This document shows, piece by piece, positions 1 through 64,000 of a stretch of 64,000 nucleotides of DNA (positions are counted from its first letter, which is position 1; every line of letters begins with the position of its first letter). The notes beneath the pieces are model-generated. The model was not told the DNA's origin. It did no database searches and saw only the letters and a program-made list of their open reading frames with translations. Origin of the DNA: Tubulanus polymorphus (taxonomy: Eukaryota > Animalia > Nemertea); NCBI RefSeq assembly GCF_964204645.1, contig NC_134033.1:4860231-4924230 (forward strand), in the 5' to 3' direction. The translations under genes were made by a program, and so were the position numbers.

Positions 1-342
1 CGTCTCTAAAACGCTTGAATTCATCCATTGTGTAAAACTAAACTTGAGTCGTCTACACGTGTTACAGTTGTTTGATGATTTTTACGCGCGTTGCGATGAA
101 GAAAATACTCGGTACCACCGAATCAATAACGAATAGCGAATAGCGTATGACGATTAACGAATAGCGAATAACGTTTAGCGATTGACGAACAGCGTGGCGG
201 TCCAGGAATTCCGAACGGTTGAGGTTTTCAAAAAGAGAGAGATCGTGAAAATATATACATACAAGCATTCATAGAATGTGTGCATTTTACGTGACGCATT
301 GGTAGGTGTTCCATTTCATAGATTACAGGTTTCTCTCTCACG

Positions 343-1411
343 ATGAATTTCAGTTCGCAGACGACTTCACTACTCTTTACAACTACTAGAAATCCCTGCT
401 CACCTTACTTATTCCAAAACGTATTGTCAATCAGCGTAAAACTAGCTGGAGGTTTTCCTATCAGTATCGTCGGAATAATTTTGAATAGTTTCAGCATTGT
501 GATTTTACGTCGCCAAACTTCAAATCACATATGGCTCTACATTCTGCGATGTCTGGCAGTGGCTGACATAATCTTTCTTACATTTCACATAATTCAAGAG
601 CCTTTTCGTTTCATTGTCTCCGGTTTGACCCAGGGTAGTCATATGTTCGTGATTCCTACGAGTATGAGTTGGGGTATTCGGCCATGGATCTATCGGGTAG
701 CTTGGTTACCGAGAAACTCAGCGCAAGTGACAAGGAACTGGATAACTGTACTACTAGTTTTAGAAAGGTCTTTTTCTATCGCTAGGCCATTCTTCGCTAG
801 AACTCATTTCACAATACCAAGGGTAAGAATTGTAGTTTGTTGTTTCTATATTATTTTTGGTATCTTAGGCTCTCCATTGATTATCGGTACTACAGTAGGT
901 ATCTGGTTTTATGACGAATGTAATAAAGTCGTCATGAAATCCATCCGCCTGAGCAAGCGATCCCATACGAAGATACTTTCTCATTGAAATATTTACGTCG
1001 ATTGATCACTTTCCTAGTCCTTTGTATAAAGAAATCCTACCTGCTTTATTGCTAATAATTTTCAACAGCCATCTGATATGGACTCTGAAAAAGATTAGTT
1101 CCAGGAGAAAAGAAATGACACACGAAGGCGAACAAAGGCTAGACGTGAAAGCTATCAGGATAGCTGTACCTATTGTTATTTTGTTTGTCGTCTGCGAAAT
1201 CCCTGCTTCGTTCCGATCTTATAACAGTTTCATCGGTCGCTTCGTCAAAATGCCACCTATTAAATACTCTCACACCATCTATACCCTTCAAGAACTGTTT
1301 ACCGATCTTTTACCGACCTTGAACTCGTCTGTAAATTTCTTTATCTATTACATAGCAAACGATAATTTTAGAGGAACTGCAATAAAATTGTTGAGAAGGC
1401 GGCCAATTTAA
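343..1411 (+). pseudogene. Intronless class A GPCR (FMRFamide-receptor-like), frameshifted copy
   Basis: Split over ORFs 343-987 and 1022-1411; versus 36764-37828 it has a +1 base near 949 (atccgcctgagc vs atccgcggagc) and a 3-nt insertion near 987; ERS, CEIP and NSSVNFFIY motifs present. Confidence 0.88.
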
Positions 1412-1587
1412 ACTCAGTCGAGCGAAACAGATATATTTTGGATCCGTCCAGGCTTTTTTAGATTTCAGAGCCCTATCCCCTACGCCACATTTGACGAGGA
1501 TTTAAAATGTGTGATTGCCGTTTAATCACTAAACCAGTTAATTACAAAGATGGAACAGAATTTGAAAAAATCACTCTGGATACTTAA

Positions 1588-2605
1588 TCTTCCGCTGGGG
1601 ATATATTTCTTCATTATCCATTCAATGTGGGGAATCAATTTTGGCCTTTATTGTCTTATGATTTCTATGTAAAGTTAGATACATTTCCAGTGTAGAGACC
1701 CTCCTAAAACCAATATCTGTTATGAAGCTAATAGGTATCTCTACCAGAAAATGTTAGTTATAAAAAGTTTGGACCTACGGGTGCAAGGTAGGGGGGTCCT
1801 ACCCCCCAAAACCTGAGGTCAAGTTGAGGTCACGCAACCAAAAACGTCTTTGTATTGCACTTTAGAAGCCAGAATCTTATACAAATAAAATAGTAAATAG
1901 CTATTTTCTTTCATAATATCATAGGACAACGAGAAAACCATCCAGGGCAGTCGTTTTATTCTTTGGGGGGTCAGAAATTTCAAAAAATCCTCAGGGTCTC
2001 ATAAAAGTGAAAATCGCTCAATTTTCGCTGATTTCGTAATCACTTCTCAGTTGTTTGGTTTCTTTGGGTTTCCTCAATGTTGATCCTCTGAATCCTCTAG
2101 ATATCTCATTTCCTTGATATAAAACGTGTCAGGGAGTCATCTGGGGGTCACCTTGACCCCCCAGATGACCCAGGGTTTTCAGATAATTAGGCTCCTAAAA
2201 ATGAAACTTATTCAAATGAAATTCAAAGAAATCGTTCAAATTTATTCAAGCATTAATTTGAGAGTTTATTTAGTGATAAGATTGCATTTTGCAAGTTTGT
2301 TTAGTTAAATGATTGATATGTTCTAGGCGATAATTGAGCTGGGTATGGTATATGTCGAAACAAGGAATATGGTCCAAAACCGCTGATACAACACTCACAT
2401 TCCTGGTTGCCGACGACAACCAGTACATACTGCCTGTGTGTGTAGAGTATATACAATCGCTTGTGAGCTCTCTATATGTCAGCAGCCAGGCTCGACTAGT
2501 TTGCCATCTATCGGGGGTAATAGGAACCGTCACTTGAGGCGTGACCACGACCTAGTCTCTTTGTTTAAGCTGTCACGTGAGGCGTGGTGACGCCAACTGA
2601 AGAGT
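1588..2605. mobile_element. Non-autonomous DNA transposon inserted at TTAA, present only in copy A
   Basis: Copy B has the empty site tacTTAAagttg (~37999-38010); here TTAA flanks both ends (1584-1587, 2606-2609); imperfect TIRs tcttccgctgg / ccaactgaaga. Confidence 0.8.
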
Positions 2606-5600
2606 TTAAAGTTGCTGGGAACATTAAGATAATGATTAATGCAACATGAGCCAGGTACTTTGAAATGGATGTTGTCATTGCGAATTTATTAAAAGAACTG
2701 TTGAAGGTCTCTTTAAAACTGTGTACATTAATTACTTTTTTAATTAATTAATTTTTTTAGAACATCAAATCTCTCTATGGATCCAATTAACCCGATTGCC
2801 TTCGTTCTTGCACTTTATGTCACAGTATCAATATCTCCGACGATCTTAGTTATTACGTAATAAGCAAATTGCGATACTTTGTGATATTTGCTAACAGTAT
2901 GAATTCAAGCGTATATGCGGCTTTGTGTGATATGTAATACGTATCATAGCGAATTGACAACGTGAGGGTTGTGAAATTGGAGGAACTGATGTGGAATAAC
3001 AATAGACCGAGATCTACCTATCTAGAGTCGCCGTGACAGAAATGAAACAGCGCGAAATGGCTTCAAAATGATGACTTAAAAAGTTCGTAGCCACTATAAT
3101 CTACATATAGAATAATTGTAATAAATCGTTGAATCTAATTCTGTCTTCTGTAATGAATTTCTATGTTCGCAATAAAACACTGACGTTCACTGGTACGAAA
3201 AACAACCGCTTCTATTACGAGATTATATGAAATTGAGAGGAGACCTCAAAATAACAAATAACGAGTGATTTGAATCATCAATTAAAAAACCGCGTCTTCT
3301 AAAAATACACCCGAGAAATATCGACATCAAAAAATCGCGCGCCCAAAATCAGCTCAAATACCAATGAAATAATTCACCCATATAAAACCAGAAATCTAGG
3401 TTCCACAGGAATAGGGCCCGACCAAAACCGGCTGTCTGAACCTGAAACCAGTTGTACGTAAGTAAATGTCATTTGTATTTCATAAGAAGTAGAGTTCAAC
3501 TCTTCAACTCTTCATCTTACTCAAATCACACTTAACTCACAAACTGTCAAAAATTTCCAATCAAGTTCAATTGTAAATAAATGCAACTTTATTGTTAAAA
3601 AGTTCCACTTAAACTTACATATTCTGTATTTTATATCAACAGCTGAAATTATGTTTTAATTAAAAGATCTATCAACTAAGTATTCTAACCTAACCTATAT
3701 ATTCGGCCTACCCATTCAGGCTAGGGTTTGGGGGTAGGGAGGCGGATACTGAAATTGAGAGACATGATATACAGGTCACACCGGAATTCTTCAGTCACTC
3801 TGTCATCATCATTCAACTTAAGGATCAATCTTCTGTGACTAGGGGATCTTGATCTTCTCACTGAAGTAGAACATACAGGCCGCACCTGAATCGGGCCACT
3901 CTGTTGTGTGCTGGGGGTGAAGACACGTACTCTGTGGCCCAGTCTTCTGGGGTCTTGTCTCAGCGATGACCCTGAAATTGTCATGTTTATTTCAAGTAAA
4001 ATATTTACATAAAAGGCGTTGTCTTATAAAACAATACATTTGAAAAATCTGAAATTCTGTAAAAATAAAAAAAAACATGAAAATAGAGAGAAACCCTGGA
4101 ATAAAAGAAGCATGAAATACAGGAACATGAAATAAAGATATGAGGCATAAGTAATAAACAAACTGCTATTTCTATCTGTAGACCCAGAGACCCACAGGAC
4201 CCTGACGTAAATAGCACCCTATTTACTAATTAACGCATTTTATTTAAGATTGTATTAATATTCATGCATTTCTATAACTTACTAACTCACCAAGTAAGTT
4301 CCTAAACTAATTAAACCTATAAAACATAATTTCGACTGTTAATGTTTTTCTAACTTACAATTTATCCAATCCTGTGTGTGTAATGTATGAATCCAATGAT
4401 AATCCTTGAGTCAATTTGAATCCTTGTGTTTTTGATAACAGTTTTTTTAGCACAGTTTATATCAATCCAGAACTAGTTTGAGCGCGATTTCATTCCAAAT
4501 AAATCCTGAACAATAATACAATTCAAATTCCATTTAATTTCCAGTAACGGCTCAGTTTTTGAGAACGGTTTATCTTTCGTCCATCCAGAATACATCCTGA
4601 TATGTTCACAAGAGGGGTCTGCTTGTTTTACGGGAGACAGTTTGAGCACCTCTATCCAGACTGGTAAACCATACACCATCGCGATAACCTCTAGGTGTAA
4701 ACATATACAAGACACCCAGTTGTAATAATCTGTGCGAACGACAAGAATTGTCGAACACAATGAAGTTTCATATTTCATATTATCTAACTATTGGGGTCAC
4801 TGGTCATAATCCATCTTCGCTCTATAAACTGCGCGGCGACTCTAGTGAAGAAATCAATCTATTCTGAAATGCATGAAGTTTATATCGGTATAAATCATAA
4901 ATCTCTGATAGCAAAATGATTTAATTTGAAAATTGAATTATTAAAATTGCCGTTAAAACCAGCTTCCAAAACTTCCTCATTAATGATTGGACGCATAATT
5001 AGTCATACTCGTCGATGATTGGCTAATTTGTACGAAATATGCATAAACTGGATGATTTACGTAAGTTCTCAGCGGACCCGATATTTACGCGGGAACCTTA
5101 CAAATGGTTCCACCTTCTTAGGAATAAAAGTTCCATCACTTCTGTGAAAATCCACCCTCCGAAGACATGGCTGACTTCAGCCCCGGAAATCCAGGAAGAA
5201 AGACACTGAATATTTGGATGGATGAAAGCTGTGGGTACTGGAGTGTGTAATGGGTAGTGTAGTGCGATCTGTGTGCATTTGTGGCCAGCACACCGATCAC
5301 ATTTTTCATTGGGGTGTGGTCCAGAACTCACGAGATTTTCAACAACACGGAAGTAACGTGTAATAAATGATGACTTGAATTGCATGACTACCTACCACCC
5401 CTCATTATTGTTGGAAAACTAAACGTTCCGCACTGACTAAAAATTAGTAATAATAATTAATAAAATTTTAGAAATGGCCAGAATTTTAACTTAGGTTCCA
5501 TCTCATTTTTATTTTACAATTGCGATTGGTATAATTTTTTTTTAACGGCCGTTATGGCTTCGTATATCGTCTGCAATTCACTGCAAATAGTTACGCAACT

Positions 5601-6109
5601 ACGCACGTGTTTTTGGCAGCTGTACACTCAATCGGCACCGTTCGTGACTAGCTTCACTGTGGAATTATCATTAATCAACATCGCCATATCACATCATCAA
5701 CTCATATTGTGCCTTAAAACCCTAACAGCCGACCTTAATTGAAATGCACACACGATTTCTACCATTGAAAATTGAGAGAGTGGCCATGTTTGTGTTCTGC
5801 TGCTTCGCGTAAATCCCGCGCGGTGGCGCAACCGCGCGGAGTGGGGCCGATACGTCTAGCGGCAATATCGTTCTTGACTCCTTGAAAGGAATTGTCGCCC
5901 ATAGGGCTGATCAGGTCAGGAAGGTCCGCTGATTTTTTCATCTAATAAATTTCACATTTTTATCTTCCTCCATTTGCTTATCTATAACACGAGGATATAT
6001 TTACTCTTTTATCGATCCATCTAAATCTGTTAAACTTCCTCAACCAAAGCGATTGTTTTGGCTATGTATATACGGGTATAGGTGAATCAATACTTTCTAT
6101 ATCACGACG

Positions 6110-9100
6110 ATGAAGACACGTCTGTTCTTTATAATCTGCACAGTTTTGTTGCAACTGGGAAATTTATACATTACACAAACATCTGGAGCTGAAAGTAAGT
6201 TACTGCAGCAGCCATTACTAGACTTTGTGATTATATTTCAGTCAGATTTGCGAATTCGATGACGTCACCTGTTAAATAATAGATTTTCTACAGGCCCTAA
6301 ATGCAACCTGACAAAACAACAAACTATGAACACATCTGGTTGACTTAATTTCGCATGAAGTCTGTATCTTGATGTCTGGTTTGATAAAAAACGAGTCGCT
6401 TATCACCTCACTAACCAGGGGTGGAGTCAGACGTTTGAGTAGAGGGGTCAAGTGCAGTTTTTTCCCAGGTATCTCTTATATATTTCAATGAAAAATACAT
6501 TCATAAATTAACCGTGTGCAGTAATTTCCGGCAGACGCCGCGAAACAGAAATCGATAAAGATTTGAATCGTGGTTTATTCTATCATTAATATGATTGATG
6601 TTTATATTCATTTGTTTCAGCAATTTACGGGACGCCTCATTCTGCTCGAGATGCAAAACCCGACAATAAAACGCAAGGAGAAACGATTCGATATACTTGT
6701 AAAATAATTGGCAGAAATTCTACAGTATCATTCCAAGAGAAGAGAAACGGTTCGGAACAATGGGAAACAGTTCCAGACGACCAGCTTAACAGAACTAAAG
6801 ACAAACAGAATGTTGAGTTGGTTGAGCTAAAATTCCAAGCAGATTTCAAACTACACAATGGATCTTCATTTAGATGTCTTGTAAATGAAAGCCCAACAGA
6901 TCCGGAACCTAATCAGTTTGATCTGATCGTAGTTAAACGAACTGGTAAGTAACAGTTTGTGTTGCTTATTGAAATAATCAAATAATCTAGAGCATTAACT
7001 TGCATTCTTGGTTTTCCTAGAAATATCATAGAGTCAAATTGAGCTGATAAAATGTCTGATATCTGGTGTTTGTAGAGTTCGTTTTTAGCCCATTTTGGAC
7101 TTTAGTCCCAGCGGGCTAGTGCGTTCACTTTTCGTCCGTAGACGGAATCCAGTTATTTTGACGAAGATTCAAGACTGGCAGCCATTGTTGTTCGCCAAAA
7201 TCAGCACTTATTCCACATTTTTCAAGTTTTTAAGGGAAATTTTGAAGAGACTTTTATCAATTATCGTGGTCTTTCGTAAATATTTTCATCCCCCAAAGGG
7301 CCCATCAGCACGAGAAAAATTTGGCCGATCGGACTCAAGATGGTCGTCCTTTGACCTAGGCGCTACAAATAGCAATCGATGTAGATTTTAATTGTGGTTA
7401 GTTTCATCATTAAATGATTGATCTCACTATCAGAAATAATCTGAACACGAAGCATGGGAAGCATGGTTCGATACCCTCTAACACCCCACCCCCCCCTCCT
7501 TGGATTTTCTTCTGATAAGTTATTCGAAGTTTGACCGAGTACTTTGCTTGGGAAGGCTATTAAATGTGTACTGTGCTATATATTTATATTCATTCGTTTC
7601 AGAAATCAATCCAATGCCAGATCTCAAAGGAAACCCCGACAGTAAAACACAAGGAGAAATTGTAAATTACACTTGTAAAATTGTCGGAAATTTTAATGCA
7701 ACATTAACATTCCAAGAGAAGAGAAGAGCTTCAGAACAATGGGAAACAATTCCAGACGACAAGCTTCACAGAGCTAGCAAAAAGAATGTCCATTCCGTTG
7801 AGCTAAAATTCCAAGCAAATTTAAAACACAATGGAACGTCATTTAGATGTCTTGTAAAGGAAACCCCAACAGATCTGGAACCTATTCAGTTTTATCTAAT
7901 CGTACTAGTTAATCGAACAGGTAAGTAACTGTCTGTGTAGCTAATTGAAATAGTTAAACAACTTAGAACATTAAAACTTGCTTTCTTGGTTTTCCAAATT
8001 GTGCCGATAAAATGTCCAATGTCTGGTGTTTGTAGTTTCATCCGTACTGTTTCATTTTCAATTAAAAATGTCCCTGGTCAAGTGCTGAACACATGTGAAA
8101 TGTGGACGATCAATTTTTTGAAAGTTTTCTTTTGAAATATCTCGTGTAAATATCATCTGTTGGACCGCGGTTTGTTGCCTCCTCCTGTATTTATTCCGTC
8201 CGTTCATCTCCGTACAAGAATAAATTTTGTGTCAACCATTTTACGGCTCTCAGATTTAAGAATTAGATCGTTGATTTCACCGTCTGAAGCTCAATTTTCT
8301 GACTGGCCACGCAGGAAGTATTCTTTAATAGGCGCCGCATTCATAACGGATCTCATTTTCGTGTTTGTTGTTCATTTTATGCGAAAAGGCACATTGATTT
8401 ACAAATCAGCTATTTTTCGTTCCGTGTACTATACTTAGTTTACGCAAAGATCCAGCATAAGGTTTTCTAATTTTTGCACAGTCAAAAGAGTGAAAAAATT
8501 GCCTAAAACCATTAACTTCATCAGGTGACGGGTGGAAACCAATGACATTTACTGAAAAATGGCTAAAAGCTGGGTGGGTCCAGGAGGAGGTATGACATCA
8601 TGTGACCAGTGATAGTTAATAACAATAAGCGTTACTACGGCGTTAAATGCATATTTGTTCATTACGGAAAACACTTTTTTTCCAGGCTACTTTGAAAGCA
8701 AAGCCACACGCAGTGAAAGTTACTTTCAAATTGTAGTTTTTTTCTCTCATTTCAGATGATTCAAGTTCCACTCAAATCCCGACGACTGAAACCACTACAT
8801 TCGGGTCAGTATTCATTTCGAGCTAAAAATGTCCGACGGTAAAAGTTCCTAGACGATGTAAGGGTTCCTGTTGTTTCGTAACAACGGTTGATACTAGACT
8901 ACGTATCACACTCTGCTTTGCGGTCTATGTGTTTTGTAAAAATAACTTGATTCGATATCTCGCTTGTCTCTGGTTTCTGAATAAGAATCACGTGCTGGTT
9001 GGTGTATTTATAATGCTGATGTTTAGATGTGTCGGGGTCAATGAAACTGGAATTGTAATAAAAACTGGAACATTCACTAATTATTCATGTCGTTTTCTAC

Positions 9101-10672
9101 CATCAGCTGAAAATTTGGGAATAAAGGCAATCGAAAAATATGTGACATCGATGCCGCTACCACCAGCCCTGCTTTTGTTCAATTCTTCGCTGTTAATTTG
9201 TTTTTTGATCGTAAATTTCGTCCTTTTCATTCAGAGTTCGCCTGGTTACTACTGAAGAAAAGTTTCGCTCGAAAAACAAGGTCATTATGAATTTAACTTA
9301 TAATATCAAACTTTCATGTGGAATATAGTCCCCGGATCCATCGCACAATTAATACCCACTTAACGTGGGGTAAAACAAAACAAACTTTGGAATAATTATA
9401 TACATAAAATATAATTTTCATCACCTTAATATTTATTTATGTATTCATTTTTTTTCTCAGACTGACCCAACCGCCCAACCTAAACTGGGCCAGACTGACC
9501 GCACCACACATGACTGGACCATGACGATAGTTTACATCATTAGTGGAGTTATCGGTTTCCTCCTCATCATCGTTATTATCGTAGTCATCGTTTGCAGGTA
9601 TTTTACTAAACTAACACGGTAGATTTCTGAAGAGATTATAACTATGTCTGATTCGACCGAAGTTAGGTCGATTGTTGTCGTTAGTTCCAAGTCGAGTTTG
9701 TTGGTGACGTCATATATAAATGATAACGTAACAGCGCGCGTGTCTACTTACTTCGATTAGAACATACACGACAAATGTTGTTATTATATTCTGGGCTTTC
9801 CCGACAAAATGGCTGATAACCAACAAAAAAACTAGTCGCATTTGCTTTTTGTCACAACAAAATAGCCTATAAGGAACGTGATAAAGCATTTTGATTTTAT
9901 AATTGGTCGGAAAACAGGTTTTCGTAAGGTAGGCCTACTGGCAGTACATTAAACTGTTCAAATTCCAATAAAAAATGTCGAAGTTCCAATTTTCTCTAAT
10001 TATTCTTCAAAGTAATGACGACTTTGATAAACTCATAGGAATTGCAGAGACGGATCAATACACGAGCTTTTTATGCGCAGTTAACTCTTCTTTTCAAGAA
10101 GTTTTTCTAGATGCGGGCTTTGCAGTAAATGATCCGTACAGTATGATCTCTGATCAAAATCTTACATTATTTCAACATTTCTTTCTCGCTCGATTTCTTC
10201 AGCGCAAAACTACCCATTTTTCAGACGCAGGCGACGTTTCAGTGGAGATCGTGTGGACACTACACCCGAGTCTACAACACCGCAGCAACAACTCGAGATG
10301 GTGCATGGAGTCAACGACGAGTTGAATGATGTCATAGATTCGGGTAACGAAACTGACATACCACACACCAGCAATCAGAAAGTTACTACAGATCCGTGCG
10401 TGGATACTGAGGCCACAAACAACAAATATACGACTCCTTATATGGATATGGAAGCCGGGGGAGACACGCATAGAGATCAGTTCTCGAATCCCGAACCTTT
10501 CGTGACGTATCATCAGTTAACGGAAGATACTGGTGAACCTGTGAAAGATGATATTCAACATACGGATTATTCTTACGCTTCTGTTGAATATACTCGTGAA
10601 CAATTTCCATTAGGGGGCGCCACTGGACAAACAGTAACTGATTGTACATACACAAAACATACTAGGTTTTAA
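6110..10672 (+). CDS. Type I membrane receptor with 2 Ig-like domains and ITIM/YxxM tail, ~468 aa; exons 6110-6194, 6621-6944, 7603-7920, 8756-8804, 9235-9280, 9461-9597, 10225-10672
   Basis: All introns GT-AG with compatible phases, 1407 nt in total and open; signal peptide MKTRLFFIICTVLLQLG, two phase-1 exons with YTC...HNGxSFRC, S/T stalk, TM IVYIISGVIGFLLIIVIIVVIVC followed by RRRRR, tail with YMDM and VTYHQL. The two small stalk exons have weaker donors (gtcagt, gtcatt). Confidence 0.85.
8172..8617 (+). mobile_element. HINE/Helitron-type non-autonomous element in intron 3 of the Ig receptor
   Basis: Subterminal inverted repeats gcctcctcc / ggaggaggt, ccgtccgt-like tract after the 5' end, T-rich termini. 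Confidence 0.5.
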
Positions 10673-13669
10673 TATATCGTTTGAATGGTTACAACATTTG
10701 CTAAATGAAATCGACTAATCAACCAGGTGTCTAGTCTGGTTTGAGTCTCTGACTTGTGCAGCAGACGGATGGAGTTTCAGATCCGTGCACATCACTGCAC
10801 CACACAACTTATGCACTGGGTTGTCCATAACATTCTCCCTTTAAATAGGACATCACCGAGAAATATCGTTTATCTTTAGCAAATGTTTACTTTGGTCGAT
10901 TATACTCAAGCTGTAAATTGAAATTCCAATGATTAATCTTCAAAAATTAATCTTGAAATCGTTACCTTGAATAGAGTAAGCGTCAAGTCAAATAGTCATT
11001 TGTAGCTTAACTAGATTTGTTTTTAGTAAGTATGAGCTTCGTCGAAAACTTGGTAATGTTTATGAGACAAGGAATGCTTTACAAAGATAAAACAGGATTC
11101 TCAACAAGGATACACACAAAATAGGAATTATTGTCGAACAGATATGTAAATAGATATAATATAGTATTATGTACAATCAGACATTGTGCTGAAAAACCAT
11201 CGTGAATATTACAGCTGGCATTAACTGTGCGAGAAAGATAAAGTTAGGAAAGTCACTTTTTATGTTAATAGTTCATTGGTTATCTCGCTTGCCGCAAACT
11301 CTTAACGTTTTTGGCATCGTTTGACAACTATGACGTCATGCCAATGCTTGTTAATTGATCGAAAGTCGTAGTAAAAATAACGCCGACGCTTCTCATTTTC
11401 GTAGTAACTACAAATTGAAACTCCGTTTACGTGAAATATTAGACACAGCTGGAAATGACTAAACATAATGTTTCGATTATCCCCCTACAACAAAGCGTCG
11501 CCAGATTTATGATTTAATGGTCCACAAAAGTTATTTCATCACATATTTGCTCGTTAATTGCTACCAACATGCATGTATAACTGGCTTAGATTCAGAAATC
11601 TAAAAATGAAACTTCTAGGTATAACGAGGTCATGCGCCAGAATGTCAGTAGATGGCGCCACGTAAATGTAGATATAGTCGTTCTGGGAAACCCAGAAATA
11701 ATTTTGAAAAAATAAACGGCAACCCGAATTCGATTTTATTCTATCACGCCGTAACTCGTAAGTTTAAACACGGTTCACAACTCGAAAGTAAAACGGATCA
11801 TGATAGCGACACGAATACGAATACGCTCCAAACATTTCCATGGTAAGAGGATGGAAAAAACGGTACTTAAAAATAATTACATAAACGTTAATTAAAGCAT
11901 TTAAAACTTCATAAACTGGACTCACATTCTACCGCAGAGGTCTCCACATCTACCGCAGAGATTCAGAATTACGATTTAGACCGGACCTGGTACCAATTTC
12001 TGTCCACACACATATGTACATTCAGACTGGTCCAAAATTTGGACCGAACCTGGTTCGCTCTTTTAGAACCAAATTTAGACCGGTCTAAATTTCGTCTTGT
12101 GAACGCGCCCTTAGAATAAACCGAATTAGTCTTGGGTCTAACGGCAACCTTTCCTGTTTATACTCCCAAGTAGGCATTTGGTCGGGAGCACTCGGAGATC
12201 TTCAGTGATGATGAAGAAATGCCTCGAAAATATTAACAGTAAGAAAAAGTATACAACGACAAAAACGATATTTATTATTTCAACAGAAAATCCGTGGACA
12301 CACATTTCATGGGGTCGTGGGTGGTCGTGTACGTACGGAAGTGGATACGTAATGTCCTATCTATATGAGGTACAACCAAAAATTATCACGATTGATCAGG
12401 ATTCGCAATTGAGATTCACTTGGGGTAAATTGATGAATATGTACGAACAAACTACATTTTAACAATTGACTTTACCACTATATATTTGACTACAAGCAAC
12501 GTATGAATATATCTATATCGGACTATTTTACACTACTAGGCTACTATATCTGTTAGGCCACACAAAGAAATACCCTAGTTTCTCATCAGATTTTTATCTG
12601 GAAAGTGACGAAGGCGGGCGAATTTTATTTTTATTCCTTTTTTCGAATGAAAAAGTTGAAATAAAAAGCTAAACCTGAGACTTATAGAACAGACGCGGGA
12701 GGGAAGTTTTTTTTACCAATGCCAAACAAATACCATTAATGCAAGTAGAACATATGCAAAAAAAACTTTATTTAGAATTAAGTAGCTCCCAAAAACCTAT
12801 AAAATCAAACTATATCGACTCATTTAATGGAAACTAATTTTCGCAGGTTTCACGCTTCCTCGTAATAAGTAAAATAAAACAAACTTGGCGCTGTTTTTGT
12901 CACCGTAAATGTTGATTACATGGACGTCGAGGATGAGCATATTAACGCCCGCAGAAAAAAATACAATGGACACTATACAGCTACGCAGGCGAGCGGGTTT
13001 TAATTTTTTATCAAAAAACGCTTTGTCTTTTTAGTTTTTATTAGGGATTTTTTCATGGTGTGGGTGGCATTTGACTTTCTTGAGAAACTAGTTTGTCGTG
13101 TGGTCTTTGACTACCAACCGATGACTACTACGATCAACGTTCGTTATAACGCCAACATACTTAATGTGGTCGCTCACTTAACGCCATCGTGTTTCAGAGA
13201 ACAAATCTGCCAAATCCAACACAAACGAAAATTCTATTCTGTATGAGATGTCAATTTTGTTATAATGCAGTGTGTTCAATTGGTCCCAATAGTGGCATTT
13301 AAAGGACTTCTACTGTATATCCATACGACACTACTTTACGTATTTGACTACATCTATATTATGAACATAAGTTTAATGAATCACATTTGACTAATGCCCT
13401 ACCGTAGCAATTTGTTTCGAAGTTCGACGATAAGTAGATACTGTTACTTTTTTTATTGTGTCTACATTTTCCGATGCAAGCTTTCTATGAGTATATTTAA
13501 ACGACTGTAAGACATCTCTAGAGAATGCTGAGCAGCAGGTTTGACTAGTTTGCCATCTAGAGGTAATACAAGTTATGAATCTGTCTTCAGTCTGGTAACC
13601 ACGCCTATACCTATTAGATTACATCGTCCCGGGCATGAGACCATCGGTTGAAGAGTTCTTTTAATCTAC

Positions 13670-16600
13670 TCAATTTTTGGCGGCTCGACTAAAATTGAAT
13701 TTCGCTCGACACATATCGAACACTCGTTTGTTGGCGATGAAAGCCAAGAAAACCAGAAAACCTTGAGACGAATTCAACAAATTGAAGAAATACCAGAGAT
13801 AATCGTTATTTACGAACGACGCTACGAACCCGACGATCCATGTTACCCCGGTCACTAAAGCCATCAGATAGAAAATGAATGTGGTCGTCCTCTTCTGTTT
13901 AGCGTTAGATGAAGAAGTGGACATCGCGGAAAATGACCGGTGAATGCAGTAAACTGTAGCTACGAATAGAATTATACTGACCAGATCGATAATACCGATC
14001 GGTAGAATGAACGCCATCAATAGGGAGAAACTGGAACTAAACCAACAAGTAACGGGGCTTCCGTAAACCGCACCGGAGTAATGAGTGGTATCGGTGTTGT
14101 GTAGGACGATACAGGGTCCGACAATGAGGAATGGAGAAAACCAAACTGATAGTAGATAGTACAGTAACGTCTTAGTAGAATCGACCAGTTTACGAATAGT
14201 GGAAAATGTAAGGAACATGTGAATAGAAACAGCGGCCATAGAAGCGAAAACAACCATCCAAATATAGTGTTTAACAGCAGCCATCGACACGCATAGTAAT
14301 CGATTATCAACGCCAACCAGGCTGGAAATATGAAGAGTTTGAGCCAAGGCGAGAGTTATACAGAGATTGATGATGAGTTTACCGGGAAGAGTTCGCAGAT
14401 CGGGAATATTCAAATAGATTACCACCGTTATCACGAGACTGACGACGGACAGACAGCTACAGGTGAAGGTAATCAGGAAATCGTGATCGGAAAATAACGA
14501 ACTGACCGTTATTTTGAATTTTGAATTGTTTTGTCGTCTGCAAACCATGGCTCCTGTACCAGAATACACTCGCACGCAGTCGATGATTTTAGTGGAACAT
14601 TTACTCGATTTTACTATTTTCGTTTTTCCGTCGTCGCTGGCGATTTGAAAAATTCTGTAATATTTGAAAGACGGGTTGGACTGGGCTAGAAACGAGTTAC
14701 TTCCGGTTTGGGTCATATTATTTTCTATGTCTGCCTCTGTATCGATGACGTCACAGCGAGTATTCTTAGTCAAACTCGTAGTCGACAACTCGTAACCGGA
14801 AATGGTCACCAGACTGCCATCATTACCGAATTGACACTTGATCATCGCCTCATATTTGCTCACGATTGATTCCATAGTGACGTCACCGAGAAACTCTTCG
14901 TGATTGGTAAGCGTGAAGTCGCGTCTGTACAATGACGATTCATGGCTTAAAGATGATAAACTTCCTATTTCTTTAATCTTTGATTTATCGACATCGCCGC
15001 AGACTTTCACTTTGAAATACATCAATTCATACCCGAAGTTTTTCATAACAAATCGCTGAGTTTCGTTAAACGTAATAAAGAAAGAGAAATACACGCGTAC
15101 GGATATTCTAGGCCATTCGTTCTCAACAAGCCGACAGACGGCGTTGTCTTCGACGGTACCCAGGAGCCGGTATCCACGTATACAGTCGTATCCGCGACAT
15201 CTACGCGTCTCCTGGTCAAATATTTCGTTTGTTTCCGAGCAGAGAAAGTCTTTCGGCGCCCACGAGATGACGGGCATTCCCGCAGTTCGAAATTCTACGC
15301 CGTTCGCGAGACTGAAATCGAGTAAGATATTCAAACCGAATGTTTTTTGGCCGGTTAGATCATAATTACAAACTAAGGTCGATTCGTTTAAAACACTGTC
15401 ACTCAGTTCACATTTCATACAGTAATAATTACGGTATGTTTTCACCCGTCCACCGACTACAGCTAATATCGGGTTAATCACCCGTCTGCATTTAGACCTT
15501 AAGTCTTGATCTGCTGACTCGTTGCAGTGTGACGTCACGGGTAGGTTACTGCGCATGCACGGTTGTAAAACCATGCGAAGTTTCCTGTGATGCGCGTAAG
15601 ATAAACGACAATCTTCGGGCAGCCGAACCTTCGCGGTATCGTCGCTTAAAGACGCGTTGTGCACGCTCGTGATGACGTCATCGATTCGTGTTGTGTTAGT
15701 GCACTGCAGGACGAGACTAGCCGGTTCGTATCGAGTGTCGTTGAACCCGTGACACATCGCGCAATACATATTCTTAAAGGGAAGCCAGTCGTCGATGTAG
15801 ACGGGAATCGTCGTAGCTAGATTACTGGACGGCGATTCGCAATAGCGACGCACGTCTGAATTCAAGTCGAAATCACTCGGGCATCGACCGATCGCTAAAC
15901 CTTTTGACTGATACGTCTCGATTCCGATTCCGTATATACAGTCGGTCCATTGAATTTGTTGTATCGTTTTTTTTTCGTCTCAATTCGTCCGCGTCGCTTC
16001 TTATGACGCACTTTCCAATCAGGTCACAACAGTTGTTGAACAGTCCACAAGTACATAAATTAGCCAAACAACCCGTGACTGGACAAACTCGAACTAAATC
16101 ACCATCTTCATCTATTTGCTCTGATGCCACCTTGTAATCTCCGATCAGTTGGCTGTTTTTGTTGTCGCCTCTTTCGGGAATTTTTCGACCAGGAATCCCA
16201 CGTGCGTTACCCGTTATCCCAGTTCCGGGAATCTGTCTACTCGGCATTCCAGATTCTGGAAATCGTTGGGCCGCGATGAAATAATCTGAAATAATCATGC
16301 GGCTTTTAGTTTCGTTTTTTTCGATAAAACACTTAATACGCAGACCCCCGTTTTCTCCCTGCCCCTCGCCACTTGAGCCGCGACCACACGAGCGTTTTTC
16401 TTTCGAAAAAATCTTGAACGAATTTGCCAAATCTCACTTAACCCTGGGATACCCAAACATACTTCTGACAGTAGGGCATACCCCATATTTATTTTTTTTC
16501 AGTTCATTTGGGTCCCCTATGACCAATCAATATCAGTTTTGGGTATATTTTCACATCAACATGCTTTTTGCGAGGGGTCACATATGACCCCCAACTGCTT

Positions 16601-17486
16601 CATTATTAGTTAAGAGTACCTAAATATTTTCAGAGAAACTTCATAATATGAAAAAGTGCATCCTTTGCCCAGTGTTCCATATATGACCCCAATTCGTTGA
16701 TTGAAAACGTACAAGCTACGTTTTGGCTATGTGTCATTTAGGGTGGTAAATTTAATTTATGGAGCGCCACCATTTCTACCCGTTCAAACATGTCGATACA
16801 ATATCGTAATTTCTAAGTGAAAAACGTTTTCTTTAAGAATAATTAAAATCTGACTAAACAGATCCGCTCGAAAATTTAGAACCGAATCGGTCTTTTGGTT
16901 CGTCTAAATTGGTCATTAATCTAAAATACTCAACAAATTCAGAACAGATCTGGATCAGTTTCGTATGGTGGCTGATTCGAGCTATTCTAAAAAAAAATTC
17001 GACCGATGAAACGATTAAACAATTTTCATAATCGTTTTTTTTTCTATTTAACGCGCGGGAATTCAAAAAGTTTGGTTTGTCTCGCGCGATTGAACGAAAA
17101 ATATTGAATTCTCGCGCGGGAAAACCGCCAATGTGAAAATTTTTTTATCGTTGCTCTAGCCGTGCAGAAAATGTATTAGTATGGCCCGAATCAGCCACCA
17201 TAGCTTTTGGTTGGTCTAAATACGTCAGTGTTGAAAAAGAATGGGCCAATTTAGAACGAGCCATTCGCAAGTTGTGCACCCTCGGTCCGTTCTAAATTCG
17301 AACGGAATAAATTTACACGGACTACATTTTTACGGACTAAATTAAGTAACACAGTGTGAACACGGCTGATATATGCGAATCTCTAAATCGTAAACTTTCC
17401 CCGCAAGAAACTAACGAAATAGTTTTTGACTCACCGGTGCAGACGATCAGTAGAAGAAATCGATTTACGAAGGATTGGCGCGACAT
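13670..17486 (-). pseudogene. SMB/Cys-rich Methuselah/adhesion-type (secretin-family 7TM) GPCR, copy A, one frameshift; exon 1 17435-17486, exon 2 13670-16285
   Basis: Signal exon MSRQSFVNRFLLLIVCT then G|GTGAGT; acceptor tttcag at 16286; +1 T in the T9 run 15967-15975 (ttttgttt in copy B) splits ORFs 15873-16430 and 13670-15865; 7TM with LRTLPGK, CW and NSSQGFLVF. Could be a homopolymer sequencing error. Confidence 0.82.
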
Positions 17487-17639
17487 CTCAAACACAACTC
17501 GATTGGCAACTCGTAAATGAGATCGAGTAGAACGACTTTTGCCATCTTATACGGTTAGATATCGTAACCTGTTATTATCTTCACCAGATATCACAGGCTG
17601 TTCGCGAGGCATAATAATAATATCTTTGATCATAATGAT

Positions 17640-17945
17640 AATGATTATATGTGTCTTATATAGCGCTAAAGCTGCTCAGAGCGTTTCAGATTTTACGGTA
17701 TTAATACCCCAACCATTTTGATACCCTCACATGTATCAGTCATCTCTCCCTGGAGAGAAGTAACAGCCTAGCTAGGCGCTCAGGAGTCATCTATCAGACC
17801 CTGTACCTGTTTTCTCCTGGGTGGAGAGAGGATAAGTGTCTTGCCCGAGGACAATACGGTAATGTACGGGTTTCGAAACCACGACCTGGCTTCCCTGATC
17901 AGCCGAACGCTCTAACCGCTCCGCGCTCCACACCGAGGCGTGGAT
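17640..17945 (-). mobile_element. tRNA-derived SINE with L2-like 3' tail
   Basis: On the minus strand: A/B-box head (gagcggttagagcg...gtttcgaaaccc), central gtcctcgggcaagacactt...ccacccagg, tail ttagcgctatataag then ATC/ATT repeats; second copy at 41336-41640. Confidence 0.8.
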
Positions 17946-18189
17946 ACAGTAATCCATCATATCGAGTGCCCATACTTTAATTTTCGAATCGAGCCAGGGC
18001 TCTGGATCCGCCCCTGATAGTAACTATAGGAGTCATGCTCCGTTGCGGGAGATCTCTATTTCGCAGCGCGACAAGCTGAAGCACAAACACCGCCACACAT
18101 AACTAGAAACTAAAATTCCGAATTTTGCGTCCGAAATAAATATACAGATAAAAATTCATGGAGTAATTCAGTGACTGTATTAGCGCGCT

Positions 18190-18735
18190 TAACTGATAGG
18201 GGTCTGATTTACACCGGGTATTAGATAAATCAGGACCAGTATGACGCATAGTGGGATTGAAGTCACGATAAAGAACACGCAGACCGGAGCCACCATTATC
18301 GTGGCTTGATTCGCGCTCGAGTTCGATTTACTGTTCTCGACTTTTTTTTCATCTGATTCATTCTATAGAAAATACAAGCCGTGATGAAAATAAGGCTTAA
18401 TGTCGGGTTAAAACCTTGTATCGTGACGATGAATAGTTAGGTGACCGTCATTAGAGTGGGATCGCTGAGGTAACAACCGTGTATATCGTCGTAACGGTTA
18501 ACGGTCAATAGAAACAGACTTATACCGGCGCAGATGACGAACGTTAGAAACGCCGTTAATGAAGTCTTAGTCGGTGTCCAAAAACTGGGACCCGAAAACG
18601 GAAATCGGATGATACAAAGACGCTCGACCCCGATCATAATCAGGAGACTGGGTGCGTAGCAACAGGTGGTGTTGTTGAAGAACTGTTGACCCGCGCAGAG
18701 GAACCAAGAGTTCAGGGGTATACAAATATAGCTTT
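18190..18735 (-). pseudogene. Class A GPCR fragment (TM3-TM6) with stops and frameshift
   Basis: GVERLCIIRFPF, ECL2 HGC, and after a stop/frameshift QATIMVAPVCVFFIVTSIP. Confidence 0.75.
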
Positions 18736-19344
18736 GACCCTAGACCTAGTCTTCAGTCATTGAATTTTATATACTCTACTTACGGGTCAAATTTAAAACA
18801 GTGTCTTAACCGTGTTCAAATTAAGCAAATCTTGCATTAAACCTCGTCGAAATATAGAAATGGCGCCAGGTATAGGTCTCTTTTTCCCTTTTGAAAAATG
18901 TTGTGTGAAAAAAAACAAGGAAAAATTCTGTTTTTGTATGGAAAATGAATATGTAGAATCCTTTCACTTTTGTGTGAAGAAATGTAAAAGTTTAAGAATC
19001 TTGCATCTCATCCCAGGTTTAGATAGAGTGCTATATGTAGTTAAACATTCTGTAGAATTCAAAAAGCCTCGGTGGTCTAGCGGGAAGACGCCGCGCTAGC
19101 AAATAGCCGGTCCGGTTTCGAATCTTGCTCTATTTTCTCTTCTCCTTTCTCAACACTTTCCTACTTCGTGACTCATGGTTTGGCCTAGGTCTATAAAAAA
19201 TTCTATGAAAATAAGTTTTTCTCGTGTTGACAAAAAATATCAGTGCTGTCTGTATCGGTTTTTTTTTGCGAAAGTTCAATGTACCTTGAACTTGGCGCCC
19301 GGTTCGTGCGTCCCCTGTGGAAGAAGCTTGCCCGCGTATGTTTT

Positions 19345-20450
19345 TCAAGCGCGGCCGGGTTTACATTTCTGCGTCGTTAACTCAACGACAGCAAGTCTGA
19401 ATTTACTGTTAGACAAACAATAGACTAGAAAGTTCATACACGAATCGACCACGGTCAGACCGATGGCGATTTTTCGCTGAACCATCCGCGACTCGTACAC
19501 GTTTAGATCAGCTATAGGAGTGTCCGGTATGGCGAAACCCGCGCGCTGCATCCGTCCGATAAACAGCAGCGATTCACAACCGACGAATACTGCGACGAGA
19601 GCGAACGACATTCTCAATGCGCGCAACTCCAACGTGTTGGAAGTTTGATTCTTTATCGCCGCCGAACGACTTTTCCCGATACCTGAAAATTTGTTCACGA
19701 TCAAAGCGACGATCAAAACGACGTTGACGGCGAACAGCGCGATCATCGGAGCGATGATGTTGATTAGGGTGCCCTGCCAGCCTTCCAGACGAGCTTTCCA
19801 GTGACCGAAAATGCGATGGAAAAAAGGGAAAAACCTGCCTTGCCCGAGAGTAGGGGAATAGTGAATACATCGCTGCGGCACGAGTGCGCGGTCCAAAATA
19901 ATGACGGAATGAAACACAAAAAACTGAACACGGTCAACAAGAATATAACACAATTGACGACTTTCCGCGTCCAGAACACTCGCGATTTCAACGGGAAAAG
20001 CGTAATTACGAGTCGTTCCAAACTGATCAGAATAACACACCAGTTTCTGATCAGCTGGAAGATGTAAAACGGTCCTAAAGCGACCTGCGTGAATTCCCAG
20101 CCGAAAAACCAGTCGTCTATACGCAAAACGGTGTCGCCTAGATGTACGTAGAGGTGAATCGCGCGTAGAGGATACATGACGAACACGCTCGACGAGTAAC
20201 ATATGTCGAAAATCGCGAGAACTTTCAGTAGATAGTAGATATCCTTGTTCATCTTTTTCAAGACTAGGATCGTCGTGACGTTCAAAACGACGCCCGATAT
20301 CGTGGCCGGTCCGTAGAAAAAGATGTACAGATAAACGCTGATTTTATACTCTAAACGGATGGGCAGTTCAGCCCGGGCCCTATCGCAAACTCCGAGATAG
20401 ACTCGTTTTGTGGTAATAGTCGACAGAACGGTGGTGTTTGAGTCAGCCAT
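19345..20450 (-). pseudogene. Intronless class A GPCR with one frameshift in ECL2 (~19800-19860)
   Basis: MADSNTT...TM1-4 with RNWCVILISLERL in ORF 19764-20504; TM5-7 with CES and DSCMNFLVY in ORF 19345-20202; 1106 nt, not a multiple of 3; A/G homopolymers near the switch. Confidence 0.85.
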
Positions 20451-21069
20451 CGGTTGTCTAGCAGCTCCTCGCGCCCATTGCAAATTTACTCTCTGAAATA
20501 TCACCCGCCTAAACTTGTCGACGTCAGTCAGTATACCCGCCTATTTTCAGTAGCAGGTAGAAATTTGTAAGACGACTGACTGCACGATGGTATATGTTGT
20601 CTAACCCGGAGGTGCAAGTTGATCGCAGGCCTATTCTAAATTATACAGCCACCGCTTCTGAACTATATGGAATATGAAGCTTGTTATTTTCAAAACTATA
20701 TATATGCATATATTCTTGTTCATGTTTAGCAAGTTTCAACTCGGATATTGGCTTATATAACGTTGAGATGTTGAGACTCGATAAGGCTGTATGTATGGTA
20801 AATGTCTCTTGCAGGGGTTGCATCGTCAATGAAAAACGACATTTTCTTCATACGGTTTTTGCATTCTTGCTAAATCCTCTTGTTGCGTGTCTTTTTTCGC
20901 AAAGCCGAACACTTCAAAAAATAACCTACGTTACCAAATCTTGAGGAATAGACAATTAGAAATGTTTGCAGTTTCAAAGCGGTAAACTACGCCAAAATCA
21001 GTACAGTTTGGACCAGGATTTGTTTTTACCCAATAAGACTGCTACCGAGTTAAATAGTGTATAGGATGA

Positions 21070-21072
<3 letters not shown>

Positions 21073-21100
<28 letters not shown>
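21073..21100. repeat. (TA)n microsatellite
   Basis: Direct reading. Confidence 0.95.
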
Positions 21101-21102
<2 letters not shown>

Positions 21103-21243
21103 AAATATATACAAAACCACTGAATTAACGGTTTACCAAGCAAGATAAACAATACTGATTTAGGAGGAGTCTACAGTAATTGGGGTATGAAAGTGATTCA
21201 GACGCTTCCTCGAAATTTGAAATTTTCTCCTTGAAAACTCCTG

Positions 21244-21340
21244 GATCCAGTTCCACAGTTCCCAGTTAAGATTTAAATCACAGAAAATGAATTAACTTTA
21301 ACTCAGAGTTAACTTTAACTCACAACTGTGGAACTGGGTC
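21244..21340. mobile_element. ~100 bp MITE with CCAGTTCCACA TIRs and CTG target duplication (PIF/Harbinger-like)
   Basis: ctg|gatccagttccacagtt...aactgtggaactgggtc|ctg; same family at 44843-44948, decayed copy at ~53367-53465. Confidence 0.8.
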
Positions 21341-21444
21341 CTGATATCTGGGAATGACCGATCTGATGGATAATTGTATGAATATTATTGAAATTCGTGA
21401 ATAACGAAAATAATTGGAATCGTTTCGTTAAATTTTTTTTGCAG

Positions 21445-21555
21445 AAAGCGCCGGATTCAACGACGCTTGAAGACGCCGATTATTCCTGCGAGACGTGCGA
21501 TCGCGGATTCAAACAAGAGGATAAATATAAAGAACACTGCGATCAACATGTCAAG
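21445..21555 (+). pseudogene. NUFIP1: Isolated exon encoding a NUFIP1-like C2H2 zinc finger
   Basis: ttttttttgcag|KAPDSTTLEDADYSCETCDRGFKQEDKYKEHCDQHVK|gtaggg, phase 0-0; resembles the NUFIP1 motif [21 protein letters not shown] as recalled; no other exons recognised. Confidence 0.7.
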
Positions 21556-21899
21556 GTAGGGAAGATCTTTACGAAATAGATATTCTTTTTTTAACCCTTT
21601 CAATTTCGAAGGACTTGTCAAATCCCATAAGGGCACTTTGACGTCACAAAGGGACAATATTAGGCGTAATCCTGCACTAAGTTGTACCAATCATCTGTTT
21701 GTTGAAAAAAGGGAAAAGGGCATAAATTTGATGGACTTTTACAAGTTCCCATGGATCAACCTTTGCTAGCAAATTCTTACCCTAAACTGCTGGACATAAT
21801 TTAATAATTCTGAAAAAATTACACCACAGCGAAAAATTGTATAAAATTTCAGAATCTTGCATCTCATCACAGGGTTAGATAGAGTGCTATATGTAGTTA

Positions 21900-22095
21900 A
21901 AACGGAAATCGGATGATACAAAGACGCTCGACCTCGATAATAATCAGGAGACTGGGTCCGTAGCAAGAGTTGGTGCTGTTGTAGAACTGTTGACCCGCGG
22001 AGAGGAACCAGGAGTTCACGGGTATACAAATCGAGCCGTTGATATGGAAACACAACGTGTTGACTAACGTCCACATGAGCATGTAGTGCCAATTA
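21900..22095 (-). pseudogene. Class A GPCR fragment (TM2-TM3), paralogous to 18190-18735
   Basis: ICIPVNSWFLSAGQQFYNSTNSCYGPSLLIIIEVERLCIIRFPF; nucleotide match to ~18595-18725. Confidence 0.75.
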
Positions 22096-23154
22096 CTCCT
22101 CGGAAAATTCAAGCCAAAGTCCAAGTTCATTACGATACGGATTATAGCTCACTTGCTGTTCATTATCATGCATTACAACTTCGTGTTATTTTGTAGTAAA
22201 TAGTCAAGCCATTCGTATCTAGTTTCTCATATAAGCTTTGACTTAAATCCCACAATAACCATTTTTCTTTTTGCAAAAAAAGTGTCATGGCGCATTCGGC
22301 CGGCTTGAGGAGTTTTAGGTAAGGCGGATACGGGCGGCGTGCGTCCCTAAGTTGCAAGATTGGCTGTAGAATTAACTAAGTTGGTCTTAGACTGGTCTTA
22401 AGTATAAGCCATGACTGTGCAACTGGCCCCTAATATAGCACCATACCCCGTATACCGCCCAAATCACTCTGCATTTATGTGGGCGGTATATCGGGATTAA
22501 CTATTAGATATCTATGTCTATTTGAATACGTTCTATATATCAATATGAATATATATTTGATTATAACACTACAAACCGGGAGAGACTACGTCTATTATAA
22601 AATATCTATATTTGACCACAGTGACACGGTATCAATTTGTTTCGAAGCTCTGGATCGGAGCGATATACTGCTCAACTTCTGCCGACGACAGAGACCCGTC
22701 AACCCACTAACCAGTGACGTCAGTCGTTTGGAACTAGTTGCACGGCGTTACTGACGTCACGTCGCAGTCGACCTGCATCAACCTACTGTATCTGATTCTT
22801 GATCATTTTTGCTTATTCGCTCGCTGTTTTGGAGGCTTTGGAGGTTTGACCCAGTTTGAATTTCGCTCGACACATATCGAACACTCGTTTGTTGACGATG
22901 AAAGCCAAGAAAACCAGAAAACCTTGAGACGAGTTCAACAAATTGAAGAAATACCAGAGATAATCGTTATTTACGAACGACGCTATGAACCCGACCACCC
23001 ACGTGACCACTAAAGCCATCCGGTAGAAAATGAATGTGGTCGTCCTCATCTGTTGAGCGTTAGATGAAGAAGTGGACATCGCGGCAAATGACCGGTGAAT
23101 GTGGCAAACTGTAGCTACGAATAGAATTATACTGACCAGATCGATAATACCGAT

Positions 23155-23286
23155 TTACGATTTACGATTTTATTTACACTACAACCATTTCCATGGTATA
23201 TGGAGGAAAACTATTACACATGTATATACAAATATTTACATAACAAAACACTGAAGTGGTTAAAATTTAGAGAATGAAAAACTTAA

Positions 23287-23340
<54 letters not shown>

Positions 23341-26300
23341 ACTATTTACAATACTATATATACTATTGGAGGGATCTATATACATCTACGCCGGTCTTAA
23401 TGAATTTAGCTAATTTGACCGTTGGGTTTTTCAGAATATCAAGGGTTTTAAAGGTATTCAAATTCAAATATTTTTTGCGGGGTTCGTTTGGTAAGGTATA
23501 GTCAAACAGAAAATGGGATTCGTCACCGAAAGTATTACAAGTAGGGCATATTCTATCGGCTCTGTCTAAATGAAGGTTTGAAAATTTGTTCACAGGTAAA
23601 ACATAGGACCCGACCCTAAATTCAAATAAACTAGTTCCTATGTCATCACCAAGTTCTATTATATACTTCTCTAACCTAATATCATTTTATATTGCCTCAA
23701 GTTATTGTATATCGGATTAGTATTTATGGCAGATACGGTTTCTTGAAGGTGCTGGTCACGGAGTATCTGTTTTATTCGTTTTGAAAAAGATTTACTGTTA
23801 GTCATGAATTGCTGCGTCCAAATGCAGGACAAACCACAGTCATAAAAGGTTTTCTTTATATATGATAACCAAGGGCTCTTAAATTTATCTCTTAAAAATA
23901 AATTGAAAGATATTTTATAAAGTATTGAATTAAGTTTGGTTTGCTTTCCAGATACTGTTTTAACCCAATAGTTTATCATCCTGCGTCTAACATCTATATT
24001 CAAAGGATAACGTCCTAGCTCTGATAAAACTTGTAAGTTGCGAGAATATTTAGTCACTTTCATTAAGATATTACAGAAGAAGCAGTGAATATTTTCTAAT
24101 AAATCAAGATTTTCGTATCCCCAGATTTCACACCCATACATGGCTATTGGAGCAACACACATATCAAATAATTTAAACATAACATCTATGGGCAATTTCA
24201 AAAGTCTGCCTTTTTGAACGATCGAAAACATTGCTCTCATAGCTTTATCGTAAAGATACTTTTTTGCCTTATGAAAGTTACCATTCCAATTAAATTTAAC
24301 TCCGAGATAAACATAATCTTCAACTACCTCTAACTCTTGATCACCAAACATAAATTTCGAAATCGTTTTTATCCGGGATTTACTTCGCGCAAATAGTAGT
24401 ACTTTAGTTTTCTCTGAGTTTACAGTGAGACCATTAGCCGCACAATATTTAAATAAGGTATCTAAGTGTAGCTGAAGAGATTTCTCATCCTCAGCAAGAA
24501 TAACTTTAACATCTGCGTATAGTATTATGAATACATTCAGTAAAGTATCAATATCCTCGGCACGATTCAAATTTAGTTTTTCAATAAATGACAAAGTCGG
24601 TTTTCCGCGATCAATGAAAAATTCTTCAATGTCGTTTAAGAATAACGAAAAGAGGATAGATGAGAGATTTTCGCCTTGTCTTAAGCCTCTATCAGCTGCA
24701 AAGTATTGTGACGTGCAACCATTAAATTTAACACATGATTTTATGGAATTATACATATTTTTGACCACATTGAAAAAGTTTCCATTAACACTGTTAGCAA
24801 TTTATTTTCGCCATAACGTTACCCTACAAATCGAGTCGATAGCTTTCTTAAAATCATTTAAGGGGCAACAAAGTCTTCTACGATTGTTTTAAACGTGTAA
24901 ATATGATCAATGGTGGAATATTTCGATCTAAAGCCAGCCTGGGCTTCACTTATAATGTCATTCGTATCTAGGAATGTTGACAATCTTTGATTTAGGATAC
25001 TTGTAAATAACTTACCAAGACAGCTAACTAAGGTAATACCTATAATTATCAGGATTAGAAGGATCGCCATTCTTTTTGAAAATGGGTTTGATGACGCATA
25101 TAGACCACATCTCTGGAACATATCCTGTTTTAAGAACTAAATTGAATATTTTTTGTAATATATCAACCAAAAACGGATACTGACTAACTCCCAAAAGCTC
25201 ATTCGTGATTCCATCAATGCCTGGGGCCTTATTGTTTTTGAGTAAAGAGTTTTTGTTCCGCTCGTAGAGTTTAGCATCGACCAATACTTTTTTGGGTTAT
25301 TAATTTCGCATTCTCTCAATTCCTTAATAAATTCATCTTTTTGTTTTTTCTTATTTCCTCGGATGACCTTTTCATAGTTTTTAGATGAGTTCTTAAGGGA
25401 TTCAAAATTGGAAGGGGTAGGGCAACCCCAATATCTTTTTTTCATATAATTATATCTCTTCTGTGCATCTCTACAGTCCCTGCCATACAATTATATGAAA
25501 AAAAGATATTGGGGTTGCCTTACCCCTTATTAAGGTCTTCCTCGCAAAAGCCTTTTAAGTCCTCGGTATTCTCATTTTCGGATTCCTCGACGCCGTAGAA
25601 GATCAAATTGGTCAGATTTGATAATTGCGTCCTGATCACCGACAACTTTCTCTAAATCGCGAACTTTGCTTCTAAGTTGTTCGTTTTCACTCTTTAGTTG
25701 TAATACGTCCTGGTGGCAAAATTCAAGCGATTGTTTAACTTCGGTCATGTCCTTCTGCAAGTCGTCCAGAAGCTCTAATTTCGAAAGCTGGGAAAGAATC
25801 GCATCAAGTTTTGACGATATTCCATTGTCTGCTTCCTCACGTGATGCCGTTTCCTCAGTCGATTTATGATTCTGGCGATTCGGTCGATTTGATGCTGCAG
25901 TCTTCTGCTTCTTGTTAGGTGGTGAAACACTTTGTCTTCCCGCCATTTTCTCCAGGTCTCACCGAACGTCACACAGATTTTGTGGTTGAAAAAGAAAAAC
26001 AAATCGGTTAAGTTTCAATATATAGAAACGGGATCAACTGGCCGCAAAGAATTAAACTAGGCTAAACTTAACTAATCTAGGCCCTACGCACGTTAGTTCG
26101 TTTGTTACCAACCGGTTCAATTTGAATTAGTCTTAGTTGACTATGCAATGTTAATTCGTTTGATGTAAACTACTAGTTTTTAGTGTCTGTCGTGGCCGAA
26201 TAATTAAACCCAAATTCTCAGCTAATACGGGATAAACGCACAAAAACGGCAACGGAATAGCACTAAGTTAGAAAAAATAGTTTCCTTGGATAATGTTTGT

Positions 26301-26382
26301 AACTAAAATGTGAATATATACCTTGACGGTTGTTTGAATAATTCAAGGAGCGCGCCGAAAGTACGTCCGCACAGTATCATAC
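23155..26382 (-). mobile_element. Non-LTR retrotransposon (RTE-X-like), internally deleted and inactive
   Basis: Coiled-coil ORF1 at 25572-25946; RT motifs PGIDG, QAGFR, GLRQGENLS, LYADV (YADD mutated), YLGV, ELGRYPL; CxxC..DExH knuckle; AATAAA plus (ATCGTAA)n tail; TSD ACCGAT at 23149-23154 and 26383-26388. Confidence 0.92.
23290..23334. repeat. (AT)n microsatellite in the LINE 3' UTR
   Basis: Direct reading. Confidence 0.95.
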
Positions 26383-28212
26383 ACCGATCGATAGAACGAA
26401 CGCCATCAATAGGGAGAAACTGGAACTAAACCAACAAGTGTCGGGGCTTCCGTAAACCGCACCGGAGTAGTGAGTGGTATCGGTGTTGTGTAGGACGATA
26501 CAGGGTCCGACAATGAGGAATGGAGAAAACCAAACTGATAGTAGATAGTACAGTAACGTCTTAGGAGAATCGATCAGTGTACGAATAGCAGAAAATGTAG
26601 TGAACATGTGAACAGAAACAGCGGCCATAGAAGCGAAAACAACCATCCAAATATAGTGTTTAACAGCGGCCATCGACACGCAAGGTAATCGATCATCAAC
26701 GCCGACCAGGCTGGAAATATGAAGAGTTTGAGCCACGGCGAGAGTTATACAGAGATTGACGATGAGTTTACCGGGAAGAGTTCGCTGATCGGGTATATTC
26801 AAGTAGATTACGACCGTTATCACGAGACTGACGACGGACAGACAGCTAAAGGTGAAGGTTATCAGAAAATCGCGATCGGAAAATAACGAACTGACCGTTA
26901 TTTTGAATTTTGAATCGTTTTGTCGTCTGCAAACCATGGCTCCTTCACTAGAATACACTCGCACGCAGTCGGTGATTTTAGTGGAACATTTAATCGATTT
27001 TACTATTTGCATTTTCCCGTCGTCGCTGGTAATTTGAAAAATTCTGTAATATTTGAAAGACGGGTTGGACTGGGCTAGAAATGAGTTACTTCCGGTTTGG
27101 GTCATATTATTTTCTACGTCTGCCTCTGTATCGATGACGTCACAGCGAGTATTCTTAGTCAAACTCGTAGTCGACAACTCGTAACCGGAAATGGTCACAA
27201 GAATGCCATCTTCACCGAATTGACACGTGATCATCGCCTCATATTTGCTCAAGATTGATTCCATAGTGACGTCACCGAGAAACTCTTTGTGATTGGTAAG
27301 CGTGAAGTCGCGTCTGTACAATGACGATTCATAGCTTAAAGATGATAAACTTCCTATTTCTGTAATCTTTGATTTATCGACAACGCCGCAGACTTTCACT
27401 TTGAAATACATCAATTCATACCCAAAGTTTTTCATAACAAATCGCTGAGTTTCGTTAAACGTAATAAAGAAAGAGAAATACACGCGTACGGATATTCTAG
27501 GCCATTCGTTCTCAACAAGCCGACAGATGGCGTTGTCTTCGTCGGTACCCTTAGTCGATCCCCGTAAACAGCCGTATCCGCGTCATCTACGCGTCTCCTG
27601 GTCGAATATTTCGTTTGTTTCCGAGCAGAGAAATTCTTTCGGCGCCCACGAGATGACGGGCATTCCCGCAGTTCGAAATTCTACGTCGCTCGCGAGACTG
27701 AAATCGAGTAAGATGTTCAAACCGAATGTTTTTTGGCCGGTTTGATCATAGTTACAAACTAAGGTCCATTCGTTTAAAGCGCTGTCACTCAGTTCACATT
27801 TGATACAGTAATAGTAAAAAATCCTGATACTCCCCCCCCCCCCCCCCCAGGATTACATCAGGCTTTCCGTAGACGTCGGTGATACGTGGGGACGTAGGAA
27901 TCCTAAGGTATCGAAATCAAGATTTTGGGAGTCGAATATCTGGTCATGGTTATCATTCCTCATTCGCATGAAAAGTCGCTTTCCTGGGCCACATTTAACC
28001 ACCAGAAATGCAAGTCAGGATTGAGTTGAGAGACATGAAAGTCTCGAATAGAAATCAAACGTGATTATAGATCACTCAGTTCAGTTTTTAGTGGGTTTCT
28101 TATACATTGAAAGAGTGTACACTGTATCCTGAACGATTATCATATGCCAAACTGCATTACATATCCTGAATCATCATCAGAGCAGTGTAGCCCGATCAGC
28201 ACAAAACAAACG

Positions 28213-29191
28213 AAACAAGGCAATTCGATACTACGTATCTATGTCCCCCGCGATAGCCAGTAGGGAATGAATGACCCCCGAAGACACTAATCTTTGGTAT
28301 AGAAAAATGATGAGTGTATCCATGGATAACCATACTATGAAATATCATTTTCCTGCTATGTAATTTAAGAATTGAGTTTACAGGGTTTTAGGCAAAAGAC
28401 GTCTACCAACCTTGACCTTTGACCCTAGAACTCCAAAATCACTAATGCACATCCTCTCCCCAGGGGTAATCATACTATGAAATAGCATTGTTCTGTTATT
28501 AATGGTTCTTCTTGGATCGTGTTTCCAAGCTTTCATATGAATAATATCTAGTGACCTTGACATTTTTCCCCAAAATCAATAGGGCACATCCTCTCCCTAG
28601 GGGTAATCATGCGATGTAATATCATTGCATTGCTATCAACAGTTCTTTCTGAATCACATTCACGACACAAGGTTTCACATGAATGACCTGAAGTGACCTT
28701 GACCTTTGATCCTTGGAGCCCAGAATCAATAGGGCACATCCTCTCCCTAGGGGTAGTCATACTACGTAATATCATGGTCCTGCTATCAACGGTTCGTCTT
28801 GAATCGCGTTCACAAGGTTTCACATGAATAACCTGTAGTGACCTTGACCTTTGGTCCTTGGACCCCAAAATCAATAGGGCACATTCTCTCCCTAGGGGTA
28901 ATCATACTGCGTAATATCATAGTCCTGCGATCAACGGTTCTTCTTGAATCGCGTTCACAAGGTTTCACATGAATGACCTGTAATGACCTTGACCTTTGGT
29001 CATTGGACCCCAAAATCATTAGGGCACATCCTCTCCATAGTGGTAGTCATACTGTGTAATATCATAGTCCCGCGATCAACGGTTCGTCTTGAATCGCGTT
29101 CACAAGCTCATGCGGACGGACGGACAGACGGACGGACGGAGGCGGATACCAAGTCCCCAGCTCGCGGCCTACGCCGCGCGGGGGACAATAA
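28213..29191 (-). mobile_element. HINE/Helentron-type non-autonomous element with ~5 internal ~145-bp tandem repeats
   Basis: Subterminal IRs tgtcccccgc / gcgggggaca; hairpins gatactacgtatc and cgcggcctacgccgcg; (GACG/GACA)n; units starting tgaccttgac at ~28410, 28552, 28694, 28839, 28984. Confidence 0.85.
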
Positions 29192-31772
29192 CAAGGATTA
29201 GTTTATAAATCAAAGAGCAAACAAAGTGAACGAGGCCTCGGACTCTTCATCTACCGGGTCAGGAAGCCTAGAGTTTAGTGACTGTACCTGCCTGCACTGT
29301 GGATAATTGGACTGTTCGCTGAGTGGCGGGTCTGTATGAATTCTGTTGATAATAATTCAAGAAATTACAAGTAATCATCTTACACGATTTAATCGAATTT
29401 TTCCAAAAATCGAATAATGCTCGAATTCCTAGCTGTTAAACCTTACACATTGTCAGAGAGCCAGAAGTGTGTTGTATTCATCAACCATCGAAACGAGCAT
29501 CGACAAACTAACTTGAAATGAACATTTAAATTATATTTGAAGAACAAGACTGATTTTTCCACGGGCTCCAGCGGTTGGATCATCGATTGTCACCGTAAAG
29601 TTACCGAGATGTGGGGGAAACGCTGACTTTTATGAATTCATGAGTTTGATAAATTGATCCGAGTTAATGTTGAAGAATGGCATCTTATTAATGATTTTAA
29701 TTAGGATCGTCAACGCGCGTTGTGGTTCCTGATGTGGCTGGATGAGCTTGGGAGGAACTACGTAATTCACACATTAGTCGTGCTGCATCGTCACAATATA
29801 TAACTAATTTCGACCACGTTCACTACATAAGGCGTGGAGCCACTTAATGGTGTCTTAGTTGATATCCGAGTATCATGATTAGGTTGTTCGTGTAATCATC
29901 GAGGTCTAATGAACATGGCGTAGCCGGGGGAGACAGTTCACGTGTGAAATTCATCGAACTCCATTTTTGTGCGCTAAAAATATGCTTTAAATATTAAGGG
30001 ATATCCGAGCGCTTTCCGACCTTTTGAAGCCCTTTGTCAAGTTACCTATTGGACAATTTCGACAGCGGAATAATTAACACGCAGAGAGCACATAGAGACA
30101 AATATTCCCTCTATTTTTAGGTTTCTCCTTAACACTAGAATTTCAGTTTCGTAAATGTCTACTAGACAACGACTAAAGTTCTAATTGTACAGTTAGTTTA
30201 GATAAACAAATAAATTTGGGAGTCATCGTTCAGAGAAACCCCGGGCCACGCGATGACTATAGTCTACACGGACGAAAACGAAATCGCCTCGTAAGAATTC
30301 AGCGAGATGAACGTCAAAAACTCCGATTCACAGAAGATTTGACCTGAAAAGTGTCACTAAAACTTACGTCGTCGCAAATACATTAAAGTATTACGTCGCT
30401 GTAGAAATATATATGTCGGGACGTTATTACGTTGCAAAAAAAACATGCGTCGGTGCAGCGCTCATATTTGTTACATTCATCGCGTTAATTCCCACATAAG
30501 GATTGAGTTGAGACACATGAACAGAACGGTGATTAGACAGTTTAGTTTAGTTTAGTTCAGTTTAGAGGATTTGTATTCAAAGAAAATGACAGTGTACTTT
30601 TGCCTGCGAACGATTTTGATGCCAAACCGCATTGCATCTATAAATGCAATGCGGTTTGGCATCAAAATCTCTATCAATCATAGAGTAATGGAGCATGAGC
30701 AAGAAAATAACGAATTAACAACGGTCAGTTAAAAAAATCGAAAAGCGAACAGAGTGAGCGCAGTGTATGTACCTGTCATTGACACTTCACCGGGAGGAGA
30801 AGAGTACCTTCAGCGTGGATGATTGGATTGAATGGTAGGTGATTTATTTGTTTTACAATAATATCATAAAACAAATATATTATATTCAACCCCCAATATA
30901 CCACCCTCGAATATCTTGCATTTCAAGATTATGAAAACAGCAAATAATCATTTAATACGTATCTCATGCCTCACGTTGCACATCCAGAGAAAGTCGAGCA
31001 GAAGTAGAATAACTAATCTTTCTTCTTTTTAAGAACGAATGATGGTTGATTTTATTTCCTCACTGTGAAACCTTACAAATTTGTGAATGACTGTCGGATG
31101 TCTAACTAATGAAATATATTAAAATGTAGAACACCTGGACATGGGCTATCAGGATTTTTATGCCCACGTGAAAAGGGGAGGGGGCAGACAAACTCGTTCG
31201 GGTAATTGGAGTTACGCTAGGGCTTATACATTGCACTGATCGAAGTGGTGACTTGGCAATTTCTCTTTGTTATCGTTCATTTAATACAAAGAAATATTTT
31301 CTGCGTTTCAAGCGAATTTGTTTTAAAGCGGCACTTTCGGTGGAGAGAGGCGTGGCCACGGAAGAGGCGTGACACGACTATCAATCACATTGATGTGTGA
31401 CCCGCAGCTCGCGTATCTCCCATCGCATATTAAATCACCAGAAGATTCTTACCGCCGCAATCTGGCCCATGAAAACACTTTTACTGACGATATCGGATTA
31501 TTTATAACTGATCGAGAACCAAAAACTTGCATTTTCGAAAGCTGACTTTTTCTATAAGAACGGGAATTTACATTGTGTGCTCTTTGCAGCGACGTCATCG
31601 TAGAGTTTTCTAATTAATTTCATAACCGTGTATAAAAACTTTTTACCGAAGATCCGTCGTGAAGCAGCCGTGTGTGGATCGTGAATCACGCGAACAAGAA
31701 GAAAACATCAATCAAGTAATTGAACTTTGATGAGATATATTCACGAGTTGAAACAAATACGTCGATAAAGAA

Positions 31773-32863
31773 ATGAACTCGACTTCAAATAACGCGAATG
31801 AAACTTATCCCCAAGAACGACACCTCTATGGCGCGTCCTGCTACTTCTATTTTGTCTATCCAGTGGATTTGGTGAACACTATGAACCGGTCGATAAAGTG
31901 GGTACACATTGTTTGCACCTCGTTCTTTATTGTCTTCGGTCTGATGATGAATATCGTATCATTAATCGTTATGATGATGCCGAAAATGCGCAAGAGCTCG
32001 TTCGCGGTCTACTTGGCAGCTCTAGCCATAAGCGACGGCGGTAATTTGATGCTGCACAGTATTTTCTGGATTAATTACATCAGCGCCCTTTCGGGTAGAC
32101 CGTTGGTCATCGTGGTCTTTGGAGGGTTCGCAAAGAGCTTTATGAAATACATAAGTATGTATTTTGCCGCTTTGAGCAGTTGGTTAGTAACATTGATAAG
32201 TATTGTTTTATCGTTGTCTGTTTTCCGATGTCAGCGTCGCGTTTGTATCGCCGTGGATCGGCCCGTGGCGCCACCTGTTGCACGGTTCTAAGCGTCCTTT
32301 GCGTAGTGTTAATCGACGGTTCCCTGCGTCCATGGATGAACTACCACACCAGTTGTAGGATACCCAATCGACGCCGCGACTCACGCGCTTTAGGGACTCT
32401 AATGATGGGCTACCTGCCTTTTATCATTATAACGTTTTGTTGCGTGAGTATAGTCGCAGTTTTGAGACTCCGCAGTGCTAGAATGCCGATCGCCGCCGTC
32501 AAATTAACCAATAACAGAGTTACTCGACTTATGCTTCTCGTAATGCTCGTTTTTCTCGTTCTGTTATTTCCTACTGTAGTTACTCTTACTCTAGTAACCG
32601 TGCTCCCACACTTGCGAGAAGTTCTGCAATTGGTATCGAGTTCAATGTCCGTCATTCTTTCAGAAATAAGCTATTCGGTCAATTTCCTCATTTACGCATT
32701 GGCCAGTCGAAAGATGAGGGAAGCGTTTGCTGAAAAGTTTCTTATTTGGTCGACAGATGGCACTCGTAGCAACATCCGATTAAGGGATCGAATGAATAAC
32801 AAAATTAAGTCCAAAGAGACAACGGACTCTCCTACACCCGCTATTAATGCTAGTGAACCTTAA
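31773..32863 (+). pseudogene. Intronless class A GPCR with a frameshifting deletion at the E/DRY motif
   Basis: ORF 31773-32291 gives TM1-3 (YLAALAISD); ORF 32180-32863 gives FIVVCFP to SYSVNFLIY; junction agtatt^gttttatc at ~32204 lacks ER, consistent with a 4-nt deletion. Confidence 0.87.
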
Positions 32864-33885
32864 AGGCCATCGATCTTGTGTTTGACGTGGAAGCAGATGA
32901 ATGAACAACGTTTTAGCAAGAATCAGTCTCAATGAATATACACGAAATGTATATTTACTGGATGTAGAAGAAAATCAGAATCGTTGGAAATATAAATAAA
33001 TGTTTGCAACGTTAATGTCACGAAAGCGGTTGCTCTCTTATTGTCATATTTTAACATTAGGCATTCAGAAGTTTTGGCTGAAATAGGCAGAAATACAGGT
33101 ATCCATCTCCAGCACCCCTGGAAACATGCACCATTGTAACGTTAGGTCATATCGACCAGGTTTTGAAAATGTGTTGATTAAAGATCTAATCTGGTACGTA
33201 ATTGATTTTAGTTATGTACACGTTACCGTAAAACGGGGTGAATAGGAACAGGCAGAGGGAAAAGTTTTTTCTCTCCTCATATGAACTTTAACGTTTGACA
33301 AATTAATTCTAAATTCTTTTCAAACTTTAGCCACAACGCTAGCTAAGAAAAAACACAGTAAATTATGGAAGTCAATAGGAACAGGCACATCTCTATGAAA
33401 AAATATATGTTCCTTTTCAAATTTTGATAAGTTGAATTTACTACCTTGTACCACTTGGTCATATGGACATGATATTTTCTGTAATCCAGCCAATATTGGG
33501 TTCTACGTTAGGTACACGTATAACATGTAAATGACTGCACCGGTGAATGTATGTTCTAAAGTTAATGTTGATTGCTGATTATGAAACAATTAAACCGGTA
33601 GTGCCAGCAGGTACACAACCAATTTTCGACGTCGATCCTGCGTTGAAGACTGTGATGTCGAAATACTAACGTGGATTTACGTCGATGGTTTTGTTTGTTG
33701 TAAGCTGGCGTCGCTTTACTAGTTAATTTCAATGTTTTATCGACGTGGGTTAAAAACAAAGTTCTTTTCGACTAAAATTATTCGATCGACGTAATAACGT
33801 CGCGGACATCATACCGAAACAAAAACATGGAAAATGGTCACGATCATACATAAAGAAAGATTAATCATAAATATTGGTTCTAGAT

Positions 33886-34320
33886 TTGGTTGCCCTCACA
33901 ACGCGTTGTTGGGGCATGCTGTATTCACTTCGTCGTCCGTTCATCTGTCCGCAGTGTTTTCCGTGCCCTAGCACCTAAACCCTTTGACAGACTTTCTTTA
34001 AATTCAAAGAGTTGTGTTGTCCTTGGTTAGTATCTGATTAGATTTTGGGTCCTGTAGGTCCAAGGTCAAGGTCGCAGAAATCCATTTTGTGAAATTCATT
34101 TCTGGGCTCTAACTCACAGATAGTTTAAAATAACTAAATGAAATTCCATACGGATAGGATATTCTATTCTTAGCGTGGGTAAGGCCACAGCAAAAGAAAA
34201 CCCTGTTTCTCGGGCACGAACGACCCGACTCGATATTTCGCCATTTCAAATAATCATTTCCAGAAAAAATATAATTGCTTATGAACGTCGCCACCGGGTA
34301 TACCCAACCAAGGACCGGTT
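33886..34320 (+). mobile_element. HINE/Helitron-type repeat remnant
   Basis: 5' hairpin gccctcacaacgcgttgttggggc, cgtccgttcatctgtccg tract and aggtcaaggtc core as in the 28213-29191 element. Confidence 0.55.
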
Positions 34321-34815
34321 AGTCTAACTTGTTGTTTACAGCAACCGGGCCAGATTCAGACCGTATAACATTAGATTTATCTACTAACTGGTAGTAAAAA
34401 TCTGAACCGACTAATAACGCTACATTGAAAGAATTTGAACCACTGTTCACGCTATGTGCGAATGTTATACCCTTGAACTCAGGAATCCTAGAAAACGATG
34501 TAACTTGAACTGACATAGGTTTAGTAATAACAGGGACAACTAACGCATCAAGCTCAAAAGGTTCCTCTTCGACAGAAATAACATTCAAAGTAATAATTAT
34601 CAACTTCTTTGAATCCTGATGATCTAGCATCAAAACCAGAAAAGTTAAAAAAATTCTCGTCTCTTCGTCTTGAAATTGATCAAATTATAATGATTGGGTT
34701 ATGAATGACCTCTGAGATCCGTCATCAAATAACATTCCTGTATTTTCAATAATTATCTAACAGGAGACAGTTGTCACAGCAGCAACAGCAGTTTTTAATA
34801 AAACCGAACCGTACG
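34320..34815 (-). mobile_element. BEL/Pao LTR-retrotransposon protease (DUF1758-type) fragment
   Basis: Minus-strand translation VLLKTA...LFDDGSQRSFIT...DALVVPVI...LLVGSDFYY...GPVAV with stops and frameshifts. Confidence 0.8.
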
Positions 34816-36763
34816 ATTGCCCTTGAATAGTAGTACAGTAAACTGTGGCCAGGTCGGATCTGGCCGAGTCGTATATAACCACTCAACTCGGCGGCGGTGC
34901 AATATAAAAAAAATTCAGTTTCCTATATGAAATAATGCTTTCGTATTCTCGTAGCAATGTCTCAATCGTTTTCGTTACTTACTGCGGCTAAGTCGTATAT
35001 TCTGAACGACCATTGGTCTAACCAGTATTATTCAATCCCCAGTAAATTCAATGACAATTTGTGACCGGACCAATAATGCTCGTAGGGCCGGCGTTGACCG
35101 TTCGAAACAGTAAATGAATTCTGCGGGTGGGTTCGAATCCCGGATAAATGACACTGACAGCAGAACGATTGCTGGCATGCGAGGTGGCACCCGACATGTG
35201 AATGCTGACCAGGGGATTTCCCGGCTACAGAATTAGATAGGGTTAATCGATCGCACATCAGACAGATGATACAAGCCACGAGCAACCAAAAACTGATGTT
35301 ACTTATTTAAATAGTACACATTTGATTATTTATTTACGTTTATTTCTGCATATAACAGTTTTTACAGTGAGTAAACCCTATATTAGCAACCATAGTCCTT
35401 AAATTTGAATTTGTAACTTGTAAATGTTTAACTTAACCATTTTGCCTATAATGTACTTGTACCTTGGCACTGGAACTTATATTATAATGTATATTAATAT
35501 TCGGAATAAACATCTTTATAACTGCAAAAAAAATAGTCCTTAATGAATGAGTTCCAAAATATTTAAAAAAAAAATGGTCCTTCAGAGTCGGATTCCAACC
35601 ATGTCGGACGAAACTTAGGCGAAGACTGTAGTACTGGTTATAGCCTGATCTGAAAAATCGACGCTTAAAGATGCAAGATTCTGGTTTCTTTAATTCCGAC
35701 CCAACTGTTGACTGTTGTAACTTAATAGACTCATTCGAATCGATTTTAACATGTAAGCCAACCGGGATTTTCGACAGGTTTGCTCCACGTAAACTAGTAT
35801 GTTGGGAAACTGAACATGATTTATATTTTATTTTGGAAACAAAATCTTATACAAATATATACAAACGTAATACACGTAAATATAATACACGTGTAAATGT
35901 GACAATATAAGGTTATATTTGGGTTCATTATTTAATTGTTCACCTACGAATAAGATTCAATGAAACGTTTCGATATTCCGAAAAATTTGATAATGTTATT
36001 TAAGGACAAAACGATTCGCGTGAGCAATGAAATCATCAAAATCATCATCTCAAATAATCTCAATCGATTTTTCAAAAACTACAAATTACTATGATTTTGA
36101 GAGTATTTTGATATTGTTCTGTGAGCTCTCTAGAAAGTAGAAACTAGTTTGGATAAACATTCTGTCTCATGAAAATATGTTGAACCAAAAGAATCCAGGA
36201 GTAATTCAAGAATTCGTCAGTAGGCCGATCTCGAAGAGTTCGTTAACCTAAAGAATCGAGAATTCCAAACACTTACAACTATATCAACATGATACATATC
36301 GTTATGAAACCACCACTGCTGCTACACTAACAGATGGTTTTTTTTTGTAAAACTAGGTTTATAAAATCAAAGGCTTTTATACCGTTGAAGATATCAATGT
36401 AATAAATCATTTCACGTTTATACATTTCGTCTCTAAAACGCTTAAAATTCATCCATTGTGTAAAACTAAACTTGAGTCGTCTACACGTGTTACAGTTGTT
36501 CGATGACTTTTACGCGCGTTGCGATGAAGAAACTACTCGGTACCACCGAATCAATAACGAATAGCGAATAACGTATGACGATTAACCAATAGCGAATAAC
36601 GTTTAGCGATTGACGAACAGCGTGGCGGTCCAGGAATTCCGTACGGTTCAGGTTTTCAAAAAGAGAGAGATCGTGAAAATATATACATACAAGCATTCAT
36701 AGAATGTGCATATTACGCATTGGTAGGTGTTCCATTTCATAGATTACAGGTTTCTCTCTCACG

Positions 36764-37828
36764 ATGAATTTCAGTTCGCAGACGACTTCACTACTCTCTA
36801 CAACTACTAGAAATCCCTGCTCACCTTACTTATTCCAAAACGTATTGTCAATCAGCGTAAAACTAGCTGGAGGTTTTCCTATCAGTATCGTCGGAATAAT
36901 TTTGAATAATTTCAGCATTGTGATTTTACGTCGCCAAACTTCAAATCACATATCGCTCTACATTCTGCGATGTCTGGCAGTGGCTGACATAATCTTTCTT
37001 ACATTTCACATAATTCAAGAACCTTTTCGTTTCATTGTCTCCGGTTTGACCCAGGGTAGTCATATGTTCGTGATTCCTACGAGTATGAGTTGGGGTGTTC
37101 GGCCATGGATCTATCGGGTAGCTTGGTTACCGAGAACCTCAGCGCAAGTGACAAGGAACTGGATAACTGTACTACTAGTTTTAGAAAGGTCCTTTTCTAT
37201 CGCTAGGCCATTCTTCGCTAGAACTCATTTCACAATACCAAGGGTAAGAATTGTAGTTTGTTGTTTCTATATTATTTTTGGTATCTTAGGCTCTCCATTG
37301 ATTATCGGTACTACAGTAGGTATCTGGTTTTATGACGAATGTAATAAAGTCGTCATAAAATCCATCCGCGGAGCAAGCGATCCCATACGAAAATACTTCC
37401 TCACTGTATTTATGTGGATTGATGACTTTCCTAGTCCTTTGTACAAAGAAATCCTGCCTGCCTTAATGCTAATAATTTTCAACAGCCATCTGATATGGAC
37501 TCTGAGAAAGATAAGTTCTAGGAGAAAAGAAATGACACACGAAGGCGAACAAAGGCTAGACGTGAAAGCTATCAGGATAGCTGTAGCTATTGTTATTCTG
37601 TTTATCGTCTGTGAAATCCCTGCTTCGTTCCGATCTTATAACGAATTCATCGGTCGCTTCGTCAAAATGCCACCTATTAAATACTCTCACACCATCTATA
37701 CCCTTCAAGAACTGTTTACCGATCTTTTACCGACCTTAAACTCGTCTGTAAATTTCTTTATCTATTACTTAGCAAACGATAATTTTAGAGGAACTGCAAA
37801 AAAACTGTTGAGAAGGCGGCCGATTTAA
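36764..37828 (+). CDS. Intact intronless class A GPCR (FMRFamide-receptor-like, possible chemoreceptor), 354 aa
   Basis: 7 hydrophobic helices, LAVAD, RNW...ERS, CEIP, NSSVNFFIY, N-terminal NFS sequon. Confidence 0.93.
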   Translation: MNFSSQTTSLLSTTTRNPCSPYLFQNVLSISVKLAGGFPISIVGIILNNFSIVILRRQTSNHISLYILRCLAVADIIFLTFHIIQEPFRFIVSGLTQGSHMFVIPTSMSWGVRPWIYRVAWLPRTSAQVTRNWITVLLVLERSFSIARPFFARTHFTIPRVRIVVCCFYIIFGILGSPLIIGTTVGIWFYDECNKVVIKSIRGASDPIRKYFLTVFMWIDDFPSPLYKEILPALMLIIFNSHLIWTLRKISSRRKEMTHEGEQRLDVKAIRIAVAIVILFIVCEIPASFRSYNEFIGRFVKMPPIKYSHTIYTLQELFTDLLPTLNSSVNFFIYYLANDNFRGTAKKLLRRRPI

Positions 37829-40800
37829 ACTCCGTCGAGCGAAACAGATATATTTTGGATCCGTCCAGGCTTTTTTAGATTTCAGAGCCCCATCCCCAAC
37901 GCCATATTTGACGAGAATTTAACATGTGTGATTGCCGTTTAATCACTAAACCAGTTGAATTAAAAAGATGGAATAGAATTTGCAAAAATCACTCTGGATA
38001 CTTAAAGTTGATGAGAACATAAAAATAATGATTAATGCAACGTGAGCCAGGTACTTTGAAATGGATGTTGTCATTGCGAATTTATTAAAAGAACTGTTGA
38101 AGGTCTCTTTAAAACTGCGTACATTAATTACTTTTTTTAATTAATTAATTTTTTTAGAACATCAAATCTCTATATAGATTCAATTAACCCGATTGCCTTC
38201 TTTCTTACACTTTATGTCACAGTATCACTATCTCCGACGATCTTAGTTATTACATAATAAGCAAATTGCGATACTTTGTGATATTTGCTAACAGTATGAA
38301 TTCAAGCGTATATGCGGCTTTGTGTGATATGTAATACGTATCATAGCGAATGGACAACGAGAGGGTTGTGAAATCGGAGGAACTGACTCCGTGGAATAAC
38401 AATATACCGAGATCTACCTACCTAGAGTCGCCGTGACAGAAATGAAACAGCGCGAAATGGCTTCAAAATTATAACTTAAAAAGTTCGTAGCCACTATTAT
38501 CTACATATATAATAATTGTAATAAATCGTTGAATCTAATTCTGTCTTCTGTAATGAATTTCTATGTTCGCAATAAAACACTGATGTTCACTGGTACGAAA
38601 AACAACCGCTTCTATTACGAGATTATATGAAATTGAGAGGAGACCTCAAAATAACAAGAAACGAGTGATTTGAATCATCAATTAAAAAACCGCGTCTTCT
38701 AAAAATACATCCGAGAAATATCGACATCAAAACAAAATCGCGCGCCCAAAATCAGCTCAAATACCAATGAAATAGTTTACCCATATAAAACCAGAAAATC
38801 TAGGTTCCACAGGAATAGGGCCCGACCGAAACCGGCTGTCTGAACCTGAAACCAGTTGTACGTAAGTAAATGTCATTTGTATTTCATAAGAAGTAGAGTT
38901 CAACTCTTCAACTCTTCATCTTACTCAAATCACACTTAACTCACAAACTGTCAAAAATGTCCAATCAAGTTCAATTGTAAATAAATGCAACTTATTGTTA
39001 AAAGGTTCCACTTAAACTTACATATTCTGTATTTTATATCAACAGCTGAAATTATGTTTTAATTTAAAGATCTATCAACTAAGTATTCTAACCTAACCTA
39101 TATATTCGGCCTACCCATTCAGGCTAGGGTTTGGGGGTAGGGAGGAGGATACTGAAATTGAGAGACATGATATACAGGTCACACCGGAAATCTTCAGTCA
39201 CTCTGTCATCATCATTCAACTTAAGGTTCAATCTACTGTGACTAGGGGATCTTGATCTTCTCACTGAAGTAGAACATACAGGCCGCACCTGAATCGGGCC
39301 ACTCTGTTGTGTGCTGGGGGTGAAGACACGTACTCTGTGGCCCAATCTTCTGGGTTCTTGTCTCAGCGATGACCCTGAAATTGTCATGTTTATTTCAAGT
39401 AAAATATTTACATAAAAGGCGTTGTCTTATAAAACAATACATTTGAAAAATCTGAAATTCTGTAAAAATAGAAAAAAACCTGAAAACAGAGAGAAACCCT
39501 GGAATAAAAGAAGCATGGAATACAGGAACATGAAATAAAGATATGAGGCATAAGTAATAAACAAACTGCTATTTCTATCTGTAGACCCAGAGACCCACAG
39601 GACCCTGACGTAAATAACACCCTATTTACTAATTAACGCATTTTATTTAAAATTGTATTAATATTCATGCATTTCTATAACTTACTAACTCACCGAGTAA
39701 GTTCCTAAACTAATTAAACCTATAAAACATAATTTCGACTGTTAATGTTTTTCTAACTTACAATTTATCCAATCCTGTGTGTGTAATGTATGAATCCAAT
39801 GATAATCCTTGAGTCAATTTGAATCCTTGTGTTTTTTATAACAGTTCAGTTCATTGAGCACAGTTTATATCAATCCGGTAATTAGTTTGAGCGCGATTTC
39901 ATTCCAAATAAATCCTGAACAATAATACAATTCAAATTCCATTTAATTTCCAGTAACGGCTCAGTTTTTGAGAACGGTTTATCTTTCATCCATCCAGAAT
40001 ACATCCTAATATGTTCACAAGAGGGGTCTGCTTGTTTTACGGGAGACAGTTTGAGCACCTCTTTTCAGACTGGTTAACCATACACCATCGCGATAACCTC
40101 TAGGTGTGAACATATACAAGACACCCAGTTGTAATAATCTGTGCGAACGACAAGAATTGTCGAACACAATGAAGTTTCATATTTCATATTATCTAACTAT
40201 TGGGGTCACTGGTCATAATCCATCTTCGCTCTATAAACTGCGCGGCGACTCTAGTGAAGAAATCAATCTATTCTGAACTGCATGAAGTTTATATCGGTAT
40301 AAATCATAAATCTCTGATAGCAAAATGATTTAATTTGAAAATTGAATTATTAAAATTGCCGCGAAAACCAGCTTCCAAAACTTCATCATCAATGATTGGA
40401 CGCATAATTAGTCATACTCGTCGATGATTGGCTAATTTGTACGAAATATGCATAAACTGGATGATTTACGTAAGTTCTCAGCGGACTCGATATTTACGCG
40501 GGAACCTTACAAATGGTTCCACCTTCTTAGGAATAAAAGTTCCATTACTTCTGTGAAAATCCACCCTCCGAAGACATGGCTGACTTCAGCCCCGGAAATC
40601 CAGGAAGAAAGACACTGAATATTTGGATGGATGAAAGCTGTGGGTACTGGAGTGTGTAATGGGTAGTGTAGTGTGATCTGTGTGCATTTGTGGCCAGCAC
40701 ACAGATCACATTGTTCATTGGGTTTAGTCCAGGACTCGCGAGATTTTCAACAACACGGAAGTAACGTGTAATAAATGATGACTTGAATTGCATGACTACC

Positions 40801-41335
40801 TACCACCCCTCATTATTGTTGGAAAACTAAACGTTCCGCACGACTAAAAATTAGTAATAATAATCAATAACATTTTAGGAATGGCCAGAATTTTAACTTA
40901 GGTTCTATCTCTTTTTTATTTTACAATTGCGATTGGTATAATTTTTTTTAAACGGCCGTTAAGGCTTCATGTTTCGTCTGCAATTCACTGCAAATAGTTA
41001 CGCAACTACGCACATTTCAGTGTTTTTGGCAGCTGTACACTCAATCGGCACCGTTCGTGACTAGCTTCACTGCGGAATTATCATTAATCAACATCGCCAT
41101 ATCACATCATCATTTTATATTGTGCCTTAAAACCCTAACAGCCGAAATAATTGAAATACACACACGATTTCTATCATTGAAAATTGAGAGAATGGCCGTG
41201 TTTGTGTTCTGCTGCTTCACGTAAATCCCGCGGGGTGGCGCCACCGCGCGGATAGGGGCCTATACGTCCAGAGCCCTAGCTTGATGGTATTCGAAAATTA
41301 AAGTATGGGCACTCGATATGATGGACTTCTATATC

Positions 41336-41640
41336 CACGCCTCGGTGTGGAGCGCGGAGCGGTTAGAGCGTTCGGCTAATCAGGGAAGCCAGGTCGTGGT
41401 TTCGAACCCCGTACATTACCGCAGTGTCTTCGGGCAAGACACTTATTCTCATTGCCACTGTCCACCCAGGAGAAAATGGGTATCTGGCCTGATAGATGAC
41501 TCCGACTATTGCTCCCCAGGGAGAGATTACTGATATATGTGAGGGTATTAAAATCATGGTTGAAGTATTAATACCAAAAAATGTAAAGCGCTCCGAGCTA
41601 GATTTAGCGCTATAAAAGACACATATTATTATTATTCTCA
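41336..41640 (+). mobile_element. tRNA-derived SINE, inverted paralog of 17640-17945 together with its flanks
   Basis: 41266-41786 is the reverse complement of ~17491-18006. Confidence 0.8.
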
Positions 41641-42607
41641 TCATCATACTGGATATTGCTGTTATTATGCCTCTCGAACAGCCTGTCATATCTGTAAAGA
41701 TAATTACAGGTTACGATATCTAACCGTATAAAAGGGCAAAGTCGTACTACTCGATCTCATTAACGAGTTGCCAATCGAGTTGTGTTATTTCTGCATTATC
41801 ACATTTTTCATTGGGGTTTGGTCCAGAACTCACGAGATTTTCAACAACACGGAAGTAACGTGTAATAAATGATGACTTGAATTGCATGACTACCTACCAC
41901 CCCTCATTATTGTTGGAAAACTAAACGTTCCGCACTGACTAAAAATTAGTAATAATAATTAATAAAATTTTAGAAATGGCCAGAATTTTAACTTAGGTTC
42001 TATCTCATTTTTATTTTACAATTGCGATTGGTATAATTTTTTTTTAAACGGCCGTTATGGCTTCGTATATCGTCCGCAATTCACTGCAAATAGTTACGCA
42101 ACTACGCACGTGTTTTTGGCAGCTGTACACTCAATCGGCACCGTTCGTGACTATTTGTGGAATTATCATTAATCAACATCGCCATATCACATCATCAACT
42201 TATATTGTGCCTTAAAACCCTAACAGCCGACATAATTGAAATGCACACACGATTTTTATCATTGAAAATTGAGAGAGTGGCCATGTTTGTGTTCTGCTGC
42301 TTCGCGTAAATCCCGCGCGGTGGCGCAACCGCGCGGAGTGGGGCCGATACGTCTAGCGGCAATATCGTTCTTGACTCCTTGAAAGGAATTGTCGCCCATA
42401 GGGCTGATCAGGTCAGGAAGGTCCGATGATTTTTTTCATCTAATAATTTCACTTTTCTCTTCCTACATTTGATTATCTATAACACGCGGATATATTTACT
42501 CTATTATCAATGCATCTAAATCTATTAAACTTCCTCAACCAGAGCGATTGTTTTGGCTATGTATATACGACGGGTATAGGTGAATCAATCCTTTCTATAT
42601 CACGACG

Positions 42608-45600
42608 ATGAAGACGCGTCTGTTCTTTATTATCTGCACAGTTTTGTTGCAACTGGGAAATTTATACAACACACAAACATCTGGAGCTGAAAGTAAGTTA
42701 CTGCAGCCGCCATTACTCGATTTTGTGATTATATTTCAGTCAGATTTGCGAATTCGATGACGTTAGCTGTTTAATAATAGATTTACTACAGGCCCTAAAT
42801 GTAACCTGACAAAACAACAAATATAAACACATCTGGTTGACTTAATTTCACATGAAGTTTGTATCTTGATGTCTGGTTTGATAAAAAACGAGTCGCTTAT
42901 ATAATCACCTCACTAACCAGGGGCGGAGTCAGACGTCTGAGTAGAGGGGTCAAGTGCAGTTTTTTCCCAGGTATCTCATATATTTCAATGAAAAATACAT
43001 TCACCGTGTGCAGTGATTTCCGGCAGACGCCGCGAAACAGAAATCGATAAAGATTTGAATCATGGTTAATTTCATCATTAATATGATTCATGTTTATATT
43101 CATTTGTTTCAGTAATTTACGGGACGCCTCATTCTGCTCGAGATGCAAAACCCGACAATAAAACGCAAGGAGAAACGATTCGATATACTTGTAAAATAAT
43201 TGGCAGAAATTCTACAGTATCATTCCAAGAGAAGAGAAACGGTTCGGAACAATGGTTAACAGTTCCAGACGACCAGCTTAACAAAACTAAAGACAAACAG
43301 AATGTTGAGTTGGTTGAGCTAAAATTCCAAGCAGATTTCAAACGACACAATGGATCTTCATTTAGATGTCTTGTAAATGAAAGCCCAACAGATCCGGAAC
43401 CTATTCAGTTTGATCTGATCGTAGTTAAACGAACTGGTAAGTAACCGTTTGAGTTGCTTATTGAAATAATCAAATTATCTAGAACATTAACTTGCATTCT
43501 TGGTTTTCCTAGAAATATCATAGAGTCAAATTGAGCTGATAAAATGTCTGATATCTGGTGTTTGTAGAGTTCGTTTTTAGCCCATTTTGGACTTTAGTCC
43601 CAGCGGGCTAGTGCGTTCACTTTTCGTCCGTAGACGGGATCCAGTTATTTTGACGAAGTTTCAAGACTGGCAGCCATTGTTGTTCGCCAAAATCAGCACT
43701 TTTTCCACATTTTTCAAGTTTTTAAGGGAAATTTTGAAGAGACTTTTATCAATTATCGTGGTCTTTCGTAAATGTTTTCATCCCCCAAAGGGCCCATCAG
43801 CACGAGAAAAATTTGGCCGATAGGACTCAAGATGGTCGTCCTCTGACCTAGGCGCTACAAATATCAATCGATGTAGATTTTAATTGTGGTTAGTTCCATC
43901 ATTAAATGATTGATCTCACTATCAGAAATAATCTGAACACGAAGCATGGGAGGGGTTCGATAGCCTCTAACACCCCACCCCCCCCCCCTCCTTGGATTTT
44001 CTTCTGATAAGTTATTCGAAGTTTGACCGAGTACTGTGCTGGGGAAGGCTATTTAATGTGTACTGTGCTATATATTTATATTCATTCGTTTCAGAAATCA
44101 TTCCAATGCCAGATCTCAAAGGAAACCCCGACAGTAAAACACAAGGAGAAATTGTAAATTACACTTGTAAAATTGTCGGAAATTTTAATGCAACATTAAC
44201 ATTCCAAGAGAAGAGAAGAGCTTCAGAACAATGGGAAACAATTCCAGACGACAAGCTTCACAGAGCTAGCAAAAAGAATGTCCATTACGTTGTGCTAAAA
44301 TTCCAAGCAGATTTCAAACTGCACAATGGAACGTCTTTTAGATGTCTAGTAAAGGAAAGCCCAACAGATCGGGAACCTATTCAGTTTGATCTAATCGTAC
44401 TAGTTAATCGAACAGGTAAGTAACTGTTTGTATAGCGAATTGAATAAGTTAAACAATTTAGAACATTAAAACTTGCTTTCTTGGTTTTCCTACAAATATC
44501 AAAGAGTCAAATTGTGCCGATAAAATGTCCAATGTCTGGTGTTTGTTGTTTCATCCGTAGTTTCATTTTCTTTTAAAAATGTCCCTGGTCAAGTGCTGAA
44601 CACATGCGGAGAATGGACGACCAATTTTTGAAAGTATTCTTTTAAAGAATCTCATGTAAATATCATCTGTTTCGACATCGAATTTACTTTTTTTTCACGC
44701 ATTATTTTCGTTGGACCGCGGTTTGTTGCCTCCTCGTTGATGTATCTATTCCGTCCGTTCCTCCCGTACAAGAATAAATTTTGTGTCAACCATTTTACGG
44801 CTCTCAGTTTTAAGAGTCAGATTTCGTTGATTTCACTGTCTGGGCCCAGTTCCACACTTGTGAATTAAGAGTTGACTCAGAGTTAACTCATTGAAAATGA
44901 ACTAAATTAACTCAAGTTAACGCTAACTCAGAACTGTGGAACTGGATGCTGAAGCACTGTTGTCTGACTGGCCACGCAGGAAGTATTCTTTATTAGGCGC
45001 CGCATTCATAAACGGATCTCATTTCGTGTTTGTTGTTCATTTTATGCGAAAAGGCACATCGATTTACAAATCAGCTATTTTGCGTTCCGGGTACTATACT
45101 TAGTTAACGCGAAGATCCAGCATAAGGTTTTCTAGAATTTTTGCACAGTCAAAAGAGTGAAAAAATTGCCTAACATCATTAACTTCATCAGGTGACGGGT
45201 GGAAACCAATGGCATTTACTGAAAAATAGTCTAGGAGGAGGTATGACATCATGTGACCAGTGATAGTTAATTATTATTAGTCGTTACTACGGTGTTAAAT
45301 GCATATTTGTTCATTACGGAAAACACTTTTTTCCAGGCTACTTTGAAAGCAAAACCACACGCAGTGAAAGTTACTTTCAAAATGTAGTTTTTTTCTCTCA
45401 TTTCAGATGATTCAAGTTCCACTCAAATCCCGACGACTGAAACCACTACATTCGGGTCAGTATTCATTTCGAGCTAAAAATGTCCGACGGAAAAGGTTCC
45501 TAGACGATGTACGGGTTCCTGTTGTTTCGTAACAACGGCTGATACTAGACTACGTATCACACTCTGCTTTGCGGTCTATGTGTTTTGTAAAAATAACTTG

Positions 45601-47316
45601 ATTCGATATCTCGCTTGTCTCTGGTTTCTGAATAAGAATCACGTGCTGGTTGGTGTATTTATAATGCTGATGTTTAGATGTGTCGGGGTCAATGAAACTG
45701 GAATTGTAATAAAAACTGGGACATTCACTAATTATTCATGTCGTTTTCTACCATCAGCTGAAAATTTGGGAATAAAGGCAATCGCAAAATATGTGACATC
45801 GATGCCGCTACCACCAGCCCTGCTTTTGTTCAATTCTTCTCTGTTAATTAGTTTTTTGATTGTAAATTTCGTGCTTTTCATTCAGAGTTCGCCTGGTTAC
45901 TACTGAAGAAAAGTTTCGCTCGAAAAACAAGGTCATTATGAATTTAACTTATAATATCAAACTTTCATGTGGAATATAGCCCCCGGATCCATCGCACAAT
46001 TAATACCCACTTAACGTGGGGTTAAACAAAACAAACTTTGGAATAATTATATACATAAAATATAATTTTCATCACCTTAATATTTATTTATATATTCATT
46101 TTTTTTCTCAGACTGACCCAACCGTCCAACCTAAACTGGGCCAGACTGACCGCACCACACATGACTGGACCATGACGATAGTTTACATCATTAGTGGAGT
46201 TATCGGTTTCCTCCTCATCATCGTTATTATCGTAGTCATCGTTTGCAGGTATTTTACTAAACTAACACGGTAGATTTCTGAAGAGATTATAACTATGTCT
46301 GATTCGACCGAAGTTAGGTCGATTGTTGTCGTTAGTTCCAAGTCGAGTTTGTTGGTGACGTCATATATAAATGATAACGTAACAGCGCGCGTGTCTACTT
46401 ACTTCGATTTGAACATACACGACAAATGTTGTTATTATAATCTGGGCTTTCCCGACAAAATGGCTGATAACCAAAAAAAAACTAGTCGCATTTGCTTTTT
46501 GTCACAACAAAATAGCCTATAAGGAACGTGATAAAGCATTTTGATTTTATAATTGGTCGGAAAACAGGTTTTCGTAAGGTAGGCCTACTGGCAGTACATT
46601 AAACTGTTCAAATTCCAATAAAAAATGTCGAAGTTCCAATTTTCTCTAATTATTCTTCAAAGTAATGACGACTTTGATAAACTCATAGGAATTGCAGGGA
46701 CGGATCAATACACGAGCTTTTTATGCGGAGTTAACTCTTCTTTTCAAGAAGTTTTTCTAGATGCGGGCTTTGCAGTAAATGATCTGTACAGTATGATCTC
46801 TGATCAAAATCTTACATTATTTCAACATTTCTTTCTCGCTCGATTTCTTCAGCGCAAAACTACCCATTTTTCAGACGCAGGCGACTTTCCAGTGGAGATC
46901 GTGTGGACACTACACCCGAGTCTACAGCACCGCAGCAACAAGTCGAGATGGTGTATGGAGTCAACGAGGAGTTGAATGATGTCATAGATTCGGGTAACGA
47001 AACTGACATACCACACACCAGCAATCAGAAAGTTACTACAGATCCGTGCGTGGATACTGAGGCCACAAACAACAAATATACGACTCCTTATATGGATATG
47101 GGAGCAGGGGGAGACACGCATAGAGATCAGTTCTTGAATCCCGAACCTTTCGTGACGTATCATCAGTTAACGGAAGATACTGGTGAACCTGTGAAAGATG
47201 ATATTCAACATTATTCTTACGCTTCTGTTGAATATACTCACGATCAATTTCCCTTAAGGGCTGCCACTGGACAAACAGTAACTGATTGTACATACACAAA
47301 ACATACTAGGTTTTAA
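42608..47316 (+). CDS. Ig-domain ITIM receptor, copy B, ~467 aa; exons 42608-42692, 43113-43436, 44095-44415, 45407-45455, 45886-45931, 46112-46248, 46875-47316
   Basis: Same splice sites as copy A, 1404 nt and open; the only coding indels are in-frame (+3, -6); YMDM, VTYHQL and YSYASV retained. Confidence 0.85.
44843..44948. mobile_element. MITE with CTG TSD, present only in copy B
   Basis: Empty site cgtCTGaagc at ~8281-8290 in copy A; TIRs ccagttccaca / tgtggaactgg. Confidence 0.85.
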
Positions 47317-49829
47317 TATATCGTTTCAATGGTTACAACATCTGCTAAATGAAATCGACTAACTACTTTATCGCAACAATAATTGATTTCACATTTAGCA
47401 TATGATAATCAACCAGGTGTCTAGTTTGGTTTGAGTCTCTGACTTGTGCAGCAGACGGATGGGGCGTCAGGTCCGTCCACATCACTGCACCACGCAACTG
47501 ATGAACTGGGCTGTCCATAACATTCTCCCTTTAAAAAGGACATCACCGAGAAATATCGTTAATCTTTAGCAAATGTTTACTTTGGTCGAATTATATTCAA
47601 ACTGTAAATTGAAATTCCAATGATTAATCTTCAAAAATTAATCTTAAAATCGTTACCTTAAATAGAGTAAGCATGAAGTCAAATAGTCATTTGTAGCTTA
47701 ACTAGATTTTTTTTAGCAAGTATGAGCTTTGTCGAAAATTTGGTAATGTTTATGAGACAAGGAATGCTTTACGTAGATAAAAAGGATTTTCAACAAGGAT
47801 AGACACAAGGATAGATATAATTGTCGAACAGATATGTAAATAGATATAATATAGTATTATGTACAATCAGACTTTGTGCTGAAAAACCATCGTGAAAATT
47901 ACAGCTGGCATCAACTGTTTTTAACCAATTCCAAAAGAAAAGAAAGATAAAGTTAGAAAAGTCACTTTTTATGTTAATAGTTCATTGGTTATCTCGCTTG
48001 CCGCAAACTCTTAACGTTATTGGCATCGTTTGACAACTATGACGTCATGCCAATGCTAGTTAAATTGTTCGAAAGTCGTAGTAAAAATAACGCCGACGCT
48101 TCTCATTTTCGTAGTAACTACAAATTGAAACTCCGTTTACGTTAAATATTAGACACAGCTGAAAATGACTAAACATAATGTTGCGATTATCCCCATCAAC
48201 AAAGCGTCGCCAGATTTATGATTTAATGGTCCACAAAAGTTATTTCATCACATATTTGCTCGTTAATTGCTACCAACATGCATGTATAACTGGCTTAGAT
48301 TCAGAAATCTAAAAATGAAACTTCTGGGTATAACGAGGTCATGCGCCAGAATGTCAGTAGATGGCGCCACGTAAATGTAGATATAGTCGTTCTGGGAAAC
48401 CCAGAAATAATTTTGAAAAAATAAACGGCAACCCGAATTCGATTTTATTCTATCACGCCGTAACTCGCAAGTTTAAACACGGTTCACAACTCGAAAGTAA
48501 AACGGATCATGATAGCGACACGAATACGAATACGCTCCAAACATTTCCATGGTAAGAGGATGGAAAAAACGGTACTTAAAAATAATTACATAAACGTTAA
48601 TTAAAGCATTTAAAACTTCATAAACTGGACTCACATTCTACCGCAGAGGTCTCAACATCTACCGCAGAGATTCAGAATTACGATTTAGACCGGACCTGGT
48701 ACCAATTTCTGTCCACACACATACGTAGATTCAGACTGGTCCAAAATTTGGACCGAACCTGCTTCCTCTTTTAGAACCAAATTTAGACCAGTCTAAATTT
48801 CGTCTTGTGAACGCGCCCTTAGAATAAACCGAATTAGTCTTGGGTCTAACGACAACCGTTCCTGTTTATACTCCCAAGTAGGCATTTGGTCGGGAGCACT
48901 CGGAGATCTTCAGTGATGATGAAGAAATGCTTCGAAAATATTAACAGTAAGAAAAAGTATACAACGACAAAAACGATATTTATTATTTCAACAGAAAATC
49001 CGTGGACACACATTTCATGGGGTCGTGGGTGGTCGTGTACGTACGGAAGTGGATACGTAATGTCCTATCTATATGAGGTACAACCAAAAATTATCACGAT
49101 TGATCAGGATTCGCAATTGAGATTCACTTGGGGTAAATTGATGAATATGTACGAACAAACTACATTTTATCAAAAAACGCATTTGTCTTTTTAGTTTTTA
49201 TTAGGGATTTTTTCATGGTGTGGGTGGCATTTGACTTTCTTGAGAAACTAGTTTGTCGTGTGGTCTTAGGCTACCAACCGATGACTACTACGATCAACGT
49301 TCGTTATAACGCCAACATACTTAATGTGGTCGCTCACTTAACGCCATCGTGTTTCAGAGAACAAATCTGCCAAATCCAACACAAACGAAAATTCTATTCT
49401 GTATGAGATGTCAATTTTGTTATAATGCGGTGTGTTCAATTGGTCCCAATAGTGGCATTTAAAGGACTTCTACTGTATATCCATACGACACTACTTTACG
49501 TGTTTGACTACATCTATATTATGAACATAAGTTTAATGAATCACATTTGACTAATGCCCTACCGTAGCAATTTGTTTCGAAGTTCGACGATAAGTAGATA
49601 CTGTTACTTTTTTTATTGTGTCTACATTTTCCGAAGCTAACTTTCTATGAGTACATTTAAACGACTGTAAGACATCTCTAGAGAATGCTGAGCAGCAGGT
49701 TTGACTAGTTTGCCATCTAGAGGTAATACAAGTTATGAATCTGTCTTCAGTCTGGTAACCACGCCTATACCTATTAGATTACATCGTCCCGGGCATGAGA
49801 CCATCGGTTGAAGAGTTCTTTTAATCTAC

Positions 49830-52800
49830 TCAATTTTTGGCGGCTCGACTAAAATTGAATTTCGCTCGACACATATCGAACACTCGTTTGTTGGCGATGA
49901 AAGCCAAGAAAACCAGAAAACCTTGAGACGAATTCAACAAATTGAAGAAATACCAGAGATAATCGTTATTTACGAACGACGCTACGAACCCGACCACCCA
50001 CGTGACCCCGGTCACTAAAGCCATCCGATAGAAAATAAATGTGGTCGTCCTCTTCTGTTTGGCGTTAGATGAAGAAGTGGACATCGCGGTAAATGACCGG
50101 TGAATGCGGCAAACTGTAGCTACGAATAGAATTATACTGACCAGATCGATAATACCGATCGGTAGAACGAACGCCATCAATAGGGAGAAACTGGAACTAA
50201 ACCAACAAGTAACGGGGCTTCCGTAAACCGCACCGGAGTACTGAGTGGTATCTGTGTTGTGTAGGACGATACAGGGTCCGACAATGAGGAATGGAGAAAG
50301 CCAAACTGATAGTAGATAGTACAGTAACGTCTTAGTAGAATCGACCGGTTTACGAATAGTGGAAAATGTAAGGAACATGTGAATAGAAACAGCGGCCATA
50401 GACGCGAAAACAACCATCCAAATATAGTGTTTAACAGCGGCCATCGACACGCATAGTAATCGATTATCAACGCCGACCAGGCTGGAAATATGAAGAGTTT
50501 GAGCCACGGCGAGAGTTGTACAGAGATTGACGATGAGTTTACCGGGAAGAGTTCGCAGATCGGGAATATTCAAGTAGATTACGACCGTTATCACGAGACT
50601 GACGACGGACAGACAGCTACAGGTGAAGGTAATCAGGAAATCGCGATCGGAAAATAACGAACTGACCGTTATTTTGAATTTTGAATTGTTTTGTCGTCTG
50701 CAAACCATGGCTCCTGTATCAGAATACACTCGCACGCAGTCGATGATTTTAGTGGAACATTTACTCGATTTTACTATTCTCGTTTTTCCGTCGTCGCTGG
50801 TGATTCGAGAAATTCTGTAATATTTGAAAGACGGGTTGGACTGGGCTAGAAACGAGTTACTTCCGGTTTGGGTCATATTATTGTCTACGTCTGCCTCTGT
50901 ATCGATGACGTCACAGCGAGTATTCTTAGTCAAACTCGTAGTCGACAACTCGTAACCGGAAATGGTCACCAGACTGCCATCATTACCGAATTGACACGTG
51001 ATCATCGCCTCATATTTGCTCAAGATTGATTCCATAGTGACGTCACCGAGAAACTCTTCGTGATTGGTAAGCGTGAAGTCGCGTCTGTACAATGACGATT
51101 CATTGCTTAAAGATGATAAACTTCCTATTTCTGTTATCTTTGATTTATGGACATCGCCGCAGACTTTCACTTTGAAATACATCAATTCATACCCGAAGTT
51201 TTTCATAACAAATCGCTGAGTTTCGTTAAACGTAATAAAGAAAGAGAAATACACGCGTACGGATATTCTAGGCCATTCGTTCTCAACAAGCCGACAGACG
51301 GCGTTGTCTTCGACGGTATCAAGTCGACGGTATCCACGTAAACAGCCGTATCCGCGACATCTACGCGTTTCCTGGTCAAATATTTCATTCGTTTCCGAGC
51401 AGAGAAAGTCTTTCGGCGCCCACGTGATGACGGGCATTCCCGCAGTTCGAAATTCTACGCCGTTCGCGAGACTGAAATCGAGTAAGATGTTCAAACCGAA
51501 TGTTTTTTGGCCGGTTAGATCATAGGTACAAACTAAGGTCGATTCGTTTAAAACGCTGTCACTCAGTTCACATTTCATGCAGTAATAATTACGGTATGTT
51601 TTCACCCGTCCACCGACTACAGCTGATATCGGGTTAAAAACCCGTCTGCATTTAGACCTTAAGTCTTGATCTGCTGACTCGTTGCAGTGTGACGTCACGG
51701 GTAGGTTACTGCGCATGCACGGCTGTAAAACCATGCGAACTTGCCTGTGATGCGCGTAAGATAAACGACAATCTTCGGGCAGTCGAACCTTTGCGGTATC
51801 GTCGCTTAAAGACGCGTTGTGCACGCTCGTGATGACGTCATCGATTCGTGTGGTGTTAGTGCACTGCAGGACGAGACTAGCCGGTTTGTATCGAGTGTCG
51901 TTGAACCCGTGACACATCGCGCAATACATATTCTTAAAGGGAAGCCAGTCGTCGATGTAGACGGGAATTGTCGTAGCTAGATTACTGGACGGCGATTCGC
52001 AATAGAGACGCACGTCTGAATTCAAGTCGAAATCACTCGGGCACCGACTGATCGCTATAAAACCCTTTGACTGATACGTCTCGATTCCGATTCCGTATAT
52101 ACAGTCGGTCCATTGAATTTGTTGTATCGTTTTGTTTCGTCTCAATTCGTCCGTGTCGCTTCTTATGACGCACTTTCCAATCAGGTCACAACAGTTGTTG
52201 AACAGTCCGCAAGTACATAAATTAGCCAAACAACCCGTGACTGGACAAACTCGAACCAAATCCCCATCTTCATCTATTTGCTCTGATGCCACCTTGTAAT
52301 CTCCGATCAATTGGTTGTTATTTATGTCGCCTCTTCCGGGAATTTTTCGACCAGGCATCCCACGTGTGATACCCGTTATCCCAGATTCGGGATTCGACAT
52401 TCCAGATTTAGGAATACGTTGAGACGCGATGAAACGATCTGAAATAATCGGGCTATAGTTACCTTTCATATAACATATAAACATATAACGAACTCCAGTT
52501 TTCTCCCTGCCAACAACCCTCGTCAATAAATGATCCTAAACTGTACTTCAAACGCAATTTATGCACAGATAAAGTCCAATATGACGCCATTCAGCGCCAT
52601 CAAATTTTGGGTAAATTTGCAAAATCGAAATAAAAATTCGATGAAATTACAATTTCTTGTAACCGCGTGCTCCCAAATGACGACATGTTGAATGGCATGA
52701 ACCGCACGTAATAATCAGGCTACTTTAGTTACTAGGATTGTTTTCCATTTTTCTCTTCAACTTCACTTAATTTTTCAACATGACAAAAAATTCCTCCCTA

Positions 52801-53996
52801 AAAAGTTTCAATCTAAGGATTTGCAGCCCTAGCTTCAAAGTTAGGTTCCTTGATTTCAAGTCAATTCAACAACATATTTACTGCTCTATATTTTTCAATT
52901 TTTGAAAAAAAAAATTATGTATTATTCATATTTTTCCCTGTTTCATTTCTTTCCAGTTAAAACGCCTCTAATAAACAATCTTTTTGGAAACTATTTTCCC
53001 GTCTTCCCTCCTCATTTATAAACCTTCCAATGTGCGTTAAAGAATATTTATTCCAGTTATCAAAAAGGTTTAAACGAATCCGAAATTGACCATACGTCTT
53101 TTCTTTATCGACGGTTTAAAAGAGTTTGTACTTGTATTAGCATGAGAGAATACAATATATAAATCTTTGGATGATTAACATTTCCCTGTAAGATACAAAA
53201 TGATTATTGAATTAAGACCAGCCGACAGGCCATTCCTATAATTTACACAATGAGAAATGACCAATTTGAAATTTTAGAACGGATCTAATTTGATCTTCGT
53301 TAAAATATGTGTGAACGCTTGGTCCGTTCTATTTGGAAACGGAATAAATCTCCAAACGAACGTTCTGTATCCAGTTCCAGAGTTCTCAAATTAATTCGTC
53401 TCATAAGACAATGAGCTGATTTTAACTCTAAGTTAACTGTATCTCACAACTTTGGACATGTGCTCTGAATAGTTAAGTGTGAAAAGCTGCTAAATATAGT
53501 TATTTCTTCCACGTAAATATATTTAAAAAAAAAAACATTTGTTATCATTTTGTTCTGATGTTTCGGCAGGATATTACTTCCACCCATATTCAGAGAATTC
53601 TTCAAAAGTGAGATTGTGGGTGAAATAACTACAATCCAGACTGAAAATAGACTCGAATATCTACAACCATGATAACCACGCTGCAAGTATCGAGGCTTTT
53701 ATAAAAATGTACAAAGAGCAAGAGACTTAGAGAGAAAGAACAAGAGATTGCCAAGAGAGCAAAAAATGTGTTTTCCATTATTCTTGTTTCTCCCAAAATT
53801 TATTTTCAAGGGTGCGTTGCCTTTGGCCTTTGCTTGACCGTAGTAAAAATACCGTCTCAATTTTTGTTCTGTTTGTAAATATTCTTAACGTACTTTCTTA
53901 TGAAATGAATTGAAATTAACGAATAGTTTAATTCAACTTACCGGTGCAGACGATCAGAAGAAGAAGAAATCGACTTACGAAGGATTGGCGCGACAT
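49830..53996 (-). CDS. Intact SMB/Cys-rich Methuselah/adhesion-type GPCR, ~887 aa; exon 1 53942-53996, exon 2 49830-52438
   Basis: Signal exon MSRQSFVSRFLLLLIVCT then G|GTAAGT, spliced in phase 1 to tttcag|AT (2664 nt); SMB-like CPVTGC..CTC...CCD, two (F/Y)(K/R)NxYCxxC modules, secretin-family 7TM; no GPS motif seen. Confidence 0.9.
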
Positions 53997-54214
53997 CTCA
54001 ACCGATGCACAGAAAAGACTCGACTGCGAATCGTAAATGAAATTGAGCTGAACGATTCTCAACTTAGATTTATCCTGTTCGGATGAAACAAGAAGCCGAA
54101 TGCGTGAATCAAAAACGGTTGGAAGTTTCAATGGACGTGTGTGATTTTAATTACCTTTTATACACAAACGTTGAAATGGGCTCAATACTCATCTATATGA
54201 ACATTCATGACAGG

Positions 54215-54388
54215 TGTAACATTAATTCGGATATAATTTCACAAGATTCAATAGTAAGAGCTGATCACGCAGGGCGAAACCTCATGAATATTTGTAGGGG
54301 TTGTGATTTACTAATACTAAATGGCAGATCTCACGACGACAAAAATTGTGGCAAATACACTTTTCGCCAGCCGAAAGGTAAATCGTTA
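54215..54388 (+). mobile_element. LINE AP-endonuclease fragment
   Basis: GRNLMNICRGCDLLILNGRSHDDKNCGKYTF resembles the C-terminal part of LINE endonucleases. Confidence 0.7.
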
Positions 54389-57300
54389 TGACGCAACGCT
54401 GGACTTCAATAGATCACCGATCATCATCTAAGACTCTTTGCGCACCGGAGAATGTCAGAAATTGTAAATAGGCTTAAATTACAGTACTATATACTATTAT
54501 ATTACAGGTACCAAATCAACCAAAATTGTTCAAATTCAAAACCATTCAAATGTCAAAATAATCCTCTCTTTCATAATTGTTGTATATAAGCTCCGAATAA
54601 ATATTCTCAGTCAGTCAGTATACAGAACCCAGGTCTTGTTACGTCAGTCGTTCACTAACAGGCTGGCCGTTCTATCTTTACTGATCAACTCGTCTCCGAA
54701 TCCGCTTCTTTATACAATACTAAATATCGATATGAAATCTAATCGTGAACGCAATAAACGAGGACTAGGATTGACGACATCCAGTAAATAAACAATATAA
54801 CGCTGCATCTATATTCACGTAGTCACGTTCGAATCCGATCCGTTGAAACCGTTTCCTTTTTCCAAAACGTTACGATTCAAATTTCTCGAATCGATTAATG
54901 TTCTTACGAGATAAAGAATAATTCAAGCAATGCGTATTTTAAAGTAATCATCTCAAGTCGATTTAATCGATTTCTAAAAATCCGGTTTAGTTACTGTTTA
55001 TTCAACTCACGAAAAATACCAGACCACCTGATATCTCTACTTTTAGTGGTTTTTCACATAAATTGAAAATAATTTGACATTAGAAATAGTAGTTTAATTG
55101 GAAATGAACCAGAAATTCTTCTATTTTTTAAAGAATAGTGTGATAAATTTCTGGAGTTGTTGGGAATAGAAACTACTCTCAAATAGGAGTTGGAGTCCAG
55201 TTTGAAAATAGGGGAAAATGAGCTTTTCGACTTCGAAAATAGAAATTTATATGAAAATAACCTATAATTTCAATCGATTTTGAGAGGTTCTTTTTGATAT
55301 TTTTGGTGAAGCTCTTTAAATTGTAGAAACTACTTTCAAATAGTATCCGTTGTCAGATTTGCAAACCAAACTAAATCAGTTCGATCATACAGATCTGAGC
55401 AAATGTATTTTTTCAGTAAACCTTAATCGTTGTGCAAAATATATGCGTCTTAGAAAGCGGTTCAATCTAAACCTACATTGACTGCTAACGCTTTATGACG
55501 GTTTCTTTTTCCTACGAAAATATTGAACAAATTTCTGTTTACTTTTTTGAAAACAGTTTTTTAATTTCAAGCGTAAACAACAACTACATAATAACTAACC
55601 ATAAATCATCGATTCTGTAATTCTAGTTTTAGTTCAGTGCAGTGCGGTTCATTAGTTCAAACGAAATTTACCAAATACATATTTCGTTGCCTATTTAGCT
55701 ACTTCTCGTCATTGTTTAGTTACGGGTTCGAACCCGGAATCCGGTGCAGATCGTGGACGGGTCTTGTTTCCCTGAACAGCAGGAAGAATGTTTATCTCAT
55801 TATCAATGAAAAGTAGGTATCCAAAAATGCATGATAGAAATAAGATATTGGTGATAGTTTGGACAGAGCCATAAAGACTGTTGAATCAGTAAGGTCAGTC
55901 GGATTCTAGCCAAATCGGTTACGGTATATTGATAAGTGGAAATTACCATTAAAAAATTGCCTTTGTTTCAAACAGACACTTACATACTAAAAGACACTGG
56001 TTCCGCCCCTGGTTGACTCGTCAGGCAGGGCATCATTATATATAAGAAACTGAGTGGTGATAAAAGTCAAATCGATTTGGAAACTCTTTGCGGAACTGGA
56101 CCGTGACTGGACGAGATATGGCGGACTGACAACTTTTTCCCGGAGACGTTTTTTTCACTTGATTGTTCAGTGTTCAACGCTCATTGTTGCTCGTTTAAAA
56201 TCCATGCTTATTATAACGATGGTAGATTACTAAAGGTACAAAACTGAGGTTCGAGCAAAGTTCATGCAGGTAAACCGTCGACCTAGGTACAACAATATTG
56301 TAGCCTCGGTCAGTGAAAACATCATAACTCGATTTTCGAATAATGTGCTTACACTGGAAGTCCATTTTGTCGATGTCTTCAATGAATGAAATAGATATTT
56401 TAAACATAAATGTACGAAGTGTATTAGCTCAATCTACGGGCTTCGCTTAATGCCCTTTGGCTCATCGCACATTTTCGGTTTTTGCCAAAGGCAACGTCCT
56501 CTTCTTACGAACTAGCGCTTTGCGATAAACCACAATCCAGTCTCAGGACAACTCAACACAGCTGCTGCGCTGTGTGGTAATCAAAAATTTGATTCTAACA
56601 ATGAGGGATCTTCCTTTTAGTGCCTTGAGGCTGGAAATTGGTGACCTTTTGTCATAATCCAGTAAAAATGTTAGTGAAACTCGTGACAGTGACCAATAAT
56701 CATAAATTAAAGCATTTCTTGATTCTGACGTTAGTTTTTTTTATTTGTTTCACAAATTATCGGGCAAACTTTTCAATATCATGTTGCCACACGTACGTAG
56801 CATACATGCTTTACAAGCAACATTTTCCAGCAAGGGAAGGGCAACAACTCTGGTCTAAAGAGAAAAACCAATAGGTTCCCGTTTGGCTGTTGCACAAGCA
56901 TTTAATTCCTCTCTTTTGAAAGTCAACTTCTGAAAAAAAAACACGAAGCGTTAAATGGAATTGAAAACAGTATGAAAAATAATTTAATCTGATTGCATGT
57001 GTGAACCCGATGATTTTCAAGAATTACCTTCATTCGCGGCGGTAATCGCTCCAATGACCATAAACAAGGCCAAGGCGATGAACAGAGTTTTAGTGAACAT
57101 ACTGAAATACGTTACAGTGTTACATAAGATAAAAAAGAGTAACAAAATCATAGTTCCTGTGATGAAATACGGGATCAGTCAAATGAGTGAACTAAAACCC
57201 CACAACTCAAGAACTGGGACCACAAACAATTATGGAAGAACTGGATCCGCAGTCAAATAGCCGATTCAACTGAAGTGGGTCAGAATCAGATAAAACTCAC

Positions 57301-60300
57301 ACTACTCGTGAAATTGGAACCGTGAACCATTTCAGTAGCGAATGATAAAACAAACCAGAAAATTAATTGGTTACAAACCGCGGAGCTGTACATACCTTGT
57401 CGTGTGAATCGAGCAAACAATATTATACAGTATAGAATGCCATTCTTATACATTTTCAAACCATTCATATTCCCCCTGACAAATCATGTGATTTATCATC
57501 ATAATTACTTGTGAACATAAAACTGCACGTAGAGCCTTGCGTCATTAAACACTCTAGAATTAGCGATCCGAAAGTGAAAATTCAAACTCCACACAGTAGC
57601 TGCCTCATGTGGTAATCTATTTTTTTACAATGGGTTATCTACCTTTTAGGGCCCTCTCAGTTTACCCCTGAATTAAGATAATACACGATTCAGACAATTA
57701 GGATCATAAATGGAGTAAACGTATTTCAAAGACTCGACATAAACCATTAGTATGGATTATATACTTCTAACCGATGTTACCGATATTTCAATGAAAAAGC
57801 AATATGTATCCGACATTAGACTGAGCAGATTATTTCGGACTAATATTATCAATCACCGTTACTTATTCAAATATCCCTAAATGAGATTTCAGAATACTAT
57901 TAATAATCCTATACAATGCATGATTTTGACCAATCATTATCCGTCGTTTAGTGATATCAGATTATGAACGGATTATATAAGATTCAACTACTCGACGTCA
58001 ACCACGGATTATATTCGATTGGCCGATCTTTTGATAGATATTATTTATGCATCCGACTAAGTAGCTGATTATTCTAGACTGATATCACAAATCATACTTT
58101 ATATAACTAATCATACTTTACATAACATATCTCACTATCCACAGGCCTATACATTGTTTGATATGAACGATTTCCACAATAGGCGACTAATCTCGAGTTG
58201 AGACATCGAACAAGACTTTCGTTTGACTGATCGTTGAACCTATATGAATTCAACTTTTTACCCTCTTCTACACCCTTACATTCTGACCCTGGATATATAT
58301 TAGAAAAATTCAAACAAGAGGACCATACGGTCCATATTTTCGAAGATATTGTTTAATTAAAATTGACTAAATAGTAGTGAATGGATGCATGAGGAGAGAT
58401 GTCAGTTTTATCAGCGAAAACTAATTCACGTTTCCAAAAAAAGAATTGATAATTAGTTCTCTAAAGACATAATAGCGTTCTAATTTTAGTTTATTTCAAT
58501 GAGAAGATATGTTTCAATAATAAAATGCGTGGCTGGCGATGTACTATACTCTGGTAATAGCGCATATGCCATACCTACCTTCCCTACAAAACATAGCGTA
58601 ATCGCCCAACCATAACCCATCCTCTTTTCGATGATGGTATAGTGCACACATATGGTGGCTGATTCGGGCCACGCCGACATTTTTCGAGAACTAAAAATCT
58701 AAAAACAAAATTGATAGCGAGAAAACAAATATTAACGCGAGAAAACAAATATAAGCGCGAGAAAACAAAATAATTTGTTTTCCTGGTACTATATTCATGG
58801 CAGTAGAGATACTATGGGTGTTGTTCGGTGAGCGGCGGGATTTTCACAAGCGACGATGTCTATATATATATGGTATTCGACCATAAAAATGAGGACAATG
58901 AGAACAATACATTTCAAAGATAACAAGAAAATTAACTTTAATAAATTATTTGACGCCTGCGAAAAAATGTAGAATTTCTGGGATAAGCTAATGTGGAATT
59001 GCAAATTTGAAATCGAAGTTTTAAGAAATTTGGGGAATTATGAGATTTGGCGATTGGGTAGATGATACAGTCTTCGACTGGTCTAATTTTTAAAAAAATT
59101 GTCAACTTGTGACCGACTTCGATTCACTTTTGCCTCTAAGCTGGTCTGCAACTTCATTGCCTCCATGGTTGAAGAAAGAGCTCTTCTGATGTCTGCTTCA
59201 TCATGACTTCGAGCATATCGTGTAGCCAGCCGGCCCGGTCCCGGGGCCCGGTTTGGCTGTCACTCGATATCCTAGACTTGAGTCTGGGTTGAAGTAGACA
59301 TTGTCATTTAAATAACTTATTCATGTTATTCTGTATGAATTACCCGTGTGTCTTGTATTTTGTATTTTCTTAGTTTAAAATTTGTAACTTTATTGAATTT
59401 GGGAATTTTATCCCGGAATTTCAATGTAATAAGGATCAATAAAGTATTGAATTGAATTATCACCTTATACACATGCCATCAGTGGACGCGGAGCCGTATA
59501 TGACAGCTATGCTATTATAAATTGCTAATCTCATGAAACCTGCATACCCCTAATATCGAACATTTTTTCCAAAACATTTGAATATTGAAATTATATGTTT
59601 ACACGTTTTTATATAGACCGCTTGTAGCCACCGATGAAATTCACGCCGGCCCTACACAGATCGTAGATAGCTTCGTCATTCCACTAGCATCCCCATGACA
59701 GGGTCTGACTTTTATATCAGACTTCCAAATCGTGTATACATCCGCCATTTAAGCGAATAATCCGATTTACTTATCATTTCTATTTATGCCTGCCGCTCCT
59801 GATATAATCATACATCATTTACTATTACAATACATCTTTTCGTGATATTCAATGCAATATAACATTCCGACGTTCAAATAGAGGTCATTATATAATCACA
59901 GGGAGCCATTCTACATCTTTATCAATAATATTTTGCCCAATAGCTTGTATGTGTACACATAAACCTGTGACGTTTTGCACATCGATTTACGGTTGTCGTT
60001 TGTAAAATGACGCTGAATGGTTAGCATTGTTAAGGTTTCATAATGGTAACGTTTTATAAGGCGTCAAAAAACTTATGATTTGGACGCAATTACTATTTTT
60101 ACATTAAATCTTTATTCAAAAGCACTTCTCTAATATTTTTGTAATCAAAAGTAATCAACCTATCAACGATATTTGCTTTTTCAGTTTGGGATGGCTTTTT
60201 TTCACCAGTTTATGCTGCATTCATCATCGATCAGAATAAAAATATATATATCGTGAAGACAAGAATCAACATTAGAACCTGGAATAACATTCAAAATGAT

Positions 60301-60483
60301 TTTCAAAATAAAAGCGAATCGTATAAAAAGTAACACAGCTACTAATCTAATGGATTAGGGCGCACTCAAAAACGTAGGAAGTTGATTTACCTCCGTAAAA
60401 CTCATAACAATATTCATCGGTTCACCCGGATGTGGATTACACGTAAACCTGATATACACGCGCCTTCTAAAGCGAGAGATGCA

Positions 60484-61432
60484 TATGGGCGACCATCCCC
60501 GCCAAACAGACGCTAAAGTCATCACGTGAAGGATAAACCCATAACGTGAAGTATAATCTAGTAACGTGAAGGATAAACTCATAACGTGAAGGATAATGTC
60601 ATGACGTGAAGGATCAACCTTAATCTAACGTGAAGGTAAAACCATAACGTGAAGTATAATGTTGTAACGTGAAGGATCAACTCATAACGTGAAGTATAAT
60701 GTCATGACGTGAAGGATCAACTCACGTCATAAAGGATAAACCTTTAATGTCACCAGATGGCGTGCCAGTCGGAAATAGACCGGCAACCAGTCTAAAATAA
60801 TTTCGGTTAAAATGCAAATTCATTTTATTCATCATACGATTCAAATTCAATCCAATTCAAAATAACTCTATACGGTTAAGAAGCGTCGTAAGTTTTACGG
60901 CGGACGAGTGGAGGTGAGAAAAAGTTTATCTCGAAAAGTTTTGTATAGTATAGTGTACTATACAATAGTACTATTGTCTATTATGTATGGGGTACTCCTG
61001 CATTACAACGGCATCATTTAATAAAGTAATTAATGATTCTCTGTTAGTGTTGTTGGCCGACATATTTCGTGCGTAATCAAAATTAAAACCGGAAATCACC
61101 GGAAATCAAAATTACCTCCACTCCACCTTAGAAAAATACGCATTTTTAACCGAAATTATTTTAGACTGGTTGCCGGTCTATTTCCGACCGGCACGCCATC
61201 TGGTGACATAATAGGTTTATCCTTGATGGCGTGAGTTGATCCTTCACGTCATGACATTATACTTCACGTTATGGGTTTATCCTTCACGTTAGATTAAGGT
61301 TGATCCTTCACGTCATGACATTATCCTTCAAGTTATGAGTTTATCCTTCACGTTTCTACATTATACTTCACGTTATGGGTTTATCCTTCACGTCATGACT
61401 TTAGCGTCTGTTGGCGGGGATGGCCGCCCATA
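60484..61432. mobile_element. Foldback-like element with ~300-bp TIRs containing ~18-20-bp ACGTGAAG tandem repeats
   Basis: 60484-~60815 is the reverse complement of ~61139-61432; GATGCA directly repeated at 60478-60483 and 61433-61438. Confidence 0.9.
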
Positions 61433-62773
61433 GATGCACTTTGGATTAGATGAACCAATAATGACACAAGGGTTTATGTACCGATATACCATATTTTGTG
61501 ATTCATATAACGAAAAATGTTTAATCGCGGGCAAAAAGTTGATGAAAATCCATTTTAGTTTATAAGGTACTTGTGAGGGTTGTTTTTATTCTAATATTGG
61601 GTACATTACATATTTGGATGCAAATTTCGTATTATATAGAAGAATATGAAACGTGGTTTCTGTTTTGTAGGTGGCGCTACTGGAAAACCTGGAACCTGTT
61701 CAATGATTACAGATGCTGAACTGATATAATAAATTGCACTCAAGTATTTAGAACACGAGAGATGTCACCTGTCATAGAAATCTAAACAATTGACTATAAT
61801 ATATTAAAGAATATATTATGAAACTAGTTTATTGATTATCAAGTTACTATTGTTTCGAATTCTAAACTCTAAATCTCAACTCTACCCCCACTCACTCCAC
61901 TAGTTATATTTATCATTACACCCACGAGCGGGTAATTACTGTCAGACTTCACGTGATCAAACAGATAAAACGTGTTCAATCACCACAACTGGATTATCAA
62001 TGATAAAAATGAAAAAAATGCATTTTTGAAATTTTGACGGTTATGGAAAGATTATTCGGCGAAATTTTCAAACCTTAAAACGATAAATAAAGAAACTTTA
62101 AGACTTGAATGTGGTTTAAAGTTATCGGCATCTGTCGCAGTCCGTTGAAACATTTTTTTCGATGATAGATTTTGATCCTGTTTAGATCTAAGTTAAATCA
62201 TGATTTTTCCACGCATTTGGTTGTTATTTTTATACGCTATCGGTGGAATAGTGTTCAAAAAAGACCCCGCCGAACAAGACCTAACCCGCCACAATCATAT
62301 ATCCATGCGTTTTACTTAGCTTCAACTCAGTTATTATATTGACTGAAGAGTGAATTGTCAAAACAGATATTTACCAAGTGTTTTACAGAGACGCAGAATA
62401 TTCAGAAGTGAAGATAGAAAATATTACCGAATATTATCAAAAACTGAACGCAGTTCGCGGGCGACAGTAAATATTTTTAGAGAAATAATTGCACATGATT
62501 ATAAACACGATATATTGAAATACATCTAAATTTAGAAACCGCGGTAATTACAGCGAAACCGAAAACAGATGAAAGTTTCACAAATACGAGACTGTGCGCC
62601 AGTTTGATGGGAGATTTTTTTTAGAAAATAATTTGACTCTGGATCAATTCGTCCACTTTTCACATTTGCGAATTCGTCATTACTCTGCAGCTACTCTTTA
62701 GAGAGATGTCGCGCAAACTTGGAAAGAGTTAGAAATGTTTTTTTTTTGTTTTGAAGCGTGAATTGTGTTCAAT

Positions 62774-63271
62774 ATGCAGCGAATGAAAGCGTTGTTCGTA
62801 GTTTTACTGATCGCTTGCGGAGACTGTATATTTACGCGGGCTGATCGCGCAAACTCTATCGAGGAAGCTACGTCTGTTACAGTCAGTTCATCTTGTAACA
62901 ACACTCAATACTCCGTCGATTCTAGGTCTGGTTACATCGTTACACCGAACTATCCGTCGTTAGTGCGCGGTGTTGAGTGTCGTTGGTTCGTCAACAGCTC
63001 TTTACCGGGAAGTTTTCTTGTTCAAGTTTACTACGACGTCGAGCCGTCGATATTCTGTAACGAAAACTACCTTCTCGTCGGTGAGTCCGACAACAAACTC
63101 TGCGCTACCGGAAGAAAACGAATAGATATCCGCAGTAACGATTTGATTTCGTTGTTGTTTTGGAGTAACGTCGATGGAGCGCGAGGTAGTCGGGTTTATA
63201 TCATATACCGTTTTGAAGAACAGAGTCGCTTGAAAATCGTACATAAATGCAACAAACGTTTATTCTTGTAA
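62774..63271 (+). CDS. Secreted single CUB-domain protein
   Basis: Signal peptide MKALFVVLLIACG; C...SGYIVTPNYP...CRW...C..NYL...LC...FWSN...G CUB signature; single exon. Confidence 0.85.
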   Translation: MQRMKALFVVLLIACGDCIFTRADRANSIEEATSVTVSSSCNNTQYSVDSRSGYIVTPNYPSLVRGVECRWFVNSSLPGSFLVQVYYDVEPSIFCNENYLLVGESDNKLCATGRKRIDIRSNDLISLLFWSNVDGARGSRVYIIYRFEEQSRLKIVHKCNKRLFL

Positions 63272-64000
63272 TTTAAACTTTTTACTATTTGCTGACGATA
63301 CGACTGCCATTAACTCTCATTCCGATCTGAATATACTGCAATCAAATACTAATGTTGAGCTCACTAAACTGTTTAACTGGCTAAACTCCAATAGGCTATC
63401 TGCTAATCTGTTGAAAACGAATTATATGCTTTTCCATAAAAAGATCAATATTCTTGATGATATCGACCTTGTAATGGGTAATGTTTCAATAACTAGAAAC
63501 AGAGAAACAAAATTCCTTGGTGTAATAATTGACGACAGCCTAACATGGAACTCCCACATAAACAAGCTGTGCTCTATTGTTAGCAGAAATATTGGTGTAT
63601 TAAGAAAAGCACGACGTATTTTTCCTAGATCCGCGCTCATCAAGTTATTCAACGGTTTCATCCTTCCGTATCTACAGTACTGTAATATCGTCTGGGCATC
63701 TAATTATGTAACTAGGTTACGACCCCTTATTTTGCTTCAAAAACGCGCTATTCGCATTGCTAGTGGGGTAAATTTTCTAGAACACACTACTCCACTGTTC
63801 AAAAAGTCGTATCAACTCAAACTTCAAGACATCAATGTGTTCCAAAATTCTGTACTGATGTATAAATCTGTCCATGTGTTGCTGCCTGTCAAATTGTCCA
63901 ATAGTTTAATTCGTATTTCTGATCTTCATTCCCACAACACCCGTAACTCTAATCAATTTCGTTTACCTTATTACAGAACCAATATCAGGATGTTTTCTCC
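63240..64000 (+). mobile_element. 5'-truncated L2/Crack-clade LINE RT running off the window
   Basis: Open frame LLFADDT...WLNSNRLSAN..KT...KFLGVIIDDSLTWNSHI...LPYLQYCNIVWAS...LQKRAIR...HTTPLF...HNTR; absent from the ORF track because there is no stop in the window; 5' boundary approximate (63240-63275). Confidence 0.9.

Follow-up and report, generated by a model that had tools for sequence, protein, structure and literature searches.

An uncharacterised ribbon-worm (Tubulanus polymorphus) gene predicted to encode a two-Ig-domain receptor with a tyrosine-motif tail, and its apparently lineage-restricted family

The window considered here is a stretch of 64,000 nucleotides from the genome of the palaeonemertean ribbon worm Tubulanus polymorphus, and its positions 6110-10672 (+ strand) hold an intact seven-exon protein-coding gene. 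Each of the six introns runs from GT to AG, with phases checked on the window sequence, and the RefSeq protein XP_074658350.1 (LOC141911260, 468 aa, "uncharacterized protein"; P0104 below) contains every exon translation exactly and contiguously, a single junction residue separating neighbouring exon translations. The first-pass annotation of this DNA had joined the same seven phase-compatible exons into one gene, all of which are found in place, and had called that gene hidden. A bacterial-style ORF list does show only fragments of it, but RefSeq already has exactly the same model; the gene is annotated and uncharacterised, of a familiar architectural kind, and hidden from the ORF track only. 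The layout read at that stage, namely signal peptide, two Ig domains, Ser/Thr stalk, transmembrane (TM) helix, RRRRR and a tail with four motifs, is present as described, and the product is a small type-I membrane glycoprotein with a signal peptide, two predicted C2-set-like Ig domains that carry many N-glycosylation sequons, a stalk, one TM helix, a poly-Arg stretch and a tail. The features are as follows.

6110..6194, + strand: exon 1, 28 codons and one further nt that hold the start codon and the signal peptide; donor GT at 6195 (P0104 residues 1-28)
6621..6944, + strand: exon 2, predicted Ig-like domain 1, phase 1-1, 324 nt (P0104 residues 30-136)
7603..7920, + strand: exon 3, predicted Ig-like domain 2, phase 1-1, 318 nt (P0104 residues 138-242)
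8756..8804, + strand: exon 4, Ser/Thr-rich stalk, 49 nt (P0104 residues 244-258)
9235..9280, + strand: exon 5, micro-exon, 46 nt (P0104 residues 260-274)
9461..9597, + strand: exon 6, juxtamembrane segment and TM helix (about 9527-9592), last residue Cys (P0104 residues 275-319)
10225..10672, + strand: exon 7, RRRRR stop-transfer followed by the tail; TAA stop codon at 10670-10672 (P0104 residues 321-468)
10436-10450, + strand: PYMDM, with YMDM (YxxM) at 10439..10450; part of the family-wide 14-residue DTTPYMDME unit, which this gene has once
10502..10519, + strand: VTYHQL, canonical ITIM match, on the cytoplasmic side of TM helix and RRRRR, kept in all six copies on contig C9
10568..10585, + strand: YSYASV, C-terminal; 8 of the 15 family tails keep the motif as YSYA[ST]V; fits YxxPhi, not the strict ITIM
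10643-10660, + strand: CTYTKH, fourth tail motif
42608..47316, + strand: second whole-gene copy in the window (XP_074658312.1, LOC141911229, 467 aa), within a 16.3-kb segmental duplication

Exon 3 arose by tandem duplication of exon 2 and the adjoining intron (76% nucleotide identity between 6598-7075 and 7580-8035). Exon 5, whose 46 nt are required for restoration of the reading frame, has AG and GT sites that are invariant across paralogues and differs in length among them by multiples of 3 only, and conservation of the intron around it (about 9205-9339) is unusually high. If intron 5 were retained, the frame would continue from 9281 to a stop at 9326-9328, for a product that has no TM helix, and omission of exon 5 would shift the frame to a stop ahead of the TM helix. 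The stalk between the second Ig domain and the TM helix, formed by exons 4 and 5 and the start of exon 6, measures about 50 residues. When distant paralogues (about 50% protein identity) are compared, the alignable DNA largely corresponds to the exons and the sequence directly beside them, the introns being largely diverged, which gives independent support for the gene model. Spliced reads were not found: the three read sets that contain about half of the sampled words cover the introns evenly, as DNA would, and one possible RNA read set has no reads on the gene. Pfam matches of P0104 to TMEM154, Myc_target_1 and Protocadherin are below cut-off and confined to the stalk, TM helix and poly-Arg stretch, and were set aside as composition matches.

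The Ig fold proposed for exons 2 and 3 is borne out by structure prediction. AlphaFold2 predicts seven strands (mean pLDDT 74.9, pTM 0.67), and a Foldseek search of the PDB with this model gave 317 matches at E<=0.001, of which the best 50 are all Ig-type domains, among them CD96, BTLA, PD-1, IgNAR V and MyBP-C C1. With VIA-align, over 48,161 chains, the top match is domain 2 of SYG-2 (Z 10.0, rmsd 2.6 over 93 residues), the second structural match named is domain 2 of Rst (Z 9.7), and Ig domains make up nearly all of the best 50; what is matched is the generic Ig fold, sequence identity being only 10-12%. ESM Atlas features lead to CD80-like C2-set clusters, and the homologous domain of the paralogue P0008 (residues 261-338) reaches Pfam C2-set_2 at 22.9 bits, for a cut-off of 21. 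Across 16 paralogue domains Cys26, Trp47, Asn79-Gly80 and Cys85 are invariant, the two cysteines lying 59 residues apart, and so is the stretch N79-G80-x-x-F83-R84-C85, which fits the x-G-x-[YF]-x-C signature. Pfam gave no match for exons 2 and 3, each searched by itself, at E<=10 and no Ig domain in full-length P0104, and the domain profile run against PDB sequences found no Ig chain, only noise (eL33, E 0.41), so that the fold is assigned from a model of middling confidence and by transitive homology. This evidence supports two domains that would adopt an Ig-like beta-sandwich, nearer to C2-set_2 than to the V-set. Taken jointly, the gene model and the Ig fold are in our judgement very nearly certain.

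The gene has many relatives, and those found are all from its own species. In the T. polymorphus genome we counted at least 66 matches to the Ig exons and 44 to the tail, corresponding to a family of several dozen genes clustered on contigs C9 and C6. A profile search of 1.84 billion representative proteins returned 86 matches, and every named family match is a T. polymorphus protein; no orthologue from outside this species occurs among the matches looked up, of the 86. Ten weaker matches (P0016 onward) were rejected as relatives, being bacterial LRR or repeat proteins, metagenomic proteins and one giant sea-urchin protein that align to partial stretches of the profile. The sequences thus examined support what seems to be a large, fast-evolving, lineage-restricted multigene family, found only in this species and assignable to no known gene, in agreement with the lineage-specific family first proposed; within the same scope, the gene is no orthologue of a conserved adhesion molecule. 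Paralogues with tails that lack the ITIM, which had been anticipated, do exist, but none of the family members has a mid-membrane Lys or Arg in its TM helix, the other kind anticipated; three have a Glu at its cytoplasmic end. The family thus has no classical paired activating receptor to inhibit, which speaks against the explanation favoured below. No ITAM was found in the small receptors of the family.

The tail of this gene has 149 aa, is acidic and polar, and contains seven tyrosines. The initial reading had stressed its ITIM beside a YxxM motif, and the two have fared differently: VTYHQL does match the ITIM and YMDM is family-wide, but the emphasis on the ITIM does not hold across paralogues, in which its counterpart reads TKYLQL (P0005) or RTYLQL (P0014) or is absent (P0003 and the copies L037, L039 and L040). 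The canonical ITIM belongs to the C9 subfamily and a few other members, YxQL being present in 5 of 15 tails, and its identity in the six C9 copies says little, as these copies are about 95% alike. By contrast, all 15 family tails contain Y[MI]DM, in up to 12 copies per tail, and at least one Y[MIL][DN]M; YxxM holds 65 of the 154 tyrosines in these tails, at 1-12 per tail and with the consensus DTTPYMDME, and YMDM (40) and YIDM (12) together make up 52 of the 154 tyrosine contexts. YINM and YMNM variants, which also fit the YxN of Grb2, occur in paralogues. Shuffling of the tail produces an ITIM-like match in 12% of trials, YxxM in 14% and the two together in 1.4%, so that the pair in one tail is only weakly beyond chance; YxxPhi, with three matches in this tail, appears at least once in 72% of shuffled tails. 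Single motifs are not beyond chance, and for YMDM it is conservation across paralogues that carries the weight. The conserved tail element of the family is a 14-residue unit with Y[MI]DM at its centre, as judged by sequence a putatively PI3-kinase-docking motif, and not the ITIM. The SH2 domains of p85 prefer pY-[M/I/V/E]-x-M. Possible effectors are encoded in the same genome, with a p85-like gene of SH2-iSH2-SH2 order at C2:27959217-27961507 and SHP-like genes of SH2-SH2-PTP order at C7:4119481-4125084 and C7:19099445-19103665.

Within the family, the gene and five other young copies, about 95% identical, are spread over 0.9 Mb of contig C9. In each of the six the frame is open across all seven exons, the splice sites are canonical and any exon indel preserves the frame. 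Exons differ between copies by three indels, of 3, 3 and 6 nt, whereas introns differ by 19-23 indels per pair, of which 3-7 are multiples of 3, which indicates coding constraint. Among five copies, with frames intact, Ig1 has undergone 14 non-synonymous and 0 synonymous events (p about 0.03); this distal domain evolves fast, as far as substitutions between the copies tell. For Ig2, the TM exon and the tail, dN/dS among close copies is about 0.5-1, a range that also fits relaxed constraint.

Could these copies be recent segmental duplicates that drift towards pseudogenes, weakly or not transcribed, with motifs that are mere relics? Exon divergence between copies (2.5-2.9%) is just under that of introns (3.1-4.1%), dN/dS is near 1 in several exons, the reads bring no RNA support, one sister copy has no Ig1 and the RefSeq model of another has neither TM helix nor tail. 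Set against this are the intact frames, splice sites and in-frame indels of all six copies, the identity of three conserved tail motifs in all of them while 16 other tail positions vary, and a 14:0 excess of replacement over silent changes that is unlike plain drift, and we regard such decay as very unlikely. A role in cell adhesion or tissue patterning like that of the IrreC/Kirre/SYG molecules, with Ig domains making cell-cell contacts and a tail acting on PI3K or the cytoskeleton in development, would account for the top structural matches, both to second domains of SYG-2 and Rst, and for the CD80-like C2-set features seen by the language model, which are typical of that group. The structural match is nonetheless a generic one, developmental adhesion molecules are conserved whereas no orthologue of this family was found outside T. 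polymorphus among 1.84 billion representatives, and neither the dozens of young tandem copies nor a distal Ig domain that changes almost only by replacements suits such a role, which leaves it unlikely.

The tail motifs could also be read as sorting signals, the protein being an endocytic or phagocytic cargo receptor in which YMDM, YHQL and YASV serve as YxxPhi signals for AP-2 and not as SH2 docks. All three do fit YxxPhi, and the family tails are acidic and repetitive like those of some recycling receptors. Yet YxxPhi accepts any bulky hydrophobic residue at +3, whereas the family keeps Met at +3 with Met or Ile at +1 in the 52 contexts counted above; a fixed DTTPYMDME unit is far more specific than sorting needs and fits the p85 SH2 preference, and one signal would suffice where up to 12 units are found. 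We rate this reading as quite unlikely, a little below adhesion. The explanation that we favour overall, and hold to be rather probable, is an intact gene for a two-Ig membrane receptor that would signal through a phosphotyrosine tail.

In this explanation, the Ig domains would recognise a ligand outside the cell, be it non-self or a cell-surface partner; the tail tyrosines would then be phosphorylated by a kinase of the Src type and, so modified, would dock SH2 proteins. Phosphorylated YMDM would recruit the p85 subunit of a class IA PI3-kinase, and in the C9 subfamily phosphorylated VTYHQL would recruit a SHP-type phosphatase. As this subfamily has kept one YMDM together with a canonical ITIM, the copy in the window may be the damped or inhibitory member of an otherwise PI3K-docking family. 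For its parts, we would put a recognition receptor with phosphotyrosine signalling at about even chances, and a specifically inhibitory role of this gene is doubtful. An immune or self/non-self role may be suggested for the family, and in its most extended form this would be a nemertean self/non-self recognition system in which members with many YMDM units are activating in the manner of DAP10 or CD28, the C9 subfamily is inhibitory, the distal Ig domain is under diversifying selection and the frame-setting exon 5, its flanks conserved, switches between membrane-bound and secreted forms; that whole scheme is improbable as it stands.

Several known systems resemble this gene in organisation. 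The ITIM-bearing IgSF receptor clusters of vertebrates (KIR, LILR, the CD33-related Siglecs, PD-1/BTLA) have the same type-I layout, with signal peptide, one to a few Ig domains, stalk, TM helix and a tyrosine-motif tail, and share with the worm family single Ig domains on phase 1-1 exons, clustered genes that duplicate rapidly and fast-evolving distal domains. This gene also has their strict [SILV]xYxx[ILV] match, but here the ITIM is not family-wide, sequence homology is undetectable and the worm family has no charged-TM partners; in addition, Siglecs and PD-1 have V-set domains whereas the worm domain is nearer to C2-set_2. No sequence match to any Siglec was obtained with Pfam, with the profile search of representatives or among PDB sequences, and the early comparison with Siglec, KIR and LILR receptors or Hydractinia Alr reduces to an analogy of layout, as no sequence relationship was found. 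Among receptors with YxxM tails, CD28 has YMNM, ICOS YMFM and DAP10 YINM, YMDM itself is found in PDGFR-beta and Kit, and IRS-1, ErbB3 and CD19 are multi-YxxM docks. The worm core motif, Y[MI][DN]M, equals in sequence the optimal ligand of p85 SH2 domains; the difference is its setting, a 14-residue unit that has been amplified in tandem on small Ig receptors lacking a kinase, although this gene has a single one.

The Alr proteins of Hydractinia are clustered lineage-specific IgSF members whose Ig domains escape standard HMMs, with ITAM or ITIM in some tails, an extracellular, Fn3-like spacer that separates the Ig domains from the TM helix, single-exon domains, some TM-less splice forms, and many paralogues and pseudogene-like copies (PMC9546547). 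The worm family is likewise an invertebrate, lineage-specific and clustered IgSF group with HMM-evading Ig domains, one exon per domain, an ITIM in some tails and many paralogues. It belongs to another phylum, however, and its Ig profile search found no similarity to Alr in the matches looked up, of 86; an Fn3 fold, at about 90 residues, would not fit into its stalk, and its small receptors have none of the ITAMs seen in some Alr tails. IrreC/Rst, Kirre and SYG-1/SYG-2, whose second, CD80-like C2-set domain is the best structural match (Z 9.7-10.0), are conserved across Bilateria, with 5-10 Ig domains and PDZ-binding tails, whereas the worm protein has two Ig domains, is species-restricted and ends in a tyrosine-motif tail.

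Clustered IgSF receptors that are specific to one lineage and bear tyrosine motifs in their tails have evolved more than once, examples being KIR/LILR, Hydractinia Alr and the Botryllus receptors, and innate recognition and allorecognition usually draw on receptors of this sort. Nemerteans have served as a classic model for the study of graft rejection; no receptor for it is known to have been identified, and none of this kind is described for Nemertea in the literature searched. The gene and its family are concrete candidate recognition receptors for this phylum. They lead to a biochemical prediction, that phosphorylated YMDM would bind p85 and phosphorylated VTYHQL would bind SHP, with both types of effector gene located in the same genome, and the family itself offers a natural contrast between tails with 1 and with 12 YMDM units.

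Direct reading of 5800-11000 gave seven forward-strand exons, separated by introns that are all canonical GT..AG:

6110-6194 (+), exon E1: ATG and signal peptide
6621-6944 (+), exon E2: 324 nt, phase 1-1, first Ig domain (Ig1)
7603-7920 (+), exon E3: 318 nt, phase 1-1, second Ig domain (Ig2)
8756-8804 (+), exon E4: 49 nt, Ser/Thr-rich
9235-9280 (+), exon E5: 46 nt
9461-9597 (+), exon E6: juxtamembrane segment, then a 22-residue hydrophobic helix with a Cys at its end
10225-10672 (+), exon E7: RRRRR, 149-aa acidic tail and TAA

The in-frame translations of all seven are exact and contiguous, neighbouring exons being separated by one junction residue, in XP_074658350.1 (LOC141911260, 468 aa), which was found via the Ig-profile search and which RefSeq names "uncharacterized protein"; because each translation matches exactly, the model is identical to that of RefSeq. 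The seven-exon layout proposed in the first-pass annotation is thus borne out, but the gene can be called hidden only with respect to intron-blind ORF calling: in the bacterial-style ORF list it appears solely as fragments, whereas RefSeq already has the identical model. The N-terminal signal peptide, single transmembrane (TM) helix and positive-inside poly-Arg show a type-I topology.

Pfam gave no match on E2 and E3 at E<=10, nor did a profile search of PDB sequences with the Ig-domain profile. The AlphaFold2 model of E2, computed with an alignment of 16 paralogue Ig domains as input, has seven strands (mean pLDDT 74.9, pTM 0.67) and retrieved with Foldseek 317 PDB matches at E<=0.001, of which the best 50 are all Ig-type, including CD96, BTLA, PD-1, shark IgNAR V and MyBP-C C1, in agreement with the Ig domains claimed earlier. 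A structure search independent of Foldseek had SYG-2 D2 (Z 10.0, rmsd 2.6 over 93 residues) and Rst D2 (Z 9.7) at the top, ESM Atlas features indicated CD80-like C2-set clusters, and the homologous domain of a larger paralogue (P0008) matches Pfam C2-set_2 with 22.9 bits (cut-off 21). Cys26, Cys85 and an N-G-x-x-F-R-C signature are invariant across the 16 aligned domains. On these grounds we concluded that Ig1 and Ig2 are both divergent C2-set-like Ig domains. E2 and its flanking intron are tandemly duplicated as E3 (76% nucleotide identity, 6598-7075 versus 7580-8035).

The three sequencing runs that contain the stretch cover introns just as they do exons, with no intron-sized joints, and one possible RNA run had no sequence from the gene. 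In comparisons with distant paralogues on contig C6, which are about 50% identical in protein, what aligns at the DNA level is largely exons and their immediate flanks. The AG and GT sites of E5, the doubtful exon, are invariant among the paralogues compared, in which its length (46, 46, 43 and 40 nt) differs by multiples of 3 only, and the junctions of E4, E5, E6 and E7 are the same in the RefSeq models of two paralogues (P0005, P0003). Between close copies, exon indels are only of 3, 3 and 6 nt; introns carry 19-23 indels per pair, only 3-7 of them multiples of 3. In part, such comparisons substitute for transcript support.

Very high-copy repeats lie at ~6952-7452 in intron 2 and at 7954-8120 in intron 3. 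Their summed contig depth in DNA-like runs exceeds that of the flanks 100- to 1000-fold, and joints are numerous between ~7075 and 8051, as though short related elements were present in both introns. Intron sequence next to E5, some 30 nt on its upstream and 60 nt on its downstream side (9205-9339 with the exon; counterparts at four loci, L034, L037, L039 and L040), has 82-84% identity to C6 paralogues versus about 74% for the Ig exon. Two RefSeq paralogue models (P0001, P0088) read past the E5 donor to a nearby stop and are without TM; in the gene under study, reading on from 9281 to 9325 would append 15 codons ahead of a stop at 9326-9328, and loss of E5 by skipping would shift the frame to a stop ahead of the TM. 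The choice between a membrane-bound and a secreted form may be regulated at E5.

Across the genome (268 Mb, 77 contigs), E2 has 66 matches. They lie on C9, to which the window belongs (C9:4860231-4924230), at 0.29-0.31 and 4.2-5.07 Mb; on C6 at 17.5-22.8 Mb; and on one small scaffold. The tail exon has 44, six of them at >=92% identity, at 4.20, 4.40, 4.50, 4.87 (the gene under study), 4.91 and 5.08 Mb of C9. The window carries two gene copies because 1-16296 is duplicated at 36428-52449 with 95-96% identity; this 16.3-kb segmental duplication also carries GPCR-like ORFs beside the Ig receptor. The first three entries below belong to the duplication, the last two are further features of the window:

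42608-47316: copy B of the receptor, XP_074658312.1
36764-37828 (+): rhodopsin/Srw-like ORF, inside the duplicated segment
49830-52526 (-): secretin/adhesion-type 7tm_2 ORF, counterpart at 13670-15865 (-)
26377-27483 (-): further 7tm_2 fragment
23671-24768 (-): ORF with a reverse-transcriptase domain (RVT_1, E 3e-15) lying between the duplicated segments, presumably part of a retroelement

The copy at 4.20 Mb (L035, C9:4197500-4206500) has no exon for Ig1, and its exon 1 is diverged. A RefSeq protein of 823 aa (P0006), in which a ubiquitin-hydrolase (UCH) protein is fused to a family Ig domain at the C-terminus, looks like a chimeric gene model, possibly of this locus.

Named protein matches in two database searches, one with the Ig profile against 1.84 billion representative proteins with matches resolved by cluster, are all from the palaeonemertean Tubulanus polymorphus, as expected for the lineage-specific family that had been proposed. 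The weaker profile matches looked up were bacterial, unnamed metagenomic and one sea-urchin giant protein. Family members have either one or two Ig domains; larger proteins carry the same domain type amid other Ig domains and have tails that are Cys-rich or very long, or GPI-like ends.

All four tail motifs named in the first-pass annotation were found in E7:

10436-10450: PYMDM
10502-10519: VTYHQL
10568-10585: YSYASV
10643-10660: CTYTKH

By themselves they carry little weight: an ITIM match arises in 12% of shuffled tails, a YxxM in 14% and the two together in 1.4%. Family conservation tells them apart. Of the 154 tyrosines in 15 representative family tails, 65 are in YxxM context (YMDM 40, YIDM 12, YMNM 6, YINM 2), within a 14-residue unit of consensus D-T-T-P-Y-M-D-M-E that occurs at least once in every tail and up to 12 times in some. 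YSYA[ST]V is present in 8 tails and YxQL in 5. Besides the six C9 copies, a few other members have the strict ITIM; two distant relatives carry TKYLQL or RTYLQL in its place, and in several others it is deleted. Because the YMDM unit is in each of these tails and the strict ITIM is not, the p85-type motif is the family hallmark: the combined ITIM and YxxM tail holds for this gene, but only YxxM is family-wide. The six-copy subfamily combines the fewest YMDM units (one) with a canonical ITIM. Among small members we found no ITAM in the tails and no mid-membrane basic TM residue.

In Ig1, five C9 copies differ by 14 non-synonymous and no synonymous events (p ~0.03 versus the neutral site ratio; p ~0.025 versus the other exons, 39:14 in total); dN/dS is ~0.4-1.1 in Ig2, the TM exon and the tail. 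Divergence among close copies is slightly lower in exons (2.5-2.9%) than in introns (3.1-4.1%). Reading frames stay open and the amino-acid sequence changes fast, a pattern that fits a recognition receptor under diversifying selection but equally allows for a partial relaxation of constraint following the recent duplication. Among the 14 replacement sites, several (E2 codons 34, 56 and 59) make or destroy N-glycosylation sequons (for example NST versus NSK, NRT versus RRT), and glycan position therefore differs among paralogues. Compared with other C9 copies, intron 6 has 99% identity to those of copy B and L033 and 89-91% to those of L031 and L032; intron 1 shows the opposite pattern (98% to L031, 92% to copy B and L032), and this mosaic suggests gene conversion or recombination among the C9 copies.

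Drifting young duplicates are argued against by intact frames, indels that are in-frame only and unchanged motifs, and an adhesion molecule of the Irre/SYG kind by the species restriction and copy-number dynamics of the family. If the tails were those of an endocytic receptor with YxxPhi signals for AP-2, the strict Met at +1 and +3 and the amplification of the unit would be at odds with that reading.

YxxM tails are known from CD28, ICOS and DAP10, and multi-YxxM docks from IRS-1 and ErbB3; the tail of the gene under study resembles these. KIR, LILR, Siglec and PD-1-like receptors and the Hydractinia Alr proteins (PMC9546547), most of them compared with this gene in the first-pass annotation, do share its layout, but no sequence relationship to them was found, and the Fn3-like spacer by which Alr proteins are defined (PMC9546547) cannot fit within its 50-residue stalk. 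A literature search found no description of this T. polymorphus family.

Candidate effectors are encoded in the same genome:

C2:27959217-27961507: p85-like gene whose SH2, iSH2 and SH2 exons follow one another in this order on a single strand, within 2.3 kb
C7:4119481-4125084 (-): SHP-like locus, two SH2 domains then a PTP domain
C7:19099445-19103665 (+): second SHP-like locus, two SH2 domains then a PTP domain

Such genes are expected in any bilaterian and establish no more than the existence of the proposed partners. Once the Ig domains bind a ligand, phosphorylation of tail tyrosines and SH2 docking would follow, phosphorylated YMDM docking p85 and, in the C9 subfamily, phosphorylated VTYHQL docking an SHP-type phosphatase. 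We class the gene, annotated already and uncharacterised, as a lineage-specific Ig-superfamily receptor with putative tyrosine-motif signalling, of which the more unusual feature is the tandem YMDM array of its relatives.
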